64,000 nucleotides of DNA, taken from NCBI GenBank assembly GCA_041918515.1, contig JAYRVO010000170.1, positions 3,526 through 67,525 on the forward strand, read 5' to 3'. The position numbers and the translations under genes are program-made. This document shows positions 1 through 64,000 of the stretch, piece after piece. The notes beneath the pieces were generated by a model. The model had not been told where the DNA came from and did no database searches. It saw nothing but the letters and a program-made list of their open reading frames with translations. Source of the stretch: Chloroflexota bacterium. Its GTDB lineage: Bacteria; Chloroflexota; Anaerolineae; J102. Positions within the stretch are counted from its first letter, which is position 1; each line of letters opens with the position of its first letter.

Positions 1-125
1 TTTGTGTGAACGACAACTCCCTTGTGACCTGCCGGCAAATATCACCTGTTAGAGTAAGGACAGCTTAAGCAGCCAACCAGATGACGCCGGCGTCATCGCC
101 GATTCTAACACAGGAGGCGATGAAA

Positions 126-374
126 ATGACTCTCGAAACCCTTACCCTCATCCTACTGATCACCGGGCTGATCCCCTGGCACATCAGCCGCCGCACCGTA
201 GGACGTCGTCCGCACCTGCGCACCCGCTGGCAGGTCTATGCCATTTTCTGGAGGTTGATCGTGGAGCGTCCTCAGGGGCGCGGCCGTCAGCGAGCCAACT
301 GGCGTCTCACCGTCCCTTTGATCCAGTGTCTGGCCGATGCCGTGTGGACGGCGCTGCGCAAGCTGGTGGCATAG
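126..374 (+). CDS. small hypothetical membrane protein (one predicted TM helix)
   Basis: ORF 81..374 in the six-frame track. GGAGG at 113-117 sits 8 nt before the ATG at 126. There is one hydrophobic helix (LETLTLILLITGLIPW). No recognisable family. Confidence 0.3.
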   Translation: MTLETLTLILLITGLIPWHISRRTVGRRPHLRTRWQVYAIFWRLIVERPQGRGRQRANWRLTVPLIQCLADAVWTALRKLVA

Positions 375-628
375 AGCCGGCAAGCGGGCACCCTACGGCC
401 CCAATCTGCCCTCTCGGTACACTCTCGCTAGCCGGCGCTCAATCAGCGCCGACTGGCTGCTGGCCGAGCGGTCGATATCTGCGCTCCTGGCGAGCCTGGA
501 TAATCTCCGCCTCGATCTCGGCATCTCTCATTGTCTCGCTCCTTGCTGCCGCAGCCGCCTGGCGCAGGCGCGAGACGGCTGCAAGGGCGCGGGCGCGACA
601 CAGGGCAACAACGTTTTCTTCATCCGCA

Positions 629-657
629 TTGACAAGTCTATCCCGCCATGATACACT
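629..657 (+). promoter_or_regulatory. sigma70-like promoter, TTGACA-17-TACACT, upstream of the ATPase gene
   Basis: TTGACA at 629-634, a 17-nt spacer, then TACACT at 652-657. This lies about 47 nt upstream of the ATG at 704. Confidence 0.4.
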
Positions 658-703
658 CACAAAGACTATCTTATTAAGATACGGTCTGATCGAGGAGTAC
701 GCC

Positions 704-2095
704 ATGTTTCGCAATCGTCAACGCGAGTTGGGCTATCTGGAGAGCCGCTACGCCCGGCCAGGGGCTGAATTTGCCGTCCTCTATGGTCGGCGGCGGGTGG
801 GCAAGAGCAGCTTGATCTACGAATGGTGCCGCGAGAAGCCGCACCTGTATTTCTTCGCTGCACGGCTGCCAAGCCAGGCGTTATTGCACGAGTTCGGCCA
901 GCAGTTGGCAGCCGCGTTGGGCCAACCAGAGCGCACCTTCGCCGACTGGGACAGCGCCTTGCTGGCTTTGGCAGAGTTGGGCCGCGAGCGGCGTTTCGTA
1001 GTCGTGATCGATGAGTACCCCTACCTGGCCGATTCCGTGCCGGGCTTTTCGACTCTGCTCCAACGCGCCTGGGATACCGCGCTGCAGCATACACAGCTGT
1101 TCCTCTGCCTGACCGGCTCCACCTACAGCGTGGTGCGGCGGGAAATCCTGGATGGTTCGGCGCCGCTCTATCGCCGCCACACCTGGGCCTACGAACTGCA
1201 GCCGCTGCAGCCGTCCGATCTGCGAGCCTTCTTCCCCAATCTGGACGCCGAACGATTGATCGAGACCTATGCCATCCTGGGTGGGATGCCGCGCAACCTG
1301 CTGTCCTTCGATCCTGAGCTTGGCTTGATGCGCAATATCGCCCGCGAGCTTCTCGATCCGGCCGGCAGCCTGTTCAGCGAGGTGCGTCTGTTGCTGCACG
1401 AGGAACTCAAGGGCGAGGTGGATGCTTTTGCTCGCGTCTTGGGCGCTTTGGCGGCCGGCAACCATCGCCGTCAAGAGGCGGCAGCCGCCGCCAACTTGAC
1501 CCTGGCATCGCTTCAACATTACTTGAACGACCTGGTGACGAACGGGCTGGTCGAGCACCGGCTGCCGCTGAACCGGGATCGTGAGAACGGCCGGCTGGGC
1601 ACATACCACATCCTCGACCCCTTCCTGCGCTTCTGGCACCGCTGGGCCGCCCCGCACCGGGCGCTACTCGAGATCGGCCAGCGGCAGGATGAGACCCTGA
1701 GCGAAATCCGCAACAACCTGCCGTACATCGTGGCGCCGGTATGGGAGTCCCTCGCTCGACAGCATTTGTTGGCGGCCTCGGGCAGGGGGCAGATTCCTTT
1801 TCCGGTGCAGGAGGTGGGGTCGTGGTGGGCGCGTGGGGCGCAGATCGACCTGGTGGGCGTGAACCGGGCAGATCATCGCGTGGTTTTTGGCGAGGCGCGC
1901 TGGCGCAACACACCGGTCACAACGGCCGACCTGAATGCGCTGATGGACAAGGGCCTGCTCTGGCTCCGGGGCGATACAGCCCGCTGGGATGTCCACTACG
2001 CTTTCTTCGCCCGGAACCTGGGGCAGATGGAAGCCGCGGGGATGGACGATGAAAACATCCATCTGTTTACACCTGAGGATGTGACGCTGGCCTGA
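704..2095 (+). CDS. AAA+ ATPase of the archaeal-ATPase/DUF234 family
   Basis: Walker A GRRRVGKSS follows N-terminal MFRNRQRELGYLESRY. A DUF234-like C-terminal region is present (WARGAQIDLVGVNRADHRVVFGEARW). The start was chosen at the in-frame ATG at 704 inside track ORF 326..2095. Confidence 0.75.
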   Translation: MFRNRQRELGYLESRYARPGAEFAVLYGRRRVGKSSLIYEWCREKPHLYFFAARLPSQALLHEFGQQLAAALGQPERTFADWDSALLALAELGRERRFVVVIDEYPYLADSVPGFSTLLQRAWDTALQHTQLFLCLTGSTYSVVRREILDGSAPLYRRHTWAYELQPLQPSDLRAFFPNLDAERLIETYAILGGMPRNLLSFDPELGLMRNIARELLDPAGSLFSEVRLLLHEELKGEVDAFARVLGALAAGNHRRQEAAAAANLTLASLQHYLNDLVTNGLVEHRLPLNRDRENGRLGTYHILDPFLRFWHRWAAPHRALLEIGQRQDETLSEIRNNLPYIVAPVWESLARQHLLAASGRGQIPFPVQEVGSWWARGAQIDLVGVNRADHRVVFGEARWRNTPVTTADLNALMDKGLLWLRGDTARWDVHYAFFARNLGQMEAAGMDDENIHLFTPEDVTLA

Positions 2096-2236
2096 CAGAA
2101 CCTAACCCGGACGAGCCGGAACCAAACTAATCGTTAACCAGGAAGACACCAAGCTGTTCGGTCTCTTCTCCTTCGTGTCTTTGTGCCTTCGTGGTAAATT
2201 TTTTGCTCGCCGTGCAAGAATTTGGCTGGTAAGTTA

Positions 2237-3028
2237 CTAAAGGGTTCCCGAACTGTTAGCTTCCTCGCCCCCCACCACCCCCTCGATCAAAATATCCCCA
2301 AACGGCGTCGCCTGCTCCACCCGCACCTGCCGGCGCTTGAGCAGCTCCAACACCGCCAGCAGACTGACGATGATCTCTACGCGGGACGTGGCCTGACCCA
2401 GAAACTGCCGGAAGTGCACAGCCCTATCCGCCTTGAGCCACTTTTGCAACGCCGCCATCTTGTCCTGCACCGTGATCTGGTGTGGTTCGATGTCGGCCAC
2501 CGGCGTCGGCGGCGCTTCGTAGTCCCGCAACACCTCGAACACGGCCAACCATAGGGTCTGCACGGCCATCCCCGCGGGGTCGAGCCGTTTCTCCAACTTC
2601 GGCGGCGGCGCCAGGCGCACGTAGCCGCGTTGCCCGCTGGCTTCCAGCGTGTGCAGATGTTCGGCCTTCTCTTTGAACAGCTTGTACTCGCGCAACTGTC
2701 GCGCCAGCGCCTCGGCGGGATCCTGTTCCTCTTCTTCGCTCGCTTCGTCGGCTGGCCGCGGCAACAATGCCAGCGATTTGATGTACAACAGCCGCGCCGC
2801 CATCACCAGAAAATCGGCGATGCCATCCGGCCGGCGCTCCTCCAGGGTGGACAGATACGCCAGGTAGCCGCCCGTCACTTGGGTCAAGCTGACGGCGGTG
2901 ATGGGCAACTCCTCCGTCTCGATCAGATGGAGCAGGAGGTCGAGCGGGCCTTCGAAGCGCTCGTCTTCGCCGACATCCAGATGCAGGACGTAGTTGTCGG
3001 CGGGGTGTATCTGCAAGGGGAGGGGCAT
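2237..3028 (-). CDS. scpA: segregation and condensation protein A
   Basis: The kleisin N-terminus PLDLLLHLIETEELPITAVSLTQVT is diagnostic of ScpA. The gene's ATG overlaps the upstream gene's stop as TGACATG. Confidence 0.8.
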   Translation of the reverse strand: MPLPLQIHPADNYVLHLDVGEDERFEGPLDLLLHLIETEELPITAVSLTQVTGGYLAYLSTLEERRPDGIADFLVMAARLLYIKSLALLPRPADEASEEEEQDPAEALARQLREYKLFKEKAEHLHTLEASGQRGYVRLAPPPKLEKRLDPAGMAVQTLWLAVFEVLRDYEAPPTPVADIEPHQITVQDKMAALQKWLKADRAVHFRQFLGQATSRVEIIVSLLAVLELLKRRQVRVEQATPFGDILIEGVVGGEEANSSGTL

Positions 3029-3029
3029 G

Positions 3030-6000
3030 TCAGAACGTCAGGAACGGCTTCCCCGACTGCGCCAGGCGATCGAGCATGGCCTTGGTCTCGGCGAAATCTT
3101 TACCGGCCAGCCGCTCCACCTTGACGCCTGCCGCGCGCAGCTCAGCCTCGACCTCTGGGCTGACGCCGCCCGCACCGCCCACGATGGTGACGTACTCGGC
3201 CTGTTTGGCGTCGTCCAGCGAGAACCCGGCGGTGGGATGGAAGCGGGCGATGTAGTTCATGGCCCCCACCCAGTCTTGCTGCGCCCAACCCTCCGCGCGC
3301 TCCCAGAACAGCAGATAATGGCGGATCGGCTTCTCGGCCGGCGCCACGGCCTCGCCCTTCGCCTCTCGGATTTGCTCGAACAACAGATTCTTCCACTTCC
3401 CCCCTTCCAGCCATTGTTTACCCGGACAAGCGGTGACATTGAGCGGGAACTCCTTATGGCCCCAAACGTTGCCCAACGGGATTCTCAACTCCTGCATCAG
3501 CCAGGCGATGAGGCGGGCAGCGGCGTCGAGCTGCGCCGGCGTGGGCACGACATCCGTGAAATCTCCGGCTACGCACACACCCACTGTGTAGTCGTTGTTC
3601 TTGTAGACGTGATACGAGCTGAGCGCCAGGTCTTGGGTGTGGTAGATTGTGCCGTCGGGGCCGATGTAGTAGTGGTACCCTATCCCCGGCCACTGGTGGG
3701 TGGGGTTGGTGACGTGGTATTGGGCAATGCGTTCGGGCGGAATGTTGGCAGGCGCGGCGCTATGGTGGACGGCCATATGGGTGATCTTGTCCAGCGTGCG
3801 GCTGTTATAACTGCTGTTCGGGTTCTTGGCCAGCTTGTCCACCAATTCCTGCATCGCCGGCTTGACCACCATCTGCGGCGCGCCTGGCTCCGCTGGGGCT
3901 GGCGCGGGGGGGCGAATGGCGCCGTTTTGCATCGCCTCGATTTGCTTTTGCAACGAGGCGATGCTCGCCTGCAATCCCGCCACACTCTTGTTCAGCCGGT
4001 CGCGTTCGTTTTGGAGCGCCTGTTTTTCATTTTGAAGGGCGGTGATTTGGTTTTTGGCCGCTTGCAGATCGCCGGCAAGGGGGACGCCGCCCTGTAATTG
4101 GGCATTTGCCGCAGCCAATTGCTTGCTCAAGTCCTGGTTTTGCGACTGCAACTGGCCCACCTGGGTAGTAGTCGCGACCAATTGCCTGCCCAAATTCTGG
4201 TTTTGCGACTGCAACTGGCCCATCTGGGCATTGATCGCAGTCAGTTGCCTGCTCAAGTCCTGATTTTGTGTCTGCAGTTGACCGATCTGTTGGCGCAAAG
4301 CCTGCGTCACAGCCGTATCGGGACGGTCGCCTTGCAATTGCGCCCTGGCCGCGGCCAACTGCTGTGCCAGATCCTGGTTCTGGGCTTGCAGTTGCGCCAC
4401 CTGCTGGCGTAGCCCCTGCACCAACGCCTGATTACCCGCCTGACCGGGCGCGGGCGGCGCCGACTCGCGCACCGTCTGCACCCGCGCCATCAATAGCTTT
4501 CGCCAATTCTGCCCCTCGCTCCACTGGTTGCCCGGCGAGGCCGTGACGACGAACTCGCGCACCCCCTTCACGTTCTCATCGGTCACATTGTAGGTCTGTT
4601 GCAGCCACGCCACCAACGCCGCCAGGCTGCTCAATTGCACATCGGTGGGAATAGCATCATTGAAATTGCCGGCGACATGGATGCCGATGCCATTGAAGAT
4701 CCACGGCTGATCCTTATCCACGACCTCGGTGATAGCGTTGGTCTGCAAGATGGCGCCGCCGCCATCGATGAAATACTGGCAGACGATGGCGGGCCAATGC
4801 GCCGTGTGCGCTCGTGCCACCCGGTCGGCCCCCACACTCGCCGGCGCGCCGGTGTGGTGGATGACAATGGCGCGGATGTCGCCCTCGCTCCGCCGGATCA
4901 TGTTGCCGTCGCCACGCGGCAACTGTTTGCTCACGTCGCGCAATGCTGGTTGCGGCACGGCGCTCTTCGTGGCCTGCCGCAACGCCGTCTGCAGAGCCGA
5001 GACCTCGGTTTGCAGAGACGCCACCCGCGCGCTCAGCGTCGTCGCCTGCGCGCTCGCGCGGTCCCGCTCTTGCCGGGCCAGGGTCGCCTGTTCGCGCAGC
5101 GCCTCGGTATCTCGGAGCGCCTGTTCGAGTTGCTGGCGCAAGGTCGCCAGCGCGGCATCGTCCACCGGCCCGGCCGCCCCCCCACTCCCGCGCAGCGGCT
5201 CGATTCGCTCGACCAACATCTTCTTCCAGTTTTGGCCGCTCAACCACTGCTTGCCCGGCGATTGCGTGGGTGTAAAACCTTCACTCAAGCCCTTGACCGC
5301 CGTCATTTCCAGCCCATATGCGTCCAGCAGCCAGGCGCACAACGCGGCCAGGGCATCGAGCTGTGCTGGCGCCGGTACAACATCGCTGAAATTGCCCGCC
5401 ACGATGACATTGACGCCTTCCAGCGCCCACGGCGCATTGCTCACCGCCTCGGTCAGGCCGTTGGTCTGATAGATCGCCCCCTCGCTGTCGATGTAGAACT
5501 GGCCGGGCATGGCCGCCATGCCCTTCTGTCGATAAATTTGGGCGATGCGCTCCACCGTGATGGCGCCAGCGATGGCTGTGTGGTGGATGATGACATATTT
5601 GATCTGGCTCTCCGGGCGCGCTACCAATGCCGGCAGATCGCGTGGCAACTGGCTGCTGATGTCCTGGATGTCGGGTCGCGGCGCCGCGCCGCCGAATTGC
5701 TTCAGGCGGTCGCCCAGGCTCTTGACTTGCTGCTGCAAAGCCGAGATCTGCTTACTTGCCTCGAACGCTTGTGACGCCGTCAGCCGCAGCCGCACTTTGC
5801 CCTTTTCGAACTCCTCGACAGCCACACGCTGGAAATACTGCACCGCCATCCCGTTTTCCATGAATGGCTCGGTGATGGGATAGCCGCAAATATCCAGCCC
5901 ATATTTTCGATAGAAGTCCAGGAAGACGCCGCGCACCCAAACCTTCGTCTCCGCGAAGAACTGTTCGGCTGGCAAGGGTGCGGGTTTGACGTTGACCGTC

Positions 6001-7400
6001 GTCCGTAGCACCTGGCTGCCTTTGTCGGCAAACCAGGTGATGTTTTCGTGCACCATGTCCAGGCTGAGCGTGTAGGCGCCGGCCTGGCTTGGCAACCCGA
6101 CTTTGGTCGCCAGCTCGACCGTCTCGCCCGCCTTCACATTGCGCGGCAAAGAGGTGCGATAATCGGCGGCGCCGACCTGATTCCCGTTGCCATCGTACCA
6201 GTGATAGCCCAGTCGCACAGGATTGCCGCCGCTGGCCGCCCATTCCATACTACCGGTATTGCGCACTGTCACCGCCGCCGTCATCTCGCCGCCCGCTTGA
6301 CCTCCAGCCGGCGCTTTCTTCCATTGGATGAGCGCGCCGTAGGTGGCTGTGGCATCGGGCGCCGCCATCCCATCGCTCCGCCAGCGCAATCGCCAATCCA
6401 TCGCCATCTTGAAATCGTCGATCACCCCGCTCTTACCTTCGATATACCACTTATCCAAACGGGGCCAGCGATAAAGAACGAGCGCGCGGATTTGCTGATC
6501 GTTGTTCTTGTTCCAGTAATCGATCTCGCCATAGGCTCGACGCACCCAGCTATTGTTTTCGTTACGCCATTCGTCATCCTGATCGGTTTCGGTGATATAA
6601 ACCGGTAAGCGCCGCATGTCGGCAGGGATCGCCTGCATGAAATCGACATACGTCCGAAAATGATAGTGCCGGTTCTGAAACGGCGCCGCCATCTTCGCCG
6701 GTGAATCGAGCAACGAAGGATCGAAACCGTGTGTATAAGCATGCAGCGTCATGCCATCGCATCCTGCCGGCCCCAGCTGATTCAGCACATCCTGGAAGTA
6801 CTGCACCCAGTCGCCATTTTCGTTGCCAGGATATTTGGTCAGATTGTTCCAGGGGGCGATGGCGCCGGTGAGCACTTGATCGTTTTCGTGTCCTGGTTGC
6901 TTGTGAATGGCATCGCGCGTCATCCGATAGCATTTGACATAACGTTCAGGCGTGATCATCTCACCAGCACTATCTGGCCGGCGAGGTCGTGGGGGATTGG
7001 CGCCCCAATCCCAATCTGCTCCCGGCCACTCGATGGGGTGATTCATCTCATTGCCAATGATCCAGATATGCGCGCCATCAGAATTACGTGCAAAATTGGC
7101 GCAACGCTGGGCAAAATCGGCGTAACGCGCCTCTGGGGGAATGGTGCCCACTCCTCCGTACCCAGCATTCAAGCGCACGATCACGCCCAAGCCCCGATCA
7201 GCAAGACCGCGATAGTTGCCGCCCCGCTGATCATTGGCGTCGAAACCGATGCCTTCCGTGACCAGCACCCAACCTGGAATCCCTTTTTCCAGCATGATGG
7301 ATTCGCCGCCGGGATCGTGCAGCCCGTAAAGGTATTCTGATTCGTTGAGAGGCCCAGCCATAGGCGCGTTCTTGGGGGAAAGTGGAGAAAGGGCAGACAC
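3030..7400 (-). CDS. multidomain peptidoglycan hydrolase: N-terminal GH-A clan glycoside hydrolase, an Ig-like domain, three N-acetylmuramoyl-L-alanine amidase (Amidase_2/PGRP) domains separated by Q/N-rich coiled coils, and a C-terminal domain of unknown function
   Basis: IIGNEMN and VYITETD match the GH-A acid/base and nucleophile motifs. There are three copies of IHHTA..YHYYI/QYFID..VAGNF..CPG.QW (Amidase_2). QLQSQNQDL heptad repeats lie between them. No N-terminal signal peptide is visible. The start is uncertain: GTG at 7400 or ATG at 7361. Confidence 0.7.
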   Translation of the reverse strand: MSALSPLSPKNAPMAGPLNESEYLYGLHDPGGESIMLEKGIPGWVLVTEGIGFDANDQRGGNYRGLADRGLGVIVRLNAGYGGVGTIPPEARYADFAQRCANFARNSDGAHIWIIGNEMNHPIEWPGADWDWGANPPRPRRPDSAGEMITPERYVKCYRMTRDAIHKQPGHENDQVLTGAIAPWNNLTKYPGNENGDWVQYFQDVLNQLGPAGCDGMTLHAYTHGFDPSLLDSPAKMAAPFQNRHYHFRTYVDFMQAIPADMRRLPVYITETDQDDEWRNENNSWVRRAYGEIDYWNKNNDQQIRALVLYRWPRLDKWYIEGKSGVIDDFKMAMDWRLRWRSDGMAAPDATATYGALIQWKKAPAGGQAGGEMTAAVTVRNTGSMEWAASGGNPVRLGYHWYDGNGNQVGAADYRTSLPRNVKAGETVELATKVGLPSQAGAYTLSLDMVHENITWFADKGSQVLRTTVNVKPAPLPAEQFFAETKVWVRGVFLDFYRKYGLDICGYPITEPFMENGMAVQYFQRVAVEEFEKGKVRLRLTASQAFEASKQISALQQQVKSLGDRLKQFGGAAPRPDIQDISSQLPRDLPALVARPESQIKYVIIHHTAIAGAITVERIAQIYRQKGMAAMPGQFYIDSEGAIYQTNGLTEAVSNAPWALEGVNVIVAGNFSDVVPAPAQLDALAALCAWLLDAYGLEMTAVKGLSEGFTPTQSPGKQWLSGQNWKKMLVERIEPLRGSGGAAGPVDDAALATLRQQLEQALRDTEALREQATLARQERDRASAQATTLSARVASLQTEVSALQTALRQATKSAVPQPALRDVSKQLPRGDGNMIRRSEGDIRAIVIHHTGAPASVGADRVARAHTAHWPAIVCQYFIDGGGAILQTNAITEVVDKDQPWIFNGIGIHVAGNFNDAIPTDVQLSSLAALVAWLQQTYNVTDENVKGVREFVVTASPGNQWSEGQNWRKLLMARVQTVRESAPPAPGQAGNQALVQGLRQQVAQLQAQNQDLAQQLAAARAQLQGDRPDTAVTQALRQQIGQLQTQNQDLSRQLTAINAQMGQLQSQNQNLGRQLVATTTQVGQLQSQNQDLSKQLAAANAQLQGGVPLAGDLQAAKNQITALQNEKQALQNERDRLNKSVAGLQASIASLQKQIEAMQNGAIRPPAPAPAEPGAPQMVVKPAMQELVDKLAKNPNSSYNSRTLDKITHMAVHHSAAPANIPPERIAQYHVTNPTHQWPGIGYHYYIGPDGTIYHTQDLALSSYHVYKNNDYTVGVCVAGDFTDVVPTPAQLDAAARLIAWLMQELRIPLGNVWGHKEFPLNVTACPGKQWLEGGKWKNLLFEQIREAKGEAVAPAEKPIRHYLLFWERAEGWAQQDWVGAMNYIARFHPTAGFSLDDAKQAEYVTIVGGAGGVSPEVEAELRAAGVKVERLAGKDFAETKAMLDRLAQSGKPFLTF
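4110..4300. repeat. tandem ~66-bp repeats encoding the coiled-coil linker inside the hydrolase gene
   Basis: About 2.5 near-identical 66-bp units (ttgcgactgcaactggccca.ctggg...) are visible. They translate to QLQSQNQDL-type 22-aa repeats. Confidence 0.8.
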
Positions 7401-7509
7401 CTGTCAGGTCTCGCAGACTTGACAGGTGTTAGGATGCCATCTGTAGTTGCACGGATTATACACACATCGGGCCACATGTCCACCGTTTGCGCAGAGTGTG
7501 AGAGGAGGC

Positions 7510-7515
7510 TATAAT
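7510..7515 (+). promoter_or_regulatory. consensus TATAAT -10 element upstream of aspS
   Basis: GGCTATAATCTG lies about 80 nt upstream of the aspS ATG. The -35 match is only weak (TTTGCG). Confidence 0.35.
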
Positions 7516-7594
7516 CTGAGTCAGGAGAGCCGCGGTCGGACGGTCTCTTTTTTTGTCTTTTGCGTCATTCTCGTTTTTCTGGAGTTTCGCCCCG

Positions 7595-9355
7595 ATGCTG
7601 AAATCCATGCAGTGCGGAAACCTGCGCAAGAGCCATGTCGGGCAACAAGTGACCCTGGGCGGTTGGGTTCATCGCCGCCGGGATCATGGTGGACTCATTT
7701 TCTTCGATCTCCGTGATCGCTCGGGCTTGGTCCAGGTCGTCGTCGGCGCCGACGCCGCTTCGGAAGCCCACCGCGCTGCGGCAGAAATTCGCAGCGAATA
7801 CGTCGTGCAAGTCCACGGCGTTGTCGAACTGCGCCCCGAAGGTCTGATCAACCCCAATCTGGACACAGGCGAGATCGAGATCAACGCTCAGAGGGTCACG
7901 ATTCTCAACCCGGCCCTCCCCACCCCCTTCCCCATCAACGAGGAAGTGGAGGTCAGCGACACCGTGCGGCTGAAGTATCGCTATCTCGATCTGCGTCGCC
8001 AGCGCATGCAGCGCAACCTCATGTTGCGACACCGCATCAATAGCTTCATCCGCAACTATCTCGATCAGAACGACTTTCTAGAGATCGAGACGCCCATCTT
8101 GCTCAAGAGCACACCCGAGGGCGCGCGGGACTTCATCGTCCCCAGCCGCGTGCAACCGGGCAAATTCTATGCCCTGCCGCAGTCGCCCCAGCAGATGAAG
8201 CAATTGCTCATGATCGCCGGCTTCGAGCGTTACTTCCAGATCGCCCGTTGCTTCCGCGACGAAGACTTGCGCGCCGACCGCCAGCTGGAATTCACGCAGC
8301 TCGACCTGGAGATGTCTTTCGTCGAAAGCCAGGACATCCGTGACCTGATCGAAAATCTCATGACTGAGCTTTTCCGCGCGGTCAGCGGCAAAACCATCCA
8401 GCAAAGCCCCTTCCCGGTGCTGACTTATGCCGACGCCATGGCCCGCTACGGCTCTGACAAACCCGATCTGCGCTTTGGCCTCGCCTTTGTCGATCTCACC
8501 GACCTGCTCGCGGCGAGCGGCTTCGGTGTCTTCGCCAACGCCGCCGCTGCAGGCGGCGAAATCAAGGCCATCTGCATCCCCGGCTGCGCCGGCTATTCGC
8601 GCAAACAGATCGACGAATTGACCGAGGAAGCTCAGCGCAAAGGCGCCAAAGGCCTTGTCACGATCAAAGTAGAAGGCGACCAGCTGCACTCGACCATCGC
8701 CAAGTTCCTGACCCCCGTCGAGCTTGATGGCATCCGGGCGCGCTGCCAGGCCCAAGCGGGCGACCTCATCCTCATCGTCGCCGACGCCCCCGCGGTCGTG
8801 GCGGAGGCATTGGGGAGCCTGAGGCTCTTGCTGGGCTACCGCCTGGGCTTGGCCGATCCCAACGTCCTCGCTTGCGCCTGGGTGATTGATTTCCCGCTGT
8901 TGGAGTGGAACGCCGAGGAGAAGCGGTGGGAGGCCAAGCACCATCCTTTCACCAGCGCCCGCGACACCGACTGGCCCCTATTGGACACTGACCCTGGCGC
9001 GGCCCTGGCCAAGGCCTATGACCTCGTCTGCAACGGCATGGAGATCGGCGGCGGCAGCATCAGAATCCACGACCAGGAACAGCAGGCGAAGATGTTCGCC
9101 ACCTTGGGCATCTCGCTGGAAGAGGCGCAGGCCCAATTTGGCCACATGCTCGAAGCCTTCCAATATGGCGCGCCTCCCCACGGCGGCATTGCCCTCGGGT
9201 TGGATCGCATCACCGCCATCCTGTCCGATGAATCCAGCATCCGCGAAGTGATCGCCTTCCCCAAGACAGCCTCGGCCACCGACCTGCTGTTGAACAGCCC
9301 CAGCCCGGTGTCGCCGCGGCAGTTGGCGGAGTTGCATATTGGGGTGATTAGTTGA
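7595..9355 (+). CDS. aspS: aspartyl-tRNA synthetase
   Basis: N-terminal [49 protein letters not shown], the class II motifs ([24 protein letters not shown]) and a GAD insertion domain are all present. GGAG sits 10 nt before the ATG at 7595. Confidence 0.92.
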
Positions 9356-9399
9356 TTGGAGATTGGAGATTGGCGAGGCTCAATCTCCAATCTCCAATC
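9354..9399 (+). terminator. perfect 19-bp-stem hairpin built from GATTGGA/TCCAATC heptamer repeats, immediately after the aspS stop
   Basis: GATTGGAGATTGGAGATTG (9354-9372) pairs perfectly with CAATCTCCAATCTCCAATC (9381-9399) around an 8-nt loop. No U-tract follows it. It belongs to the CAAT-heptamer element family. Confidence 0.5.
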
Positions 9400-9589
9400 T
9401 CTAATGTCCAGAAAATCGAAAAATTGGTGTGTTGGCTGTGACAAAAGTCGCAGCGCGGGGCGGGGGAAAAGGCTAAAATGGGCGATCACTAGGGATGGTT
9501 GCTTCGGAGGCGATGACTTCCTTTCCTCTGTGGGTTGCCTCCGGCAGCCAGGCACTGCGGATCATAATCGTCGATGGCGGAACGCTGGC

Positions 9590-9990
9590 CAGGTTGAGGC
9601 GCAGCCGCACAGGACGCAACCGAGACCCCCACCCGCACCCCCACGCCCACCATCACCCCCACGCACACTCGCACGCCCACTCTGACGCCGACCCCAACTC
9701 GCACGCCCACCCGCACCCCCACCCTGACGCCGACCGACACGCCCACACCAACACCGACCGACACGCCCACACCAACACCGACCGACACGCCCACCCCGAT
9801 ACCGACCGACACACCCACACCAACGCCCACCGACACTGCTTCACCGACGTCGACCGACACATCCACACCTACCCCCACCGATACTGCTACACCGACGCCA
9901 ACCAACACACCCACCAACACCGCCACCCCGACCGATACGCCTACCCCCACCAGCACGCCGCGCATCTTCCGTCATTGGCTGCCGCTACTG
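9590..9990. repeat. imperfect ~27-bp-period tandem repeats (ccgaccgacacgcccacaccaacac); coding frame ambiguous
   Basis: One + frame reads as a Thr/Pro linker ([14 protein letters not shown]...) but has no start codon after an upstream TGA. A second + frame is His-rich (track ORF 9495..10010). The minus frame is a (GV)n ORF. Confidence 0.7.
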
Positions 9991-10011
9991 TTGTCGTGAT
10001 CAGGGTGTGAT

Positions 10012-10039
10012 TTGACTTTTTCACCGGTGATGCTAAGCT
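10012..10039 (+). promoter_or_regulatory. putative promoter TTGACT-16-TAAGCT driving the antitoxin, possibly giving a leaderless mRNA
   Basis: TTGACT lies at 10012-10017 and TAAGCT at 10034-10039. The ATG at 10046 is about 7 nt downstream of the -10 element. Confidence 0.3.
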
Positions 10040-10045
10040 ATCATC

Positions 10046-10315
10046 ATGTCTACACTTACACGCGAGGCGACGATGATTCCGAGCGCCATTCTGCCCCCAC
10101 AGTTCGTAGTCGATGCCACTGGCCGGCGTACAGCAGTGCTTTTGGACGTGCGTTCATGGGAGTTGCTCTCAGATTGGGTCGAGACCGTTACGGACGTCAA
10201 GGTCGCTCATTTGGGTCTGCAGGAACTCGTGGACGCAGGAGGTCGGCCTGAGCAAGCCGGCTGGCTGGAGTGGGATAACATCCGCGACGCGTGGGACGAT
10301 GACAAAGACAGTTAG
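10046..10315 (+). CDS. type II antitoxin (Phd/YefM-like) paired with the downstream RelE/ParE toxin
   Basis: An 89-aa acidic protein (C-terminal DDDKDS) sits immediately upstream of, and overlaps, a RelE/ParE-family gene. There is an alternative start at 10073. Confidence 0.55.
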   Translation: MSTLTREATMIPSAILPPQFVVDATGRRTAVLLDVRSWELLSDWVETVTDVKVAHLGLQELVDAGGRPEQAGWLEWDNIRDAWDDDKDS

Positions 10316-10637
10316 AGCAGGGACGCTTCAGCCACATTACAAAGTGTGGGTGAAACCAGCGGTACACCTTGCCCGAAAACGACTGCCCGGACATATCCGT
10401 CAGCAAATCAAACGGATCATCGATGAACTGAGCCAGGATCCCCGACCTGATGCCAGCATTGATCTCAGCCTACAGTTCACTGCACCGGATGAATGGGAGT
10501 TGCGGCGGATTCGCTTTGCCGATTGGCGAGTCATTTATGCGGTGAGTGATCTCTGGCGCGAGATTGCCGTGTTGAGCATCCAGAAACGCCCGCCTTACGA
10601 TTATGAGGATTTGGAGTTGCTCTTAGCGGAGCTATGA
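10299..10637 (+). CDS. RelE/ParE-family type II toxin
   Basis: The C-terminal motif RIRFADWRVIYAVSDLWREIAVLSIQKR is typical of ParE/RelE. The ATG at 10299 overlaps the antitoxin's 3' end by 17 nt. Confidence 0.65.
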   Translation: MTKTVRAGTLQPHYKVWVKPAVHLARKRLPGHIRQQIKRIIDELSQDPRPDASIDLSLQFTAPDEWELRRIRFADWRVIYAVSDLWREIAVLSIQKRPPYDYEDLELLLAEL

Positions 10638-10720
10638 AGTCTGCCTATCGCGCCCCGGCGCCGCCCACAACCAGAAAGATTGACCGGAGATGGTTAGGCG
10701 GCGCCGGGGATGTGCCAAAG

Positions 10721-11602
10721 TCAGACGCCATAAGCGCGGCGAGCGCCGTCGGTGGTGTTGCGCAGGAGCATGGCGATGGTCATCGGCCCCACGCCGCCCG
10801 GCACCGGAGTGATGGCTCCCGCCACCTCTTTGGCTTCGTCGAAGTGGACATCGCCCACCAGCCGATAGCCGCGAGGATCGTTGGCGTCGTCGATGGCATT
10901 GACGCCAACATCTATGACAACCGCTCCTGGCTTGATCCAATCCCCGCGCACCATCTGCGCCCGGCCCACAGCAGCGATCAGGATCTCAGCTTCGCGCACG
11001 ACCGACGGCAAATCAGTGGTGCGAGAATGGCAAATGGTGACGGTGGCGTTGCGGTGGAGGAGGAGCATGGCCGCGGGCAGGCCGACGATGTTGCTACGGC
11101 CCAGAACGACCGCGCGTTTGCCCTCGATCTTGAAGCCGCTACGGATGATCAGTTCGATGCAGCCGCGCGGGGTGCAGGGGGTGAACAGCGGCTCACGGCG
11201 CTTCATCGACAAGCGGCCGATATTGAGAGGATGGAAGCCATCGACATCTTTCTCGATGCTGATGGCGCCGAGGATGTCCTCTTCGTCCAGATGGCCGGGG
11301 AGGGGAAGCTGAACGAGAATGCCGTGGACGTCGGGGTTGGCGTTGAGATCCTGCACGACCTTTTTTAGATCGGCCTGGCTGATGTCGACGGGCAGGTCGT
11401 AGCCGAACGAGGCGATGCCGACCTCGGCGCAGGCTTTCTTCTTCATGCGCACATAAGTTTGCGAGTCTTTGCGTTCGCCGACCAAAACAGCGGCGAGGCC
11501 GGGGACTTTGCCGATGGCGGCCTGCATTTGTGCAACTTCCGCCTTGATTTCTTCCCGAATCTGGGCGGCGATAGCGGTTCCATTGATAATCTGGGCTGAC
11601 AC
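10721..11602 (-). CDS. folD: bifunctional methylenetetrahydrofolate dehydrogenase/cyclohydrolase
   Basis: The protein matches FolD along its full length, including GRSNIVGLPAAMLL and ITPVPGGVGPMTIAML. The start was moved to the GTG at 11602, which is preceded by AGGAGG at a 5-nt spacing. The track ORF begins at TTG 11617. Confidence 0.88.
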   Translation of the reverse strand: MSAQIINGTAIAAQIREEIKAEVAQMQAAIGKVPGLAAVLVGERKDSQTYVRMKKKACAEVGIASFGYDLPVDISQADLKKVVQDLNANPDVHGILVQLPLPGHLDEEDILGAISIEKDVDGFHPLNIGRLSMKRREPLFTPCTPRGCIELIIRSGFKIEGKRAVVLGRSNIVGLPAAMLLLHRNATVTICHSRTTDLPSVVREAEILIAAVGRAQMVRGDWIKPGAVVIDVGVNAIDDANDPRGYRLVGDVHFDEAKEVAGAITPVPGGVGPMTIAMLLRNTTDGARRAYGV

Positions 11603-11794
11603 GAGTGCCTCCTGCAAATGTTAGATAGGGCGATCGAAGCGACCGCAAGGATTTGGCAACTACTATAGCATAGAGTGGGCGGGGACGCAATTTTCTTTGT
11701 AATTTTTAGCACAATCAATCATGCTAACGCCCACCCGACCAACGCCTGCCTCCGTCCCTTTCTTGCATCCGGCGCGGGTTTGTGCTATTCTGCC

Positions 11795-12033
11795 GGCGTA
11801 GTATCCCTCTTATACGCGTGATGCTCTTGAGACGTTCTGAGCCAACACCTACCCAACGGGAGCCGGGCATGCCCTGGTTGACGCGATAGCCCGTGATTGG
11901 CAAGGCGAAAGTCAGGCGAAGGCTCCCACCTGCGCAAGCAGGTTCAAACTAATCTGAGCACACGGTATCCAGGGGGACTACGAGCCATTATTCTTGAGAC
12001 GACCGACCTTGTGTTGCAAGGCCGGTCTTTTTT
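11795..12033 (+). ncRNA. candidate structured small RNA (~235 nt) of unresolved identity
   Basis: A promoter TTGCAT-17-(TG)cTATTCT is present at 11764-11792. The 5' end (GGCGTAGTATCCC) is complementary to the 3' region (GGGGGACTACG). A GCAA tetraloop hairpin (ACCTGC-GCAA-GCAGGT) and a palindromic GGGCATGCCC lie inside. The transcript would end at an intrinsic terminator. No ORF is present and it is intergenic between folD and the MBL gene. Confidence 0.35.
12001..12033 (+). terminator. rho-independent terminator
   Basis: GACCGACCTTG pairs with CAAGGCCGGTC (11 bp, one mismatch) around a 5-nt loop, followed by TTTTTTG. Confidence 0.6.
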
Positions 12034-12184
12034 GCGCCTGCGCTGGTGCGTTGTACAGATCGGGTGGTGTCATTTTGACACGAACTCTTGATCCCGAATT
12101 TGCTCTGTGTTATGCTTTGAAAGTACAGCGCCTGGTTGCGGGCGCTGATCTTTTGCTGGCAAGGATGTCAGGAGTCAGTGACGC

Positions 12185-13030
12185 ATGGTCGTACGCGAGC
12201 GCATTGCTGATCACGTCTACGTGTTTCGCAGCAGCCAATATGCACAGGTGAACGCCGGGTTGGTGCATACCGATGAAGGGTGTGTGGTGATCGATACCCT
12301 GCCATTTCCGCAGGAGACGCGCGAGGTCCTGGATTTCGTCCAGCGACGCTTGCGTTCGCATGTGCGTTATCTCATTCTGACCCATTCGCATGCGGACCAT
12401 GTCTACGGCGCCTATCTGTTCCCTGGTGCTGAAGTCGTCGGCCATCTGCTCTGTCGCGACCTGATGATCAAGCAGACGCGACCGGCTTTGATCGAGGCGC
12501 GCCAACGCCACGCCGCCCTGGCATCGGTGTATCTGCAACTGCCAACGATGTTGACCGAGAAGGAAGCCACCATCCGTATCGGTAATTTTACTCTCGTGCT
12601 CCATCACTCGCCCGGCCACGCGCCTGATGTGATCACGGTGTATGTCAAGGAGGAGAAGGTGTTATTTGCCAGCGACACCGTGATGCCGGCGCCCTATTTC
12701 ATCAGTGGCAATATCGACGATTTTCGGTGCTCGCTGCGCGAGATTCTCGAACTCGCCCCGGTCGAGGATGTGGTGCAGGGGCACGGAGATGTGTTGTTGC
12801 GTGGCGAGGTGAACACCGTCCTGCAGACCCAGTTGGATTATCTGGACTGTATCGAAAAGTATGTGGCCGAGGTGCTGGCGATGGGCGGCGGCAGGACCGA
12901 GCTGGACGCGCTGGATATGGAGACATGCGGTCTTTCGCGCATTGCGCTCAATGGCTATGTGCAGCAACTACACAAAGCCAATCTTTATTTTCTGTATGGG
13001 CAGGCGCGCAAACAGCAGCGATCTATGTAA
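12185..13030 (+). CDS. MBL-fold metallo-hydrolase
   Basis: The HxHxDH motif THSHADH is present with downstream His and Asp ligands. Confidence 0.75.
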   Translation: MVVRERIADHVYVFRSSQYAQVNAGLVHTDEGCVVIDTLPFPQETREVLDFVQRRLRSHVRYLILTHSHADHVYGAYLFPGAEVVGHLLCRDLMIKQTRPALIEARQRHAALASVYLQLPTMLTEKEATIRIGNFTLVLHHSPGHAPDVITVYVKEEKVLFASDTVMPAPYFISGNIDDFRCSLREILELAPVEDVVQGHGDVLLRGEVNTVLQTQLDYLDCIEKYVAEVLAMGGGRTELDALDMETCGLSRIALNGYVQQLHKANLYFLYGQARKQQRSM

Positions 13031-13048
13031 AAACTCCTTGATTTGCTC

Positions 13049-13153
13049 GTAGTAACGACTTTAGTCGTTCGATGCATGCGAAAGCGACTCAAATCGCTAC
13101 TATGCCCAACGTTATACTCGTTATCCTCGCTTAACGACTAAAGTCGTTACTAC
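13049..13153. repeat. 105-bp palindromic MITE/REP-like element with 21-bp terminal inverted repeats GTAGTAACGACTTTAGTCGTT
   Basis: The left arm at 13049-13069 is the exact reverse complement of the right arm at 13133-13153. Each arm also contains the internal palindrome AACGACTnAAGTCGTT. A second copy lies at 18342-18395. Confidence 0.85.
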
Positions 13154-13280
13154 TACAACCGCATTTGTCATTCTGAGGAGTGAAACGACGAAGAATCTGC
13201 GGTTTTCGCTGGTGTAAGTTGGAGATTCTTCGCTCCCGCTGGTCGCTCAGAATGACACTTCAGGCGATGTGCGGTTGTAG
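13153..13280. repeat. second palindromic element, 128 bp, with termini CTACAACCGCA...TGTCATTCTGAG
   Basis: The left end at 13153-13177 is complementary to 13246-13280, apart from a 10-nt indel. It abuts the first element. Confidence 0.75.
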
Positions 13281-13311
13281 TATTACTATGGTTTTCGCGA
13301 TGGTTTGGTTG

Positions 13312-14616
13312 CTAATCGATCGCTTCGGCTAAGGTGCGTTCGAAGATGTCCAGGCCCTCATCGAGAAGAGGACGGGGGATGTTGAGGGCAGGGACGAAGC
13401 GGATGCCGTTGACGCCGCAGCCGATGAGGAGGAGGCCGTGTGCGAAGGCGCGCTCCTCGATGAGGTTGCGGAGTTGGGGGTTCGGCTCGTTGGTTTCCTG
13501 ATCGGTGACGATTTCGACAGCGGCCATCATGCCTTTGCCGCGCACATCGCCGATCTGGGGATAGGTCTTGAGCATGGCGGTCAGGCGTTCCTTGAGGTAG
13601 GCGCCGCTTTCGGCGGCCATCTGGATCAGGCCGTTTTCCAATAGATCGAGCGTGGCCAGGGCGGCGGCGCAGGCGACCGGGTTGCCGCCAAAGGTGCTGG
13701 CATGGGCGCCGGGCGGCCAGGTCATGATCTCGCTGCGGGCGATGATGGCGCCGAGGGGCAGTCCACTGGCGATACCTTTGGCCAGGCAGAGGATGTCGGG
13801 TTCGACGCCCCAGTGTTCGCAGGCGAAGAGTTTGCCGGTGCGCCCCATGCCCGTTTGCACTTCGTCGAGGACGAGGAGGATGCCGTGTTGGTCGCAGATG
13901 CGACGGAGGCCGGGGAGGAAGTTGGCGGGCGGGACGAGGTAGCCGCCCTCGCCCTGGATCGGTTCGACGACGATGGCGGCCACTTCTTCGGGCGGCACCG
14001 CTGTTTTGAAGAGGCGGTCTTCGATGTAGTCGAGCGCGGCCTGGCCTGGTTCCAGCCCTGGCCAGGGGTTGCGGAAGGTGTTGGGGTAGATGGCGTGCGA
14101 GACGCCGGGTACGAGGGGAGCAAAGCCTCGCCGCTGGATGGTCTTGGAGGCGGTGAGGGAGAGGGCGCCGTAGGTGCGGCCGTGGAAAGCGCCGTAGAAG
14201 GCGAGGAAACGAGTGCGTCCCGTGAAGTAACGGGAGAGTTTCATGGCGGCTTCGATCGATTCGGCGCCGGAATTGGTGAAGAAGACTTTGGTGGGGGTGG
14301 ACATGGGGGCGAGGCGGTTGAGCCGCTCGGCCAATTCGATTTCGGTGGGATAATAGAAGTCGGTGCCCGACATGTGGAGGAATTTGTCGGCCTGGTCTTT
14401 GATGGCTTGCACCACGGCGGGGTGGCTGTGGCCGGTGTTGGTCACGGCGATGCCGGTGGTGAAGTCGATGTAGCGTTTGCCGTCTACATCCCAAACTTCG
14501 GAGCCGTGGCCAGAGGCCATGACGAAGGGGTAGCTGCGGGTGTAAGAAGGGGAGAGGTTGGCATGATCTCTCTTGACATAATCAAACGAGATGAGAGGCG
14601 TTGGCGCCGGGGTCAT
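13312..14616 (-). CDS. class III PLP-dependent aminotransferase (ArgD/GabT-like)
   Basis: The sequence matches class III aminotransferases throughout, including LLVLDEVQTGMGRTGKLFA and a PLP-lysine context. Confidence 0.82.
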   Translation of the reverse strand: MTPAPTPLISFDYVKRDHANLSPSYTRSYPFVMASGHGSEVWDVDGKRYIDFTTGIAVTNTGHSHPAVVQAIKDQADKFLHMSGTDFYYPTEIELAERLNRLAPMSTPTKVFFTNSGAESIEAAMKLSRYFTGRTRFLAFYGAFHGRTYGALSLTASKTIQRRGFAPLVPGVSHAIYPNTFRNPWPGLEPGQAALDYIEDRLFKTAVPPEEVAAIVVEPIQGEGGYLVPPANFLPGLRRICDQHGILLVLDEVQTGMGRTGKLFACEHWGVEPDILCLAKGIASGLPLGAIIARSEIMTWPPGAHASTFGGNPVACAAALATLDLLENGLIQMAAESGAYLKERLTAMLKTYPQIGDVRGKGMMAAVEIVTDQETNEPNPQLRNLIEERAFAHGLLLIGCGVNGIRFVPALNIPRPLLDEGLDIFERTLAEAID

Positions 14617-14655
14617 AGACAGGCTCCGTGACGAGAGAGGGTAAAGAAAACGGGA

Positions 14656-16809
14656 TCAAGGGGTGGGTTCGAGGCGAAGTTGGTGGATGGTGAGGCCGGG
14701 CCGGTCGGGGACGAGAAGGAAGCGGTTGGGGCCGGGTTGGAGGGTGAGGGTAAAACGAGCGGGAGGACCGGCGCTGGCGCCAATCTCCCGACCGGAGGCG
14801 TCGCGGAGGTGGTAGGGGGTGGCGTTGTCAACGGCGGGGGTGGCGATCAGGGTTTGGAGAGCGCCGTCGGGGCTATGGACGATGAGGGTTGCGGATGTCC
14901 CGATCTGGCGCGCGGGGCCGGGCAGGAGTGGTCCCCAATCGTAGCCAAGCTCGAGGAAGGGGAGGCGTTGATCGGGCGGCCAGGTTTCGTAGACGCTGAG
15001 GCGGTCATCGACAAAGATGGGCGGGCGACTTTGGAAGATGGCGGGGATGAGGGCGTCGATCTGGGAGCGTTCGCCGCTGGGTTGCCCGTTGTTTTCGAGT
15101 GGCATCTGATAGCGGTCGATGACGACCCAGCGGATGCCGGTGAAGTCGAAGAGGGTGGGGGCGTAGGCGGCAGGGTCGATAGCGTTGATGTCAGGGGCGC
15201 CGTGACGGAGGTCGGAGAGGAGGGGGAGGCGTTCGGGATAGGTGCGGGGGTCGTTGCGGCTGATGTAGCCGGCAGTGAGGGGTTTGTTGTGGACGGTTTG
15301 GGCCAGCAGGTAGATGGGGCGGTCCCAGGTCATGGGCAGGTTGAGGACGGCGCCGGGGCGTGGGTCGGCGGCAAGGGTGTGGTACCAAGGGGGGATGTCG
15401 GGCTGGCTGATGGGGTAGGGGAGGGGGGCGAATTCGCAGAGGAGGAGGCCGGTCGCCAGGGCGGCGAGCCAGCGGTGGGGGTGGGCCAGGAGGAGGGTGT
15501 ACATGCCCCCACCTGCCAAGATGCCGAGGCAGAGCGTGACGACGAGGTCGTAGCGGGCGACGGTGCGGGCGATGTCGAGGAAGGGGAGGTGGAGGAGGAG
15601 GGCATAGGGGAGGGGGAGGGGCCGGCCGCCGGGGAGGGTGATGATGGCGCCGCCGATGTGGAGGACAGGGCCGAGGGCGAAGAGGGCGAAGAGGAGGGCG
15701 GTGATGGCCCAGAAGCCCAGTCGCACCTTTCGCCGCCAGAGGGCGTAGAGGGCGAGGAGGAGGGGGATGAGGCCGAGGTAGACGGTGTTTTCGGAGGGGC
15801 TGGCGGGGAGGTTGGCGCGGAGGCGGGCGGCCCAGGCGCCCCACCAGGGGTGCTGGCCCGAAGGGATCAGGAAGCCGAGCAGGTCGGCGCTGAGTTGGGT
15901 GATCTGGCCGGGGGGCGGGCGCATGAAGTCGTAGCGCAGGCTTTCGCTCACCATGGGTAGGGTGAGGGGGGCGGTGGCGAGGAGGAAGACGCCGAAGGTG
16001 AGGGCGAGGGTGGGTAGGTGGATGGGGTGGAGTTGGCGGCGCAGGAGGAGCCAGAGGAGGTAGAGGGCGGTGAAGAGGGTGAGGTAGAGGACGAGGTACC
16101 AGTCGCAGAGGCCGCAGAGGATGAGGAAGAGGGCGGCGAGGAGGGCGTCGTGGTAGGGGATCGTGTTTTTGGCGTTGTGTCGAGGGGTGCGGTTGGTGCT
16201 ACGTAGGAGGTAGAGGACGTAGAAGGGGGCGAATTCCAGGCTGAAGACCTGCATGTGGCCCAGAAGGTGGGCGAAGTGGAAGGGGGAAAAGGTGAAGACG
16301 ACGCCGGCGGTGATGCTGGCCAGCCAGAGTCGCCAATCGCAGGGGGCGCCGCCGCGACGCAGGATGTAGGATGTCAGGAGGGTGGCGCCGTAGCCGGCGA
16401 TGGTGAAGCTGAAAAGGACGATGGTGTTGTAGGCCCAGAAGAGGTTGGCGGTCAACTGCACGGGCAGGCTGATCAGGCCGTTGAAGGCGTTGAGGGTCTG
16501 GAACCAGAGGCTGACGCCGGTGGGATGGTAGAGGGCGGGGGTGAAATAGGGGTGGGCGTGCAGGTCGAGGAGGGCCGTGCGCAGCCACCAGAGGTTCCAA
16601 TAGTTTTGCCAGCCGTCGAAGCCGTCGCCGGGGATGGCGCTGCCCAATTGGCGGGCGAGGGGCCAGGTGAGGAGGAGGGTGGCGGCGAGGAAGAAGATCA
16701 GGGTAAGGAGGTGGGGAAGGTGCGAAGATTTCGGCTGCGCGGTTCTTCCGGCCTGCCCTTCGGGCTGAGCCTCAGGACGAAGCCTGACCCCAATAAAAGG
16801 TGGTCCCAT
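14656..16809 (-). CDS. polytopic integral membrane protein, putative GT-C-type glycosyltransferase
   Basis: There are more than 10 predicted TM helices, an N-terminal WPLARQLGSAIPGDGFDGWQNYWNLWWL motif and a large C-terminal soluble domain. The start was moved to the ATG at 16809 (MGPPF) to avoid a 34-bp overlap. Confidence 0.5.
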   Translation of the reverse strand: MGPPFIGVRLRPEAQPEGQAGRTAQPKSSHLPHLLTLIFFLAATLLLTWPLARQLGSAIPGDGFDGWQNYWNLWWLRTALLDLHAHPYFTPALYHPTGVSLWFQTLNAFNGLISLPVQLTANLFWAYNTIVLFSFTIAGYGATLLTSYILRRGGAPCDWRLWLASITAGVVFTFSPFHFAHLLGHMQVFSLEFAPFYVLYLLRSTNRTPRHNAKNTIPYHDALLAALFLILCGLCDWYLVLYLTLFTALYLLWLLLRRQLHPIHLPTLALTFGVFLLATAPLTLPMVSESLRYDFMRPPPGQITQLSADLLGFLIPSGQHPWWGAWAARLRANLPASPSENTVYLGLIPLLLALYALWRRKVRLGFWAITALLFALFALGPVLHIGGAIITLPGGRPLPLPYALLLHLPFLDIARTVARYDLVVTLCLGILAGGGMYTLLLAHPHRWLAALATGLLLCEFAPLPYPISQPDIPPWYHTLAADPRPGAVLNLPMTWDRPIYLLAQTVHNKPLTAGYISRNDPRTYPERLPLLSDLRHGAPDINAIDPAAYAPTLFDFTGIRWVVIDRYQMPLENNGQPSGERSQIDALIPAIFQSRPPIFVDDRLSVYETWPPDQRLPFLELGYDWGPLLPGPARQIGTSATLIVHSPDGALQTLIATPAVDNATPYHLRDASGREIGASAGPPARFTLTLQPGPNRFLLVPDRPGLTIHQLRLEPTP

Positions 16810-16832
16810 GTGCTCTGTGATGCCCTGATGTG

Positions 16833-17462
16833 TCAGTTGCCGAGAGATGCTTCGGTGAGCGCCCATGTTTGGGCATAGGCGGCCTGGCCGCGCGCGAGCA
16901 AGGTCTGCATGCGCGCGGCGGCGGCGGCGGCGAAGTCGGCATCCTGGATGGTTTTCAGGTTGATGCGGACGTTGAGCGCGGCGGCCATCATGCCAGCATG
17001 GGCGCAGAGGATGCCAGCGGCGCCATCGCTGGCGGCGTTGGGGTTGCCTTTGGCCAGCACGGTAGGGCCAAGCTCCAGGACGGCGGCGCAGGCGTCGAGG
17101 GTTTCCAGCGGGGTCAGGGTTGCCTGTTGCAGAGCGGCCTGGATGGAGGCGTTGCGGGCGAGGGTCTGGTCTTGTGTGTCTTTGGGTAGTTTGTAGGCGG
17201 ACATCACCGCCTCATAAGCAGTAGTGTCGCGGGCGATGAGCGCGGTCAGGTGGGAGCGCAGGCTTTCAGTCTGAGCCAGAATCTGCTGCATTTCGGCTTC
17301 GACGCTGGCGTATTTCTTGCGCCCAATCGTCAGGTTGCAGACCATGCTCAGCAGCGCCGCGCCTTGCGCCCCCACTAAGGCGGCGACGGCTCCTCCACCC
17401 GGCGCCGGTTCGCCACTGGCCAACTCGTCGAGGAAATGTTGCACAGACAGATCAACAAGCAT
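16833..17462 (-). CDS. formiminotetrahydrofolate cyclodeaminase-like protein (FTCD C-terminal domain family)
   Basis: LSVQHFLDELASGEPAPGGGAVAALVGAQGAALLSMV matches the FTCD_C family. Confidence 0.75.
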   Translation of the reverse strand: MLVDLSVQHFLDELASGEPAPGGGAVAALVGAQGAALLSMVCNLTIGRKKYASVEAEMQQILAQTESLRSHLTALIARDTTAYEAVMSAYKLPKDTQDQTLARNASIQAALQQATLTPLETLDACAAVLELGPTVLAKGNPNAASDGAAGILCAHAGMMAAALNVRINLKTIQDADFAAAAAARMQTLLARGQAAYAQTWALTEASLGN

Positions 17463-17593
17463 TGCACGACTCCATCGTCAAGGGTGAAACCTAGCGGGTG
17501 ACTGCCTTTTTGGCCATCGCCTCGCCGCCGGTGATAGCCAACATATGTCATTGTAGCAGGAAGGGGCAGGTTGTGCCATCCTACCACAAGGAA

Positions 17594-17602
17594 TGGTATA
17601 AT
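17594..17602 (+). promoter_or_regulatory. extended -10 promoter TGGTATAAT
   Basis: TGGTATAAT lies at 17594-17602, and a GGGAG RBS precedes the ATG at 17660. Confidence 0.35.
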
Positions 17603-17659
17603 CTTTGTTCAGAATGATTGTTGATATCCGTTTCTCATCATGACAGGGAGCTTCGAAGC

Positions 17660-18331
17660 ATGGCTGACGATCCGAATCGACAGTGGGCGCCCAACGACGA
17701 AATGGAGCGTTGGGAGGCCGAACAAGCCGATAGTTCGAGGGTGACTCGTGATAGGGCGCTGGCGAACGATGCCGGTATGTATGAGCCGCCGGCGGATATA
17801 GTGGACGACGAGGACGTCGAGGATTTGTCGGCGCGATCGGGGCCGTGGTATAGCTGGAGCATGGTGCGATTGGCCGTGGTGATCGTATTGGCGGCCATTG
17901 TCTTGATTTTGCTGTTGCGTGCGTGCACTTCGCGCTCGACGCCTGCTCCTGGCGCGCAGACCACCCCCGTTGCGACGCTGTCGGCGCCACAGCCCACGTT
18001 TACATCGACGCTCCCCTCGGTCGGCATGACCACGACGGTGGTCGTGTCGCCTACTGTGGCGGCTGTATCACCTACAGCGGCGGCGCCCGTGGGCGGTAGT
18101 TTTCAGAAGGGCCAGCAGGTGAAGGTGGGGGGCACCGAGGGCGAGGGCATCCGTTTTCGCACGGGGCCAGGGCTGGGCTATACGACCACGGCGATTTTGC
18201 AGGATGACATGATCCTGACAGTGGTCGGCGGCCCCGAGCAGGCCGATGGCTACACCTGGTGGCGTTTGCAGACGGCTCGCAGCAGTGTGGGCTGGGCGAC
18301 TGATGGCAATTTGACGGCTGTGCAACCGTGA
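17660..18331 (+). CDS. membrane-anchored protein with a Thr/Pro/Val-rich linker and a C-terminal bacterial SH3-like domain
   Basis: It has an acidic N-terminus, one TM helix (LAVVIVLAAIVLILLL), a TPAPGAQTTPVATLS linker and an SH3b-like C-terminus (GYTWWRL). Confidence 0.55.
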   Translation: MADDPNRQWAPNDEMERWEAEQADSSRVTRDRALANDAGMYEPPADIVDDEDVEDLSARSGPWYSWSMVRLAVVIVLAAIVLILLLRACTSRSTPAPGAQTTPVATLSAPQPTFTSTLPSVGMTTTVVVSPTVAAVSPTAAAPVGGSFQKGQQVKVGGTEGEGIRFRTGPGLGYTTTAILQDDMILTVVGGPEQADGYTWWRLQTARSSVGWATDGNLTAVQP

Positions 18332-18341
18332 AATCTGCTAC

Positions 18342-18395
18342 GTAGTAACGACTTCAGTCGTTCTTATCTGCATTAACGACTAAAGTCGTTACTAC
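18342..18395. repeat. 54-bp copy of the palindromic element (same 21-bp termini as 13049-13153)
   Basis: GTAGTAACGACTTCAGTCGTT...AACGACTAAAGTCGTTACTAC lies directly after the stop of the upstream gene. Confidence 0.85.
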
Positions 18396-18424
18396 GAAAC
18401 TATCAAGCTATATCGATTATTTAG

Positions 18425-20464
<2,040 letters not shown>

Positions 20465-20485
20465 CGGCTGTACAAGGTCTTGACG

Positions 20486-21013
20486 ATGAAATTTTGCCCG
20501 AATTGTAGCGCTGATCTGGAAACGCAAATTGTGAATGATCTGCCGCGCAGGGTGTGTCCGGCCTGCGGTTACACGTATTGGAACAATCCTCTGCCGGTCG
20601 CGGGCGCGGCTGTGATCGATGCGCGCGGGTATATTCTGCTGGCGCGGCGGTCGGTGGAGCCACGCCAGGGGTATTGGAACCTGCCGGCGGGGTTTTTCGA
20701 GTGGGGCGAATCGGCAGAGACGGCGGCGCGGCGCGAGGTACGCGAGGAGACCGGGCTGGAGGTGGAGATCACCGGCTATCTCGCCAGTTTTGGCGCCGGC
20801 CACGATTTTGATCGCTGGCGCAGCATCACCTATGTCTTTTTCTACGCACGACCCGGGGGTGGCGACTTGGCGGCTGGCGACGATGCCGACGAGGTGGCTT
20901 TCTTCGCGCCGGACGCGCTGCCGGCGGCGATCGCGTTTACTTCCAATCTGGCAGCGTTGGCGCAGTGGCAGGCGGATCGACGGGCGGGGTTGCCGCGAGC
21001 GCTGGGCAGCTAG
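20486..21013 (+). CDS. NUDIX hydrolase with an N-terminal zinc ribbon (NudC-like)
   Basis: CPNC...CPACG zinc ribbon plus the Nudix box GFFEWGESAETAARREVREETGL. Confidence 0.75.
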   Translation: MKFCPNCSADLETQIVNDLPRRVCPACGYTYWNNPLPVAGAAVIDARGYILLARRSVEPRQGYWNLPAGFFEWGESAETAARREVREETGLEVEITGYLASFGAGHDFDRWRSITYVFFYARPGGGDLAAGDDADEVAFFAPDALPAAIAFTSNLAALAQWQADRRAGLPRALGS

Positions 21014-21070
21014 AGGGAGATGTATTCAGGGAAGGGTGAGGGGCGAAGTATGGACGGCGTGGCGGGTCGT

Positions 21071-21487
21071 CTATGCCTCGAATATCGTCAGTTTTTGTTC
21101 TCCGTGCACTGTCACCCGTAATGCTTTATCCAGCACGGCGCACATAAATCCTAACTTCTCATCCTCTGCTGCCTGGAAGTAATGGATCTCGTCCGGCTCG
21201 ACGTAGATGGCATCGCCAAATTGAATAGGATGAACGTCTTCGCCCAGACGCACCACGCCGCGCCCGCGCAGCACCAAGACGACGTGCTCGTAGTTGTGTT
21301 GCTCGAAGTTGCTGCGCGCGCCTGGCTCTAGTTCGAAATAGCGCGCTTCCAGGTTGGTCGATTGGTCGCGACGGCTGATGAAACGCTGCACTGTCACGCC
21401 CGGGTGGCTAGGCCCGTAGTTCTGTGTGGGAACGCCTTCCCAATCCCAGCCGCCCTCTGTACCAATGAAACGATGGATCGTGCCCAT
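21071..21487 (-). CDS. cupin-domain protein
   Basis: Two conserved-barrel motifs are present (HNYEHVVLVLRGRG and GDAIYVEPDEIHYF). Confidence 0.6.
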   Translation of the reverse strand: MGTIHRFIGTEGGWDWEGVPTQNYGPSHPGVTVQRFISRRDQSTNLEARYFELEPGARSNFEQHNYEHVVLVLRGRGVVRLGEDVHPIQFGDAIYVEPDEIHYFQAAEDEKLGFMCAVLDKALRVTVHGEQKLTIFEA

Positions 21488-21582
21488 GTGTCTTCTCCTG
21501 TCGATGTGATATTCTATGAGGAATGTGCCACATCTTAGGGCGCGGTCAGCGCCCTGTCAAATCTTTTCTCCGCAGGAATCTC

Positions 21583-22803
21583 ATGCCCCCAGAAACCATT
21601 GTCATTTGGGGCGCCGGTCGCATCGGCCGCGGTTTCATCGCTGATCTCTTCGATGCTGCCGGTTATGCTCTTGTTCTGATCGACCAGTCGCCGGATTTGA
21701 TTGCTGATCTGCGCGCTGCCGGGCGTTATACGGTGGTTTACGCTGAGGGCGCTGGCCTCCGTCGTGAGCGCGTCATCGGCGACTTCACGGCCTTGACGAC
21801 CGCCCAGGCCGTGGAAGTTGCCGAGGCCATCGCTATGGCCAATGTGTTGGCAGTAGCTGTCTTTCCCCAGCAATTTGCGGCTGTGGCGCAGCAAATGGTC
21901 CCCGGCCTGACCCGAAGGTTGGCGCGTTCCGATGCGGCGCTCGACATTATCGTCTGTGCCAATCTTACCCACGCCGCGGGACAGTTCCGGGCTGCGCTCA
22001 TGGCCGCCCTTCCTCCCGCGCTGAGGTCAGAAGCAGAGCAGCGCCTGGGGGTGGTGGATAGCCTGGTGATGCGCATGGTTGTCGACGCGCCGGCGGAGGA
22101 TCGCCAGCGTGAGCCTCTTTTGGTGTGGACGAACGGTCACGCCGAGTTGCCGGTCGAACGCAGAGCCTTCAAGTCGGCGCCGCCGCATGTTGCCGGCCTG
22201 CGGCTGGTGGATGACATGGCGGCGGAGGAAGCGCGCAAGCTCTATACCTATAACATGTTGCACGCTGTCTTGGCCTACCTGGGCGCGCTGCGCGGGCATG
22301 TTCGGTCGGTGGACTGTTTGACCGATCCCATCGTGCGGGCAGACGCCGAAGGCGCGTTGGCCGAAGTCAGCCAGGCGCTGGGCGCGGAATACGGTTTCAG
22401 CGCGGACGAGATGGCGCGTTGGGTCGCAGGCGTGTTGCAACAAACCGACAATCCCAGCCTGGGCGATCTGGTGGCGCGGCACGGCGCCGATCCAGGGCGG
22501 AAGCTGCGGCGCGCCGACCGCCTGGTGGGGCCGGCGTTGCTCGCGCGCAGACATGGCATCCCACCTGTGCACCTTGCACGGGCCATTGCCGCGGCTTTTC
22601 TCTATCGCAATTCAGCGGATGCGGGCGCGGTTGCTGTGCAAACACGGGTGGCGGCCGTGGGCGTCGTCGCCGCCATCCGCGAGTTGTGCGAGCTAAGGCC
22701 GGACGAGGAGGATATGGCGGGGCTGGTTCTGTCTGCGTATCACGAGCTTCGGCCGCTAGCAGCCTGTTGGAAAAGTGAATTGGACGCGGATTTTCGCGGA
22801 TGA
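21583..22803 (+). CDS. mannitol-dehydrogenase-family (MtlD-like) NAD-dependent dehydrogenase
   Basis: N-terminal Rossmann motif IWGAGRIGRGFI and a mannitol-DH-family C-terminal domain. Confidence 0.6.
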   Translation: MPPETIVIWGAGRIGRGFIADLFDAAGYALVLIDQSPDLIADLRAAGRYTVVYAEGAGLRRERVIGDFTALTTAQAVEVAEAIAMANVLAVAVFPQQFAAVAQQMVPGLTRRLARSDAALDIIVCANLTHAAGQFRAALMAALPPALRSEAEQRLGVVDSLVMRMVVDAPAEDRQREPLLVWTNGHAELPVERRAFKSAPPHVAGLRLVDDMAAEEARKLYTYNMLHAVLAYLGALRGHVRSVDCLTDPIVRADAEGALAEVSQALGAEYGFSADEMARWVAGVLQQTDNPSLGDLVARHGADPGRKLRRADRLVGPALLARRHGIPPVHLARAIAAAFLYRNSADAGAVAVQTRVAAVGVVAAIRELCELRPDEEDMAGLVLSAYHELRPLAACWKSELDADFRG

Positions 22804-22944
22804 ACACGGATATTTCTTTGATTTTGTAGCGTCAATCCGCGTCAATCCGCGTTCATACGCGTCCCCAAAGCTTTGCAAGCGACTTCTCCGACAGCCTGCT
22901 AGCGATCAATACATAGAGATAGCACTTTGTCTGCGCGGTGCAGA

Positions 22945-23550
22945 TCACGTGCGCTTGCTCATGGCATATGCCGAGTATCCCGCCAGGCCGCCGTTCACGA
23001 TCAACCAGGGCAGGGTGAAGCCAATGCCTACCGTGAAGTAACCATAGTGCGAGTCTGTGCTGGGGTTGATATAGAGATAGGTCAGCGCCAGGTAAGTCGT
23101 GACGAAGACAGCCGCGCCGAATATGGCGCCGGTGAGGATCGCCCGCCAGCGGTCGGGCATCGGCCGGGGTAAGAAACGGAAGGCGAGGTCCGCGCAGAGT
23201 CCCGTGACCGGTCCCGTGAGACACCAGGCGAGCACGGCCCAGGCGCCCCGTAGATTGTTGCCCCCGAGATACTCGAAATAATAGGTGAGGGGCAGACCCA
23301 AGACAAAATAGGGCAGGAAGACGGCCGCACCCACGCCGAAGCGCCGCAGGATTAGGATTGGCAAGACGACGACCAGGGTCATGAGATAGGCAGGGATGAC
23401 GAACACGCACCCCCACCGCGGCTCCATCACGAAATTGCCGAAGCACATGACGAGAAAGTGGAGCAGGCCGAAAAGGAGTACGATCTGCCAGGGCCGCCAG
23501 CGCGGAAAGAGCCGCTGAGCGGTGGGCGATAGAGAGAGAGTAGCGTTCAT
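22945..23550 (-). CDS. hypothetical integral membrane protein (5-6 TM helices)
   Basis: Hydrophobic throughout. No confident family assignment. Confidence 0.5.
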   Translation of the reverse strand: MNATLSLSPTAQRLFPRWRPWQIVLLFGLLHFLVMCFGNFVMEPRWGCVFVIPAYLMTLVVVLPILILRRFGVGAAVFLPYFVLGLPLTYYFEYLGGNNLRGAWAVLAWCLTGPVTGLCADLAFRFLPRPMPDRWRAILTGAIFGAAVFVTTYLALTYLYINPSTDSHYGYFTVGIGFTLPWLIVNGGLAGYSAYAMSKRT

Positions 23551-23870
23551 TGGTGCTCTCCTTTGGCTCTATAGGTCTTGAATATGCGTCAGCCCTTGTA
23601 CGGATAAGTTACGCACTGGGCGTTGGAACCCAATTATATGAATGAACACTCATATGATATGAGCACTCCAATGTGTTGTCAAGTACTGTTCACCTGTGCT
23701 TTTTATCTCACGCAAAGGCGCAAAGACGCCAAGAAAACATAAAAACTTTGCGTCTTAGCGGCTTTGCGTGAGCCAATTTTGGGGCAACGTGAACTTCTAC
23801 GAGCGTGGGCCGATGCGCTCATCCCGTGGTATAATAGGTTCATCACCCATCAAGATAGGGGAGGTGATCC

Positions 23871-26567
23871 ATGACGCTACCCATGTTGACCACCAAGCTA
23901 TTTCCTCCGCCCGTGCGCGGGGGACTGGTGCCGCGCCCGCGCCTGATCGAGCGGCTGGACGCGGGGTTACGCGGCGGATGCAAGCTCACCCTTGTCTCCG
24001 CCCCGGCCGGCTACGGCAAAACCACCATGGTTGTCGAGTGGGGATTGAAGATTGCATCTCGTCCCCATCCGCAACCCGGAATTCGCAATCCGCAATTCGC
24101 CTGGCTCTCTCTCGACGAAGGCGACAACGACCCCATGCGGTTCGCCACCTACCTCCTGGCTGCGCTACAGCAGATTGATCCGGCCATCGGCCAGGTCGCC
24201 CAGGTGATGTTGCAAACCCCGCGACCGTCTCCGCCGGAAGCGTTGCTCACGAGCCTGATCAACGACATTGTCGCTGCGCCCACGCCCTTCGTCCTCGTCC
24301 TCGATGATTATCAGTTGATCCAGGCGCCGCCTGTGCATCAGTTCCTGGCTTTCCTCCTGGAGCACGCGCCGCCGCAGATGCACGTGGTCATCACCACCCG
24401 CGAAGACCCACCCCTGCCGCTCGCCCGTTTGCGCGCCCGCGGCCAGATCACCGACATCCGACAGAGCGACCTCAAGTTCACCGAGGAAGAAACAGCCAGC
24501 TTTCTGCGGCAGATGATGCGGCTCGACCTCTCACCCGCCGATGTGACGACCATCCAACAACGCAGCGAGGGCTGGATCGCGGGATTGCAATTGGCGGCGC
24601 ACTCCATGCAACACAGCGCAGATGCCCGGCAGTTCGTGGCCGACTTTGCGGGCAACGATCGCTACATTCTGGATTATCTGGTCGAGGAGGTCTTCCAGCG
24701 GCAGCCGCCCGATGTGCAGGATTTCCTGCTCAAGACATCCATCCTCGACCGGATCACGGCGGGCTTGTGCGACGCGGTGTTGGGTCAGGGAGCCGGGGCG
24801 CAGGCCAGCCAAACCATCCTGGAGAGACTCGACCGCGCTAATCTCTTCATCGTGCGGCTGGATGAGACGCGGCAGTGGTATCGCTATCACCACCTCTTCC
24901 GCGACCTTTTACGTCTCCAGCGCCACATCCAGTGCGGTGGGGTGGACGCGGCCGATCTTCATCGCCGGGCCGGGCGTTGGTTCGAGCAGAACGGCTTCTT
25001 GGATGAGGCGCTGGATCATTTCCTGGCGGCGGAGGACTGGAACGAAGTCGAGCGCCTCATCGGGCTGGCAGCTGCGGATGCCATCAACCATGGCCAGTTC
25101 GCCACTTTGAATCGTTGGCTCGCCGCTCTGCCAGAGGAGCGGCTACGCGGCAGTTCCGAGTTGGCCGGCCTCAAGGGCTGGGCGGTGCTGTCGCTGGGAC
25201 AGTTCGCCGCGGCTGAAACCTGGACGAACCGGGCCAACGATCTCCTCCCCCCCAACGCACCCCCGTTCCATCAGGCGTTCGTGCTGTGCCTGCAAATCTA
25301 TCTCGCCCACATCCGCTCCGACATCCCCCAGGTCATCGCCCTGGCCCAACGCGCCCTGACTCTGTTGGAGGCGGAGGACCCGCACGGCTTGCGGGGCGCA
25401 GCTCTGGCCAACCTGGCCTCGGCGCAGATGATCATGGGCGATATCGCCGCGGCGACGCGCACGCTGTGCGAGGAGATTCGCGTGGGACAAGAGCGCGGTC
25501 ACGCCATCAGCGCGGTCAGCGCCCTGAGCACCCTGGCCGAGCTTGAGCATCGCCAGGGCCGGGCGCGGGAGGCGTTGGCGCTCGATCAGCAGGCGCTTGA
25601 TCTGGCAGTGGATGGACGGGGCCATCCTTTGCCGTTGGCGGGACACGCCCATATTGGGCTTGGTCTGATCTATTTCGATCTCGATGATCTGGCGCACGCG
25701 CGCGAACACCTGGTTCGGGGCCTCGATCTGGGCCGGCAGCTTGGTCCGACATCGGGCGCCATGCAGGGCGCATTCACGTTGGCGCGCATTCAGCAGCTGG
25801 CGGGAGAAACAGAAGTGGCGCGAGCGACCGCGGCGGCCGCGCGGCAGGCGGCGGCCGCGCTCAACCTGCCGCTGGCCGAGACACTGGCCGCCGGGTGGGA
25901 GGCAGATTTTCGTCTGAAGTTGGGCGATGTCGCCGCGGCCGCGCGCTGGGCAGAGGCCGCACATCTGACACCGGCGGATATGCCGACCTTCGCGCGCGAG
26001 GCCGAGTACATCACCTATGCTCGCGTGCTGCTGGCGCAGGATCGGCCAGCCGAGGCGCGGGTGCTACTCGCCAACTTCGAGGGCTATGCGCGTCACGCCG
26101 GCCTCGATGGTACGCTCATCACTGTCTGTGTTCTGCAAGCTTTGGTCGAGCAGGCGCTCGGCCAGAAGGCGCCGGCATTGGCGCGCCTGGGTGAGGCAGT
26201 GCGCCTGGCCGCGGGCGAAGGGTATCGTCGCGCTTTTCTGGATGGCGGCGCGGCGGTGGCCGCTCTCCTGCCCGGCGTGCGTCACCTGGCTCCGGCGTTC
26301 GTGGATGATCTGCGCGGTCGTCTGCGCCCGGAATCCAGTCGCAGCAGGTTCGTCACATTAGCGCAGCCCCTCATCGAGCCGCTCAGCGAGCGCGAGTTGG
26401 AGGTGCTACGACTGGTGGCCGAGGGGCTATCGAACGCCGAGATCGCCGATAAGTTGTTCATCAGCGTGGGCACGGTGAAGACGCATGTGCACAATATCCT
26501 GGGCAAGCTTGAGGCGGAGGGGCGGCCGCGAGCGATGGTGCGGGCGAGGGAGTTGGGGTTGATCTGA
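23871..26567 (+). CDS. MalT-like STAND ATPase with a LuxR-family HTH (transcriptional regulator)
   Basis: P-loop SAPAGYGKTT, a WLSLDEGDN motif as in MalT, TPR-like helical repeats and a C-terminal LuxR HTH (LSERELEVLRLVAEGLSNAEIADKLFISVGTVKTHV). A strong RBS GGAGGTGA and a TATAAT lie upstream. Confidence 0.85.
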   Translation: MTLPMLTTKLFPPPVRGGLVPRPRLIERLDAGLRGGCKLTLVSAPAGYGKTTMVVEWGLKIASRPHPQPGIRNPQFAWLSLDEGDNDPMRFATYLLAALQQIDPAIGQVAQVMLQTPRPSPPEALLTSLINDIVAAPTPFVLVLDDYQLIQAPPVHQFLAFLLEHAPPQMHVVITTREDPPLPLARLRARGQITDIRQSDLKFTEEETASFLRQMMRLDLSPADVTTIQQRSEGWIAGLQLAAHSMQHSADARQFVADFAGNDRYILDYLVEEVFQRQPPDVQDFLLKTSILDRITAGLCDAVLGQGAGAQASQTILERLDRANLFIVRLDETRQWYRYHHLFRDLLRLQRHIQCGGVDAADLHRRAGRWFEQNGFLDEALDHFLAAEDWNEVERLIGLAAADAINHGQFATLNRWLAALPEERLRGSSELAGLKGWAVLSLGQFAAAETWTNRANDLLPPNAPPFHQAFVLCLQIYLAHIRSDIPQVIALAQRALTLLEAEDPHGLRGAALANLASAQMIMGDIAAATRTLCEEIRVGQERGHAISAVSALSTLAELEHRQGRAREALALDQQALDLAVDGRGHPLPLAGHAHIGLGLIYFDLDDLAHAREHLVRGLDLGRQLGPTSGAMQGAFTLARIQQLAGETEVARATAAAARQAAAALNLPLAETLAAGWEADFRLKLGDVAAAARWAEAAHLTPADMPTFAREAEYITYARVLLAQDRPAEARVLLANFEGYARHAGLDGTLITVCVLQALVEQALGQKAPALARLGEAVRLAAGEGYRRAFLDGGAAVAALLPGVRHLAPAFVDDLRGRLRPESSRSRFVTLAQPLIEPLSERELEVLRLVAEGLSNAEIADKLFISVGTVKTHVHNILGKLEAEGRPRAMVRARELGLI
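24063..24095. repeat. partial CAAT-heptamer element (gaattcgcaatccgcaattcgcc) embedded in-frame inside the MalT-like regulator gene
   Basis: It shares GCAATTCGCAAT with the intergenic elements at 62252 and 63409. It encodes the extra residues ..PGIRNPQFA.. between the P-loop and the WLSLDEGDN motif. Confidence 0.7.
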
Positions 26568-26706
26568 TCGAAAGGGGAAAAACAACAGATACACCCCCAA
26601 ATCTATCCCCAGATAGATGACGCGCCACCCGGTTGAGCGCGATCATGGGTGCAGAACCGTGAAATGCACGGGACACACTCTCGATAACCTGGTAAGGAGG
26701 TTTATC

Positions 26707-27318
26707 ATGAAAAGCGCAGCAGGTGTTCTCGATGTTGGGTACACAAACGAGCCGAGGCATGACATCCGGGCGCAGTTGGCTGAATATGTAGCGCAGCAGC
26801 CGGCGTCGAAACAATCCTTCCACAAATGGATGCGGTTTGTGGAGTGGGTCAGCCTGGCACTCCCCGCCGCAGTCTTTGCCATCGCCTTGTATCTCTCCAT
26901 CACCTGGAAGATCGTCTCCGCCCAGACGATTGCCGCGGCATGGCTCTGCTTCCCGCTGAGTTTCACACCCCTTCTGATCCTCATCGGCCTGCATACGATC
27001 GGCCTGCAAGCCTGGCCCCCCACCACGTTCCTGGGCAAGACGATGCGGGTCTACTTCCCGCTCCTCCGCGCACCCAGCAGGACGCAACCCTTGCGGACCG
27101 GCCAGCCGGCCGTGGTGTGGGGCTGGGGCGCCATTGCAGTGGCATTGATCACCGGCGCTTTCTGGGGCGTCTTCGCCTGGGCGGCATGGACCGTCAACCT
27201 GGCGATGCTGACCCCCTTGATCACTTTATTGGGCTATGCGCTGGGCATTGCGATCGCTGGCTCGATCCTATTCGCGATCTTCAGCGATATCTACCGCCGC
27301 ACCACTCGATCCCGGTAA
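26707..27318 (+). CDS. hypothetical membrane protein (about 6 TM helices)
   Basis: Strong RBS AAGGAGG 8 nt before the ATG at 26707. The protein is hydrophobic. Confidence 0.55.
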   Translation: MKSAAGVLDVGYTNEPRHDIRAQLAEYVAQQPASKQSFHKWMRFVEWVSLALPAAVFAIALYLSITWKIVSAQTIAAAWLCFPLSFTPLLILIGLHTIGLQAWPPTTFLGKTMRVYFPLLRAPSRTQPLRTGQPAVVWGWGAIAVALITGAFWGVFAWAAWTVNLAMLTPLITLLGYALGIAIAGSILFAIFSDIYRRTTRSR

Positions 27319-27378
27319 ACGCCCGCCATTTCGTTCGACCTCATTCACTGATTCAGGCCGAGTAGTCCGAGGCGAACC

Positions 27379-27894
27379 ATGCAACAGGTCGAAATTCGGG
27401 TCAAGGGTCGCATCGACGAGCGCTGGTCGGAGTGGCTGGATGGCCTGGCCATCCGCCACACGATCAATGGCGAGACCGTGCTGGACGGCCCCATCCTCGA
27501 TCAAGCGGCCCTGTACGGCTTGATGTCGAAGCTGCGGGATCTGGGGCTGACGCTTTTGACGGTAAATTGCACGGAGCCGGCCCTTCACCGCGAGGAACTG
27601 GTTTTTTGACAGCTGGCTGCGTTCCTGGACGACTTTGTGGCCGCACAGATGACGACGAACCATGTGGCCGGAGCGGCGGTCTCGGTCGTCAAAGATGGCA
27701 AGCTATTCTTTGCCAGGGGCTATGGCTACGCCGACGTGGCGAGTAACCTGCTTTTTCTCTCGTGCTCCTCGCCCTCCCTGCACGAGGCATTCGCCCGCTG
27801 GCTCCGCCAGAGTCGGGGGCGGACGGCGGCGGCAGAGCCACGCATCGCGGGTATGGGGGATGAGGGAATTTCTAATCAAACTGGTGATCAGTGA
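27379..27894 (+). pseudogene. decayed gene: a 76-aa ORF, an in-frame TGA at 27607, then a serine-hydrolase/class C beta-lactamase-like N-terminal fragment that frameshifts and truncates
   Basis: Beyond the stop, the same frame reads AAVSVVKDGKLFFARGYGYADV, which is typical of PBP/beta-lactamase-family N-termini. It then degenerates without an SxSK motif. An AT-rich tract runs from 27880 to 28340. Confidence 0.5.
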
Positions 27895-28343
27895 TAGTGA
27901 ATCCGATCGGTACATGGCGCAAGCGCAACTGCATCAAGGTTTTTGCAAAGTAAGCCATGCCACATCAAAGACGAACGATTTGCTTATACTTTCTTACTAT
28001 TCCCATTTGCACTGTATCTGTACGTCTGATATAAGCATCCCTCGTTGTGCAGTAAGCTTGGTATGGTGGCTTGGCGCAGGGAAAAATTGTTGAGCTGATC
28101 GATTCCCCCTCAGCCTGACAAATAGGGTGTTGTATTTCGTTTCGTAAAACAATAGCCGTTGAGTTATTGACAATGACTTGGTCGTTTCCCCGGCGACTGA
28201 TGGGTGTCATTGTGCATTACTGTGTATCCAAATCTCCCTTTCTGAGGAGGGGGGGCGTTGTTCTTTCGCGTTCGACCGCGTCGGCGCCCCAAGCTCTTCA
28301 TCCACCCCGAAAATGGTAATCCATTGTTTTCAGGAGAACACCC

Positions 28344-31300
28344 ATGAGTTCCCGCCCTGATTTTGGCTGGCATGACCGTGCGACTTTGCCGTTCACCATG
28401 CGGCGTCTTTTTGTCTTGATCGTGATCGTTTTGGCGGCGTTTCTGTTCGTCGATCACACCGCGGTGCGCGCCAACTCCTTCACCGTGAACAGCACGGCCG
28501 ACGTCGTGGATGCAAATCCGGGGGATGGCGTTTGCGAAACGGCCACGCCGGGAGAATGCACTCTGCGAGCAGCCGTCCAGGAAGCCAACGCCTTCGGAGG
28601 GGACGACGAAATCACCCTACCCGCTGGCACGTATACTCTGACGCTCGCCGGCAGCGGAGATGGCGGCGGCGACCTCGATCACGGCAGTTGCTGCGACCGC
28701 GTGACCATCACCGGCGCCGGTTCCGCCGTCACGACCATCAGCGCCGCCGGGCTGGGCGACCGCATCTTCGACATCCAAAACGGTACGCTGACGCTGACCG
28801 GCGTCACACTGACCGGCGGCAATGTCGTCGGCCATGGTGGAGCGATATTGTTCTCCGAAACAAGCGGCGGCGCGGAGTTGAGCGATGTGGTCATCACCGG
28901 CAACAGCGCCACCGCCAGCGGCGGCGGCGTCTATATCGGTACGGGCTCGCTGTCCGTGGTCAACAGCACGATCAGCAACAATCAGGCCGGCGGCGATGGC
29001 GGCGGCATTTTCACGTCCCTCATGACTAACGTCATCCTTGAGAATAGCCAGGTGTCGGGCAACACGGCGGTAGGCGGGGGCAATGGGCTGGGACTAGAAG
29101 GCGGCACTGCGAACGTCACTCTGCTGGACACCAGCACCGCCGACAACATCTCCCTTGCCAGCAACGCGCAGCTGATCCTGGATGGCGCCATCGGCGGCAG
29201 CTTGGACGGGGTCATCGATGGCGTGGGCACAGTGACGAAGATCGGGACAGGCACCTATACGCTGTCGCAATGGAACAACCTCTCCGGGCCGAACCCTGCT
29301 ACCGGGCCGTTCGATATCCAGGCGGGCATCTTACACATCACCCACCCGTTGGCTTTGGGCAATTTCTTCAATGGCGTCACCACGGTCCAAAATGGCGCTA
29401 CGTTGCTCTATGATGGTCAGCCGCAAAATGGGGTCTACTATATGCCCGATTGGCGGCTCACACTGAATGGCGCCGGTGTCAACGGGCAGGGTGCACTACA
29501 CTTCGTGGCGGGGGGAGCTGGCTTCCAAGGGCCGATTACACTGGCTACCGACAGCACCATCAGAGATGATGCGCCCTCTTACAACCCGGATCATCTGCAG
29601 GGCGCCATAACCGGCCCCGGTAGCTTGACCAAGACCGGTTCAGGCCGTATTATGCTCCATACGGGGACAAACACGTACGGCGGCGCCACAATCGTTCAGC
29701 AAGGCGATCTAAACGTTCATGTGAGTGGCGCCATCCCTGCGACCAGCGACGTGACGGTGGCGGCTGGCGCCTCCCTCTCTATCGGTGATTACCCCGATAA
29801 CTTTGCTTTTCCCAGTGGGCCTGTGAACCAGACAGTTGCCACCTTGCAAGGTTCCGGCCAAATCTATTTGGGGGGCCCATTAGGCGCGGGTGCGCTGACC
29901 GTGGGGAACGCCAGCGACTTCACCTTCGACGGAACCTTCGCCGACAGCGGCGGCGTCGGCAGCCTGATCAAGACCGGCGCTGGCGCCATGATCCTGACTC
30001 ATCCGGGCGGCAACTGGGCCGGCAGCCTCACGATCCAACAAGGTGTCGTTCAGACGGAAAACCTGGCTGGAAATGCCAATATCGCATTGGGCGCGGCGTC
30101 ATTGACCGTCAACATGACCGCCGACGGCGTTTACAACGGCGTTATCAGCGGCACGGGCGGCTTGATCAAGACCGGCGCCAACACGCTGACCCTCACCGGC
30201 GCCAACACCTTCAGCGGACTAACGGACGTGCAAGCCGGCCGGTTGAACATCAATGGCACACACGCCGGAAACGTGGCCGTGACCGGCGCTGGCGCTGCCC
30301 TCGGTGGCACGGGCACGATCAATGGCACGGTATCAGTAGCCGCAGCGGGTTTCCTGTCGCCGGGCAACAGCCCTGGCATCCTCAATGTGGGCGACACGAC
30401 CCTGACGGCCGGCTCCACCTTCGAGGTGGAGATCACGGGCAACACGCCAGGGGTCGGCGGCTACGACCAGTTGAACGTCACCGGTTTCGTGGTCATCGAC
30501 ACGGGCGCACCGGGTGTGACCCTGTCGTCCCTCTTCCCGGCGCCGCCCTACACGCCGCAACTCGGCGATCAATACGTCATCATCAACAACGATGACAGCG
30601 ATCTGGTGACCGGGACCTTCGCTGGTTTACCCGAGGGCGCAACCATCAACGCCGACTTTGGCGGCAGCCTCTACTCTGGGGTTATCTCCTACGTGGGCGG
30701 CGACGGCAACGACGTGGTCATCACCGTAATCACGGTGCAGCGCACCTTCGTCGTGAACGCCACTGCGGATACCGACGACGGGACCTGCAACGCGCTCAAT
30801 TGCACATTGCGCGAGGCGATCAACGCTGCCAATGCCCATGTCAACGCTGCCACGCCCGATGCCATCCACTTCAACATCCCTGGCGCCGGCCCGCACACTG
30901 TGCAGCCCACGACAGCCCTGCCCGCCATCACCAACGCCGTCATCATCGATGGCAGCACCGACCCCAATGGCGCCATCGGGCTGGACGGCAGCCTGGCCGG
31001 CGCCGGCGTACCTGGCTTGGCGATCAGCAGCAGCGGCAGCGCGCTGACCGGTCTGGGCATCACCGGTTTCAGCGACGCTGGCGTATCCATGCTGGCGGGT
31101 ACAGGCAATGTTTTCATTGCCAACCGTATTCATACCAACGGCGGCCTCGGCATCGACCTGGGCAACGATGGCGTCACTCGCAACGACTTTCTTGACGCCG
31201 ATGGCGGCCCCAACCAGCGCCAGAATGCGCCCATTCTCCAGCGAGTTTACGCGGCTTTGGGTGGGCTGCGCGTGCAAGGTGTGCTGAATAGCGCCGCCAA

Positions 31301-34300
31301 CACCACGTATCGCGTCGATCTGTACGCCAACACCACGTGCGATCGTTCTTTTTATGGCGAGGGCGAAAGCGTGTTGGGCCAAATCGCTGTCACCACCAAC
31401 GCCCAGGGCAATGGCTATTTCAGCACGCTGTTGCCAACTCAGCCCAACGGTGTGGCCCTGACCGCCACCGCGACACAGAATCCGGGCACAGGGTTGGCGA
31501 ACACCTCGGAATTCAGCCAGTGCGCCGTCGTTGGCCCCAACAACGACACTTGGGCCAATGCCTATCCTGTCTCGCTAACGCCCGTCGCCGTGGGCGAATC
31601 GTCCGGTTCGGCCAGCCAATATATTTCAGCCTCGGGCCAAACCCGCTGGTTCAAGTTCGCCGCCGCACCCAACAGCACCGTCATCATTGACCTTTCCAGC
31701 CTGCCGGCCAACTACGACCTGACCCTCTTCCGCGACATCGCCAAAACCTATGACCGCTTGCGCCAGCCGCAAGACGTCAACGAACTGGCCTTGCTGTCGG
31801 CTGAATTCGCGCCGGAGATGTTCACGCCGGAGATGTTCACACCGGAGATGTTTACGCCGGAGATGTTCACCCCCGAAATGTTCACGCCGGAGATGTTCAC
31901 ACCGGAGATGTTTACGCCGGAGATGTTCACCCCCGAGATGTTTACGCCGGAGATGTTCACCCCCGAGATGTTTACACCGGAGATGTTCACCCCCGAAATG
32001 TTCACGCCAGAGATGTTCACCCCGGAGATGTTTACGCCGGAGATGTTCACCCCCGAAATGTTCACGCCGGAGATGTTCACCCCCGAAATGTTCACGCCGG
32101 ACCGGCGCTACTATGCCGGGGCGTTGGCGCAGAGCGCGGTGGCTGTCAGTGCTTTCGAGGGCACAGCGCCGGAGTCAGCGGTGGCCAACACCTGGAACGA
32201 AAGCGGCGAGTTCTATGTCAACGTGACCGGCCGCAATGGCGCTTATGATCCCACGGCGCCGTTTGACCTGCGGGTGACGGTGCTGGGGGCCGAGTGCAAC
32301 GGCCTCACCGTGCTTGACGCGGCGCCCAACCTGGGCATCTTGCCGAATGGCGGCTATGCCACGCTCTTCCTCGTCGATTCGCAGCGCATGGGCGTTGATT
32401 ACAGCGCCATTGCCTCGCAGTTGAACACCCTGGCGGGACACCCGGCAGTCAATGGCGTCATTGTAGATGTATCGCAATTTAGCGAGATCGCCGCCGCCAA
32501 CGCTCAGGCCGACCAGCTTTATCAGTGCGTCTATGCCAAGAACATCGTCGCCTACGGCATCAAGGCAGTTGTCGATGCCTATCGCGCCGCCAACCCCAGC
32601 TTGCGCTACATCGTGCCGGTTGGCAACGACGATGTGATCCCGTTCTTCCGCTACCCCGATCAGGCGCTGCTGGCGAACGAGAGCGGCTATGTGCCGCCCG
32701 TGCTCGAGACCACCGCTTCGCAGGCTTCGCTGCGCCACGGCTACGGTCTGTCGCAAGACACCTACGGGGCGGCCATCGAGCTACAGCGTCGCAACACCCG
32801 CTTGCCGTTGCCCGAGCTGGCAGTGGGCCGCCTGGTGGAAACTCCAGCCGAAATCAACGCCACCATCGCCGCCTTTTTGGCGAGCAATGGCACGCTGCCC
32901 ACTCCCTCCCGTGCATTGGTCACCGGCTACGATTTCCTGTCCGACGCCGCCACGGCCATCCAGCAGGATTTGACGGCGGGGCTCGGCGTGGGGGGCTCGG
33001 TCACCCCGCTGATCGATGCCGCCACCACGGCCCCGGTCAACGGCTGGACGGCCGATGATCTGCGCACTGCCTTGCTCGAAAGCGGTCGCCACGACCTGAT
33101 TTACTTGGGTGGCCACTTCAGCTCGTTCAGCGCCCTGGCTGCCGACAACAAAACTCGCGTGCTGGCGTCTGAATTGCTGGCCTCCAGCGTGGACATGCGC
33201 AACGCCATCATCTTCAGCAACGGCTGCCACTCCGGCTACAATCTGGTGGCCGGCCACGCCGTGCCCAACGTCTCGATCGAGCCTGATTGGGCGCAAGTGT
33301 TTGCCGCCAAGGGCGCCATCCTGATCGCCGGTACGGGCTATCAGTACGGCGATACGGATTTCACCGAGTATGGCGAGCGCCTGTACTTCCAGTTCAGCCG
33401 TGAGCTGAGGCGGGGCAGTGGCGTTGTTTCGGTGGGTGAGGCGCTGGTGCGCGCCAAGCAGGTCTACCTCAGCGAAACCGCCGAGATGCGGCCTATCCAC
33501 GAGAAGACATTGCTCACCGCCACGCTTTTCGGCCTGCCGATGACCACCGTCGATATGCCGGGCGAGCGCTACAATCCAGCTTCCGGCGTGACGCTGGTCT
33601 CGCTCACGCCGGTGGCAACCAATCCCGGCGCCATGCTGGGCCTGAAGACCTATGATTTGACGGTGACCCCGAATCTGGTGCGGGTGGACAAGCCCCTGCA
33701 GAACATCGTCGATAACAGCCTGACCAACACCGTCTATTACCAGGTTGCCAATTCCGACCGCCTGGTGATTAACCCCGGCGAGCCAGTCTTGCCCCTCGAC
33801 CTGCACAAGCTACGGGCCACTGATACCCTTGTGCGCGGCCTGGGCTTCCGCGGCGGCAGCTACACCGACGTGCTCAATGTGATCCCGCTCACCGGCGCCG
33901 CCACCACCGAACTGCGTGGCATCCACACACCCTTCATCAGCAGTGTCTTCTATCCGGTGACGCCGTGGGATGTCAACTACTTCGATACGCTGGCCAATTC
34001 GGTGGCCGGCGGGTTCATCGGTGTAGGCGCAATTCCGGCGCAATTCCGCTCCAACGGGCCGAGCAGTGTGGATGGAACCATGCGCGTGTACAACAGCATG
34101 AACTTCCGCCTGTTCTACAGCAGCAACACCGCCGCCTACGAGAACCAGACCTACGACATCACCAACATCCCGGCGCTGGCCGGGCCTCCGGCCATCAGCA
34201 AGGTGACGTCCGCAGCCAACGGCGGCGTGCAGGTTGCCTTCCGCGTCACGGTCACCGGCGATCCTTCCGCCGGAATCCAGGCGGTTTGGGTCACCTACAC

Positions 34301-36632
34301 CAGCGACCAGGCACCGTTGGCCGGACAGTGGCAATCGCTGGACTTGTCGCAAGACCCGAACGACTCGCGCGATTGGGTGGGCGTGCTGGACCTGCAAGGA
34401 ACTTCATCTGCGCACTTGCGCTACATGGTGCAGGCAGCCAATGGTGTTGGCCTGGTCTCGTTGAACACCAACAAGGGCGCCTACTTCCTGCCGGATACCG
34501 ATCCGGCCACCCCGTCGGCACGGCCCGAAGACGCTACTCCGCCCGACCCCGTGGAATTGGTCTTGCTCAGCCCAACGTCCAGCGGTGAGTATGGCACCGA
34601 TGTGACTTTCTCGGCCCGCCTTACCCGCAATGGGGCGCCGTTGGTGGGTGAAACGCTGGAGTTCGGGCTCACCAGCCAGCGCCAATCGGCAGTCACGGGC
34701 GCCAACGGCATCGCCACGGTCACGCTAACGGTGATCGGCGACCCCGCAGATGACACCATCCGCGTCACCTATCCGGGCGCCCCCGGTCTGACCCCAGCGG
34801 CGAACGCAGCGCCATTCACGATCCAGCCCATCCCCACCCTCCTGCAAGTGCTGACCCAAACGCCGACCTTCAGCACAGGCGGCCCAGCCGACCTGTCCAT
34901 TGCCCTCACTGACGCCACTGGCCGGCCGCAGCCGTACAAGTCCGTGCTGATCGTCGTCACCAACGGTGGCGGCGGCGTTGCCTTTGCACAGGCTGTGCAA
35001 ACCGATCTCTACGGCAACGCCCATCTGCGCACGGTCAACCTGGCCGACGGCAGCTATCAGGTGCATGCCTACTTTGCCAGCCGCGTCACGTTGCCTGGCA
35101 TTGGCACGGTGGATATGCGCCTGCCGCGCTTCACCCCCATCCAGACGCCGGCCATTGGCCAACCTCCCGTCGTCATTCGCACCAACACGCCGCCGGTGGC
35201 GCGGCCTGGTGGCCCCTACGACGTCAATGAAGGCGGAAGCGTCGTGCTGAATGGCAGCGCCAGCTCGGATGCCGATGCGGGTCAGGTGCTGACCTTTGCC
35301 TGGGATCTCAACCACAACAGCGGCTTCGAGGTGCAAGGCCCCACACCGACGATGTACGCCACCATGCTCAATGGCCCGGCATCCGATACGGTGCGCCTGC
35401 GCGTGTGCGACCCGATCGAGTGCACGATCGCTACGGCCACGCTCAATATCCGCAACGTGCCACCGACGATCATCAGCATCGCCAACAACGGCCCTGCCGA
35501 TCCCAATCAGACGGTTACGATCTCTGTCACCGCCGACGATCCGGTCGATGTGCTGAACTACAGCTTCGACTGCGATAACAACGGCGTCTACGAGATTGGG
35601 CCCCAGGCCAGCTCACAGGCCGGCTGCTCCTATACGATGCCGGGCAACTACACGGTCAGAGTGCGGGTGCAAGATGGCGCCGCTGCGGTCACGGGAACGA
35701 CGATCGTGAACATCAAGGCCAAAGAGCCGCCAACCGTCAACGCCGGCCCCGATCTGGTTGGCTTTGCCGGGGTTTCGCTCGCTTTTGCCGGCTCCTACAC
35801 TAACCCGCAGGGCGCGCCGCCGTACACCTTCACCTGGACCTTCGGCGATGGCGGCACGGCCACCGGCGCCCTCAACCCCCTGCACACTTACAACACTACG
35901 GGCGTGTTTACGGCCAAACTGACCGTGCGCAACGGCTACAACCTCGAAGGCAGCGACACAGCCCGCATCACCATTTTGCCGAACTACCTGACCTACTGCA
36001 TCCTGGCCGGCAACGACATGGTCAAGCTAGATAAAGATAGCACGTTCACCAACTGTCGCATCGGCGCCGCTCAGCAGATCGATGTCAAGGCCAGCAGCAC
36101 ATTCAACAACAGCCCGCTCAGCCCTATGCTTGGCCCCATTTCCTGGCAGCCCCTGAATCTGACCGCTGGGACCCAAAAAATCCAGGTCGAGAAGAACGGG
36201 ACCGAAACGCTTGCTCCGGGCAGCTATGGCAATCTGGAAATGAAAGATGGCGCCACACTCATCCTCACTGACGGCCACTATCGCTTCCAGGAGTTCAAGA
36301 CGCACAAGAACCCTGCACTTGTTTTCAACCTGGGCGGTGGCAGCATCGTGATCGACGTCGTCGGTGATGTCGAGTTTGGCGATGAAGCACGCTTCTCGAT
36401 CAACGGCGGTGATGCCAGCGACGTGCTCTTCCGGTCGATGGGCAACCATCTGAAGCTCAAGAAAGATGGTCAATACCTGGGCACTTTCCTGGCGCCGCAA
36501 GCAAAGATCACTTTGGAGAAGGGCAACACCCTGACCGGGGCGCTGTTCGGCAAAGCGATTGACATTGACAAGGAAAATGCTGTAACCTACCGGCTGGCGA
36601 CCGATGCGTTCGTCATGTTGTACGGCGAGTAA
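28344..36632 (+). CDS. giant secreted multidomain protein (2762 aa): signal peptide, two CSLREA domains, a right-handed beta-helix with polymorphic-membrane-protein-type repeats, about 19 PEMFT repeats, a caspase-like His/Cys peptidase domain, three PKD domains and an ice-binding-like (DUF3494-type) C-terminus
   Basis: Signal peptide MRRLFVLIVIVLAAFLFVDHTAVRA. GECTLRAAVQEAN and NCTLREAINAAN match the CSLREA domain. The GGHFSS...SNGCHSGY His/Cys dyad resembles clostripain/gingipain-like peptidases. PKD motifs are present (WDLNHNSGFE, FTWTFGDGGT). The C-terminal 200 aa resemble the ice-binding-like fold. The RBS is AGGAG. Confidence 0.8.
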   Translation: MSSRPDFGWHDRATLPFTMRRLFVLIVIVLAAFLFVDHTAVRANSFTVNSTADVVDANPGDGVCETATPGECTLRAAVQEANAFGGDDEITLPAGTYTLTLAGSGDGGGDLDHGSCCDRVTITGAGSAVTTISAAGLGDRIFDIQNGTLTLTGVTLTGGNVVGHGGAILFSETSGGAELSDVVITGNSATASGGGVYIGTGSLSVVNSTISNNQAGGDGGGIFTSLMTNVILENSQVSGNTAVGGGNGLGLEGGTANVTLLDTSTADNISLASNAQLILDGAIGGSLDGVIDGVGTVTKIGTGTYTLSQWNNLSGPNPATGPFDIQAGILHITHPLALGNFFNGVTTVQNGATLLYDGQPQNGVYYMPDWRLTLNGAGVNGQGALHFVAGGAGFQGPITLATDSTIRDDAPSYNPDHLQGAITGPGSLTKTGSGRIMLHTGTNTYGGATIVQQGDLNVHVSGAIPATSDVTVAAGASLSIGDYPDNFAFPSGPVNQTVATLQGSGQIYLGGPLGAGALTVGNASDFTFDGTFADSGGVGSLIKTGAGAMILTHPGGNWAGSLTIQQGVVQTENLAGNANIALGAASLTVNMTADGVYNGVISGTGGLIKTGANTLTLTGANTFSGLTDVQAGRLNINGTHAGNVAVTGAGAALGGTGTINGTVSVAAAGFLSPGNSPGILNVGDTTLTAGSTFEVEITGNTPGVGGYDQLNVTGFVVIDTGAPGVTLSSLFPAPPYTPQLGDQYVIINNDDSDLVTGTFAGLPEGATINADFGGSLYSGVISYVGGDGNDVVITVITVQRTFVVNATADTDDGTCNALNCTLREAINAANAHVNAATPDAIHFNIPGAGPHTVQPTTALPAITNAVIIDGSTDPNGAIGLDGSLAGAGVPGLAISSSGSALTGLGITGFSDAGVSMLAGTGNVFIANRIHTNGGLGIDLGNDGVTRNDFLDADGGPNQRQNAPILQRVYAALGGLRVQGVLNSAANTTYRVDLYANTTCDRSFYGEGESVLGQIAVTTNAQGNGYFSTLLPTQPNGVALTATATQNPGTGLANTSEFSQCAVVGPNNDTWANAYPVSLTPVAVGESSGSASQYISASGQTRWFKFAAAPNSTVIIDLSSLPANYDLTLFRDIAKTYDRLRQPQDVNELALLSAEFAPEMFTPEMFTPEMFTPEMFTPEMFTPEMFTPEMFTPEMFTPEMFTPEMFTPEMFTPEMFTPEMFTPEMFTPEMFTPEMFTPEMFTPEMFTPEMFTPDRRYYAGALAQSAVAVSAFEGTAPESAVANTWNESGEFYVNVTGRNGAYDPTAPFDLRVTVLGAECNGLTVLDAAPNLGILPNGGYATLFLVDSQRMGVDYSAIASQLNTLAGHPAVNGVIVDVSQFSEIAAANAQADQLYQCVYAKNIVAYGIKAVVDAYRAANPSLRYIVPVGNDDVIPFFRYPDQALLANESGYVPPVLETTASQASLRHGYGLSQDTYGAAIELQRRNTRLPLPELAVGRLVETPAEINATIAAFLASNGTLPTPSRALVTGYDFLSDAATAIQQDLTAGLGVGGSVTPLIDAATTAPVNGWTADDLRTALLESGRHDLIYLGGHFSSFSALAADNKTRVLASELLASSVDMRNAIIFSNGCHSGYNLVAGHAVPNVSIEPDWAQVFAAKGAILIAGTGYQYGDTDFTEYGERLYFQFSRELRRGSGVVSVGEALVRAKQVYLSETAEMRPIHEKTLLTATLFGLPMTTVDMPGERYNPASGVTLVSLTPVATNPGAMLGLKTYDLTVTPNLVRVDKPLQNIVDNSLTNTVYYQVANSDRLVINPGEPVLPLDLHKLRATDTLVRGLGFRGGSYTDVLNVIPLTGAATTELRGIHTPFISSVFYPVTPWDVNYFDTLANSVAGGFIGVGAIPAQFRSNGPSSVDGTMRVYNSMNFRLFYSSNTAAYENQTYDITNIPALAGPPAISKVTSAANGGVQVAFRVTVTGDPSAGIQAVWVTYTSDQAPLAGQWQSLDLSQDPNDSRDWVGVLDLQGTSSAHLRYMVQAANGVGLVSLNTNKGAYFLPDTDPATPSARPEDATPPDPVELVLLSPTSSGEYGTDVTFSARLTRNGAPLVGETLEFGLTSQRQSAVTGANGIATVTLTVIGDPADDTIRVTYPGAPGLTPAANAAPFTIQPIPTLLQVLTQTPTFSTGGPADLSIALTDATGRPQPYKSVLIVVTNGGGGVAFAQAVQTDLYGNAHLRTVNLADGSYQVHAYFASRVTLPGIGTVDMRLPRFTPIQTPAIGQPPVVIRTNTPPVARPGGPYDVNEGGSVVLNGSASSDADAGQVLTFAWDLNHNSGFEVQGPTPTMYATMLNGPASDTVRLRVCDPIECTIATATLNIRNVPPTIISIANNGPADPNQTVTISVTADDPVDVLNYSFDCDNNGVYEIGPQASSQAGCSYTMPGNYTVRVRVQDGAAAVTGTTIVNIKAKEPPTVNAGPDLVGFAGVSLAFAGSYTNPQGAPPYTFTWTFGDGGTATGALNPLHTYNTTGVFTAKLTVRNGYNLEGSDTARITILPNYLTYCILAGNDMVKLDKDSTFTNCRIGAAQQIDVKASSTFNNSPLSPMLGPISWQPLNLTAGTQKIQVEKNGTETLAPGSYGNLEMKDGATLILTDGHYRFQEFKTHKNPALVFNLGGGSIVIDVVGDVEFGDEARFSINGGDASDVLFRSMGNHLKLKKDGQYLGTFLAPQAKITLEKGNTLTGALFGKAIDIDKENAVTYRLATDAFVMLYGE
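31811..32100 (+). repeat. about 19 tandem copies of the 15-bp unit gccggagatgttcac, encoding (PEMFT)n
   Basis: Visible directly in the sequence. The period is 15 bp with synonymous variation (aca/acg/acc, gaa/gag). Confidence 0.95.
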
Positions 36633-36670
36633 GACATCTATACTGAGTCCAAGGTGGAATCCGCAGGTCA

Positions 36671-36701
36671 GAAACCCGGATTCTGCGAGAATCCGGGTTT
36701 C
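36671..36701 (+). terminator. hairpin terminator after the giant gene (13-bp perfect stem), followed by a second GC-rich hairpin at 36735-36768
   Basis: GAAACCCGGATTC-tgcgag-AATCCGGGTTTC. The second hairpin is GCGGGGCGGGTTT..AAACCCACCCCGT. Confidence 0.55.
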
Positions 36702-36789
36702 TCGCTGCGCTCTTCACTTTGGAATGAGTTTAGAAAAGCGGGGCGGGTTTTAGTCCAAACCCACCCCGTCCACCAGCACGGGATGACAC

Positions 36790-37275
36790 ATGAGCTTGCG
36801 GACCTTTTTCGAGTACCCGACCGAAATAGCCGCCGAACAAGAGGACGCCCTGCTCTTCCTGCCGCAATGGACGGAAGAGCAGTGGCGCAAGCTGTCCACC
36901 TACACCGGCAAGCTGCGCCTGAGTCCTGGCGATGACTTGATCCGCATGGGTGAGTCGGATCGCTCGTTCTATATCGTCACTGCCGGCCAGTTCGAGATTC
37001 TCATTCCCCGCAAAGGATCGAGGCAACTCCAGCGTACACAGATTCGCGAGGCGGGCACGGTCGTGGGCGAACAAGCGTTCATCGACGGCAAATCGCGCTC
37101 GGCCACGGTGCGGGCGCTCACGACTGCCGAGGTGTTGCGCATCAACCCGACCGCATTCGAGGTGCTATCGGCCCGTGAGCCGGATCTGGCCCGTGACATT
37201 TTGCTCGACCTGGCCCGCCTGCTGTCGATCAAGCTGCGCCAGGCCAATACCTTCATCGCCAATTGGGTCAAGTAG
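36790..37275 (+). CDS. cyclic nucleotide-binding (CAP-effector-domain) protein
   Basis: cNMP-binding fold with ...GESDRSFYIVTAGQFEI...GEQAFIDGKSRSATVRALT. Confidence 0.75.
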   Translation: MSLRTFFEYPTEIAAEQEDALLFLPQWTEEQWRKLSTYTGKLRLSPGDDLIRMGESDRSFYIVTAGQFEILIPRKGSRQLQRTQIREAGTVVGEQAFIDGKSRSATVRALTTAEVLRINPTAFEVLSAREPDLARDILLDLARLLSIKLRQANTFIANWVK

Positions 37276-37280
37276 CGGCA

Positions 37281-39935
37281 ATGACGGTCACACAGACGCC
37301 TTTCCCCAATTTCATGCAGTTGCGCGCCGAGTCGCGCGTGCCGTCATGGATGTGGCAGGTCGCACGTATCTTGGGTTTGGTGATAGCGCTGGGGCTCGTT
37401 CTGATGTTGTTCATCGCTCCAGCCATGGGGTTGAAGCTCTTCTGGGGGGTGGCGGTTCCTGTGCTGCCGCTGGTATTCGTGGCCGCCCCCGGCTTGTGGC
37501 GAAATACTTGTCCGATGGCCACGCTCAACCAGCTTCCCCGCCTGTTCAATCTCACGCGCGGGTTGACGCTGCCAAAATGGCTGCAAGAATATGGCTATGT
37601 GATCGGGTTCATCCTGTTTTTCGTGCTGGCTTCCAGCCGCAAGTGGCTATTCAACAGCAACGGTGCAGCCACGGGCATCCTGATGCTGGCAATGCTCGCC
37701 GCCGCCGGCATTGGCGGTTTGTTTTTCAAGGGCAAGAGCGGCTGGTGCAGCAACATTTGCCCGCTGTTGCCCGTACAACGCCTCTACAATCAGACGCCCT
37801 TTTCTTTGATCGGCAATAGCCACTGCGCGCCGTGTGTCGGCTGCACCAAAAACTGCTACGATTTCAACCCGCGCGTCGCCACCCTGGCCGATCATTACGA
37901 CGACGACCCCTACTATCGCAACTACCGGCGCTTCTTTGCCGCCGCCTTTCCTGGCTTCATCATCGCTTTCTTCACCCTGCCCAGTCCACCCACTCTATCC
38001 ATTCCCCTGTTCTATGCCGCATTGGCAGCCTATTTGCTGGCGAGCGTGGGAGTTTATTACGTGGTGGACACCTTCGTGAAGGCGACTCCGTTCAAGATCA
38101 CGACCGGTTTTGGGGCGCTGGCGCTTAACCTGTTTTACTGGTTTGTCATCCCACTGTGGCTGGGCAATGTCACGGGCTTGCTCGGCAGCGCCCCCGGCGC
38201 CCTCCCCCTGATCTGGCTGGCCTGGCTGCTTCGCCTCGGCCTCTTGACCCTGACGCTCATCTGGCTACAACGTTCGTTCGCCAAGGAGCCGATCTTCATC
38301 GCCCAGCTGATGCCGAGTGAGCCCACGCGCGTCTCGGCGGCGGCGGTGCGGGTGCTCGACAAAGCCAGTGAAGGCGCCATCGAAGTAGTCCTGGCCCCGG
38401 ACGAAAGACGCCTGCTAACCGAGCCGAAGCGCACCCTGCTGGAAGTGGCCGAGCGCAACGACGTGCGCATCGAAGCCGGCTGCCGCATGGGCGTGTGCGG
38501 GGCCGATCCCATCGCCGTTCTCAGCGGCGTCGAAAACCTGGGCGACTTGAAAGCGGATGAGAAATCGACGTTGGAACGGTTGGGGTTGGGCGGAAACGCC
38601 CGCATGGCGTGCATGGCGCGTGTGCACGGCCCAGTCACATTCACGCTCGACCTCAAGCAGGCGAAGGAAGCGGCGGCGGCGCCAGCCCAAACTCACGATG
38701 AGAACGTCCACACCGTCGTCATCATCGGCAACGGCGTGGCCGGCGTGACCGCAGCCGACTACGTGCGGCGCTATCATCCAACGTGCGAGATCAACCTGAT
38801 CGGGCGCGAGAGCCATCACTTTTACAACCGCATGGGCATCGCCCGGCTGATCTACGGGCGCTCGGCCATGAACGGACTCTTTTTGCAACCGCACGAATGG
38901 TACGAGCAGAAGCACATTACGGCCTGGCTCAACACATCGGTTCAAGCCATCGATCCCGATCGACACCGGGTCAGCCTGGCCACCGGCGAAGAACTGCCTT
39001 ACGACCGCCTGATTCTGGCCACCGGCAGCAGCAGCTATGTGCCGCCCATCGCCGGCTTCGACCGGCCAGGTTGCTTCGTACTGCGCGAAGCCGACGACGC
39101 CATCGCCCTGCGCGCCTACATCCAAACGCATCGCGCCCGCCACGCCGTAGTGGCCGGCGGCGGACTGCTGGGCCTGGAAGCGGCGTATGCTTTGAAACAG
39201 TTGGGGATGCGCGTGACGGTGCTGGAGCGCTCCGACCGTCTGCTCAAACGCCAACTCGACGTTCGCGGCAGCGCCCTGCTGCGCCAATATCTGGAAGCAC
39301 TGGGCATGGCCTTCGTGCTCGAAGCCGAGTGCGCAGCCGCCGAAGGCAGTCCCGCCGGCGACACCAACCTGGCGGCGGTGAGCTTGAAGGACGGACGCCA
39401 GCTCCCCGCTGAAGTGTTGCTTGTGGCAGCCGGGATTCGCCCCAACACCGATATAGCCCAAGCGATGGGTCTGGCTTGTGAGCAAGGGATCATCGTCGAT
39501 GCCGGCATGCGCGCCAGCCTGCCCGACATCTTTGCCGCCGGAGATGTATGCCAGTTCGAGGGCAAGCTTCCGGGCCTGTGGCCGGTGGCAGTCGAGCAGG
39601 CGAAAGTCGCAGCCATCAACGCCGTTGGCGGCGACCAGGAATACACACCCGTGGTGCCGGTCACCACCCTGAAAGTGGCCGGCGTCGACCTGACATCCAT
39701 CGGCCGCATCGAGGCCAGAGATGCCAACGAACAAACCATTGCCCTCGAAGACGGGGACAATCACTTTTATCGTAAGCTGGTATTGGCTGACAACAAAATC
39801 GCCGGCGCCATCCTGCTGGGCTACCCTCAGCTTGCCCCGGCTGTGACTGCGGCGATCAAGCAGCAGCGCGACGTGGAGCCGCACCTGCAATCGTTGCAGC
39901 GCGGCGACTGGTCTGTGCTCGAGCAAACTGACTGA
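37281..39935 (+). CDS. fusion protein: a NapH/NosR-like polytopic membrane domain with a CxxCxxCxxxC 4Fe-4S motif, a 2Fe-2S ferredoxin-like domain and an FAD/NAD(P)-dependent pyridine nucleotide-disulfide oxidoreductase
   Basis: HCAPCVGCTKNC and CSNICP lie within a region of multiple TM helices. The 2Fe-2S motif is EAGCRMGVCGADPIAV...ARMACMARV. FAD and NAD Rossmann motifs are present (VVIIGNGVAGVTAA and AVVAGGGLLGLEAAYAL). The ATG at 37281 lies 6 nt after the upstream stop. Confidence 0.75.
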   Translation: MTVTQTPFPNFMQLRAESRVPSWMWQVARILGLVIALGLVLMLFIAPAMGLKLFWGVAVPVLPLVFVAAPGLWRNTCPMATLNQLPRLFNLTRGLTLPKWLQEYGYVIGFILFFVLASSRKWLFNSNGAATGILMLAMLAAAGIGGLFFKGKSGWCSNICPLLPVQRLYNQTPFSLIGNSHCAPCVGCTKNCYDFNPRVATLADHYDDDPYYRNYRRFFAAAFPGFIIAFFTLPSPPTLSIPLFYAALAAYLLASVGVYYVVDTFVKATPFKITTGFGALALNLFYWFVIPLWLGNVTGLLGSAPGALPLIWLAWLLRLGLLTLTLIWLQRSFAKEPIFIAQLMPSEPTRVSAAAVRVLDKASEGAIEVVLAPDERRLLTEPKRTLLEVAERNDVRIEAGCRMGVCGADPIAVLSGVENLGDLKADEKSTLERLGLGGNARMACMARVHGPVTFTLDLKQAKEAAAAPAQTHDENVHTVVIIGNGVAGVTAADYVRRYHPTCEINLIGRESHHFYNRMGIARLIYGRSAMNGLFLQPHEWYEQKHITAWLNTSVQAIDPDRHRVSLATGEELPYDRLILATGSSSYVPPIAGFDRPGCFVLREADDAIALRAYIQTHRARHAVVAGGGLLGLEAAYALKQLGMRVTVLERSDRLLKRQLDVRGSALLRQYLEALGMAFVLEAECAAAEGSPAGDTNLAAVSLKDGRQLPAEVLLVAAGIRPNTDIAQAMGLACEQGIIVDAGMRASLPDIFAAGDVCQFEGKLPGLWPVAVEQAKVAAINAVGGDQEYTPVVPVTTLKVAGVDLTSIGRIEARDANEQTIALEDGDNHFYRKLVLADNKIAGAILLGYPQLAPAVTAAIKQQRDVEPHLQSLQRGDWSVLEQTD

Positions 39936-39956
39936 GTTTGGATAGAGAAGATAGCT

Positions 39957-42900
39957 ATGGATACACCCAGCGCCTATATCCCAATTGACCGGCGTCACGC
40001 CCTGGCGCGCGGCGCAACACTACCGGAGCGCGCCGAGGGCGCGGCCCTCTTTGCCGATATCTCCGGCTTCACGCCGCTGACCGAGGCATTGGCGCTCGAA
40101 CTTGGCCCGCGTCGCGGCGCCGAAGAACTCACCGTCCACCTCAACCGCGTCTACGACGCCCTGATTGCCGAATTGGAACGCTACGGCGGCAGCGTGATCG
40201 GCTTCAGCGGCGACGCCATCACTTGCTGGCTGGATGGCGACGATGGCCGTCGCGCCACCGCCGCCGCACTGGCCATGCAACAAGCGATGCGCCGGTTCCA
40301 TGAAGTGCGCACGCACTCCGGGCGCATCGTCTCATTGGGGATGAAAGCGGCTGTGGCGACGGGGCCGGTGCGGCGCTTCGTCGTCGGCGACCCTGAGTAC
40401 TGTCTGGTGGACACAATGGCGGGAGCAACGCTGGAGCGGCTGGCCGCAGGCGAACACCAGGCCGAGCGCGGCGATGTCATCGTCGACGAGGCCACCGCTG
40501 ACAACTTGGGAGCCGGGCTCGTCGTCTCGGCCTGGCGGCAGGAGTCCGAAACCGGCCGCCGTTTCGCCGCCATCAGCGAGCTCAACCTGGCCGTGCCGGA
40601 AACCCCTTGGCCCGATCTTGGCGAAGCGGCTTTGGCGGGCGAGATCACATCATCTTGGGTGCTTCCACCCGTCTACGAGCGGCTGAGCGCCGGATTGGGC
40701 GAATTCCTGGCCGAGCTACGGTCGGCATTCGCCCTCTTCTGCCGCTTCACAGGCATTGACTACGACCGTGATCCAGAGGCGCCACAGAAGCTGGATCGTT
40801 TCGTCCGCGAGGTCGAGCGCATCCTCGCCCGCTTCGACGGTAGCCTGATCCAGCTCACCATCGGCGACAAGGGCAGCTATCTCTACGCCGCGTTCGGCGC
40901 GCCGATCGCCCACGAAGATGACGCCGAGCGTGCCTGCGCCGCCGCGCTAGAAATCCAAGAGCTGGCGACGACGCTGTCCTACATTGACGTGCTGCAAGTG
41001 GGCGTGACGACGGGCCGAATGCGCACGGGCGCCTATGGCAGCCGCACCCGGCGCACCTATGGCGTGCTGGGCGACGCCGTCAACCTGTCGGCGCGGCTGA
41101 TGTCGGCGGCGCGGCCAGGCCAAATCCTGGTCAGCGACGCCGCCCGCGCCGCTGCTGGCGATCGTTTCGCCTGGGAGGTGTTGCCGGCGATCCGCGTCAA
41201 AGGCAAGAGCGAGCCGGTGGCGCTGGCGCGGCTAGTGGGGCTGAAGCGAGCCGAAACTGTGCGCCTGCAGGAGCCAGTCTACCATCTGCCGATGGTGGGC
41301 CGCGCCACAGAACTGGCGCTCGCCGGCCAGCAGATCGAGCGGATGGCCGCCGGCCAAGGCCAGATCATCGCCATCACCGCCGAAGCCGGCATGGGCAAGA
41401 GCCGCCTGGCCGCCGAAGTAATGCGCCTGGCGCGCAACCGGCTACGCGGGCTGGTCGCCCTGGGAGGCGAATGCCAGTCATACGGCGCCACCACCGCCTA
41501 CCTGGTGTGGCAGAACATTTGGCGTGGATTCTTTGATTTGGATGGGGGTCTTTCGCTCGAAGCCCAGGTTGCCGCCATCCACGAACAGCTAGAGCGGCTC
41601 GATCCCAACCTGCTACCGCGCTTGCCCTTGCTCGGCGCCGTGCTCAACCTCGCCATCCCCGACAATGATCTGACACGCGGCCTGGACGCCAAGACCCGTC
41701 GCTCCGCGCTCGAAGACATGCTGGTGCAACTCGTGCGCGCCCGCGCCCGCACAGCGCCTGTGTTGCTCGTGCTGGAAGATTGCCACTGGCTGGACGACCT
41801 CTCGCGTGAGCTGATCGGTGTTGTCGGGCGCGCCATCGCCGGCCTGCCGGTGCTGATGCTACTGGTCTACCGCCCGCCCGATCAAGCCGGCGAGCAGGCG
41901 CCACCCGTTGGCCAATTGCCGCACTTCACCGAAATCGCCCTGACCGAGTTCACCCCCGCCGAAACCGAGCAGCTCGTGGCGCTCAAGCTGGCGCAGTTCT
42001 TCGGCGAGGGCACGGCTGTGCCCTCAGCGCTGCTGGAACGTGTGAGCACGCAGGCCGCCGGCAATCCATTTTACATCGAGGAGCTGCTCAACTATCTGAA
42101 AGATCTCGGCATTGCCCCGACCGACACAGCCGCCATCGCCGCCGTGGATTTGCCCACGAGCATCTATGCGCTGGTGCTCAGCCGCATCGATCAGCTCAAC
42201 GAAAGCCAGCAGTTGACGATCAAGATTGCCAGCGTCATCGGCCGCCTGTTTCGCGCCGCCATGGTCTGGGGCATCTATCCCGATCTGCCTACCGGCGAGG
42301 TGCAGCGCAACCTCGATCTGCTGAACAACCTGGAATTGACTCCCCTCGACACGCCCGACCCCGAGCTGGCCTATCTGTTCAAACACATCACCACGCAGCA
42401 GGTGGCCTACGAGAGCCTGCTCTACGCCACCCGCGAAATGCTGCATGAACAGATTGGCGGCTACATCGAGCGCGCCTACGCCGCCACGCTCGACCAATAC
42501 ATCCACTTGCTGGCCTATCACTACGATCACAGCGCCAACCTGGAGAAAAAGCGACACTACCTGCTGCAGGCTGGCCGGCTGGCGCGCCGCGCCTACGCCA
42601 ACAGCGCCGCCATCATCTACTTCGAAAAAGCGTTGCCACTGCTTGAGGGCCGCACCCTGGTGGATGCGCGGCTGGATTTGGGCAAGGTGCTGGAATTGAC
42701 CGGCGCCTGGGATGTCGCTCGTGACCAGTACGACACGGCGCTGGCCGAGGCAGCCGGTCTCGACGACCGCTCGGCCGTGGCCTGGTGCCAGACGGCCCTG
42801 GGCGAACTGAGCCGCAAGCGCAGCCGCTACGATGAGGCGCTCGACTGGTTCGGGCAAGCGCTGATAACCTTCGATAATCTTGGCGATCAGGCGGGGATGG

Positions 42901-43637
42901 GGCAGTTGTTGCACTACACCGGCACGCTGGCCGCGCAGCAGGGCAATTTTGTGCTCGCCAACCAGCGCTACACCGCCAGCCTGGAGCTGCGGCGGACGCT
43001 GGGCGACCGCGAGAATGAGGCCAACGTCCTCAACAACCTGGGCATTGTGGCCCGCTATCTGGGCAACAATGACGCCGCCCGCGGCTACCATGAGGCGGCG
43101 CTGGTCATTCAGGAGGAGTTGGGCAACCGCTGGACGACCGCAGCGATCCACAACAATCTCGGGCACATGGCGATTGACAGCGGCGACCTGGGCTATGCCC
43201 GCCGCCAGTTGGAGCAGGCGCTACTGGTGTTCCGCGAGATCGGCGAGCGCTGGGCGATCACCAATACGCTGCACAATCTGGCGAACGTGGCGCGCGATGA
43301 GGGGGATGCGTCTGAGGCACGGCGGCTTTATCGGGAAAGTCTGGATGGCTGGCAGATGCTCAACGACCGTTGGGGATTGGCGTACTGGCTGGAGGATGTG
43401 GCGCTGCTTCACGTTCGCCAGCAAGCGCCGACCCGGGCCTTCGAGCTGATCGGCGCGGCCGATGGGCTGCGCGAGGCTGTCGGCAATCCGCGTCCCCCCG
43501 CCTATGCCGGCAAACTTGAGACACGGCTGGCGCCGGCCGCCGCGTTGCTGACCGAGACCGACCGTGCTGCGGCCCTTCTGCGCGGCCGCGGCCTCTCGAT
43601 TGATGCCGCTATCACCCAGGCGTTTGCCGATGGGTAG
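39957..43637 (+). CDS. adenylate/guanylate cyclase with two tandem class III cyclase-homology domains, a STAND (AAA) ATPase and C-terminal TPR repeats
   Basis: CHD1 is LFADISGFTPLTE...FSGDAITCW. CHD2 is LIQLTIGDKGSYLYAAFGAP...GDAVNLSARL. The P-loop is AEAGMGKSRLAAE. TPR-like NLG(I/H)...G motifs recur toward the C-terminus. Confidence 0.85.
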   Translation: MDTPSAYIPIDRRHALARGATLPERAEGAALFADISGFTPLTEALALELGPRRGAEELTVHLNRVYDALIAELERYGGSVIGFSGDAITCWLDGDDGRRATAAALAMQQAMRRFHEVRTHSGRIVSLGMKAAVATGPVRRFVVGDPEYCLVDTMAGATLERLAAGEHQAERGDVIVDEATADNLGAGLVVSAWRQESETGRRFAAISELNLAVPETPWPDLGEAALAGEITSSWVLPPVYERLSAGLGEFLAELRSAFALFCRFTGIDYDRDPEAPQKLDRFVREVERILARFDGSLIQLTIGDKGSYLYAAFGAPIAHEDDAERACAAALEIQELATTLSYIDVLQVGVTTGRMRTGAYGSRTRRTYGVLGDAVNLSARLMSAARPGQILVSDAARAAAGDRFAWEVLPAIRVKGKSEPVALARLVGLKRAETVRLQEPVYHLPMVGRATELALAGQQIERMAAGQGQIIAITAEAGMGKSRLAAEVMRLARNRLRGLVALGGECQSYGATTAYLVWQNIWRGFFDLDGGLSLEAQVAAIHEQLERLDPNLLPRLPLLGAVLNLAIPDNDLTRGLDAKTRRSALEDMLVQLVRARARTAPVLLVLEDCHWLDDLSRELIGVVGRAIAGLPVLMLLVYRPPDQAGEQAPPVGQLPHFTEIALTEFTPAETEQLVALKLAQFFGEGTAVPSALLERVSTQAAGNPFYIEELLNYLKDLGIAPTDTAAIAAVDLPTSIYALVLSRIDQLNESQQLTIKIASVIGRLFRAAMVWGIYPDLPTGEVQRNLDLLNNLELTPLDTPDPELAYLFKHITTQQVAYESLLYATREMLHEQIGGYIERAYAATLDQYIHLLAYHYDHSANLEKKRHYLLQAGRLARRAYANSAAIIYFEKALPLLEGRTLVDARLDLGKVLELTGAWDVARDQYDTALAEAAGLDDRSAVAWCQTALGELSRKRSRYDEALDWFGQALITFDNLGDQAGMGQLLHYTGTLAAQQGNFVLANQRYTASLELRRTLGDRENEANVLNNLGIVARYLGNNDAARGYHEAALVIQEELGNRWTTAAIHNNLGHMAIDSGDLGYARRQLEQALLVFREIGERWAITNTLHNLANVARDEGDASEARRLYRESLDGWQMLNDRWGLAYWLEDVALLHVRQQAPTRAFELIGAADGLREAVGNPRPPAYAGKLETRLAPAAALLTETDRAAALLRGRGLSIDAAITQAFADG

Positions 43638-43670
43638 GCGAAACCTGACACTCGAAAGGAACTTCGGAGG

Positions 43671-45896
43671 ATGACCCTACAACCATCTGCGCCTGTCGGC
43701 ATGATTGCCACTTTGCGCCGGTCGCTGGCGGCCTGGCGACGGCACTGGCGGCTTGGCCTGCTGATCCTGCTGGCCCTGTTCATCCAGCAGCTATTTCAGA
43801 CCTTTTTCGCGTACGCGCTCAAGTTGATCGTAGATTCCGTTCAGAAGGGCACAGCGATGTCGGGGCTGGTGGTGATTCTGTTCGCCCTGGCGTTCGGGTT
43901 CGTCATCAACGCCTTTGCTGCGCTCGGTGGCGATCGACTGGTCGCGCGAGCATCAGGCCTTCTCATGGGCGACTTGCGTCGCCAGCTCTACGAGAAGCTG
44001 CTCGGAATGTCGGCCGCCTTCTATGCGCGCATGCCGCCGGGCGACATCCTTTCGCGCTTCACGAGTGATCTGGATGTGATCCAACTCGGCTTCACGATGG
44101 CGACCTTCAACACCACGCTGTTGCTGCTGGGGCTGATCATCAACTTGCCGGTGATGTTCTCGCTCTCAGGGCTACTCGCCGTGGAGACGTTACTCCTCCT
44201 GCCACTGATCCTCATTTTCGCCCGCTATTTTGTGCCGAGGGCAGGCGAGACGACCTATCTCTTCAAGCAGGCGCAAGGCGCGCTTACAAATACGGTGCAG
44301 GAAACGGTGCGCGCCCAGATGGTCGTCAAGGCGTTTGGCCTGCAGGAGTTCTTGAACCATCGTTTCGGCGGTGCGGTGGCAGACCTGACCGAGGCGACTG
44401 TGCGCTCCAGGTTCGCCATTGCTATCGTCAGCAAGGGATCGGCCCTGCTGCTGCTGCTGATCCAGATCGTGGTGGTGATGACCGGCGCGCTCCTGGCGCT
44501 GCGCGGCGAGATGTCGGCCGGGTCGCTGGTGGCGTTCATCAGCATCCTCGGCGTGGTCACCAACGACACGCTTCAGTTCGCCAAGCTCGTCGTGCCCGCG
44601 CTGATCGACGCCGGCAGCGGCTTCCGCCGCCTTGATGAGATTCTGCAAGCAGCGTCCACCGTGGTTGATCAGCCGGATGCGCGGCCGCTGGCGCGTCTCA
44701 GCAACGAGATCCGCTTTGACCAGGTTGACTTCGGCTATACCCGCGAGCATCTCCACCTGTCACATCTCTCCCTGACGATCCGCCAGGGCCAGGCGGTCGC
44801 ATTTGTCGGCCCGAGCGGCAGCGGCAAGAGCACCGTGCTCGGCCTCTTGCAGCGTTTTTACGAGCCATTGCGAGGACGCGTCCTCCTGGATGACCAGGAC
44901 ATCTGCGCGGCGACCCAGGATTCTTTGCACAGCCAGATCGGCGTGGTCTTTCAAGAGAACTTCCTGTTCAACACCTCTATCCGGGAGAATATCCGCCTGG
45001 CGCGGACGCAGGCGACCGATGACGAGATCGAAAAGGCTGCTCGCGCCGCCGAAATCCATGATCTGATCATGACATTGCCGCACGGCTATGACACAGGCGT
45101 GGGCGAGGCTGGCGGACGACTCTCTGGTGGCCAACGACAGCGCATCGCCATCGCTCGCGCCATCCTGCGCGACCCGGCCATCCTCATTCTCGACGAGGCG
45201 ACCTCCGCGCTGGACCCCGGCACCGAGGCAGCCATCAACGAGACGATCGGCCATCTCACCCGCGGGCGCACCGTCATCTCCGTCACACATCGGCTGGCCT
45301 CGGTAACGGGATTGGATCAGATCTTTGTCATGCAGAAGGGCAAGCTGGTCGAGCAGGGTACGCACCGCTCGTTATTGGAACAGCGCGGTCTCTATTACCA
45401 TCTTTGGCAGAAACAGAGCGGCTTCGAGATCAGCGGCGACGGTCGCTTCGCTCAGGTGGATGCCGTGCGCCTCAAGCGCATGCGTCTTTTCGAGCAGGTT
45501 GAGATGGACAGGCTATCTCATTTCGCCGATCAATTCCACTCGGAATTCTTCGACGCCGGGCGGAATGTCATCGTGCAAGGTGAAGTGGGTGACAAGCTTT
45601 ATTTGATCGTGCGCGGGACCGTCGATGTTCTGGTGTTGGACCAGGAAGGTAAGGAACAGCATATCGAAAGGCTGGAGGACGGCGATCATTTCGGCGAGAT
45701 GGCATTGTTGCTCGATCAGCCGCGCAGCGCCACCATTCGCACGGTGACGCCGAGTCTCTTGCTCAGCCTATCGCGCGAGCAGCTTTTCCTAGTGCTCGAA
45801 CGTTTCCCAGAATGCCGGCCTGCCATCGAGCAACGCATTGCCCAAAGCCAATCCAATCTGGCCGCATTGCAGAGTCGCGCGGCAAAACCGTCATGA
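43671..45896 (+). CDS. ABC exporter (fused TMD and NBD) with a C-terminal cyclic nucleotide-binding domain
   Basis: Six TM helices, Walker A GPSGSGKST, signature LSGGQRQR and Walker B ILILDEATS. A cNMP-binding domain follows (LYLIVRGTVDVL...GEMALLLDQPRSATIRTV). Confidence 0.85.
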   Translation: MTLQPSAPVGMIATLRRSLAAWRRHWRLGLLILLALFIQQLFQTFFAYALKLIVDSVQKGTAMSGLVVILFALAFGFVINAFAALGGDRLVARASGLLMGDLRRQLYEKLLGMSAAFYARMPPGDILSRFTSDLDVIQLGFTMATFNTTLLLLGLIINLPVMFSLSGLLAVETLLLLPLILIFARYFVPRAGETTYLFKQAQGALTNTVQETVRAQMVVKAFGLQEFLNHRFGGAVADLTEATVRSRFAIAIVSKGSALLLLLIQIVVVMTGALLALRGEMSAGSLVAFISILGVVTNDTLQFAKLVVPALIDAGSGFRRLDEILQAASTVVDQPDARPLARLSNEIRFDQVDFGYTREHLHLSHLSLTIRQGQAVAFVGPSGSGKSTVLGLLQRFYEPLRGRVLLDDQDICAATQDSLHSQIGVVFQENFLFNTSIRENIRLARTQATDDEIEKAARAAEIHDLIMTLPHGYDTGVGEAGGRLSGGQRQRIAIARAILRDPAILILDEATSALDPGTEAAINETIGHLTRGRTVISVTHRLASVTGLDQIFVMQKGKLVEQGTHRSLLEQRGLYYHLWQKQSGFEISGDGRFAQVDAVRLKRMRLFEQVEMDRLSHFADQFHSEFFDAGRNVIVQGEVGDKLYLIVRGTVDVLVLDQEGKEQHIERLEDGDHFGEMALLLDQPRSATIRTVTPSLLLSLSREQLFLVLERFPECRPAIEQRIAQSQSNLAALQSRAAKPS

Positions 45897-45951
45897 TCGG
45901 CATAGCCGACCTTGCTAACAAGGTTACGCGGGCTACGTGCAGGAGTAGAAA

Positions 45952-46569
45952 ATGTCTGTGAGCGATCCTGATTTCGAAGGCGCCGTCGCCTACGCGCTTG
46001 GGCGGCTGACCGTCGAACTACCCAACTGCTATGTTTATCATAGCGTGGTTCATACGCGGGACGAAGTGCTGCCGGCCGTCGAGCGTCTGGCCACGGCAAG
46101 CAACATCTCGGGCAGAGACTTCGGCTTGTTACGGGTGGCTGCCGCTTTCCACGATATCGGGTTTATCTACCGCGCCCAAGGCCATGAGATTTGCGGCGTC
46201 CGTATTGCAGCCCAGGTGCTGCCGGGATTCGGCTTCGATGATGAAGCCATCGAGTCTATCCTGGGCATGATCCTGGCCACGCGCCTGCCCCAAAGCCCCC
46301 GCAACCTGATGGAAGAGTTGTTGGCGGATGCCGATCTGGACGCTTTGAGACGAGACGATTTCTTGGAACGCAATGCCGCCCTCGAACAGGAAATGGAGCG
46401 GCTGGGCCGCGGGGTGGAGCCGGCCCAATGGTACGCCGATCAGCTTGCGTTTATGCGCGGCCACAGCTACTTCACCGCCGCGGCCCAAGAACTGTGTGGG
46501 CCAGGAAAGGCGCGCAATCTGCGACGTCTGGAAACGCGGTTGGCGGCCGCGACGAAGTCAAGGAGGTGA
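45952..46569 (+). CDS. HD-domain phosphohydrolase
   Basis: The H..HD motif AAAFHDIGF is present. RBS AGGAG 7 nt upstream. It is the last gene of the co-directional cluster. Confidence 0.65.
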   Translation: MSVSDPDFEGAVAYALGRLTVELPNCYVYHSVVHTRDEVLPAVERLATASNISGRDFGLLRVAAAFHDIGFIYRAQGHEICGVRIAAQVLPGFGFDDEAIESILGMILATRLPQSPRNLMEELLADADLDALRRDDFLERNAALEQEMERLGRGVEPAQWYADQLAFMRGHSYFTAAAQELCGPGKARNLRRLETRLAAATKSRR

Positions 46570-46647
46570 CATGATTTTGCGCGAATTGTGGTGCAGGATT
46601 TCGGCAAGGGGATGCCCAGAGCGTGTGGCGCAGGTGTTCGATGCTTT

Positions 46648-47367
46648 CTACTCGACGCGCCCGATCTCTCCTTCGATCACGACCTGATAGGTTCGGAGCG
46701 GGTCGCGGGCGGGGCCGGCCAATACGGCGCCATTGCTCACGTCGAACTGGGAGCCATGGAGAAAACAGGTGACAGTCTTGCCGTCGAGATCGCCTTCACT
46801 GAGAGGGCCGCCGACGTGCGTGCAGGCGTCTTGCGTGGCATAGAAATGGCCTTCGACGTTGAAGACGGCTACGTTGTTGCTATCGACCTGGACGCGGCGG
46901 ATCTGTCCCGGTGGAATATCAGCGAGGCGGAATTGGTTGGGTTGGAGAGTCGGCGATGGAGCTGCCGCTTGTCCTGCGCTGGTCGTAGCGGGTTCGCTGA
47001 CGGGGATTTTCAGATACACCTGGCCATCGCTCACCACGATCGGGTAGTTGTCCAGTTTGGCGCTGGGGTCCAACAGACATTGCCCAGTAGTCACGCTATA
47101 GGGTAAACCATGCCAGGGGCAGACGAGTGTGTCGTTTGTCAGGCTGCCCGTGGCCACCGGGCCGCCGCGATGCACGCAACTGTTGCGCAAGGCATACCAC
47201 TGGCCTTTGTGATGAAAGACGCCGATAGAGAGGCCCTCTACTTGCACGATCTTGCGCTCTCCATCGGGAATCTCGGCGGCGACGGCAATGCGAACTTCCT
47301 TCAACGTCGCCGGCGGGGCTTCGCCCATCTCGTGGGCAACCGCTTCCTGCGCCATCTCATCCACCAA
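46648..47367 (-). CDS. tandem Rieske [2Fe-2S] domain protein (two NirD-like Rieske modules)
   Basis: CVHRGGP...CPWHG and CTHVGGP...CFLHG. The start is uncertain (47355 or 47328) and overlaps the 3' end of the upstream gene. Confidence 0.75.
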   Translation of the reverse strand: MVDEMAQEAVAHEMGEAPPATLKEVRIAVAAEIPDGERKIVQVEGLSIGVFHHKGQWYALRNSCVHRGGPVATGSLTNDTLVCPWHGLPYSVTTGQCLLDPSAKLDNYPIVVSDGQVYLKIPVSEPATTSAGQAAAPSPTLQPNQFRLADIPPGQIRRVQVDSNNVAVFNVEGHFYATQDACTHVGGPLSEGDLDGKTVTCFLHGSQFDVSNGAVLAGPARDPLRTYQVVIEGEIGRVE

Positions 47368-47963
47368 GTCCTGATCGACGGGCGCTGGGCCTGGAATGTC
47401 TCGGCCTCGCGCTCGTTGCCGTAGGCGCGGGCGAGCAGCTCGAGTAGAACCATCAAAAGCTTGTCCCAGGCTTCCACGGCTCGGAGTTCCAGATCATCGT
47501 CGATCCCGCGCAGCTCGCGAACGAGCGCCTCGCTGATGGCGTGCTGCATCATCCCTACCTGGCCGATGACGTAGCGTTCGGGGATGTAGATGTTGGGATC
47601 AGCACCGTGGGCGGTGTGTGCGCGACCGACGTAATCGACATAACGAGCATATTCGTCATCGAACAGGCCGTTGGCGGTGCGCAGCCAGAAATTGGTCAGA
47701 TGGCGCATGCGCAGTTCGATGTAGTCGTGATTGAGGCTGCCATCCTTTTTGAGGAAGAAGCGGCGCGTGGGTGGATAGCGCAAGAGGTGGGCGTAGAATT
47801 GGGCCACGATCTGGGGCAGATGCTTGACCACCAAGGGGCCGGTCTGGCGAATGATTTGGGTGTCCTCTGTGCTGAAGCCAACGAATTCGGCCATGTAGCG
47901 AAAGTAGCGACCGGCGTCTTCGCCGCCTTGCTTGGAAGAGATCTGCAGTGGGGTGAGGCTCAT
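47301..47963 (-). CDS. protoglobin-family globin (globin-sensor domain) protein
   Basis: YMAEFVGFSTEDTQIIRQTGPLVVKHLPQIVAQFYAHLL...FFLKKDGSLNHDYIELRMRHLTNFWL matches the protoglobin pattern. The Arg-rich C-terminal tail may be an overlap artefact. Confidence 0.65.
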   Translation of the reverse strand: MSLTPLQISSKQGGEDAGRYFRYMAEFVGFSTEDTQIIRQTGPLVVKHLPQIVAQFYAHLLRYPPTRRFFLKKDGSLNHDYIELRMRHLTNFWLRTANGLFDDEYARYVDYVGRAHTAHGADPNIYIPERYVIGQVGMMQHAISEALVRELRGIDDDLELRAVEAWDKLLMVLLELLARAYGNEREAETFQAQRPSIRTWWMRWRRKRLPTRWAKPRRRR

Positions 47964-48049
47964 CGTTAAGTTTTCCTTTCAAGGTTGTCATGATTTCTGT
48001 GTGACTGCCATCGCCGATGCGGCCGGAGAAGGCAGGAAATCTATCGGAT

Positions 48050-49132
48050 TTACAGTCCCATCAACCGTTTCAGAATCGACTGCATGATCCAAACGATCAG
48101 GGGCAAGAGGATCGCGGTCAAGAAGCTCGCCAGCGTGCCCGGTTGCCAGGGCCAGGTGGGAATCTTGGCGATCACGCCCCGTTCGACGAGCAGGGCGTCT
48201 ATGATTTCGCGCAACGGGCCCAACGAAGGCGTCGCCTCGGTCTCGCCCTCTCCGGTTGCATCGATATAGTGGTGGAGCGCTGCAAATGCTGTTTGGAGAC
48301 GATGGTCGATCTCTTCCAGATGTTGTGTCTTGATGTTGTGAATGCGGGTATGGATGTCGAACAGCGTCGTCAAAAACGAAGCCGTGATGCCAGCGAGGAT
48401 GAGAGCGGCGCCGCTGATCCAGGGGATATTGCGCGCGAGCGCCGGATAAAAGATCACGCCGGAATAGATGATGATCAGCCAGCCGATGCCCATGCGCAAA
48501 GTCAGGGCAGAAAAGGCGTAGAGTTGGTTGGCGCGAAATAGATCGAGTTTGGTCGCCTGCCCATAGGTGCGACGGATGAGGCGGAGCTGCCGGAAAGTGA
48601 GGTAGATGGCAACGAAGGCTATTGCCATGCCCAGCATACTTAGGGTCATGTTGACGATGGCGGCGAGCGGCGTGACCATGAATGGCTGGGCTGTCTCGGG
48701 GAACAAGCGCAAGGAGCCAAATGCCAACAGCGCCCCTGCGATATTGCCGAAGAGCACGCCGCGCATCGGCATCACCGTGAACTCGTGGCGAAGTCTGGTG
48801 AAGCCGGCGTCATCTTGGTCGAGGGCAGGACGAAACGCAACGAGCGCCTCGGCAGCAGTATGCTCGATATAATAGACGAATCCCAGGCAGTAGGGCATCC
48901 ACGTATTCACGAGCAGAATGCGCGTATCCAAATGCCAGCGCGGCACGATGCCCTCATGCCAGCAGATGATGTGCACCAATGTCACGGGCACAATCCACAA
49001 CCCGGCCAGCACCACAGGAATCGACACGGGCAGTCTGTCCATCCAGCGCAACAAACGATCGATCCAGCTAGGCGGATAGGGTTTGATCATAGATGGTTGT
49101 GATGGGATTGAGGCGATTTCGTCCGTATTCAT
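48050..49132 (-). CDS. hypothetical polytopic membrane protein
   Basis: A 360-aa ORF with multiple TM helices and no family call. Confidence 0.5.
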   Translation of the reverse strand: MNTDEIASIPSQPSMIKPYPPSWIDRLLRWMDRLPVSIPVVLAGLWIVPVTLVHIICWHEGIVPRWHLDTRILLVNTWMPYCLGFVYYIEHTAAEALVAFRPALDQDDAGFTRLRHEFTVMPMRGVLFGNIAGALLAFGSLRLFPETAQPFMVTPLAAIVNMTLSMLGMAIAFVAIYLTFRQLRLIRRTYGQATKLDLFRANQLYAFSALTLRMGIGWLIIIYSGVIFYPALARNIPWISGAALILAGITASFLTTLFDIHTRIHNIKTQHLEEIDHRLQTAFAALHHYIDATGEGETEATPSLGPLREIIDALLVERGVIAKIPTWPWQPGTLASFLTAILLPLIVWIMQSILKRLMGL

Positions 49133-49160
49133 AGCGCGAAGCGCGCGGGTAGTGGAGAAA

Positions 49161-51200
49161 TCAGTTTGCTCGCTGCTCGAGGCCAGCCAGCCTTGACCGG
49201 ATAGCTTCTACCTCTGCCAGCCATAACGCGGGGCTGGCGTCGCTGGGCATGCGCCAATCGCCGCGCGGCGAGAGAGCCACCGAACCGACTTTGGGGCCAT
49301 CGGGCATGGCCGAGCGTTTGAATTGCTGGCTGAAGAAGCGGCGGTAGAACACCTCCAGCCAGCGCAGGATCACATCGTCGGGATAATCGCCGGCGAAGGC
49401 TTGGCGGGCGAGCACAAAGACCTTGGTAGGGGGAAACTGAAAACGCACGGTTTGGTAGAGGAAGAAATCGTGCAGTTCATAGGGACCAATCGCGTCCTCG
49501 GTTTTTTGCTCCAGCCCGCCGCTCGCGTTCAGCGGCAACAGCTCGGGCGTGATCGGCGTGGCGCAAATGTCGTGCAGGATAGCGGCGGTCTCGCCACTGA
49601 ACTCGGCGTCAGCCACCCATGCCACGAGATAGCGCACGAGCGTTTTGGGCACGCCGGCGTTGACATGATACATGCTCATGTGATCGCCATTGTACGTCAG
49701 CCAGCCCAGCGCCAACTCCGACAGATCACCGGTGCCGACGACGAAGCCGCCGATCTGGTTGGCCACATCCATGAGGATTTGCGTGCGTTCGCGTGCCTGC
49801 GCGTTCTCGTATGTCACGTCGTGCATGTTCTCGTCGTGGCCGATGTCGCGGAAGTGTTGGCGCACGGCTTCGGCGATGGGAATGGTGCGCAGCGTCACGC
49901 CCAGCGCCTCGGCCAGTTTGACCGCGTTGCTCTTGGTGCGGGCGGTAGTGCCGAACCCCGGCATAGTGATGGCGACGATGCCCGCGCGCGGCAGCCCCAG
50001 CTTGTCGAAGGCTTTGGCCGCTACGAGCAAGGCCAGGGTCGAGTCCAGCCCGCCGGAAACGCCGAGAGTGATGGTGCGTGCGCCCGTGTGCCGCAGACGT
50101 TTGGCCAATCCTGTGGCCTGGATGCTGAAGATCTCCCGGCAATGCTCGGCGCGACGAGCGGGATCAGCCGGGACGAAGGGGGTGCGCGAGAGTTGCGGGC
50201 GAATGAGGTCTAGACCTTTAGGGTCTCCGGAGACCCTATAAGTCTCTTCACCTGGGAGCGTAAACGAAATGGCGCGGAATGGGCGTCCGGCGCTCGAGGC
50301 TGAATAGGTGCTGTTCTTCAGGCGCTCGTGCACCAGACGCTGCATATCCACGTCGGCGATGGCCACTTGCGTATCGAAATGAAAACGCTCGGTTTCGGCC
50401 AGGAGGGCGCCGTTTTCGGCGATCAGCGAGTGTCCGGCCCACACCGTGTCAGTAGTCGCTTCACCCGCGCCGGCGCCGGCGTATAAGTATGCGGCCAGAC
50501 AGCGCGCCGACTGCTGCCGCACCAGCTCGCGGCGATACTCGACCTTGCCCAATAACTCGTTGCTGGCCGAAGCATTCAGCAGGAGGGTGGCTCCAGCCAG
50601 GGCCATGTCGCCGCTGGGCGGGTTCACCGCCCACAGGTCTTCACAGATCTCGATGCCGATCGTGCAGCCGGGCATATTTTCGGCTGGAAAGATCAGGTCG
50701 ACGCCGAAAGGCGCGCTCTGATCCCCAACCGGCACCGAATCAACTGCAGCCCAGGCGCCGCCGGTGAACCAACGCTCCTCGTAGAATTCATTGGTTGTGG
50801 GCAGATAGGTCTTGGGGACGATGCCGATGACCCGACCTGCGGCCAGCAAGGCGACGCAGTTGAATAGCTTGCCCCCGACTTCGAGCGGCAAGCCGACCAC
50901 GGCGGCAATATCGTGCTGGGCGGCGGTTTCAGCCAGGGGAATGAGCGCGGCGCGGGCGCGGTCGAGCAGCAGGGATTGGTAGAACAGATCGGCGCAGGAA
51001 TAGCCGGTGAGAGAGAGTTCAGGGAAAAGGGCCAGCCGGCAGCCCCGACCAGCAGCCTGACCCAGCGCGTCGACGATGGTCCGGACGTTGAAGTCCACAT
51101 CGGCCACGCCTAGCTCCGGTGAGATCACGGCGACGCGAACGAAACCGAGCGCGGCGGGGACGAAGATATCTGTTCCGAGTAATAGTGGAGATCGTTTCAT
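49161..51200 (-). CDS. nadE: glutamine-dependent NAD+ synthetase (N-terminal CN-hydrolase domain plus NadE)
   Basis: A nitrilase-family N-terminus ([11 protein letters not shown]) with the NAD-synthase PP-loop ([14 protein letters not shown]). The start was moved to the ATG at 51200 (MKRSPLLLG). Confidence 0.85.
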
Positions 51201-51347
51201 GCGAGTTTTCGGTGGAGAAGAGTAATCGATGTGTTCACGACATATCATACGTCGAATCCGGCGTTGTCGAAAGCGGGCGGCTGAGCAAATGGATGTGATA
51301 TACTCAGCTATCGATATTGGCGTTCGGATACATGGAGGCAAAAGCGG

Positions 51348-52388
51348 TTGATTGTGGATAATAGCAAGTTGGAACCCACAACTCGTTACAAAACCGTGTT
51401 CACCAGCGAACGCGGCCATCGGCATCAACAAGTGGCGCTGGCGGCTGCACCCGCCTTTCTCGACATTACCATGCTGCGCCAGCCCGACCGGACCACCCTG
51501 TTGGCGACCCTGGCCGAGGCCGAGTTTTTCATCTCGGAACGCGTGGGCGTCATCGATGCCGGCATGATCGCGGCGGCGCCAAAACTCAAATTGATTCAGC
51601 GGCTGGGTTCAGCGACGTTCGATATCGACGACGAGGCGGCGAAAGCAGCCGGGGTGATCGTCTGCCGGTGGCCGCTGAGAGGCGCCATCCGTGTGGCCGA
51701 GCATATGATCATGCAGATGCTGGTTCTGAGCAAGAAGTTGCGCGAGACCGAGGCCCTTGCTCTGGAAGCCAGCGAGTGCTGGGGCGAGAGCAAACGCACG
51801 GACGAGGACGCGTTTGCATATAATTGGTCGGGGCGGACGCATGTAGACGGCCTCTGGCAACGCACCATTGGCATCTTGGGTTTTGGCGAGATCGGGGCCG
51901 AGCTTGCCCGCCGCTTGCAGGGTTGGGATGTGACTCTGCTCTATACCAAGCGCCAGCGCCTGCCGGCGCCGCAAGAGCGGGAACTGAACCTGACCTACGT
52001 AGACAAAGACGCCCTCTTTCGCCAGAGCGACGTCGTCGCCAATCTGCTGCCTTATTCCCCCGTCACGGATCATCTGATCGACGCTAGCTACTTTGCTCGC
52101 ATGAAGGACGGCGCTTCTATCGTCAGTTGCGGCAGTGGCAGCGTCATCGACGAAGCTGCGCTCGCCGAGGCCATCCGTTCGGGCAAGCTGGCTGGTTGCG
52201 CGCTCGACACGTTCGAGTGGGAGCCGTTGCAGGCCGATCATTCGCTCCTGGCCCTGGCCAGAGCCGGCTATAACGTCCTCCTGACCCCGCACATTGCCGC
52301 CGGCTCCGCCGCGGGCGAGCGGCTCAATGACTACGCCAATATCGTCAATTTTATTGAGGGCAAGCCTTTGCGCTATCGCGTCGTGTAG
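51348..52388 (+). CDS. D-isomer-specific 2-hydroxyacid dehydrogenase family protein
   Basis: NAD-binding [13 protein letters not shown] and the catalytic domain pattern. TTG start, with GGAGG 9 nt upstream. Confidence 0.7.
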
Positions 52389-52466
52389 GCAGTCAGAAAG
52401 AGAGAGAATGCTTGCCCGCTGCGTTCTCATTGCCCTCGTTTATAATGATAAGCGCCTGCGGCGCCG

Positions 52467-53399
52467 ATGCCATCCTCGCTTTCCCCGTCTCCGTTCTCGT
52501 TCATGCCCCATCTCACCCTGCTTTTCCTCGCAGCCTTCATGATCGGCCAGCCACCCACCCCTCACTCGCAAGCTGGCGAAAGTGCCGGGGACGAACGATT
52601 GGTCGTCATCAACGCCAACTACGAACTTTTCGTCCTTGCACTCGTCTTGCTTTCAATCGTGAACTCGGTTGCACTGAGGTTCACACTGGGGACCGAGCAA
52701 AGACGAGTGATCGTCATCATCAATCTGTGCATCAGCATCTTTTTGATCCTGGATGCCATCATCCGCTTCGTCCGGGCACTGAACAAACGCCGCTTCTTGG
52801 TGACATTGAACGGCTGGCTCTACTTTGTCGGCAGCCTGCCCATCCCTTTCTTCGGCCTCTTCCGCTTGCTGCAAACGGGCTTGATGGCTCGCACGCTGCG
52901 GCGGTCGGATTATTCCATCATGGGCCAGGTGGTGGTCAAGCGCCGGGCGCAGAGCACGCTGCTGATGATCCTCCTCGCCGTCATCCTCGTGCTGGAGCTG
53001 GGCGCCATCCTCATCTTGCGGGTGGAACAAGGGACAGAAGCCGCCAACATCAAAACGGCCTCGGACGCCCTTTGGTGGGGCATCGTCACCGTCGCCACCA
53101 TCGGCTATGGCGACCGCTATCCGGTCAGCAACGAAGGCCGGGTAGTGGGCGTTTTCATGATTGTGGCCGGTGTGGCTTTGTTCAGCGCCATCACCAGCTT
53201 CCTGGCCCAATGGTTCCTCACCCCACGCCGGGCTTCTCGGCGCGCGTCCAGGTTGCCACAAGTCCAGACTCCCAGCCCCGCCGATCAGATTGCCCCCCTC
53301 CGCCAACTCCTGCAAGAGCGCGAGACAGCCAATCAGGAGTGGATGGCCGAGATGGAGGCCAGACTCTCCGCCCTCGAAGACGCCCTCAAGCCCCACTGA
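52467..53399 (+). CDS. potassium channel (6-TM type with a TIGYGD selectivity filter)
   Basis: The pore signature is TVATIGYGD. An S4-like segment carries spaced Arg residues. C-terminal coiled coil. A TATAAT lies at 52440-52445. Confidence 0.8.
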   Translation: MPSSLSPSPFSFMPHLTLLFLAAFMIGQPPTPHSQAGESAGDERLVVINANYELFVLALVLLSIVNSVALRFTLGTEQRRVIVIINLCISIFLILDAIIRFVRALNKRRFLVTLNGWLYFVGSLPIPFFGLFRLLQTGLMARTLRRSDYSIMGQVVVKRRAQSTLLMILLAVILVLELGAILILRVEQGTEAANIKTASDALWWGIVTVATIGYGDRYPVSNEGRVVGVFMIVAGVALFSAITSFLAQWFLTPRRASRRASRLPQVQTPSPADQIAPLRQLLQERETANQEWMAEMEARLSALEDALKPH

Positions 53400-53429
53400 C
53401 GCTCAACCTGGACCTCCGCCCTCAGCCCC

Positions 53430-54188
53430 ATGCCCGCTCTCACCCCCTACTTCCTCATGGCCGTGCTTGTGGCCTTCATGATCGGCCTATCCAAAGGCGG
53501 ACTCGGCGGCACACTGGGCGCGTTGGCGGCGCCGCTGATGGCGCTGGTCATGCCCGCCAACAAAGTCATCGGCCTGCTGCTGCCGGTGCTCATGTTCGCG
53601 GATGTGTTCGCTGTGGCCTTGCATTGGCGGCGATGGGATCGTCGCATCATCATCCTGCTCGTGCCAGCGTCATTGGTCGGGGTCATTGCAGGTACGTTCT
53701 TTCTTACGCACGTCTCGCCTAACACGCTCAAGCTGGTGCTAGGCATCATCACCCTGATTTTCGCCAGCTATAAGTTGTTGGAAAGCCGCATTCATCGCTC
53801 GGTTGGATACCAGCCGCGCGATTGGCATGGCTATGTGGCGGGTGGGGTGGCGGGTTTCTCCTCGACGCTGGCGCACAATGGCGGCCCGCCAGCCAGCATC
53901 TATCTCCTGCTGCAAGACATAACCCCGCGCGCTTTCATCGCTACCTCTGCCCTGTTTTTCATGATTCTGAACTGGCTGAAAGTGCCGTTCTATTGGCGCT
54001 CCGGCCTGTTCAATTTTCCCGACTTACGCACGATTGCTTTGCCGGTGCTGGTGCTCGTGCCCATCGGGGTGTGGGTGGGCCGTTGGATTGGCTTGCGCCT
54101 GAACAAGCGCACCTTCGAGCAGGTCATCGTGGTGCTGCTGCTGTGCTCTGGCATCTTGCTGATCTACCAGGTGGCGACGGCGGCCTAA
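53430..54188 (+). CDS. TauE/SafE-family (DUF81) anion exporter
   Basis: Two internally repeated 4-TM halves, with family motifs GGLGGTLGALAAPLM...NGGPPASIYL. Confidence 0.7.
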   Translation: MPALTPYFLMAVLVAFMIGLSKGGLGGTLGALAAPLMALVMPANKVIGLLLPVLMFADVFAVALHWRRWDRRIIILLVPASLVGVIAGTFFLTHVSPNTLKLVLGIITLIFASYKLLESRIHRSVGYQPRDWHGYVAGGVAGFSSTLAHNGGPPASIYLLLQDITPRAFIATSALFFMILNWLKVPFYWRSGLFNFPDLRTIALPVLVLVPIGVWVGRWIGLRLNKRTFEQVIVVLLLCSGILLIYQVATAA

Positions 54189-54242
54189 CCGCCACGACCC
54201 CCTGCCTTAGCGAGCTGCCTTCAATCGAGCGAGAATTTGACG

Positions 54243-54251
54243 ATGGTATAA
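54243..54251 (+). promoter_or_regulatory. extended -10 promoter TGGTATAAT upstream of the mazEF-like pair
   Basis: ATGGTATAATC lies about 40 nt before the ATG at 54292. Confidence 0.35.
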
Positions 54252-54291
54252 TCAATCGTTATACTATTGGTATGAATATGGGTACCGAATC

Positions 54292-54546
54292 ATGACGCAC
54301 ATCAAGACCGCAGTTTCTCTGGATCAAGTTCTCTTCAAACAAGCCGAAGTTCTTGCTGAAGAGATGCACATCTCGCGCAGCCGTTTGTTTGTGCTTGCCC
54401 TCGAGGATTTCATTCGCCATTACGAAAATCGGCAACTTCTCGCACAGATCGATCGCGCTTATGCAGACACCCCGGACGCTGACGAGCAAAAGCAAGTGAG
54501 TGGGATGAGGCGTTTGCATCGCCAAGCTGTGGAGGGTGGATGGTGA
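54292..54546 (+). CDS. type II antitoxin (ribbon-helix-helix, MazE/CopG-like) of the downstream MazF-family toxin
   Basis: An 84-aa ORF whose stop TGA overlaps the toxin's ATG (ATGGTGA). The N-terminus has an RHH-like pattern. Confidence 0.55.
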   Translation: MTHIKTAVSLDQVLFKQAEVLAEEMHISRSRLFVLALEDFIRHYENRQLLAQIDRAYADTPDADEQKQVSGMRRLHRQAVEGGW

Positions 54547-54896
54547 TCAGCCAGGGCGACGTATACTGGATCGATCTGGGCGAACCACTGGGATCCGCCC
54601 CAGGTTACTTGCACCCGCACGTCGTCATCCAAAACAATGTCTTTAATCGTAGCCGCATCAATACAGTTTTGGTGTGTGCGCTGACTTCCAACCTGAAACG
54701 CGCCGGTGCCCCCGGCAACGTCCTGCTGGAGCCGGGCGAAGCCAATCTCCCCAAACAAAGCGTCGTGATGGTTTCGCAGATGTTCACGGTCGATAAAAGC
54801 CAGCTTGGCGAGTACGTCGGCAAGCTATCACCGAAGCGGGTCCGTCAGGTTTTGGATGGCATTCACCTGTTGGTCGAGCCGCGAGATACTGACTGA
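54540..54896 (+). CDS. MazF/PemK-family endoribonuclease toxin
   Basis: N-terminal ISQGDVYWIDLGEPLGSAPGYLHPHVVIQNNVFN is the PemK/MazF-fold signature. Confidence 0.75.
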   Translation: MVISQGDVYWIDLGEPLGSAPGYLHPHVVIQNNVFNRSRINTVLVCALTSNLKRAGAPGNVLLEPGEANLPKQSVVMVSQMFTVDKSQLGEYVGKLSPKRVRQVLDGIHLLVEPRDTD

Positions 54897-54908
54897 AGGA
54901 GCTAACCC

Positions 54909-56114
54909 ATGACCGCACCCATCGTCCTCGTTGGCGCCCTCGATACCAAAGGCGCCGAATTTCAATTTGTCCGCGAATTGCTGCAAGCGCAGGGACTCGA
55001 CACCGTCCTTGTCGATTTCGGCGTGCTGGGCGACCCGCCTTTCCCGCCCGATGTGAGCAACGACGAGGTAGCCCACGCCGGCGGCAGCAGCATCGCCGAG
55101 CTGCGCAGTAAGGCCGACAAGACCTTTGCCATGCGCACCATGTCCGATGGGCTGGCGAAAGTGGTGACCGATTTGTACGAAGCGGGACGGCTGGGCGGCA
55201 TCCTGGGTATGGCCGGGAGCGGCGGCACCGCCATCGCCACCGCCGGGATGCGAGCCTTGCCCACGGGCGTACCCAAGCTCATGGTTTCGACCATCGCCGC
55301 CGGCGACATCGCCCCGTATGTGGGCACGAAAGACATCACCATGATGCCGTCGGTGGTGGATGTGGCCGGGATCAATCGCTTCAGCCGCCAGATTTACGCC
55401 AATGCCGCCGGAGCCATCGCCGGGATGGTCAAAATCGAAGCGCCCGCCGCCGCTGCCGACAAACCCCTGATCACGGCCAGCATGTTCGGCAACACCACGC
55501 CTTGCGTCAGCCACGCCCAAAAATTGCTCGAAGGCCAGGGCTACGAGGTGCTGATCTTCCACGCCACCGGCGCCGGGGGCAGGACGATGGAATCGCTGAT
55601 CGAGGCCGGTTTCATCACCGCCAATCTCGATCTCACCACCACCGAGCTGGCGGATGAAGTGTGCGGTGGCGTGCTCAGCGCCGGCCCCGACCGGTTATTG
55701 GCCTCGGCCCGCCGCGGCGTCCCCACCGTAATCGCTCCCGGCTGCGTGGACATGGCCAATTTCTGGGCGCGGGGCACAGTGCCGGAGCATTATCGCCACC
55801 GCAACCTGTACGAGTGGAACCCGAACGTGACGCTGATGCGTACGAACGTGGCCGAAAACCAGCGCATCGGCGAGCTCATCGCCGCCGCCGCCAATGTCTC
55901 GACCGGCCCCGTCGCCATCCTGCTCCCGCTCAAGGGCGTGTCGCAACTCGATAGCCCCGGCGGTGCTTTCTGGGACCCGGAGGCCGACGCCGCCTGCTAC
56001 GATGCCATCAAAGCCAACCTGCGGCCCGGCATCCCCGTCATCGAAATGGACAACAACATCAACGATCCGGTTTTTGCCGAGAAGGCGGTGAAGTTGTTGC
56101 TGAGCATGGTATAA
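54909..56114 (+). CDS. UPF0261 (Tm-1-like) nucleotide-binding protein
   Basis: MTAPIVLVGALDTKGAEF...GILGMAGSGGTAIATAGMRALPTGVPKLMVST matches UPF0261/Tm-1 N-domain homologs. Confidence 0.7.
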   Translation: MTAPIVLVGALDTKGAEFQFVRELLQAQGLDTVLVDFGVLGDPPFPPDVSNDEVAHAGGSSIAELRSKADKTFAMRTMSDGLAKVVTDLYEAGRLGGILGMAGSGGTAIATAGMRALPTGVPKLMVSTIAAGDIAPYVGTKDITMMPSVVDVAGINRFSRQIYANAAGAIAGMVKIEAPAAAADKPLITASMFGNTTPCVSHAQKLLEGQGYEVLIFHATGAGGRTMESLIEAGFITANLDLTTTELADEVCGGVLSAGPDRLLASARRGVPTVIAPGCVDMANFWARGTVPEHYRHRNLYEWNPNVTLMRTNVAENQRIGELIAAAANVSTGPVAILLPLKGVSQLDSPGGAFWDPEADAACYDAIKANLRPGIPVIEMDNNINDPVFAEKAVKLLLSMV

Positions 56115-56121
56115 TTGCCCC

Positions 56122-56343
56122 ATGTTGCACCGCCATCTCACCCATCAGCAGTTCACCCTGGCCGCCATCGACGACATCATCGCCCGCGGCAAGCGGCAGG
56201 ATTGGGCGGCGTTGCGCCAAGCGGTGTTGGCGGATCAAGCCCTGCTGGAAAAAGTGCTGCGCGTCTGCCAAGCACACGCGGTCGATCCCTACGCTCAGCG
56301 CTATCATTTCTGGAAGCAGTATGCCGAACGACACCTGGCCTGA
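56122..56343 (+). CDS. small hypothetical protein, possible cognate partner of the downstream nucleotidyltransferase
   Basis: A 73-aa ORF whose 3' end overlaps the next gene by 23 nt. No family call. Confidence 0.35.
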   Translation: MLHRHLTHQQFTLAAIDDIIARGKRQDWAALRQAVLADQALLEKVLRVCQAHAVDPYAQRYHFWKQYAERHLA

Positions 56344-57010
56344 TTGGGAGCAAGTTCTGGCCGCGGCTGCACATCTTCAGCGCATCTTGCCAGGAGCGGT
56401 TCTCGTCGGCGGAAGCGCCGCGGCAGTGTACGCTGCTCATCGCCTGTCCACCGACGCCGACCATGTGTTGACCGATCTCCAGCAACATTTCGATCAGACG
56501 CTGACCGAATTGGAGGCGGTGGCGGGCTGGAAGACTGCTCGCGTCAGGCGTCCAGTGCAGATTCTCGGCAGCCTGGATGGCATCGAAACGGGAGTGAGGC
56601 AACTGATCCGGGATGAGCCGCTCGAAACCGTTCAAATCGAGTACATGGGGCAGGTGCTCACGTTGCCGACAGAAGCGGAAATGCTGCGGATCAAGGGCGT
56701 GCTCATCTTGCGGCGAAATGCGACCCGCGACTATCTCGATTTCGTCGCTCTAGCCGATCACTTGGGTGCTGAGGGAATGATCGAGGCCCTGCGGCCATTT
56801 GACCTTCTTTACCCGCAGCCCAATGACGAATCGGCATTGCAGCAATTGCAGATCCAGCTTGCCAATCCACTGCCCTACGACATCGAAGAGCTAAACCTGG
56901 CCGAATACAAAAACCTGGATCCGCGCTGGTGCAATTGGCAGACCGTCAAGGCCGTGTGCGCCGAATGCGCAACTCTGATCTTTGACTACATTGTTGGTCT
57001 GGATGAGTGA
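56321..57010 (+). CDS. nucleotidyltransferase of the AbiEii/AbiGii toxin family (DUF1814-like)
   Basis: VLVGGSAAAVYAAHRLSTDADHVL fits the GG(T/S)A...HR.S.D.D core of AbiEii-family NTases. Confidence 0.5.
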   Translation: MPNDTWPDWEQVLAAAAHLQRILPGAVLVGGSAAAVYAAHRLSTDADHVLTDLQQHFDQTLTELEAVAGWKTARVRRPVQILGSLDGIETGVRQLIRDEPLETVQIEYMGQVLTLPTEAEMLRIKGVLILRRNATRDYLDFVALADHLGAEGMIEALRPFDLLYPQPNDESALQQLQIQLANPLPYDIEELNLAEYKNLDPRWCNWQTVKAVCAECATLIFDYIVGLDE

Positions 57011-57070
57011 TCTGGAGGCTCGAATCTGCCTGACCTCACTTTTCACTTTCCTCCTTCTGCTCCATCGCGT

Positions 57071-57715
57071 ATGCCCCTATCCACCACCCTCCTCCTCGTC
57101 CGCCACGGCGAGACCACCGACAATGCCGAACGACGCCCGCGCGGACAAGGGCATGGCGCCCTCAATGAGCTGGGCCTGGCTCAAGCCGATGCCATTGGAC
57201 GCCGCCTGGCGAGGGTCGAATTCTCACATCTCTACAGCAGCGACCTGCACCGGGCCGAGCAGACAGCGCGGGCCATCGCCAGTTTGACGGGACACGAGAT
57301 GCGCACTTGCACATGTCTGCGCGAGCGGCATTTCGGCGTCTGGCAGGGCCAGCTCTGGTCGGAGATCAAGACGACGTATCCCGAAACCTGGGCGGCGTAT
57401 CACGCTGGCGACCCGGATATGCAGATGCCGGACGGAGAAAGCACGCGGCAATTGCAGCAGCGCAGCGTCGAATGCCTGGAAGCCATCGCTCGCCAGAATC
57501 CGGGCGAGCAAATCGTCGTGGTCACACACGGCGGCGTCATCAACAGCTTGTTGCGTCACACGCTGGGCATTCCCTTGGGCCAACCGAAGCGATTCGAATC
57601 GCAGAATGCCTCGTTGAACATCTTTCGTTTCGAGGCAGATCGCTGGTTTTTGGAGACATGGGGGGATGTCAGCCATTTGGCGGGGTTGGGGGAGGGGGCG
57701 GGTGGGGAGTCGTAA
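57071..57715 (+). CDS. histidine phosphatase family protein (phosphoglycerate mutase-like)
   Basis: The RHG catalytic motif (LLLVRHGETTDN) with downstream His. Confidence 0.75.
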   Translation: MPLSTTLLLVRHGETTDNAERRPRGQGHGALNELGLAQADAIGRRLARVEFSHLYSSDLHRAEQTARAIASLTGHEMRTCTCLRERHFGVWQGQLWSEIKTTYPETWAAYHAGDPDMQMPDGESTRQLQQRSVECLEAIARQNPGEQIVVVTHGGVINSLLRHTLGIPLGQPKRFESQNASLNIFRFEADRWFLETWGDVSHLAGLGEGAGGES

Positions 57716-57738
57716 CGCGGCTCGCATTCTGGTGGATT

Positions 57739-58264
57739 TTAGAACCGGCTGAGATCATCGACCAGGCGCACATAGAGCTGCCATTGCCGGCCATAGGGAT
57801 CGCTGGCCAACAAAGCTTCTTCTTCGGTGAGTTGCCCCAGAAAGCCGTAGCCCTGTTGGACGCCCTGGAGGATCACTTCTGGGCTTTCGGCCGCTCCCCG
57901 CCGGATCAGGCGCTGCAAATCAGGCCATTCGTAATGAGTCGGCGGTGGCGTAGTAGTCGGCGGACGGGATGGCGAAGGTAATGCCATGATGAGCCTGACC
58001 ATGCAAACAGCCGATCAAGTCCAGCACGAACGCATCCGGCTTTGCATCGACGGTCGTAGTGAAATCCAGATCGAGGCTGAAACGCCCCTGCCCACCCAAG
58101 ATCAGTTTGCGGATCGCTGTGCCACCCTTGAAAGCCAATTGCGCCAGCAAGCCCTCGTCGGCCAGGATGCGCAGCACATAGGTCAGCACGATTTCCCGTT
58201 CAGCAATGTCCAGATCCACGCCAGCGTCCGCTGCATACCATTGCACCCAGCGTTTCTCGATCAT
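57739..58264 (-). pseudogene. AbiEii-family nucleotidyltransferase, apparently frameshifted or truncated
   Basis: The N-terminal 114-aa ORF (57920..58264) carries FKGGTAIRKLILGGQGRFSLDLDF, the AbiEii signature. Translation continues in a second frame (57739..58002). The 175-codon total is short for this family. Confidence 0.45.
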
Positions 58265-59085
58265 CAGTGCACCTCGATATCACCAAACAGCTCCCGTTGT
58301 GGCACGTTGTCCACTACTTGCCAGGTCGCGTTGAATTTTCCTCCGCGCCCCCAGCGGCCGGGTTGGCCAAGATAGCATGTGCTCCTCCCGATCCCATCCA
58401 GCAGCTGCCTGGATGCCTCGTCGTCTATTGGCAGACCAAGCAATTCGGCCAGATAGCCCAGACGCTGAACCAGGGATTGGGAGCGGAAGCGTAGCGCGTA
58501 GTCGGCCAGGCGATGCCAATCCAGCCGACCCCGCCCATGCCAAAGCATTGCCGCCACCTCCGAGATGTCACCGGCATACTGTGGCCGGTCGAGGCAGTCG
58601 AGAAGCGTTTTTTCAGGCTCGGCCATCTGTACACGACTGCCGTAAGCGTCTACCTCGGTTGCACCGAAGAACTTGTGCGGAGGTTGAGTCACCAAGCGGT
58701 ACTCCTTGTCACGCACGATCAGCGGTCCCTGGCGCCGTGCCGTTGTGGCAATGAAAACGGTTGCGGCTGCCTGTGTTGACAAGCCGTGGAAGAAGGCCGC
58801 CGTTGCATAGGAGAAGTAGTAGGGAGAGACCAGCACACTGCCGATGAAAAGGGGATTGGTGTCGGGGAACGCATAATCCCCTCGTTCGGCAGGAACCAAC
58901 TCGTACTTGCCCGCTACGATCGGCGCCAGCCAACGGCCACGCGCGAGCCGGGAGAGCACCTGGCGCGCCTGGTCGTAAGAGACGTTGAGGATCGCCATGG
59001 CTTCTTGAATGGTGACGACGGGCTGCTTCTCCCACTCCAGTTGAAGGATGAGTCGCGATTCTAGCGCAGAAAGAGGGCGTGCCAT
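58264..59085 (-). CDS. AbiEi-family antitoxin/transcriptional regulator (type IV TA system)
   Basis: A wHTH N-terminus (LSALESRLILQLEWEKQPVVTIQEAMAILNVSYDQARQVLSRLARGRW) plus a C-terminal AbiEi domain, immediately upstream of an AbiEii gene. Confidence 0.65.
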   Translation of the reverse strand: MARPLSALESRLILQLEWEKQPVVTIQEAMAILNVSYDQARQVLSRLARGRWLAPIVAGKYELVPAERGDYAFPDTNPLFIGSVLVSPYYFSYATAAFFHGLSTQAAATVFIATTARRQGPLIVRDKEYRLVTQPPHKFFGATEVDAYGSRVQMAEPEKTLLDCLDRPQYAGDISEVAAMLWHGRGRLDWHRLADYALRFRSQSLVQRLGYLAELLGLPIDDEASRQLLDGIGRSTCYLGQPGRWGRGGKFNATWQVVDNVPQRELFGDIEVH

Positions 59086-59103
59086 GGTAACTTTCTCTTA
59101 GAA

Positions 59104-59165
59104 ATAGTGGTATTTGTGACGGATTCAGTCACAAAAATGATTTTTTCTAAGAAGATCATAACTCA
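59104..59165. promoter_or_regulatory. nested inverted repeat (candidate AbiEi operator) in the divergent promoter region
   Basis: CTCTTAGAAA..TTGTGACggattcaGTCACAA..TTTCTAAGAAG. The 7-bp inner arms are perfect, with 8-bp outer arms, about 20 nt upstream of the AbiEi ATG. Confidence 0.5.
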
Positions 59166-59222
59166 AAGCTGCCAGGGGTGCAAGTCACGAGAAGCACCGC
59201 CCTCCGTGCTTCACTCACGCTC

Positions 59223-59251
59223 TTGACTTCACAAAGACACTCTGCTATGCT
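59223..59251 (+). promoter_or_regulatory. sigma70-like promoter TTGACT-17-TATGCT for the downstream hypothetical gene
   Basis: TTGACT at 59223-59228 and TATGCT at 59246-59251. Confidence 0.4.
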
Positions 59252-59320
59252 TGGTGGTAGGAGGTATGACCACATACCACCAAGCACCGAATCGATGCTT
59301 CACCTGTGATTTCAACGGAC

Positions 59321-61315
59321 ATGAACGCGCCATTGCCTCAGCGAGTGCTTTATTACGGAAAGGATGCGCCTTTACCCGATCAGACGCCTCTGGTCGCGGG
59401 GCCGCTACGTTTGGTCTACGAAGCCGGGGATTTGCGCTACATCCGCTGGGGCGACCGGGAAATCCTGCGGCGGATTTATGTGGCCGTGCGAGATCACAAT
59501 TGGGGCACGGCGTTGCCGGTTTTGTCGAACGTCCAGATCGAGCAGGGCCAGGATTGGTTCCGCATCGCCTACGACGTGGACAACCGGCTGGGTGACATCG
59601 ATTTCTGCTGGCATGGCGAAATCCACGGCGAGGCCGATGGCGCCATCCGCTTCAGCATGGACGGCGAGGCGCACTCGACCTTTCGCCGCAACCGCATCGG
59701 CTTCTGCCTGCTGCATCCCGCCGAATGCGCGGGGGCGCCAGCCCGCATCGAGCATGTGAATGGCACAGTGGACGAGGCGCCCTTGCCGCGGCTGATCGCT
59801 CCGCAACTTGTCGTGGCCGGCGAGATCAAGCCTGTGGCCCCGTTCCAGGAAATGGCGGGGCTGGCGCACGAGGTGGGGCTGGGCCGGTGGGTCGAGTTCC
59901 GTTTCGCCGGCGACATCTTCGAGATGGAAGACCAGCGCAATTGGACCGACGCCTCGTTCAAAACTTATTGCACACCCCTGCGCCTGCCCTTTCCCCAAGA
60001 AATCCGGGCGGGGACGAAAGTCAGCCAGGCGGTGACGCTGCGTCTGCGCGCCGAAGCACAGCCTGCAGCCGGCGCATCTCTCTCGTCCGCCCGCTCTGGG
60101 CTATGGCTCGACCTGGCGACCGCGAAACCGGCGGTGGATTTGCCCCGGCTCGGCCTGGGCGTCGCCAGCCACGGGCAGCCGTTGCACGAACGCGAGATCG
60201 AGCGGCTGCGGGCGCTGCACCTTGCCCATTTGCGCGTGGATGTGCGGCTGTCCGAGCCAGACTGGGAAGTCCGATTGCAGCAGGCCGCCCTCGAAGCGCG
60301 GGCATTGGGGGCGCAACTCGAGACCGCCATTTTCCTCTCCGATGACGCCGAAAACGAGCTGGAACGATTGGGGCAGGCGCTGGCCCGGATTCAGCCGCCG
60401 GTGGCGAGCTGGCTGATCTTCCACCAAAACGAAAAATCCACCGGCGAGCGTTGGATTGACCTGGCTCGTCCCGTGCTGCTGGCCTACGACCCCACCGCCC
60501 GCATCGGTTCGGGCACGAACGTGTTTTTCACCGAACTCAACCGGGGTCGCCCGCCCGCCCACGCTCTCGATCTGGTGTGCTACTCGATCAACCCGCAGGT
60601 GCACGCTTTCGACAATCTGTCGCTGATCGAGACGCTGGCCGCGCAGGCGGCCACGATCGAGAGCGCCCGCGCTTTCAGCGACGACAAGCCTTTGGCGGTG
60701 ACGCCCATCACTTTGCGGATGCGCTTCAATCCCAACGCCACCGGCCCGGAACCGGCGCCCGCGGCGGGCGAATTGCCCCCGCAGGTGGACGAGCGGCAGA
60801 TGTCGTTGTTCGGGGCGGGGTGGACGCTGGGCAGCATCAAATATCTGGCCGAGGCCGGGACGCAAAGTCTGACCTATTACGAAACCACCGGCTGGCGGGG
60901 CGTGATGGAAACCGAGGCCGGGTCGCCGTTGCCCGACCGTTTCCCCTCACTGCCCGGCGCTGTCTTCCCGCTCTATCACGTCCTGGCCGATGTGGGCGAG
61001 TTCGCCGGCGGGCAGGTGTTGCCGCTGGCATCGAATTGCCCGATGGTCGTGGAAGGGCTGGCGTTGCGCAAAGCCGGTCGCCAACGGCTACTCGTCGCCA
61101 ATCTCAGCGCCGAGACTGTGCAGATCAACATCGCCGGCAGCGGCGCAACCGGTGGCAACGTGCGCTTTTTGGACGAGACCAACGCCATCGAGGCCATGAC
61201 TCAGCCTGAACGCTTCCGCCAGCAGCCCGGCGAACTTTTGCCTGCCCCCGACGACGTCCTCCGCCTCTCCCTCCGCCCCTTCGCCGTCGCGTGCGTTGAT
61301 TTGAGGGATAAGTAG
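59321..61315 (+). CDS. large hypothetical protein (665 aa), possibly a TIM-barrel/glycosidase-like fold
   Basis: A long ORF with high-GC codon bias and no confident motif. The track ORF starts at GTG 59306. The first in-frame ATG is at 59321. Confidence 0.5.
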   Translation: MNAPLPQRVLYYGKDAPLPDQTPLVAGPLRLVYEAGDLRYIRWGDREILRRIYVAVRDHNWGTALPVLSNVQIEQGQDWFRIAYDVDNRLGDIDFCWHGEIHGEADGAIRFSMDGEAHSTFRRNRIGFCLLHPAECAGAPARIEHVNGTVDEAPLPRLIAPQLVVAGEIKPVAPFQEMAGLAHEVGLGRWVEFRFAGDIFEMEDQRNWTDASFKTYCTPLRLPFPQEIRAGTKVSQAVTLRLRAEAQPAAGASLSSARSGLWLDLATAKPAVDLPRLGLGVASHGQPLHEREIERLRALHLAHLRVDVRLSEPDWEVRLQQAALEARALGAQLETAIFLSDDAENELERLGQALARIQPPVASWLIFHQNEKSTGERWIDLARPVLLAYDPTARIGSGTNVFFTELNRGRPPAHALDLVCYSINPQVHAFDNLSLIETLAAQAATIESARAFSDDKPLAVTPITLRMRFNPNATGPEPAPAAGELPPQVDERQMSLFGAGWTLGSIKYLAEAGTQSLTYYETTGWRGVMETEAGSPLPDRFPSLPGAVFPLYHVLADVGEFAGGQVLPLASNCPMVVEGLALRKAGRQRLLVANLSAETVQINIAGSGATGGNVRFLDETNAIEAMTQPERFRQQPGELLPAPDDVLRLSLRPFAVACVDLRDK

Positions 61316-61339
61316 GCAAGTAGGCAAGTAGACAAGTAG
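61307..61339. repeat. left junction repeat GATAAGTAGGCAAGTAGGCAAGTAGACAAGTAG (octamer GTAGGCAA x2-3); the 12-mer AAGTAGACAAGT recurs at 62225-62236
   Basis: The exact 12-bp direct repeat, extended to 15 bp as GATAAGTAG[G/A]CAAGT, flanks the low-GC segment 61340-62224. Confidence 0.8.
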
Positions 61340-61384
61340 TTGGCACGCCCCTTGCCCAATGAGTCAAACAAAAGGTCGGTAATT

Positions 61385-62059
61385 ATGAACAAGATAACAG
61401 AATTGTTTCAGGGACGCTCAAAAACTTATATAATCATCTTGATGGTGTTAGCAATAGTTGTAATAGTCACCATGTACTGGTTGATAAAAAGTCCAAGTTT
61501 CGAGTCTTTTCTTTCCTTGTTGGTTATTGTTGCAATTGCTGCCGTGTTGAGATCTCTAAAAGATGCTTCAGATATTTTTGCCGTGTCCGAAAAAGATATT
61601 GAAGTTGCTCGTGTACGTGTTGAGCAAAATCCAGATAAAGCAAAACCCGCTTGGGATTTAGCAACGGTAAAATTAGAAGCCTATTTATCAGCAAATCTAA
61701 AGCAAATAAATTGGATTTTCGGTTTAAGTGTCATTGTAATGATTGTTGGGTTTGTATTTTTAGCAATCGCCGTCTTTCTAACTTTACAAAATCCAGAATT
61801 TATTACTCCTGTAATTGTTGCTGGTGTTGGCGGTGCGCTTACTGAATTTATCGGAGCAACATTTCTTGTTTTATATCGTTCAGTAGTTGAACATTCCACC
61901 AACTTCATTAAGTCTTTAGATAAAACAAGTTCAGTCGGTGTTGCTATGCAAATATTGGACAACATATCTGCTGATAAAGATGAAATGGTTCGAGAGAAAA
62001 TTATTGACGCCAAGATTGAAGTAGCAAAACTTCTACTTTCTAACCTTTCAGAAAAATAA
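61385..62059 (+). CDS. orphan low-GC 4-TM membrane protein (horizontally acquired)
   Basis: The ORF is about 36% GC in a 65% GC genome. It has two TM hairpins separated by a ~60-aa soluble segment and ends in an amphipathic helical tail. No family call. Confidence 0.6.
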   Translation: MNKITELFQGRSKTYIIILMVLAIVVIVTMYWLIKSPSFESFLSLLVIVAIAAVLRSLKDASDIFAVSEKDIEVARVRVEQNPDKAKPAWDLATVKLEAYLSANLKQINWIFGLSVIVMIVGFVFLAIAVFLTLQNPEFITPVIVAGVGGALTEFIGATFLVLYRSVVEHSTNFIKSLDKTSSVGVAMQILDNISADKDEMVREKIIDAKIEVAKLLLSNLSEK

Positions 62060-62251
62060 TGTTCTCTTTTGCAGGCTTAGAGTCTTATAATCAAAAGCAT
62101 GCCAACAAAGCGTGCACCCGATGTGTGGGATTCTGCGGCATTTTCAAGCATTTTTCTGGCTTTGGGTTTTTTCTGCTCCCGAACAGCGTCCACGCCCACT
62201 CACACGCAGGTAACGCAAACCGATAAGTAGACAAGTGGCAGGTCGCAGACC

Positions 62252-62315
62252 CTATTTCGCAATTCGCAATTCCCATTTCGCAATTCCCAATCTCCAATAA
62301 CCAATCCCCAATCCC
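62252..62315. repeat. CAAT-heptamer tandem element ending 3 nt before the mevalonate kinase start codon
   Basis: It reads tatttcg|caattcg|caattcc|catttcg|caattcc|caatctc|caataac|caatccc|caatccc. It is closely related to copies at 63409-63464 and 9354-9405. Confidence 0.9.
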
Positions 62316-62318
62316 CCC

Positions 62319-63335
62319 ATGCCCACCCTCATCACCTCTTCCCCCGCCAAAATTATCCTTTGCGGCGACCACGGTGTGAATCGCCAGCAGCCGGCGCTGT
62401 GCACGGCCGTGGACATGCGCACCTTCTGCCGGGTCAGCACACGGTCGGACGAGCACTTCAGCTTCCGGTCGGGCGACCGCTTCGAGGAATGCACGCGGGA
62501 GCAACTGCTGGCTTTCAAAGCGCGCGTCGATGGCCTGCGCGAGGCCAAAGCCCTGGATGAGATTCGCGAGCAGGCGCGGGACTTTTTCGCCACCACGCGC
62601 TACGTATTGTCCTTCGTCGTGGACAAAGTGGGCGGGCCGGGGCTGGACATCGAATGGCGCTCGGATGTGCCGGTCAGTTCGGGGCTTGGCTCCGGCGCGG
62701 CGGCTTCGACATCGATGGCGTTGGCGGCTTTCACCCTGGCCGGACACGAGCCAACGCCGGACGAAGTGATCTGGGCGGCCTGGCAGGGCGACAACATCGC
62801 CCACGGCGGCGTGGCCTCCAGCCTGGACAGCAGCACCATCGTCAAGGGCGGGACGGTGCGTTACACGGTCAAGGATGGCGCCATCCCGCTCGACCTTTCG
62901 GCTTCGCTGCCGTTGGTCGTGGGCCAGTCGTTCGTCGCCGACCGCAGCACGGCCAAGCTCAACACCATCGTGCGCAAGTTCGTCGAGGCCCATCCCCCCA
63001 AGATGCATCTTTTCTGGGACATGGGCTGGCTGGTCGAGAACATCCAAGCCAGCATGGCCGCGGGCGATTTGCCCACACTCGGCCATCTCTTCAATCTACA
63101 TGAGCTGATCCAGGAAAAAATCGGCGCCGTCGCCCCCGAAAACGAGATGCAAATCGAGGCCGCCATCGGCGCTGGAGCGCTGGGGGCCAAAGTCTCGGGC
63201 GCGGGCGGTGGCGGCATCATCATCGCTATCGTCGAGCCAGACAAGCAGCCCGCCGTGATCGCCGCCATCGAAGCTGTCCACGGTCGCGCCTTCGCCGTGA
63301 GCACCGGCGCCCCCGGCACGCGCGTTGAGTCGTGA
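62319..63335 (+). CDS. mvk: GHMP kinase, most likely mevalonate kinase
   Basis: N-terminal PAKIILCGDHGV (compare the PGKVILFGEHAV motif), the GHMP ATP-binding motif PVSSGLGSGAAASTSMA and C-terminal GAKVSGAGGGG. Confidence 0.65.
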   Translation: MPTLITSSPAKIILCGDHGVNRQQPALCTAVDMRTFCRVSTRSDEHFSFRSGDRFEECTREQLLAFKARVDGLREAKALDEIREQARDFFATTRYVLSFVVDKVGGPGLDIEWRSDVPVSSGLGSGAAASTSMALAAFTLAGHEPTPDEVIWAAWQGDNIAHGGVASSLDSSTIVKGGTVRYTVKDGAIPLDLSASLPLVVGQSFVADRSTAKLNTIVRKFVEAHPPKMHLFWDMGWLVENIQASMAAGDLPTLGHLFNLHELIQEKIGAVAPENEMQIEAAIGAGALGAKVSGAGGGGIIIAIVEPDKQPAVIAAIEAVHGRAFAVSTGAPGTRVES

Positions 63336-63408
63336 CAAGCTGACGCCGGTCGAGTACGACCGGTGGTGACGCCGGTCGAGTAAGACCGGTGGTGACAAGG
63401 TGACGCCG

Positions 63409-63464
63409 TTATTTCGCAATTCGCAATTCGCAATCTCCAATAACCAATCTCTAATCTCTACTCC
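63409..63464. repeat. CAAT-heptamer tandem element immediately upstream of the next start codon
   Basis: It reads ttatttcg|caattcg|caattcg|caatctc|caataac|caatctc|taatctc|tactccc. The ATG lies at 63471. Confidence 0.9.
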
Positions 63465-63470
63465 CAAAAC

Positions 63471-64000
63471 CATGCAAAACACAACCTCTATCCCCAAAGG
63501 CAGAATCGTCGATTTGACGCATGTTCTGCAGCCGTTCAAAGAACAATATACATTGGAAGTCGTGCAGCGCGGCAAGCGCACCGGCCCCGAAGGCGACGTG
63601 ATGAGCGTGGTCTACATGTGGTCGCATGTGGGCACGCACGTCGAAGCCCCCTTGCACTTCCTCAGCGACGGCGGCGACACCTCATCGCTGGCCATCGAAA
63701 AACTCATGGGCCCGGCCATCGTCCTCGATTTCCGGCACAAGGCCGTGAATGAACCGATCACGCTGGCGGAAATCCAGGCGGCGGGCGATGTCCAAATCGG
63801 CGACCGGGTGCTGACCATGACCGGACGCCACACCTCGTACCGCACGCCGCAATCGCACGACCGGCCCTACATCACCGAAGAAGCTGTGCGCTGGCTGGTC
63901 GAAGACCGCAAGATCAACTGCCTGGGCACCGATAGCTCTGGCTTCGAAGTGCGCGGGGTCAGCCATCACCCGGATCATCGCCTGCTGAACAATGCCGGTG
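63471..64000 (+). CDS. putative cyclase-family protein (kynurenine formamidase-like), truncated by the window end
   Basis: MQNTTSIPKGRIVDLTHVL...HVGTHVEAPLHF carries the HxGTHxDxPxH cyclase-family motif. It runs to the window edge. Confidence 0.6.

Follow-up and report, generated by a model that had tools for sequence, protein, structure and literature searches.

The window, a 64,000-nt stretch of a Chloroflexota contig, encodes what its sequence indicates is a very large, leaderless, modular wall-cutting enzyme made of phage-lysin-type parts, followed by scpA. On comparison with related loci, this pairing is a conserved lineage feature across two Chloroflexota classes and not a one-genome accident. 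The reading that we favour on balance is that the hydrolase is a domesticated lysin-type autolysin in a conserved two-gene operon with scpA in the Caldilineae and Anaerolineae. The relevant features of the window are:

2237..3028, minus strand: scpA, encoding the kleisin of SMC-ScpAB (263 aa; SMC_ScpA Pfam match)
3026..3032, minus strand: TGA-C-ATG junction (hydrolase stop, one spacer base, scpA start)
3030..7361, minus strand: hydrolase gene (1443 aa plus stop; start ATG at 7359-7361)
3033..3365, minus strand: C-terminal single CWB2-like wall-binding domain (111 aa; AF2 model, Foldseek and profile search)
3366..3905, minus strand: Amidase_2 module 3, the sole module with an intact active site
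3906..4475, minus strand: coiled coil 2 (about 165-190 aa, Q/N-rich), containing 63-nt repeats
4099-4287: three copies of the 63-nt tandem repeat, with a diverged fourth copy at 4339-4401
4476..4955, minus strand: Amidase_2/PGRP module 2, catalytically dead
4956..5195, minus strand: coiled coil 1 (about 70-80 aa)
5196..5678, minus strand: Amidase_2/PGRP module 1, catalytically dead
5766..5984, minus strand: conserved linker domain (about 70 aa), then a short heptad segment, without family assignment
5985..6365, minus strand: Ig-like domain, NBR1 type (N_BRCA1_IG; PF16158 at 8.4e-4, below gathering score)
6366..7361, minus strand: clan GH-A-like (beta/alpha)8 glycosidase domain (residues 1-332 of 1443)
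7455..7482, minus strand: promoter-like site TGGACA-16 nt-TATAAT upstream of the hydrolase gene

A single unbroken ORF occupies 3030-7400 on the minus strand, and scpA (2237-3028) is the next gene. The sequence-only reading gave the hydrolase 1456 aa, which we correct to 1443 aa: all hydrolase homologs have the N-terminal start M.RPL.DSEY.YG.HDPGGE in common and an identical database protein (P0001, 100%) is 1443 aa long, so the ATG at 7361 is the real start. It is preceded by an AAGGA-like ribosome-binding site that is conserved in relatives, and the GTG at 7400 falls within the 5' UTR. Because an in-frame TGA lies two codons 5' of this GTG, no 5' extension could add a signal peptide; such an upstream start, earlier named as the finding that would speak against coupling to scpA, is thus excluded. 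Kyte-Doolittle hydropathy identified neither a signal peptide nor a membrane segment in the hydrolase (top 19-residue mean of 0.97 in the first 60 windows, about residues 1-78, and of 1.56 protein-wide). Homologs number 724 matches at E<=1e-10 (family and LEADERLESSNESS evidence); the best 120 of these 724 share the architecture, with the GH domain right at the N-terminus, and 0/120 have a signal peptide, in line with the absence of a secretion signal first noticed in this protein. In the related loci, no holin-like or transporter gene is conserved beside the hydrolase-scpA pair.

The assignment of the N-terminal domain to a GH-A-type glycosidase holds at the level of the fold. The AF2 model (pLDDT 87, pTM 0.88), in which barrel strand beta-1 begins at residue 12, matches GH26, GH5, GH1, GH35, GH39 and GH128 structures in a Foldseek search of the PDB (E down to 3e-7, TM about 0.5). 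Candidates for the catalytic residues are the Glu of a GNE motif (codon 7047-7049) as acid/base and that of TETD (codon 6588-6590) as nucleophile; the Asn and both Glu of this NE...E pair are invariant in 36/36 sequences. The domain has no Pfam family match and no PDB sequence match, and we read it as representing an undescribed sequence family of clan GH-A retaining glycosidases. The Ig-like domain reported from the letters is also present: its PF16158 match is weak here, and a PF16158-type Ig domain is found in the precomputed Pfam entries of many hydrolase homologs, while one homolog sub-clade lacks it. The linker domain that follows has no Pfam match and is conserved in most hydrolase homologs at 40-89% identity.

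The protein had been called a triple amidase. Three Amidase_2 stretches were indeed identified by Pfam search (8e-49), but catalysis by all three does not stand, as only module 3 has the His/Tyr/His/Cys set. Module 1 has Gly, Leu and Ser where T7 lysozyme has Tyr46, His122 and Cys130; none of the 30 sequences carrying this module has His at the His122 position or Cys at the Cys130 position, which is Ser in 29/30 and Asn in 1/30. The module 2 equivalents are Cys, Val and Ser, with Ser at the Cys130 position in 36/36 sequences and, again, no His in any of them at the His122 position. Both modules are conserved copies that have lost their zinc and catalytic residues and are dead as enzymes; on sequence grounds they are probably peptidoglycan binders. 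Recognition PGRPs (PGRP-SA type) differ from catalytic PGRPs by the same kind of residue loss. As in these non-catalytic proteins, the two modules keep the fold but have Ser for the zinc-binding Cys and no second His; unlike them they are bacterial and lie in tandem inside one enzyme, where a binding role would be by analogy. In module 3 the active-site residues are encoded at 3765-3767 (His), 3675-3677 (Tyr), 3456-3458 (His) and 3426-3428 (Cys); both His and the Cys are invariant in 36/36 sequences, and the Tyr is present in 35/36. The catalytic set is complete in module 3, and its residue at the T7 Lys128 position is Thr, as it is in catalytic PGRPs. Its best PDB matches are phage endolysins, of which the Amidase_2 endolysins 6SRT, 6SSC and 6FHG are nearest, together with catalytic PGRPs.

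The Q/N-rich coiled coils described from the sequence are confirmed by strong heptad periodicity, with 50-80% L/I/V/M/F at a/d positions versus 0-6% elsewhere and a Q+N content of up to 38%. The DNA repeats said to encode them have a unit of 63 bp instead of 66 bp, equivalent to 21 aa or three heptads, and span only part of coiled coil 2. The AF2 model of the C-terminal domain (pLDDT 88.7) resembles the CWB2 domains of C. difficile SlpA and Cwp8 in Foldseek (TM 0.59-0.64, rmsd 2.1-3.1), and its family profile retrieved Cwp8 (2.6e-11), SlpA (3e-9) and Cwp6 (0.004) from the PDB; by these comparisons the domain is homologous to CWB2. The B. subtilis LytC protein is a CWB2-anchored autolysin. Like it and C. 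difficile Cwp6, the hydrolase combines an amidase with CWB2, but those proteins have three CWB2 copies, an Amidase_3 domain and a Sec signal peptide, whereas the hydrolase has one CWB2, Amidase_2 and no signal peptide. CWB2-anchored Firmicutes proteins carry three tandem copies, all required, and in C. difficile one copy is insufficient to anchor a protein (PMC4973711). One C. difficile endolysin has just a single CWB2-derived binding domain, which functions in oligomeric form (PMC9045149).

It had been suggested that a lysin was co-opted into the division machinery, and of this the lysin origin is supported by a GH domain common to phage lysins and by the last two modules, where a single CWB2-like domain comes after an active Amidase_2 in an endolysin-type layout (PMC9045149). 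This support does not extend to a role at the septum or in division, or to physical contact of the hydrolase with SMC-ScpA. Forty IMG/VR contigs encode leaderless proteins that join the GH domain to M23, SLT, GH108, muramidase or SH3 domains, and these lysin genes adjoin DNA polymerase, primase and terminase genes and small membrane ORFs. Modular phage endolysins (mycobacteriophage LysA-type, Thermus phage Amidase_2 and C. difficile CD16/50L, PMC9045149) likewise have no signal peptide and place a wall-binding domain at the C-terminus after serial catalytic modules, and in CD16/50L-type endolysins (PMC9045149) this is a single CWB2-type domain. In contrast to phage endolysins, the hydrolase is chromosomal with housekeeping flanks and no holin, is three to five times bigger than those compared, includes two dead amidase modules and >250 aa of coiled coil, and is an ortholog kept across two classes in an operon with scpA. 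Secreted relatives of the GH domain have Sec-type signal peptides with CBM6, CBM35 or PA14 domains, and because these relatives carry polysaccharide-binding CBMs, a wall polysaccharide is predicted to be at least as likely a GH substrate as peptidoglycan glycan. The domain is also fused to STAND NTPases (nSTAND1; ATPase_2 + PD40), an architecture typical of conflict systems. LytA of Streptococcus pneumoniae is a leaderless chromosomal Amidase_2 autolysin of 318 aa, in which a single catalytic domain is joined to choline-binding repeats. These repeats (mentioned in PMC4973711) bind a wall polymer non-covalently from the C-terminus, so that LytA parallels the hydrolase in location, amidase type, lack of a signal peptide and mode of attachment, but it has no GH domain, coiled coils, dead modules or link to scpA.

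The scpA product matches Pfam SMC_ScpA over profile positions 1-230 of 232 (2e-25), NCBIfam PRK00104 models (5e-43) and PDB ScpA chains (3W6J at 1e-20; also 4I98, 3ZGX and 5XG3). It is a full-length ScpA in which the N-terminal and C-terminal winged-helix regions are both present. The junction reads TTC TGA C ATG, with the hydrolase stop at 3030-3032 and the scpA start at 3026-3028; one base lies between them, and the overlap of stop and start proposed earlier does not exist. No clear Shine-Dalgarno sequence precedes scpA in the window, and there is no -10-like hexamer in the 500 nt before its start. The promoter-like site upstream of the hydrolase gene matches the sigma-70 type at 11/12 positions and is the only such match in 1900-7700; its extended -10 TGTGTATAAT and GGACA/AGACA -35 are kept in 8/9 aligned relatives. 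From this arrangement we infer that the two genes are co-transcribed, and scpA is probably translationally coupled to the hydrolase. The -10 of the divergent aspS (ATTATAG on this strand) is conserved as well.

Synteny in relatives, the check proposed for the coupling idea, is present: scpA is directly downstream on the same strand in 46/52 evaluable long-form loci of Caldilineae and Anaerolineae (the others being L019, L021, L022, L023, L025 and L043) and downstream of 0/13 shorter or split hydrolase paralogs, counted per locus in relatives that are almost all MAGs. Independent gene calls concur with this adjacency. The spacer has a median of 14 nt and is <=30 nt in 27/37 loci, while at several junctions stop and start overlap (ATGA or TAATG); since the spacer reaches 159-330 nt in a few cases and another gene stands between the two in one locus, coupling is not obligatory. 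The genes remain adjacent, with spacers <=30 nt, in relatives that share 33-62% identity in the hydrolase and 42-79% in ScpA. The flanks vary by clade (aspS, MBL-fold + TPR, inositol monophosphatase or pyruvate dehydrogenase genes), so the pair survived rearrangement of its surroundings. Because synteny held in relatives, co-expression of a kleisin gene with a wall hydrolase is a lineage feature, and we found no literature on this pairing. The canonical SMC-ScpAB operon is scpA-scpB, often scpA-scpB-rluB-cmk. The ScpA encoded here resembles its product in being a full-length kleisin whose N-terminal and ScpB-binding regions match solved ScpA-ScpB complexes, but its gene has a wall hydrolase as upstream partner and, as the sequence-only reading stated, no adjacent scpB; the 79 related loci likewise have none next to scpA. 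The gene following scpA is a convergent ATPase_2/DUF234 gene, and one close relative has rluB, cmk and a PBP5-type gene no more than 10 kb away.

In the favoured reading, the GH domain probably hydrolyses a beta-linked glycan of the wall. One candidate is the backbone of peptidoglycan, and a polysaccharide attached to the wall is at least as likely. Module 3, a predicted active zinc amidase, would cut MurNAc-L-Ala. Modules 1 and 2 most likely only bind peptidoglycan stem peptides. The long coiled coils would space the modules and probably oligomerise the hydrolase, while the single CWB2-type module would hold it on a wall polymer, multivalency coming from the coiled-coil oligomer and not from the usual three tandem CWB2 copies. 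Oligomerisation and wall binding by the dead modules are suggested by domain composition, and an extracytoplasmic target by the CWB2 homology, the secreted GH relatives and the endolysin/PGRP-like module 3. The conserved hydrolase promoter would drive scpA, and ribosomes ending the hydrolase probably re-initiate on scpA, which would tie SMC kleisin output to wall hydrolase output during growth and division.

A possible alternative, to which we give about half the weight of the favoured one, is operon inertia, in which an ancestral insertion placed the hydrolase gene upstream of scpA, scpA came to rely on the hydrolase promoter, and the pair persists only because separation would silence an important gene, with no functional relationship. 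Mixed-function operons are common, no promoter belonging to scpA itself could be recognised in the window, the conserved neighbours include no further gene for segregation or division, and both genes are retained where the pairing is broken (6/52 loci) or the spacer is 159-330 nt. Against inertia, spacers of <=30 nt were kept despite divergence of both proteins and reshuffled surroundings, the usual scpA-scpB adjacency was given up for this pairing, and the shorter paralogs never carry scpA.

It is rather unlikely that the hydrolase is cytoplasmic in normal growth, either reaching the wall on membrane failure in the manner of LytA or mother-cell lysins, and serving programmed lysis, filament breakage or abortive infection, or processing fragments inside the cell as AmpD does. 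The GH domain shared with phage lysins and fused to STAND NTPases fits such a role, as does the lack of signal peptides throughout the family, whose neighbour genes in related loci, unlike it, have ordinary Sec or lipoprotein signals. Several homologs are also named 'AmpD' by JGI, but module 3 is closest to endolysins and PGRPs, with no AmpD chain among its PDB matches at E<=0.01. The CWB2 and dead PGRP modules are predicted wall binders and have no obvious cytoplasmic use, and it would be odd for a suicide enzyme to share a promoter that looks constitutive with a gene of essential type. Lastly, a prophage remnant, with a leftover chromosomal endolysin only incidentally close to scpA, would account for the leaderless, modular lysin-like architecture and the occurrence of the GH domain on phage contigs. 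This is close to refuted by the housekeeping flanks (aspS, scpA, folD and 6S RNA) without phage genes or a holin, the even GC content over the region, and orthologous conservation at the same place across two classes.

The conserved pairing, which we read as that of an autolysin of lysin type with a kleisin gene, suggests joint expression of wall-cutting and chromosome-segregation functions in these Chloroflexota.

On the minus strand of the window, 3030-7400 is a single uninterrupted ORF, followed directly by a 263-aa ORF. The sequence-only reading had taken the first as a 1456-aa peptidoglycan hydrolase initiating at GTG 7400. A database protein of identical sequence is 1443 aa long, all 120 of the best homologs open with the same N-terminus (M.RPL.DSEY.YG.HDPGGE), and in relatives an AAGGA-like ribosome-binding site stands ahead of the equivalent ATG; the real start is therefore ATG 7361. 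The same reading had the hydrolase stop overlap the scpA start. The junction is TTC TGA C ATG, so that the genes lie 1 base apart. The pair and the promoter elements ahead of it are as follows.

2237-3028, minus strand: scpA, 263 aa
3030-7361, minus strand: hydrolase gene, 1443 aa
7482-7455, minus strand: TGGACA-16-TATAAT, the sole sigma-70-type promoter match in 1900-7700
7483-7552, aspS-hydrolase intergenic region: two back-to-back conserved promoter elements in the alignment with L002-L012 and L121 (related loci in other genomes, L121 from a close relative)
Element 1, aspS side: ATTATAG (CTATAAT on the aspS strand)
Element 2, hydrolase side: GCAAACGGT-GGACA...TGTGTATAAT

The 263-aa ORF encodes a full-length ScpA, the kleisin of SMC-ScpAB, with both its N-terminal and its C-terminal winged-helix regions. 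It matches Pfam SMC_ScpA (PF02616) at 2e-25 over profile positions 1-230 of 232, and the NCBIfam PRK00104 segregation/condensation protein A models at 5e-43, under the equivalog cut-offs. The N-terminal, ScpB-binding part matches PDB chains 3W6J, 4I98 and 3ZGX, and the C-terminal winged helix matches 5XG3 and 5H66. Genomic adjacency of scpA and scpB is usual, not obligatory. That no scpB is adjacent here agrees with tblastn using a B. subtilis ScpB query, which found no match in the window or in 79 related loci, a weak negative; the ScpB Pfam family is also absent from the gene calls of L121-L123.

Of 9 relatives, 8 conserve the extended -10 of the hydrolase promoter, TGTGTATAAT, which stands back to back with the aspS -10. 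An internal scpA promoter was considered and rejected on a consensus scan, which gave no TATAAT-like hexamer (<=1 mismatch) in the 500 nt upstream of scpA; the scan gave no promoter match inside the hydrolase gene either. Because of these promoter data and the 1-nt spacer, the two genes are likely co-transcribed, and termination-reinitiation at their junction is plausible.

The hydrolase family comprises 724 matches at E<=1e-10, whose named sources are all Chloroflexota MAGs. Conservation of the gene order was assessed in 79 loci, from the best 80 of 589 relatives (nearly all MAGs), with one genome scanned per species and scpA located by tblastn and by an HMM built from its hits. The pairing proved to be conserved: scpA immediately follows the hydrolase gene, on its strand, in 46 of the 52 evaluable long-form loci, including Caldilineales (class Caldilineae) and Anaerolineales (class Anaerolineae), at identities of 33% to 62% for the hydrolase and 42% to 79% for ScpA. 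Measured from the hydrolase stop to the closest plausible ATG of scpA, the spacer has a median of 14 nt (<=30 nt in 27 of 37), and several junctions overlap as ATGA or TAATG; a few loci have spacers of 159-330 nt, and one has an intervening gene. Independent gene calls with precomputed Pfam labels give the same order. Six loci with the long form (the full hydrolase architecture) have no scpA despite at least 1.2 kb of downstream sequence, and scpA follows none of the 13 short (~800 aa) or split paralogs.

The surrounding genes differ between clades (divergent aspS in the window; elsewhere MBL-fold and TPR genes, inositol monophosphatase or pyruvate dehydrogenase genes), and thus the pair has survived repeated rearrangement. 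We found no third gene kept on the same strand after scpA, the ORFs there being spurious high-GC frames. Convergent with scpA, at least 20 loci encode a glycosyltransferase of the GT4 type and a VanZ-like membrane protein, in some cases as a single fusion protein, and glmS often follows. In Caldilineaceae, the long hydrolase is immediately preceded by another leaderless gene (~1010-1130 aa; the same GH domain as the hydrolase, with SH3_3 and Peptidase_M23), so that the array comprises three genes: GH-SH3-M23, GH-Ig-PGRPx2-amidase-CWB2 and scpA. Two further paralog types occur, neither adjoining scpA, and at least one MAG (CAYUCC01, loci L016 and L072) carries both a long form and a paralog.

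Gene arrangements and paralog types among the related loci
GT4 and VanZ-like genes downstream of scpA, opposite strand: L003, L006-L008, L010, L013, L015-L017, L020, L024, L026, L027, L029, L038, L041, L048-L050, L079
GH-SH3-M23 gene upstream: L058, L064, L068, L071, L074, L076, L035
Paralog type, ~800 aa: GH-Ig-one amidase-CWB2
Paralog type, adjacent gene pair: ~1030 aa (GH-amidasex2-CWB2) and ~660 aa (amidase)
Paralog loci, both types: L033, L034, L036, L039, L040, L042, L044; L055, L057, L061, L065, L067, L072, L073

Further downstream in L121 are plsC-like, cmk, rluB and Peptidase_S11 genes, a stretch that looks like the remnant of the common scpA-scpB-rluB-cmk neighbourhood minus scpB. 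The gene convergent with scpA in the window also follows scpA in L121; as the L121 product has 467 aa, its start is probably well inside the 589-aa ORF listed for the window. This gene and other features of the window are:

326-2095, plus strand: gene for ATPase_2 (PF01637) plus DUF234, convergent with scpA
9625-9922: C/A-rich tandem repeats of periods 12, 18, 24, 30 and 48 (e.g. CCGACCGACACGCCCACACCAACA, 8 copies), in the gap separating the aspS end from two small ORFs at 10046-10637; they yield long predicted His/Pro/Thr/Asp-rich or Gly/Val-rich ORFs on both strands
11801-11981, plus strand: 6S RNA (SsrS; Rfam RF00013, 60.8 bits, gathering score 46.4), just past the start of folD (10721-11617, minus strand)
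14001-18000: strongly positive GC skew (0.39 and 0.25) compared with the rest of the window
31806-32101: 15-nt tandem repeat in nearly 20 copies (TTCACGCCGGAGATG), with a 30-nt super-period (91% match); a five-residue protein repeat if translated

The N-terminal GH (glycosidase-like) domain spans residues 14-345 in the numbering of the 1456-aa ORF, which we keep for the protein anatomy (the real protein is minus 13), and is modelled by AF2 as a (beta/alpha)8 barrel at pLDDT 87. Its top Foldseek matches in the PDB all belong to clan GH-A (GH26, GH5, GH1, GH35, GH39, GH128, GH10), with E down to 3e-7, TM about 0.5 and identity of just 8-16%. A GNE motif follows a strand at model residues 99-102 and a TE motif at 254-256; all 36 diverse homologs compared keep both the Asn-Glu that follows strand 4 and the Glu that follows strand 7. 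The GH-A-type assignment made from the sequence thus holds on the modelled fold and the residue pair, and the barrel with its putative acid/base and nucleophile glutamates would place the domain in the '4/7' clan of retaining glycoside hydrolases. Neither this domain nor the C-terminal one has a usable Pfam match on its own, and family profiles were needed for both. Against Pfam, the GH domain matched DUF5722 alone (E=0.21), and its phage relatives give weak GH53/DUF5722 matches; there was no PHROG match, and its family profile found no PDB sequence at E<=1. By these three comparisons, it appears to lie in no named GH family.

Amidase_2 (PF01510) scores 165.7 bits (cut-off 26) over three stretches that we number modules 1 to 3 from the N-terminus. 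We aligned them to T7 lysozyme (zinc ligands His17, His122 and Cys130, and catalytic Tyr46). Module 3 alone carries the His/Tyr/His/Cys set; both His and the Cys are unchanged across all 36 sequences, and the Tyr is present in 35 of them. In modules 1 and 2, respectively, Gly and Cys occupy the Tyr46 position and Leu and Val the His122 position, and both have Ser at Cys130. Family-wide, the second-His position in these modules is never His and the Cys position never Cys, the latter being Ser in every module 2 copy and in 29 of 30 module 1 copies (Asn in the other). Thus, the proposed triple amidase keeps its three Amidase_2 stretches and loses two of its three active sites: because the full set is found only in module 3, the protein has one amidase and two conserved pseudo-amidases, module 3 being the sole predicted MurNAc-L-Ala amidase. 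The PDB relatives are endolysins, PGRPs and T7 lysozyme, and module 3 most resembles the Amidase_2 endolysins of phages and the catalytic PGRPs.

The Ig-like domain noted from the sequence is of the NBR1 type, weakly matched here and recorded for many homologs, and is followed by a conserved segment of ~70 aa without family assignment. The segments between modules are, as described, Gln/Asn-rich coiled coils with strong heptad periodicity. The DNA repeats said to encode them, given as 66 bp, have a period of 63 nt (21 aa) by TRF and by a repeat finder, occur three times in tandem at 4099-4287 and once more, diverged, at 4339-4401, and encode just part of the second coiled coil.

The last 111 residues form a small alpha/beta domain (AF2 pLDDT 88.7). 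In structure it most resembles the CWB2 domains of SlpA and Cwp8 from C. difficile (TM 0.59-0.64), and its profile matches Cwp8 at 2.6e-11 and SlpA at 3e-9 in the PDB; the Pfam CWB2 model (PF04122) was not reported at E<=10 for the single sequence. We assign it as a predicted single CWB2-type wall-binding module. In C. difficile, all three tandem CWB2 copies are required for anchoring (PMC4973711), and the hydrolase carries a single one, at its very C-terminal end. A phage endolysin that has just one CWB2-derived domain must form a homodimer in order to bind (PMC9045149).

Searched against 1.84 billion cluster representatives, the GH profile matches 1280 proteins at E<=0.001, of which 709 reach E<=1e-30. 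In the majority of the top 150, the domain begins within residues 1-30 and no leader precedes it, and 14 of 143 GH-domain proteins have a Sec-type signal peptide right before the same conserved N-terminus. Five of those with a signal peptide were scanned against Pfam: three have CBM6/CBM35, F5/8-type-C or PA14 domains; the remaining two have CARDB, SH3_3 or CarboxypepD_reg. In 40 IMG/VR contigs, leaderless proteins carry the domain at their N-terminus, fused to Peptidase_M23 (once with SH3_3 between), SLT, GH108, PF11860 muramidase or SH3_3; their genes adjoin those for DNA polymerase, primase and terminase, in some cases with small membrane ORFs. From these secreted, fusion and phage-lysin occurrences, we infer that the domain is a carbohydrate-active module acting outside the cytoplasm and, in phages, a predicted lysin part. 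It also occurs inside large proteins with an N-terminal STAND NTPase (nSTAND1 or ATPase_2), namely the database proteins P0179, P0191 and P0229. PD40 beta-propeller repeats end the first two, and P0229 showed nSTAND1 only; conflict or defence systems typically have proteins built in this way.

A Sec/Tat-secreted autolysin would carry an N-terminal signal peptide or membrane anchor, and a hydrophobicity scan showed neither a signal peptide nor a membrane segment anywhere in the hydrolase. The first barrel strand begins at residue 12 of the 1443-aa protein in the AF2 model, making the N-terminus part of the barrel, and 0 of 120 homologs have a signal peptide. An upstream start supplying one is ruled out, as an in-frame TGA two codons before GTG 7400 makes an N-terminal extension impossible. 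The lack of a secretion signal noted from the sequence therefore stands. A phage endolysin would sit in a phage genome or in a lysis cassette with a holin; module 3 and the phage GH proteins point towards lysins, and the flanks are housekeeping genes with no small membrane ORF adjoining the hydrolase. These flanks and the class-wide orthology reject a prophage origin of the locus. Neither a holin nor a transporter gene is kept near the pair. A cytoplasmic recycling amidase of the AmpD type is judged unlikely in view of the CWB2 module, the secreted or CBM-bearing GH relatives and the absence of AmpD chains among the PDB matches of module 3 at E<=0.01.

The hydrolase looks like a domesticated, oversized lysin, and its parts are all of known kinds except the GH sequence family. 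Two cutting heads, the glycosidase and the module 3 amidase, would act on a wall gripped by the two dead PGRP modules and the CWB2 module. The coiled coils would serve as spacers and probably as oligomerisation devices, and such an oligomer would provide multivalency like that of the homodimeric single-CWB2 endolysin. The glycosidase may cleave the peptidoglycan backbone; a polysaccharide linked to the wall is no less likely a substrate, given that some relatives bear CBMs and that GT4, VanZ and glmS genes lie nearby.

As to scpA, the best reading is that expression of the kleisin is forced to go along with that of a wall-cutting enzyme; we consider it unlikely that hydrolase and ScpA are connected more deeply, in function or physically. 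A wider reading, taken as a whole, is similarly unlikely. In it, translational coupling would hard-wire kleisin synthesis in filamentous Chloroflexota to a leaderless autolysin of lysin origin with a non-Sec exit; the pair would coordinate segregation with septal wall splitting or perforation, or with programmed filament breakage; and the GH domain would found a new lysin GH family for a wall glycan that no known lysin family targets.

Literature searches on hydrolase-scpA pairing, Chloroflexota amidases and GH-A endolysins returned nothing relevant, and the lipocone paper mentions no more than an unrelated insertion that separates scpA from scpB. It appears unreported that the operon with scpA is class-wide, that scpB is displaced, that the family as a whole lacks an export signal, that two pseudo-amidase modules are conserved together, and that phage lysins share the uncharacterised GH family.

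If the pairing is mere operon inertia, an ordinary though unusually elaborate autolysin remains. Large wall enzymes with wall-binding modules and without an export signal pose a secretion problem, for which a non-classical route or controlled lysis could account. The GH domain is a candidate for a new family of lysins or glycosidases, with possible enzybiotic interest. The hydrolase-scpA pair takes the place of the usual scpA-scpB arrangement, and a hydrolase-kleisin operon in an under-studied, largely filamentous phylum would offer a genetic handle on how segregation and wall remodelling are coordinated outside model organisms.

Follow-up and report, generated by a model that had tools for sequence, protein, structure and literature searches.

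A candidate cAMP second-messenger cluster of two evolutionarily separable sub-modules in a Chloroflexota contig

The window analyzed here, a 64,000-nt (64-kb) stretch of a contig from a Chloroflexota bacterium, contains five genes on the plus strand between positions 36790 and 46569. In the ORF list the intergenic gaps between them are 5, 21, 33 and 55 nt; the five genes and their gaps were both reproduced by gene calling done independently on the identical contig in Logan. The operon-like arrangement proposed in an earlier reading of the letters without database searches (the sequence-only reading) was thus borne out, and the spacing, on which this assignment is based, indicates that the five genes are probably a single operon. 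The domain content proposed in the same reading was checked with Pfam HMMs and every assignment stands, including a stand-alone cNMP-binding (CNB) protein, a tandem-CHD cyclase fused to a STAND ATPase and a TPR array, and an ABC exporter with a C-terminal CNB domain; the locus is almost certainly a real cNMP gene cluster. When all six frames of the 64-kb window were searched by HMM and phmmer, CNB and cyclase (CHD) domains were confined to the five-gene cluster, so their concentration there is not background. The cluster is preceded by the gene of a giant secreted protein of 2762 aa (28344-36632; PKD, PATR and DUF7305), which had been described as lying directly upstream. The giant gene does lie at this position, but a 157-nt spacer with two strong, GC-rich hairpins, read from the sequence at 36670-36702 and 36739-36768, separates it from the first gene of the cluster. 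The second hairpin, with a stem of 12 bp, was listed as terminator-like in the terminator scan. The promoter and terminator scan was at the shuffled expectation, i.e., at chance level. The search of Rfam with the 26-52 kb part of the window gave no match. The spacer with its two hairpins would likely mark the upstream boundary of the transcription unit, and the giant protein is a neighbor of the cluster, not a component of it. It was also considered as a candidate substrate of the ABC exporter.

The first gene (36790-37275, plus strand) encodes a stand-alone CNB protein of 161 aa, termed CNB161, which matched Pfam cNMP_binding with 56.7 bits (GA 27.5). The protein stops about 30 residues past the CNB domain and is devoid of a DNA-binding domain. 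A CRP/FNR transcription factor was therefore rejected as its identity: the C-terminal HTH is missing, and the scores were 34 bits against the CRP model (cutoff 266) and 21 bits against the FNR model (cutoff 228). Stand-alone bacterial cAMP-binding proteins without a DNA-binding domain exist, for example CbpA of P. aeruginosa. CNB161 shares with CbpA-type proteins and CRP/FNR the CNB fold, the canonical phosphate-binding cassette and the C-terminal helix, whereas its single CNB domain, its length of 161 aa, the lack of an HTH and the membrane oxidoreductase encoded next to it set it apart. The cassette (GEQAF.DG.PRSATVRA) was kept across 63 members of the CNB161 family, and its G-E and R-S-A-T residues were found in at least 80-95% of these homologs. 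The cassette sequences of CNB161 and of the CNB domain of the ABC protein are VGEQAFIDGKSRSAT and FGEMALLLDQPRSAT; both domains exceed the PF00027 GA of 27.5 (56.7 and 76 bits) and contain G-E...R-[ST]-A.

The second gene (37281-39935, plus strand) encodes a fused membrane oxidoreductase of 884 aa, termed memOx, the domains of which were assigned with Pfam. Its N-terminal part of ∼345 aa (37281-38315) was predicted to form a domain of ∼8 TM segments with a cytoplasmic, Cys-rich Fe-S site. Next in the chain comes a ferredoxin domain of the 2Fe-2S kind (38418-38624; Fer2, 25.6 bits), and then an FAD/NAD(P)H domain of NirB/ferredoxin-reductase-like type that includes Rubredoxin_C (38712-39866; Pyr_redox_2 211 bits, Rubredoxin_C 61 bits). 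In the membrane domain seven Cys residues are invariant, distributed over one CX3CP motif (C156-C160-P161), one lone C77-P78 and one CxxCxxCxxxC motif. The Fer4_5 model scored 19.6-20.7 bits, under its GA of 22; NapH/NosR-type (Fer4_5) proteins have in common with memOx the CX3CP and CxxCxxCxxxC motifs, the cytoplasmic loops and the polytopic membrane domain. Flavoproteins of the NirB, HcaD and rubredoxin-reductase types share the FAD/NAD(P)H domain of memOx, and the C-terminal half of memOx matched the ferredoxin reductase HcaD with 176 bits. Assimilatory nitrite reductase NirB was rejected as an identity for memOx, given that the chain stops after Rubredoxin_C, has no sirohaem/4Fe-4S NIR_SIR domains and matched NirB with 308 bits (cutoff 578) over NirB positions 1-389 of 794 only.

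Relatives of memOx were collected from metagenome contigs with an alignment of the N-terminal domain only. Of the 91 related loci compared, 3 were not evaluable, leaving 88. The scan of genome contigs with a full-length alignment drew mostly generic NirB-type flavoproteins, because GGGLLGLEA was one of the search patterns, and only L002-L007 were informative. A CNB161 homolog adjoins memOx in ∼65 of the 88 evaluable loci; in 63 it immediately precedes memOx in the same orientation and in 2 it lies downstream, with gaps that are mostly between -14 and +25 nt. The pair occurs in Chloroflexota and Actinomycetota, including Streptomyces and Solirubrobacteraceae. The background density of CNB domains was ∼3 matches per 1.25 Mb of control loci (NirB-type loci). 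De novo clustering of the flanking ORFs, which is noisy owing to long antisense ORFs in GC-rich DNA, yielded CNB161 as the sole widely recurrent neighbor of memOx. In Pseudonocardia and Nocardia, memOx enzymes without a CNB partner carry a fused N-terminal FHA domain (PF00498 was found in 7 of the best 120 memOx matches), which suggests that the regulatory inputs to memOx may be interchangeable; ∼20 loci have neither a CNB neighbor nor a recognized fused regulator. A literature search on the pairing of a CNB protein with a membrane oxidoreductase found nothing. Judged from these gene neighborhoods, CNB161 and memOx very probably are a functional pair, and by the same measure the pair is the evolutionarily conserved core of the cluster. 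Since CNB161 adjoins memOx in most evaluable loci and FHA is sometimes fused where it does not, memOx is most likely the target of CNB161, presumably through physical interaction. The sequence-only reading had described an unusual membrane 4Fe-4S/2Fe-2S/FAD oxidoreductase embedded among the cNMP genes; its domains were confirmed, but it is not an unusual passenger of the module, since the memOx family is large (1291 representatives at 50% identity) and CNB161 is its near-constant neighbor.

In this first sub-module, CNB161 would be translationally coupled to memOx and would most likely act as its cAMP-dependent regulatory subunit. Electrons would pass from NAD(P)H/FAD through the 2Fe-2S center to the Fe-S site at the membrane face, and cAMP may thereby tune the supply of NAD(P)H electrons to the membrane, where a quinone or a different lipophilic compound would probably accept them.

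The third gene (39957-43637, plus strand) encodes a class III cyclase of 1226 aa resembling soluble adenylyl cyclase (sAC), with scores of 59 bits for Guanylate_cyc, 62 bits for AAA_16 and 87 bits for TPR_12. The protein comprises a C1 domain (40032-40484; CHD1), a C2 domain (40689-41213; CHD2, 59 bits), a STAND P-loop NTPase (41292-41831; AAA_16, with Walker A AEAGMGKS and Walker B LLVLED) and a TPR array (42897-43424; TPR_12). CHD1 alone scored 20.2 bits, below the GA of 21.9. Residues 26-176 and 245-394 of the cyclase align to residues 40-190 and 281-429 of human ADCY10 (sAC), respectively, with E 8e-23; as both CHDs align to sAC C1 and C2, the tandem is real despite the CHD1 score. D34 and D86 of C1, and D304-K305-G306, N376 and R380 of C2, are invariant in three homologs. 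The metal-binding Asp pair of C1, the substrate Lys of C2 and the transition-state Asn/Arg are thus all present, and we take D34, D86, K305, N376 and R380 to match D47, D99, K334, N412 and R416 of sAC. In the HMMER alignment, the cyclase departs from sAC at the bicarbonate ligands Lys95 and Arg176, which are not conserved (Gly and Ala), and at Thr405, the second substrate-specifying position, which is Gly; it also differs in being encoded in a probable operon with presumptive effectors. The product is likely to be cAMP rather than cGMP. The nearest described counterparts are full-length ADCY10 (sACfl) and the bacterial sAC-like cyclases (Chloroflexus, cyanobacterial CyaC). The enzyme described here has two differing CHDs that align to sAC C1 and C2, followed by a STAND NTPase region, and its predicted architecture (C1-C2, STAND, TPR) is that of full-length mammalian sAC. 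Full-length sAC has been shown to have the C1-C2-STAND layout, and the function of the STAND region of the mammalian enzyme is still unexplained (PMC12802110). An sAC-like cyclase of Chloroflexus is activated by bicarbonate, according to a passage in PMC11006738 that cites Kobayashi 2004.

The fourth gene encodes an ABC-B type half-transporter with an exporter fold (43671-45896, plus strand; ABC_membrane 121 bits, ABC_tran 122 bits), which bears a C-terminal CNB domain (45546-45800; cNMP_binding 76 bits). Its NBD contains the Walker A, signature, Walker B and H-loop motifs (GPSGSGKST, LSGGQRQR, ILILDEATS and VTHRL), so that both an ABC_membrane TMD and the complete NBD motifs of a type I exporter are present. 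All equivalog models scored under their cutoffs, e.g., HlyB (369/725) and MsbA (367/602), and PF00027 was kept in 119 of the best 120 homologs of the ABC-CNB protein. An ABC-B exporter core with a CNB domain is also found in HetC of Nostoc (N-terminal CNB) and in NHLP-bacteriocin ABC systems (TIGR03797/TIGR03896). Unlike in these systems, the CNB domain here is C-terminal, after the NBD, no C39 peptidase domain is present and the gene is paired with that of an HD hydrolase.

The fifth gene encodes HD205 (45952-46569, plus strand), a stand-alone HD-superfamily metal-dependent phosphohydrolase of 205 aa, and its homologs were examined together with those of the cyclase and the ABC-CNB protein. 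In L171 the order is cyclase (82% identity), MacB-type ATPase-CNB, FtsX, ABC-CNB (78%) and HD (86%); in L172 it is HEAT-CNB, ABC-CNB (75%) and HD (63%), and a CNB-histidine kinase gene converges on them; in L167 it is cyclase (62-77%), HEAT-CNB and HD (62%); and in L082 it is cyclase (41%), CNB161 (60%), memOx (61%), HD (47%) and CNB144. Cyclase, CNB and HD genes co-recur in L082/L083, L171, L172 and L167, and the notion that they are never co-located in relatives, named beforehand as refuting the circuit, does not hold. As read from these gene orders, cyclase, CNB effector and HD protein are a second conserved sub-module, recurring in the closest relatives. Most memOx loci lack the cyclase and HD genes; the junction of the two sub-modules is thus confined to this lineage.

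Most CNB-memOx pairs also have no cyclase within 10 kb. This would be expected if the CNB domains bound another effector (ppGpp, 2-oxoglutarate or haem) and the juxtaposition with a cyclase were a lineage-specific accident of signaling-rich genomes, and the CNB domain of HetC has indeed been shown to bind ppGpp, not cAMP (PMC10986499). We consider this explanation rather improbable, given that the Gly-Glu and Arg-Ser/Thr-Ala contacts to cNMP are present in both CNB domains and, for CNB161, at the high frequency in homologs given above, that cyclase and CNB genes occur together in four independent relatives, and that the 64 kb hold no further CNB or CHD genes. On balance, the cluster is more plausibly read as a cAMP second-messenger cluster, probably one operon, assembled from the two evolutionarily separable sub-modules.

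The Pfam HD score of HD205 was 19.4 bits, below the gathering score, PDEase_I (PF00233) gave no match at E<=0.01, NCBIfam gave no PRK10119 match and a PDB profile search retrieved no PDE. The same PDB search gave a match to 2pq7 (E 2.5e-5, 27 bits), and hhalign gave a probability of 47% (E 2e-4) for a YedJ-type protein; identity to solved structures, including class I PDEs and YpgQ/YedJ/2pq7, was 14-21% only. HD205 has an H-x3-H...HD...D metal site and a class-I-PDE-like/YpgQ-like fold. Tyr29, which precedes His30, is invariant, and the class I PDE motif reads Y-H-N-x-x-H. Both the class I PDE motif, defined as H(X)3H(X)25-35[D/E] (PMC4222275), and the fold of the catalytic domain were recognized in HD205, which differs from PDE1-11, RhoPDE and LmjPDEB1 in its length (205 aa versus a catalytic domain of ∼330 aa) and in lacking a PF00233 match. 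One explanation is that the cluster has no degradation arm, HD205 being a YpgQ/YedJ-type nucleotide pyrophosphohydrolase or housekeeping HD hydrolase that rides with the ABC exporter and, for example, processes the substrate of the exporter or cleans the nucleotide pool. This explanation is unlikely, though it carries appreciable weight. Against it, a CNB gene lies no more than two genes from HD in 6 of 8 contexts, and these CNB genes have four architectures (ABC-CNB, HEAT-CNB, CNB144 and a 400-aa CNB protein), so the common factor is the CNB domain, not the transporter; no intact CNB gene was found in L168 and L170, two of the four HD-anchored contexts. The alignment of HD205 to PDEs, moreover, spans 180-195 residues versus 160-172 to 2pq7/YpgQ, and the invariant Tyr-His pair agrees with the PDE motif. 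L086 HD215 and the L173 HD protein were rejected as homologs, not being members of the HD205 family, and were left out of the counts. From these features HD205 is a candidate cNMP phosphodiesterase, with chances that we regard as about even.

For the second sub-module we propose that the C1 and C2 domains of the cyclase, as a pseudo-heterodimer, provide a single composite active site at which the signal is made under the control of the STAND/TPR switch. The C-terminal CNB domain would allow the ABC-B exporter to sense this signal, and HD205, as a putative PDE, would most likely hydrolyze cAMP and reset the circuit. A more far-reaching and tentative reading, which we hold to be doubtful when its three parts are taken jointly, is that CNB161-memOx may be a directly cAMP-gated membrane electron-transfer enzyme, an undescribed class of cNMP effector through which, in Chloroflexota and Actinomycetota, the level of a second messenger would be tied to NAD(P)H/quinone redox flux; that the ∼200-aa HD205 family may be a compact bacterial counterpart, or an ancestor-like relative, of the eukaryotic class I phosphodiesterases, and would amount, with the sAC-like cyclase, to a 'eukaryote-type' toolkit for making and breaking cAMP; and that the conserved ABC-CNB and HD pair may provide dual signal termination by efflux and hydrolysis of cAMP. 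Outside the CRP paradigm, cAMP signaling in bacteria is little understood, with a short list of effectors that do not act on transcription. The locus would be a compact circuit of a cyclase with sAC architecture, a CNB protein with a membrane redox enzyme, a CNB-tagged ABC exporter and a small HD enzyme whose fold resembles that of PDEs. If the proposed links are true, cAMP directly controls membrane electron flow and export, and class-I-like PDE chemistry extends to bacteria; if they are false, the locus remains a clean example of modular signaling-operon assembly. Of the self-contained cNMP circuit put forward in the sequence-only reading, the real cluster and the recurring cyclase, CNB and HD genes were retained, but the description of memOx as unusual and embedded and the inputs from a protoglobin and a Rieske protein were not.

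The latter two are encoded on the minus strand and converge on the 3' end of the cluster, as had been described. The double-Rieske ferredoxin (46648-47367) consists of NirD-like and HcaC-like domains (Pfam Rieske 131.8 bits over two stretches; 86 bits against NirD and 134 bits against HcaC-type ferredoxin, both above cutoff), and the single-domain protoglobin (47301-47963) scored 100.8 bits with Pfam Protoglobin. A single circuit in which both serve as O2/NO/redox inputs, with the Rieske protein possibly as redox partner of the memOx reductase, would be consistent with their adjacency (78 nt from the HD stop) and is chemically plausible, memOx resembling HcaD and NirB and the Rieske protein HcaC and NirD. 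It is nevertheless very improbable: memOx has its own fused 2Fe-2S ferredoxin domain, the protoglobin and Rieske genes run opposite to the cluster, and homologs of the double-Rieske protein, the protoglobin and NadE were found within 10 kb in 0 of 91 memOx loci and 0 of 8 HD- or ABC-anchored loci (0 of 99 in all), which leaves the proposed O2/NO wiring unsupported. The pairing of memOx with the Rieske protein as reductase and ferredoxin was ruled out by the same lack of co-occurrence. With good confidence, then, the gene neighborhoods suggest that the protoglobin and the Rieske protein are not parts of the module. The protoglobin gene is co-directional with orf360 (48050-49132) and NadE (49161-51431), both on the minus strand, and protoglobin, double Rieske and NadE are a separate convergent unit.

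The cluster comprises five genes on the + strand, encoding a 161-aa cyclic-nucleotide-binding protein (CNB161; 36790-37275), an 884-aa membrane oxidoreductase (memOx; 37281-39935, counted from the ATG of an open frame that begins at TTG 37263), a 1226-aa cyclase (39957-43637), a 741-aa ABC-B half-transporter with a C-terminal CNB domain (ABC-CNB; 43671-45896) and a 205-aa HD-superfamily protein (HD205; 45952-46569). The tight spacing described in the sequence-only reading was reproduced by gene calling on a public contig of identical sequence, Logan SRR26835467, which returned the same five genes with gaps of 5, 21, 33 and 55 nt. All the domains named in that reading were confirmed with Pfam and NCBIfam, three of them at borderline Pfam scores: the HD domain of HD205 (19.4 bits vs a gathering score of 22), Fer4_5 of memOx (about 20 bits vs 22) and the first cyclase domain (CHD) on its own (20.2 bits vs 21.9). 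Each of the three is backed by independent evidence. A six-frame HMM/phmmer scan of the whole 64-kb window detected no further CNB or cyclase domain, so the clustering of the cyclic-nucleotide genes is real.

The C-terminal half of memOx was assigned by Pfam and NCBIfam to a FAD/NAD(P)H domain of the ferredoxin-reductase/NirB-N-terminal type and a Rubredoxin_C dimerisation/interaction domain, with a 2Fe-2S ferredoxin domain N-terminal to the FAD/NAD(P)H domain; unlike NirB, it has no sirohaem domains. About eight TM helices were predicted in the N-terminal ~345 residues (AF2 pLDDT 76). This membrane domain contains seven invariant cysteines (C77-P78, C156-x3-C160-P161 and C182-x2-C185-x2-C188-x3-C192) and no haem-type invariant His pairs. 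When the topology is counted from the cytoplasmic flavoprotein domain, the cysteines are predicted to lie on cytoplasmic loops. The oxidoreductase had been called unusual, a description that did not hold, as a database search found >1500 relatives and the N-terminal membrane-domain profile matched 1291 representatives at 50% identity. The best 120 relatives were full-length (52-62% identity) and came mainly from Chloroflexota MAGs.

To compare neighbourhoods, 91 memOx loci were gathered (6 by a genome scan, including Streptomyces, Nocardia, Pseudonocardia and Solirubrobacteraceae, 5 by exact look-ups, and 80 by scanning metagenomes with the membrane domain alone as seed), and their neighbours were scored by tblastn with the window's proteins. 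A CNB161 homologue was located directly 5' of memOx on the same strand in 63 of the 91 loci and directly 3' in two, with CNB161-memOx gaps mostly of -14 to +25 nt; three loci were too truncated for a call, and two or three extra positives were missed by the distance filter. The control density was 3 CNB matches in 1.25 Mb of unrelated loci. The only other recurrent neighbours in the 91 loci were the cyclase (41% identity in L082 and L083; 29% and 5 kb away in L086) and HD205 (L082 and L083). The phosphate-binding cassette Gly-Glu and Arg-Ser-Ala-Thr are conserved in the CNB161 family, and no HTH was found in CNB161 with NCBIfam. The Pseudonocardia and Nocardia memOx proteins without CNB161 carry an N-terminal FHA domain, and PF00498 occurs in 7 of the best 120 relatives. 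From this pattern, memOx seems to come as standard with a regulatory module, supplied in trans (CNB) or in cis (FHA). It lies within the cluster, as had been noted, but it is not an embedded passenger; as the conserved partner of CNB161 in two phyla, memOx is the leading candidate for a direct cAMP effector. No literature was found on such a CNB-oxidoreductase pairing. FHA-fused (phospho-Thr-binding) memOx proteins with no CNB neighbour were observed in L003 (5523-8636; Pseudonocardia), L004 (Nocardia), P0072, P0086, P0093, P0100, P0105, P0110 and P0118, and L108 combines an FHA fusion with a CNB gene 5' of memOx.

Among all solved structures, the best match of cyclase residues 1-430 was human soluble adenylyl cyclase (sAC, ADCY10; E 8e-23), with residues 26-176 aligned to C1 and 245-394 to C2. 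Both metal-binding Asps are kept in the C1 half (FADISGFT, FSGDA); in the C2 half the first Asp is lost, and the DKG Lys and the VNLSARL Asn/Arg are kept. By this distribution the protein is a pseudo-heterodimeric cyclase with a single active site, and the conserved Lys suggests cAMP as the product. The catalytic residues are invariant in the L082 and L086 homologues. C-terminal to the cyclase domains come a P-loop STAND module (AAA_16) and then a TPR array, and the order CHD-CHD-STAND resembles full-length mammalian sAC, for which this same layout has been described (PMC12802110). A Chloroflexus sAC-like relative is cited in PMC11006738 as being activated by bicarbonate; unlike in sAC, the bicarbonate ligands and Thr405 are not kept in the alignment of the window cyclase.

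ABC-CNB is a complete half-transporter: no NBD motif is missing, and the CNB domain at its C-terminus is canonical. Since PF00027 is kept in 119 of the best 120 homologues, which came from Chloroflexota, Acidobacteriota and Verrucomicrobiota, the architecture is established but uncharacterised. An HD gene was located directly 3' of ABC-CNB in the two closest relatives, L171 (ABC 78%, HD 86%, cyclase 82%) and L172 (ABC 75%, HD 63%, with a HEAT-CNB protein 5' and a convergent CNB-histidine kinase). In L173 (ABC 59%) a YedJ-type HD gene follows an inserted integrase, and L174 (ABC 55%) has no HD gene. L171 also encodes, between cyclase and ABC-CNB (3371-6869), a MacB/LolD-type ABC ATPase that ends in a CNB domain and an FtsX/MacB_PCD permease, so CNB-tagged transporters of two ABC classes were recruited to one module. 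L173 also encodes (14793-15323) a protein with PycTM, the transmembrane domain of Pycsar anti-phage effectors, about 4.5 kb from the ABC-CNB homologue and near the phage integrase inserted between the ABC-CNB and YedJ-type HD genes.

The HD protein had been proposed as a possible phosphodiesterase (PDE). The fold of HD205 is PDE-like/YpgQ-like: it scored 17.4 against 2pq7 (160 aligned residues), 16.0 against RhoPDE (191), 15.9 against YpgQ (172), 12.9-15.5 against 16 further class I PDE catalytic domains (180-195) and 13.9 against YedJ (169), vs at most 11 (about 120-150) for the remaining HD families (Ppx/GppA, small alarmone hydrolases, HD-GYP, PgpH). YpgQ acts on NTPs as a pyrophosphohydrolase. 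The family invariants Y29-H30-x3-H34...H67-D68...D128 agree with the class I motif H(X)3H(X)25-35[D/E]. However, HD205 had no PF00233 match in Pfam and its nearest solved relative in sequence was 2pq7 (E 2.5e-5), and assignment to class I by sequence was rejected. About 1050 proteins make up the family, each stand-alone and roughly 200 aa long. An intact CNB gene was present within two genes of HD in 6 of 8 contexts (window and L082 included), and these CNB proteins represent four different architectures. In the four HD-anchored loci, L167 contains a frameshifted cyclase (62-77%), HEAT-CNB, HD and a MalT-type LuxR regulator in that order, L169 has a 400-aa CNB protein two genes 5' of HD, a decayed ABC remnant adjoins HD in L168, and nothing related was found near HD in L170. 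This company favours a cNMP substrate, and HD205 is about equally likely to be a cNMP phosphodiesterase or not. The L168 remnant (6691-6949), an NBD directly 5' of the HD205 homologue with 61-66% identity to ABC-CNB residues 390-475, suggests that an ABC-CNB/HD pair once existed there and has eroded. HEAT-repeat plus CNB proteins, probably another uncharacterised CNB effector type, recur beside HD205 homologues (L167 5504-6757; L172 1-1800), and in L082 (13607-16932) a small CNB protein is followed by a HEAT protein.

The proposed synthesise-sense-degrade circuit survives in reduced form, having gained memOx as the conserved partner of CNB161 and lost the links to the protoglobin/Rieske genes and to the giant protein. 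CNB161-memOx and a unit of sAC-like cyclase, CNB effectors and HD appear to have been fused into one cluster in a lineage-specific way; L082 joins the two in another order (cyclase, CNB161, memOx, HD, CNB144). None of the domain families is new, and Chloroflexota were already known to have sAC-like cyclases; the conserved CNB-oxidoreductase pairing and the recurrent pairing of ABC-CNB with an HD protein of PDE-like fold appear to be new. Beyond domain content and synteny, we infer the functional steps.

The double-Rieske protein (46648-47367, -) and the protoglobin (47301-47963, -) converge on the cluster and are co-directional with a 360-aa unannotated ORF and a glutamine-dependent NAD+ synthetase (NadE). 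Homologues of the double-Rieske protein, protoglobin, NadE and full-length ABC-CNB were found by tblastn in 0 of the 91 memOx loci, leaving the suggested protoglobin/Rieske link without comparative support. The 360-aa ORF (48050-49132, -), between NadE and protoglobin, had no Pfam or NCBIfam match and appears to belong to a minus-strand unit NadE-orf360-protoglobin-Rieske. At its C-terminal end (47301-47367) the protoglobin ORF is Arg-rich and of low complexity, and this tail overlaps the double-Rieske ORF start by 28-67 nt, according to which start is taken.

On the other side, the 2762-aa giant secreted repeat protein (28344-36632; PKD/PATR/DUF7305 domains) stops 157 nt 5' of the cluster, with two strong hairpins in the spacer. 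The link drawn to it likewise found no comparative support; it was considered as a possible ABC-CNB substrate. Very large secreted repeat proteins adjoin the module in three related loci (window 28344-36632, L082 1523-4993 and L086 12641-14062), with cadherin/Big_9/HemolysinCabind domains in the relatives; the L082 protein shares about 30% identity with that of the window over about 700 aa. A MalT-like STAND ATPase (TPR_MalT plus LuxR/GerE HTH) is encoded 5' of the giant gene (23871-26567), and the same regulator type is located directly 3' of the HD homologue in L167 (7656-10395); this protein may regulate the module or serve as its transcriptional output.

Follow-up and report, generated by a model that had tools for sequence, protein, structure and literature searches.

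The membrane modules of NapH, NosR, RdhC and CcoG carry out a chemistry that is poorly understood. The membrane segments of NapH have been proposed to form a quinol-reactive domain, while the CX3CP motif has no assigned role (PMC5928378). CcoG reduces Cu(II) at the membrane face via two [4Fe-4S] clusters, and its physiological donor is unknown (PMC7558416). Here, a gene for a protein with a module remotely related to these was analyzed in a 64,000-nucleotide stretch of Chloroflexota DNA (the whole stretch is referred to as the window). The features of the gene and of its surroundings are as follows.

36670..36702, + strand: terminator-like hairpin after the giant PKD/PATR gene (read from the sequence)
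36790..37275, + strand: stand-alone cNMP-binding protein of 161 aa with no output domain (Pfam cNMP_binding)
37281..39935, + strand: target gene, 884 aa, with membrane Fe-S module, Fer2 domain and ferredoxin-NAD+ reductase
37281..38315, + strand: eight-helix membrane module, aa 1-345 (AlphaFold2)
37509..37514, + strand: C77-P78 in the motif W73-R-N-x-C-P (hhalign; 68/68 sequences)
37746..37763, + strand: C156-x3-C160-P161, a CX3CP motif at the cytoplasmic end of helix 4 (68/68 sequences)
37824..37862, + strand: C182-xx-C185-xx-C188-xxx-C192-Y-D194, ferredoxin-type [4Fe-4S] motif (read from the sequence; 68/68 sequences)
38313..38369, + strand: linker, aa 345-363, at the membrane/soluble boundary (pLDDT <50, low conservation, disordered)
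38376..38651, + strand: 2Fe-2S ferredoxin-like domain, aa 366-457 (Pfam Fer2; alignment to solved ferredoxins)
38712..39866, + strand: two-Rossmann FAD/NADH ferredoxin reductase with a rubredoxin-reductase-type C-terminal domain, aa 478-862 (Pfam, PDB, Foldseek)
39957..43637, + strand: class III nucleotide cyclase with AAA_16 (STAND-type) ATPase and TPR repeats (Pfam)
43671..45896, + strand: ABC exporter (transmembrane and ATPase parts) with a C-terminal cNMP-binding domain (Pfam)

The open reading frame runs unbroken from the ATG at 37281 to the stop codon at 39933-39935 (884 codons plus stop), and all three modules that an earlier note had described lie in this one polypeptide, the length of which is 884 aa and not 885 aa once the stop codon is excluded. 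An in-frame TTG lies upstream at 37263, where a start would overlap the preceding gene, and the N-termini of the homologs (consensus PxFPNYxQL) agree with the ATG at 37281. The concern that assembly or annotation had joined a membrane ferredoxin gene to a flavoprotein gene draws on the splitting of the gene into two ORFs in a few long-read assemblies (L008, L009/L053) and on membrane modules standing alone in L007, L049, L050, L067 and L071. Such an artefact has virtually no chance of being the explanation, and mis-assembly is refuted for this window, since the frame is intact and the identical architecture recurs in more than 90 protein clusters from independent projects as well as on a complete Nocardia chromosome. 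In the whole-protein model (pTM 0.67), the mutual placement of the membrane and soluble parts, which are joined by the disordered linker, is of low confidence. A fold search with this full-length model recovered the flavoprotein part alone, with query-normalised TM-scores of at most 0.43.

The fusion had been taken as novel, but it occurs at no fewer than 554 loci in GTDB species representatives, and the search for the fusion gave about 1000 clusters at 50% identity. The size of the family ranges from a few hundred to about 1000 such clusters; the exhaustive search used a profile of 478 positions including the Fer2 columns, so that its counts, with the best 150 matches listed, refer to the membrane module plus Fer2. 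The hosts belong to Chloroflexota, Actinomycetota and Beta- and Gammaproteobacteria, and all of the loci (at least 554) bear generic annotation, the current labels being "FAD-dependent oxidoreductase" or, wrongly, "nitrite reductase large subunit". No characterised close relative was found, and searches of the literature on NapH/CX3CP, on Fer4_5/Pyr_redox_2 and on cNMP and FHA with FAD oxidoreductases turned up no description of the architecture. What is new is the family itself, hitherto undescribed, and the fusion is not peculiar to this genome.

The location of the gene inside a cNMP operon, which had seemed unusual, turned out to be the most conserved context feature of the fusion family. 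A cNMP-binding gene encoding about 160 aa is the immediate upstream neighbor, in the same orientation, at 55 of 77 loci (Chloroflexota, Actinomycetota and Proteobacteria), and the distance to the point where the membrane module begins is mostly about 35 nt or less. At 14 loci the protein carries a fused FHA domain, and neither FHA nor the cNMP-binding partner is present at 15 of the 77, which indicates that the regulation is not obligatory. The 80 loci that were inspected are the nearest to the query among the at least 554, and frequencies may differ family-wide. In the clustering of their neighbors, the cNMP-binding gene alone recurs, with no substrate-defining partner. The flanking genes in Andreprevotia and Pleionea are completely different, and those of the proteobacterial loci are unrelated housekeeping genes, while individual neighborhoods contain cyclases, HD proteins, Ser/Thr kinases, phosphatases and GAF-EAL proteins.

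In the window, the operon itself is real. Its upstream limit is likely the hairpin at 36670..36702, which has a perfect stem of 14 bp (agaaacccggattc / gaatccgggtttct). The cNMP-binding gene stops 5 nt ahead of the target ATG, and its product matches Pfam cNMP_binding with an E-value of 2.5e-15 (56.7 bits; cut-off 27.5). It has the cassette that binds the cNMP phosphate, GE...R[ST]A, and the G-E...R-S-A residues of the cassette are conserved in the 55 orthologous partners: across 56 sequences (the window protein and the 55 partners), G93, E94 and R103 have a frequency of 90% or more, and S104 and A105 one of 60% or more. The 161-aa protein is therefore predicted to bind cNMP and, keeping the cassette with no output domain, must act through protein contact. 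The cyclase gene begins 21 nt downstream of the target (Guanylate_cyc E 5.5e-16, AAA_16, TPR_12 by Pfam) and is likely the source of the cNMP signal in the operon; at one related locus (L001) a similar cyclase adjoins the pair of cNMP-binding and oxidoreductase genes. The ABC exporter (ABC_membrane, ABC_tran, and cNMP_binding with E 2.3e-21 by Pfam) would give the operon a further membrane effector under cNMP control. A protoglobin gene lies at the operon end.

The polytopic nature of the N-terminal third, proposed by the earlier note, was borne out by the AlphaFold2 model of aa 1-345 (pLDDT 91.8, pTM 0.90), in which eight long hydrophobic helices are formed by residues 22-45, 47-68, 99-121, 128-149, 210-232, 241-265, 270-301 and 310-343. 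Both termini of the module are predicted to be cytoplasmic: the inside loops of the modelled topology hold 14 Lys and Arg residues and the outside loops none, and in relatives the module is flanked by FHA and FAD domains, which are cytoplasmic. All Cys motifs fall into inside loops of this topology. They comprise the expected CxxCxxCxxxC motif (HCAPCVGCTKNC, aa 181-192) and second Cys cluster (GWC156SNIC160P), plus a lone C77-P78. The ferredoxin-type motif C182-C192, with Tyr where Pro is usual, belongs to the loop that joins helices 4 and 5 on the cytoplasmic side and that has a low pLDDT in the cofactor-free model. The seven Cys (C77, C156, C160, C182, C185, C188, C192) and D194 are retained in 68/68 full-length homologs from several phyla, and 98 close homologs show no variation in the Cys motifs; poor conservation of these had been named by the earlier note as a ground against its proposal. 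Two cubane clusters would have seven Cys only, and the invariant D194 could act as the eighth ligand.

No curated family model of Pfam or NCBIfam scores above its cut-off on the membrane module. A fold search of the PDB with the module gave no match at E<1, and a PDB sequence search returned FlhB alone (E 0.4), a chance match. The likeness to NapH was detected by profile alignment and is remote. By hhalign, the module aligns with E. coli NapH at a probability of 79% (E 1.6e-5), with the NapH profile at 70% (E 3.9e-5; 111-114 columns in the two cases) and with E. coli YccM at 82% (E 1e-5; 31% identity over 117 columns), a moderate homology that spans about 115 of 345 residues. The helix hairpin, the CX3CP and the ferredoxin motif of the membrane core are all detectable, and the CP, CX3CP and ferredoxin motifs align one to one. 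The CX3CP motif corresponds to GWCGHICP in NapH and AWCRYLCP in YccM, and C182-C192 to the first ferredoxin motif of both; C77 is the counterpart of the second Cys in their first CX3CP, the first Cys of which is replaced by an invariant Trp. The score is 9.8 bits for the NapH model NF007013 (E 0.37; cut-off 234) and 19.6-21.3 bits for Fer4_5 (cut-off 22), the latter on aa 133-171, where 79 of 89 family members give the same sub-threshold match.

The soluble ferredoxin segment is present, though with an incomplete Cys set. Pfam Fer2 matches aa 380-448 with 25.6 bits (cut-off 21), and solved ferredoxins are matched at E 1e-6. The candidate ligands, C401, C406, D409 and C444, occur in 68/68 sequences and follow the pattern C401-x4-C406-x2-D409...C444, not the four-Cys pattern C-x4-C-x2-C...C. 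In the residue-level alignment to solved ferredoxins, the third Cys position is thus an invariant Asp (CGAD against CGTC). An Asp-ligated [2Fe-2S] cluster has a precedent in E. coli SdhB, and the Fer2 domain probably binds a cluster.

The C-terminal part is a ferredoxin-NAD+ reductase of the TodA/putidaredoxin-reductase type. Its residues 478-774 are assigned to Pyr_redox_2 (E 3e-62, 211 bits) and residues 793-862 to Rubredoxin_C (E 7.8e-17, 61.5 bits), both above their cut-offs. PDB sequence matches include 3klj, 8c0z_E and TodA, and the best folds are TodA (Foldseek E 8e-30, target-normalised TM-score 0.89), putidaredoxin reductase and BphA4. GxGxxG motifs lie at 483-488 and 626-631, with E510 and E649-R650, and G483/485/488 and G626/628/631 are invariant (68/68). 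All proposed ligands of the protein and both dinucleotide motifs are kept in 68/68 full-length homologs across phyla, as they are in 92-98 closer homologs. NADH is the presumable substrate, because 65 of 68 sequences have E649 where beta2 of the second Rossmann domain ends and the nearest folds are NADH-dependent ferredoxin reductases. The former label of pyridine-nucleotide-disulfide reductase does not apply, as the redox-active disulfide is absent. The only conserved Cys of the flavoprotein part, C502 (59/68), is 14 residues past the first GxGxxG, before the point (E510) where the first Rossmann strand-helix-strand unit ends; as far as we can judge, CoA-disulfide reductase and NADH peroxidase have their active-site Cys at another position. 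Equivalog models of disulfide reductases score far under their cut-offs, and a class I pyridine-nucleotide-disulfide reductase was rejected for lack of the active-site Cys. A NirB identity was also rejected: TIGR02374 gives 308 bits against a cut-off of 578, with only positions 1-389 of 794 matched, and the siroheme/4Fe-4S half is absent.

Together, these modules may form a self-contained, membrane-anchored electron chain from NADH to a membrane acceptor that is governed by the cNMP-binding partner, a reading that we favor at slightly less than an even chance. NADH would reduce the FAD of the C-terminal reductase domain, FAD would pass electrons to an Asp/Cys3-ligated [2Fe-2S] cluster in the fused ferredoxin domain, and this in turn to one or two [4Fe-4S]-type centers at the cytoplasmic face, held by the seven Cys and D194; the cluster types are those suggested by the ligand patterns. 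The eight-helix module would be distantly related to the membrane module of NapH, NosR and CcoG and larger than it. The direction from NAD(P)H through FAD and 2Fe-2S to membrane Fe-S centers agrees with the earlier note, which had also considered a periplasmic acceptor. The latter is unlikely, since all Fe-S ligands are on the cytoplasmic face and the helices contain no conserved His: no invariant or near-invariant His in them is listed among homologs, which rules out a heme-based transmembrane electron path. An acceptor in the membrane or at its cytoplasmic face fits better. It is probably a quinone, in which case the NapH quinol-dehydrogenase reaction would run in the downhill direction. Against the quinone, none of the conserved neighbors at the 80 loci points to the acceptor, and NDH-2 transfers electrons from NADH to quinone with FAD alone, so that a chain of three centers looks over-built for this reaction. 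The 161-aa protein would serve as a regulatory subunit that ties electron flow to cyclase-made cAMP or cGMP and may thereby control the activity of the enzyme, and in other lineages the N-terminal FHA domain would do the same job for Ser/Thr-kinase signalling. The family context of cNMP-binding partner or FHA suggests a signal-controlled electron route from NADH to the membrane.

The acceptor could instead be a metal. As a self-sufficient reductase of the CcoG/YccM type, the protein would deliver its electrons to a metal ion, Cu(II) or another, that is bound by the CX3CP/CP thiols on the cytoplasmic side of the membrane, and the alignment to YccM, a CcoG homolog, is at least equal to that with NapH. 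The built-in NADH module would also supply what CcoG lacks, a known donor (PMC7558416). However, no copper or metal-handling gene is conserved beside the family, either at the 80 loci or in the Andreprevotia and Pleionea flanks, and both the second CcoG ferredoxin motif and the ccoGHIS context are missing. Control of a housekeeping metal reductase by cAMP or FHA is, to our knowledge, without precedent, and we regard this alternative as unlikely. The tight and near-exclusive association with signalling readers, with no conserved metabolic partner, would also suit a redox sensor or signalling scaffold, the flavin and Fe-S centers of which report NADH/NAD+, the quinone pool, O2 or NO. Its conformation would be read jointly with cNMP through the partner, or with phospho-threonine through FHA, to control a downstream process; the signalling genes of individual neighborhoods and the protoglobin gene that closes this operon are in line with such a role. 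But cNMP-binding and FHA domains read signals and do not emit them, no output domain is fused or conserved, and a sensor would hardly need so costly an outfit as a full catalytic chain that is invariant all the way from the NADH site to the Fe-S centers in the membrane. We regard this role, too, as unlikely.

Another reading is that of a regulated oxidase or ROS generator, in which NADH electrons would reach O2 at an exposed cluster on the membrane face. Eukaryotic NADPH oxidases are switched on by phosphorylation or second messengers, and the same logic could be seen in a self-contained NADH-to-membrane chain under cNMP/FHA regulation in many aerobic hosts, e.g., Nocardia, Solirubrobacterales and Pleionea. 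Yet the centers are all cytoplasmic, so that ROS would arise inside the cell, there is no heme, and nothing in the data points to O2; this reading is very improbable.

With the NADH-to-membrane chain as the preferred reading, it is possible, if rather doubtful, that the family represents an undescribed class of membrane redox enzymes, in which a single-chain NADH-FAD-[2Fe-2S](Asp)-[4Fe-4S] wire ends in a new eight-helix branch of the NapH/CcoG superfamily and is switched directly by a second messenger via a dedicated cNMP-binding subunit, or by Ser/Thr phosphorylation via a fused FHA domain. If true, cAMP or kinase signalling would be directly linked, at the post-translational level, to electron entry into the membrane. 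The pairing with a cNMP-binding protein or an FHA domain is near-obligate; if it is functional, second messengers or kinases would here directly control a membrane redox enzyme of bacteria, which is rare. For annotation, the gain is a family that can be defined, with between a few hundred and about 1000 clusters (50% identity). The NADH-driven donor within the chain and the culturable hosts (Andreprevotia, Pleionea and Nocardia) would also make the family a convenient one-protein system to study how the module handles electrons.

Among known systems, ABC transporters with cNMP-binding or FHA domains share the principle of a signal reader attached to a membrane machine, as in mycobacterial Rv1747, which carries FHA domains; for an NADH-driven Fe-S flavoprotein, no described case of regulation by such readers was found in the literature. 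TodA, putidaredoxin reductase, BphA4, rubredoxin reductase and the N-terminal domain of NirB match the C-terminal 410 residues, with the partner-binding Rubredoxin_C domain included (sequence E 1e-38 to 3.6e-44; target-normalised TM-score 0.83-0.89). These enzymes are soluble and work with a separate ferredoxin or rubredoxin, whereas the reductase of the target has its ferredoxin fused upstream and is tethered together with it to an Fe-S module in the membrane; the siroheme half of NirB is absent. NqrF of Na+-NQR likewise combines a membrane anchor, Fer2 and an FAD/NADH module and passes electrons from NADH through FAD to [2Fe-2S] in one polypeptide, then feeding an iron center held by Cys of membrane subunits, and the NCBIfam nqrF model weakly matches the Fer2 part (E 0.077). 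However, NqrF has an FNR-type FAD/NAD module and a single anchor helix within a six-subunit pump, while the target has a flavoprotein with two dinucleotide-binding domains and carries its membrane Fe-S module in the same chain.

The CcoG/FixG/YccM proteins share the Fer4_5-type core homology and the placement of cytoplasmic Fe-S centers on a polytopic membrane protein. They have two [4Fe-4S] motifs, a periplasmic Ig-like domain and a ccoGHIS/copper context, while the target has one ferredoxin motif and lacks the other two features; conversely, its NADH-driven donor is built in. With the NapH/NosR/RdhC module, the target shares the helix hairpin, Cys-Pro at cytoplasmic helix ends followed by a cytoplasmic CxxCxxCxxxC, and a conserved short aromatic/Asn outer loop between the two middle helices. 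NapH has four transmembrane segments and two CX3CP motifs (PMC5928378), compared with eight helices, one CX3CP and W73xxxC77P in the target. In place of the two C-terminal CxxCxxCxxxCP motifs of NapH, the target has one, ending in Tyr and followed by four more helices. It has neither the NapG partner nor the nap operon of NapH, and no nap genes occur in the window or at the 80 related loci. NapH takes electrons from quinol, whereas the membrane module of the target has a ferredoxin and an NADH reductase of its own in the same chain, and electrons would therefore run toward the membrane.

The target gene, which encodes an 884-aa protein, is an unbroken ORF in the window sequence, running from the ATG at 37281 to the stop at 39933-39935 with 884 codons; the earlier note had the single long ORF right but counted 885 residues. 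A start at the in-frame TTG at 37263 would overlap the preceding gene, and the N-termini of homologs (consensus PxFPNYxQL) are consistent with the ATG. The overall three-module anatomy proposed from the sequence holds, according to the Pfam domains, the membrane model, and the motifs.

Pfam domains of the target
aa 133-170, Fer4_5, E 9e-4, sub-threshold
aa 380-448, Fer2, 25.6 bits against a cut-off of 21
aa 478-774, Pyr_redox_2, E 3e-62
aa 793-862, Rubredoxin_C, E 7.8e-17

Both reported Cys clusters were located, the CxxCxxCxxxC motif as HCAPCVGCTKNC (aa 181-192) and the second as GWC156SNIC160P, and a single C77-P78 stands apart from them. The model of the full-length protein has a pLDDT of 87.5 and a pTM of 0.67 with a disordered linker (aa 345-363), and its placement of the membrane part relative to the soluble parts should not be considered reliable. 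A 527-codon antisense ORF (38415-39998, (-)) overlaps the flavoprotein-coding part; it is most probably an antisense artefact of high GC content.

The fusion, called novel in the earlier note, is not unique: when each species was represented by a single genome, family members were found at no fewer than 554 loci. A whole-protein search gave over 120 clusters (coverage 97-100%, identity 52-62%), mostly from Chloroflexota metagenome bins, and the homologs are annotated only as 'FAD-dependent oxidoreductase' or, wrongly, as 'nitrite reductase large subunit'. An exhaustive profile search with the 478 positions of the membrane module and the Fer2 columns collected 1323 clusters at 50% identity (E<=1e-3), including 513 at E<=1e-30. 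The hosts among the matches listed include Chloroflexota, Actinomycetota (Nocardia, Antrihabitans, Solirubrobacterales, and Acidimicrobiia), Betaproteobacteria (Andreprevotia chitinilytica, A. lacus, Sulfuritalea, and Comamonas), and the gammaproteobacterium Pleionea sediminis. Across these phyla, C77, C156, C160, C182, C185, C188, C192, and D194 of the membrane module and C401, C406, D409, and C444 of the Fer2 domain are kept in all 68 full-length sequences. Because every proposed ligand is invariant and the fusion recurs in many clusters, the two doubts raised in the earlier note, poorly conserved Cys motifs and a mis-joined assembly of two genes, can be set aside.

Four variant architectures were found: the eight-helix membrane module alone (about 340-365 aa), a form of ~1200 aa with two tandem Fer2 domains and a signal/transmembrane N-terminal extension, a form with a VWA extension (protein P0048), and one with an FHA domain at the N-terminus. 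At the stand-alone module loci (L007, L049, L050, L056, L067, and L071), no Fer2, FAD, or cNMP-binding gene lies nearby, so the electron donor must be a separate protein. In the ~1200-aa subfamily (P0006, P0024, and P0049 (L006/L028), and loci L026 and L030), both Fer2 domains are Asp-type and the C-terminal tail is of low complexity, with neither a cNMP-binding partner nor an FHA domain. In some long-read metagenome assemblies (L008 and L009/L053), the gene appears as two ORFs, one for the membrane(+Fer2) part and one for the flavoprotein, with the cNMP-binding gene still upstream; frameshift errors or truly split genes may be the cause.

The N-terminal third is polytopic, as the earlier note had stated: the AlphaFold2 model of aa 1-345, built from 89 homologs, is confident (pLDDT 91.8, pTM 0.90) and contains eight long hydrophobic helices and two short interfacial helices near C77-P78. 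C77 comes after helix 2, C156 and C160 after helix 4, and C182-C192 within the long loop that leads into helix 5. Relatives carry a cytoplasmic FHA domain ahead of the module and a cytoplasmic flavoprotein after it, the helix number is even, and the predicted inside loops hold 14 Lys and Arg residues while the outside loops hold none, which together place all seven Cys on the cytoplasmic face. Among the residues listed as invariant or near-invariant, no His falls within the helices, so the module offers no heme-based route through the membrane. The module passes no model of Pfam or NCBIfam, a PDB sequence search with it found no relative, and Foldseek gave no match at E<1.

Residue-level alignment with solved [2Fe-2S] ferredoxins assigns C401, C406, and C444 to ligand positions one, two, and four of the Fer2 domain, whereas the third position is occupied by the invariant D409 (CGAD in the target, CGTC in the solved ferredoxins). 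E. coli SdhB is a precedent for an Asp-ligated [2Fe-2S] cluster, and with three Cys and an invariant Asp the Fer2 domain is likely to hold such a cluster. By both sequence and fold, the flavoprotein part is nearest to 3klj, the N-terminal dehydrogenase of the NirB family, to 8c0z_E, a ferredoxin:NADH oxidoreductase-like subunit, and to TodA, putidaredoxin reductase, and BphA4; target-normalised TM-scores reach 0.89. All NCBIfam equivalogs fall below their own cut-offs for this part; identification as NirB was rejected at 308 bits against a cut-off of 578, and as a disulfide reductase because the active-site Cys of that type are missing. The only conserved Cys of the flavoprotein part, C502 (59 of 68 sequences), lies 14 residues past the first GxGxxG and ahead of E510. 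All 68 full-length sequences keep E510 and the two GxGxxG motifs, and 65 of them keep E649, where the second beta2 strand ends, which suggests a preference for NADH over NADPH by analogy with BphA4 E175.

The target is the second gene of a cNMP operon.

The cNMP operon in the window
36670-36702, perfect 14-bp hairpin, after which the operon starts
36790-37275 (+), cNMP-binding protein of 161 aa, 5 nt before the target
37281-39935 (+), target, 21 nt before the cyclase
39957-43637 (+), cyclase with AAA_16 and TPR, 33 nt before the ABC exporter
43671-45896 (+), ABC exporter with a C-terminal cNMP-binding domain, last gene listed for the operon

Such placement, described earlier as unusual, is instead the rule. 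Neighbourhoods were scored with our own ORF calls and phmmer/hmmsearch in the best 80 of the at least 554 species-representative loci. Of the 77 loci whose upstream sequence was long enough, 55 have a cNMP-binding gene of ~160 aa upstream and in the same orientation (51 under a stricter 600-nt limit), and this gene mostly ends within about 35 nt of where the membrane module begins. Fourteen loci show an N-terminal FHA fusion, in eight cases alongside the cNMP-binding gene, and all nine N-terminal extensions tested (about 125-175 aa) are FHA domains above the Pfam cut-off. In some lineages, the FHA domain replaces or supplements the cNMP reader. Only 15 of the 77 loci have neither, and as the best 80 loci are the nearest to the target, the frequencies may drop in the rest of the family. 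In all-against-all clustering of the neighbouring ORFs in these 80 loci, every other family was confined to 14 loci or fewer, and the flanks in Andreprevotia and Pleionea consist of unrelated genes.

The phosphate-binding cassette of the partner is canonical, with G93, E94, and R103 in at least 90% of sequences and S104 and A105 in at least 60%. Since the pairing is conserved and the partner has no output domain, the functional unit is a two-gene cassette of reader and enzyme. The partner (36790-37275) and its 55 orthologs have in common, besides the cassette, an FFxYP motif in the N-terminal part and a conserved helix in the C-terminal part, P.LAR..L.DL.R.L...LR; these and the equally conserved FPNYxQL motif in the cytoplasmic N-terminus of the enzyme are candidate contact surfaces.

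The operon cyclase is a large STAND-type protein with ~260 unassigned N-terminal residues. Beyond the exporter, two ORFs (45952-46569 and 46588-47106) have no Pfam match, and a protoglobin gene (47301-47963, (-); PF11563, E 1e-28) converges with the operon end. Protoglobins are globins of the heme-based gas-sensor type, and this gene may be unrelated or may provide another redox/gas input to the signalling neighbourhood of the operon. Directly upstream, with the hairpin between, a 2762-aa surface-type protein (28344-36632, (+)) carries PKD, PATR, and DUF7305 domains and is itself preceded by an 898-aa MalT-like AAA/TPR/LuxR-type regulator (23871-26567, (+)); a regulator of similar type lies near the family member at L006. 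At L001, where the relative of the target is 61% identical, a giant Cadherin/Big_9/HemolysinCabind protein (1-2993) sits just upstream of the cluster of cyclase, cNMP-binding gene, and target relative, and the neighbourhood also contains an HD protein and a second cNMP-binding protein. Other neighbours seen at single loci are a Ser/Thr kinase (L003), a phosphatase (L005), and a GAF-EAL protein with a kinase (L008).

Domains of the cNMP-binding and FHA types read cNMP and phospho-threonine and do not emit signals, so the simplest view of the enzyme is that of an effector under the control of these signals. A pure redox sensor is a doubtful reading, and a regulated oxidase is very improbable. 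In the best-supported chain, electrons would pass from NADH to FAD in the flavoprotein domain, on to the Cys3Asp-ligated [2Fe-2S] cluster, and then to one or more [4Fe-4S]-type centres at the cytoplasmic membrane face, where the seven Cys and D194 could bind one cubane and a further cluster that has a ligand other than Cys, or a [3Fe-4S] cluster. The membrane centres would finally reduce quinone, the favoured acceptor. A weak point of the quinone reading is that NDH-2 carries out the same net reaction with FAD alone. It is favoured by analogy, because the membrane segments of NapH are proposed to be its quinol-reactive part (PMC5928378) and no conserved soluble or periplasmic partner was found. 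The main rival, a metal reductase of the CcoG/YccM type with a built-in donor, is unlikely, though somewhat less so than the sensor; CcoG reduces Cu(II) via two [4Fe-4S] clusters and its physiological donor is unknown (PMC7558416), but no copper context supports this role for the target.

Remote homology links the membrane module to both of these known systems. Of 89 family members, 79 match Fer4_5 at scores that narrowly miss the threshold, and the sole NCBIfam match is NapH (E 0.37). In profile comparisons, the family alignment matched E. coli NapH (probability 79%, E 1.6e-5), a 24-sequence NapH profile (70%, E 3.9e-5), and E. coli YccM, a CcoG homolog (82%, E 1e-5). In all three, W73xxxC77P aligns with the first CX3CP, its first Cys being replaced by an invariant Trp in the family, GWC156xxxC160P with the second, and C182xxCxxCxxxC192 with the first ferredoxin motif; two middle helices and a conserved outer loop match as well. 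This homology spans only about one third of the module. The module shared by NapH, NosR, and RdhC is defined by four segments in the membrane along with a pair of CX3CP motifs, and NapH and NosR carry two additional [4Fe-4S] motifs (PMC5928378). In contrast to NapH, the target module comprises eight helices, CX3CP motifs numbering one and a half, and a single ferredoxin motif whose final Pro is replaced by Tyr, indicating a separate, enlarged branch of the superfamily. The module is therefore NapH-like, as first read from the sequence, but remotely so, and it is not a member of NapH.

The building blocks of the target are all of known kinds. What is new is the branch of the NapH/CcoG module with eight helices, the fusion of this branch to a ferredoxin reductase and an Asp-type Fer2 domain, and the near-obligate coupling to a cNMP-binding subunit or an FHA domain; no curated model in Pfam or NCBIfam covers them, and no description was found in the literature searched. 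The conserved signalling link, incidental in the earlier note, is the most interesting aspect of the family.
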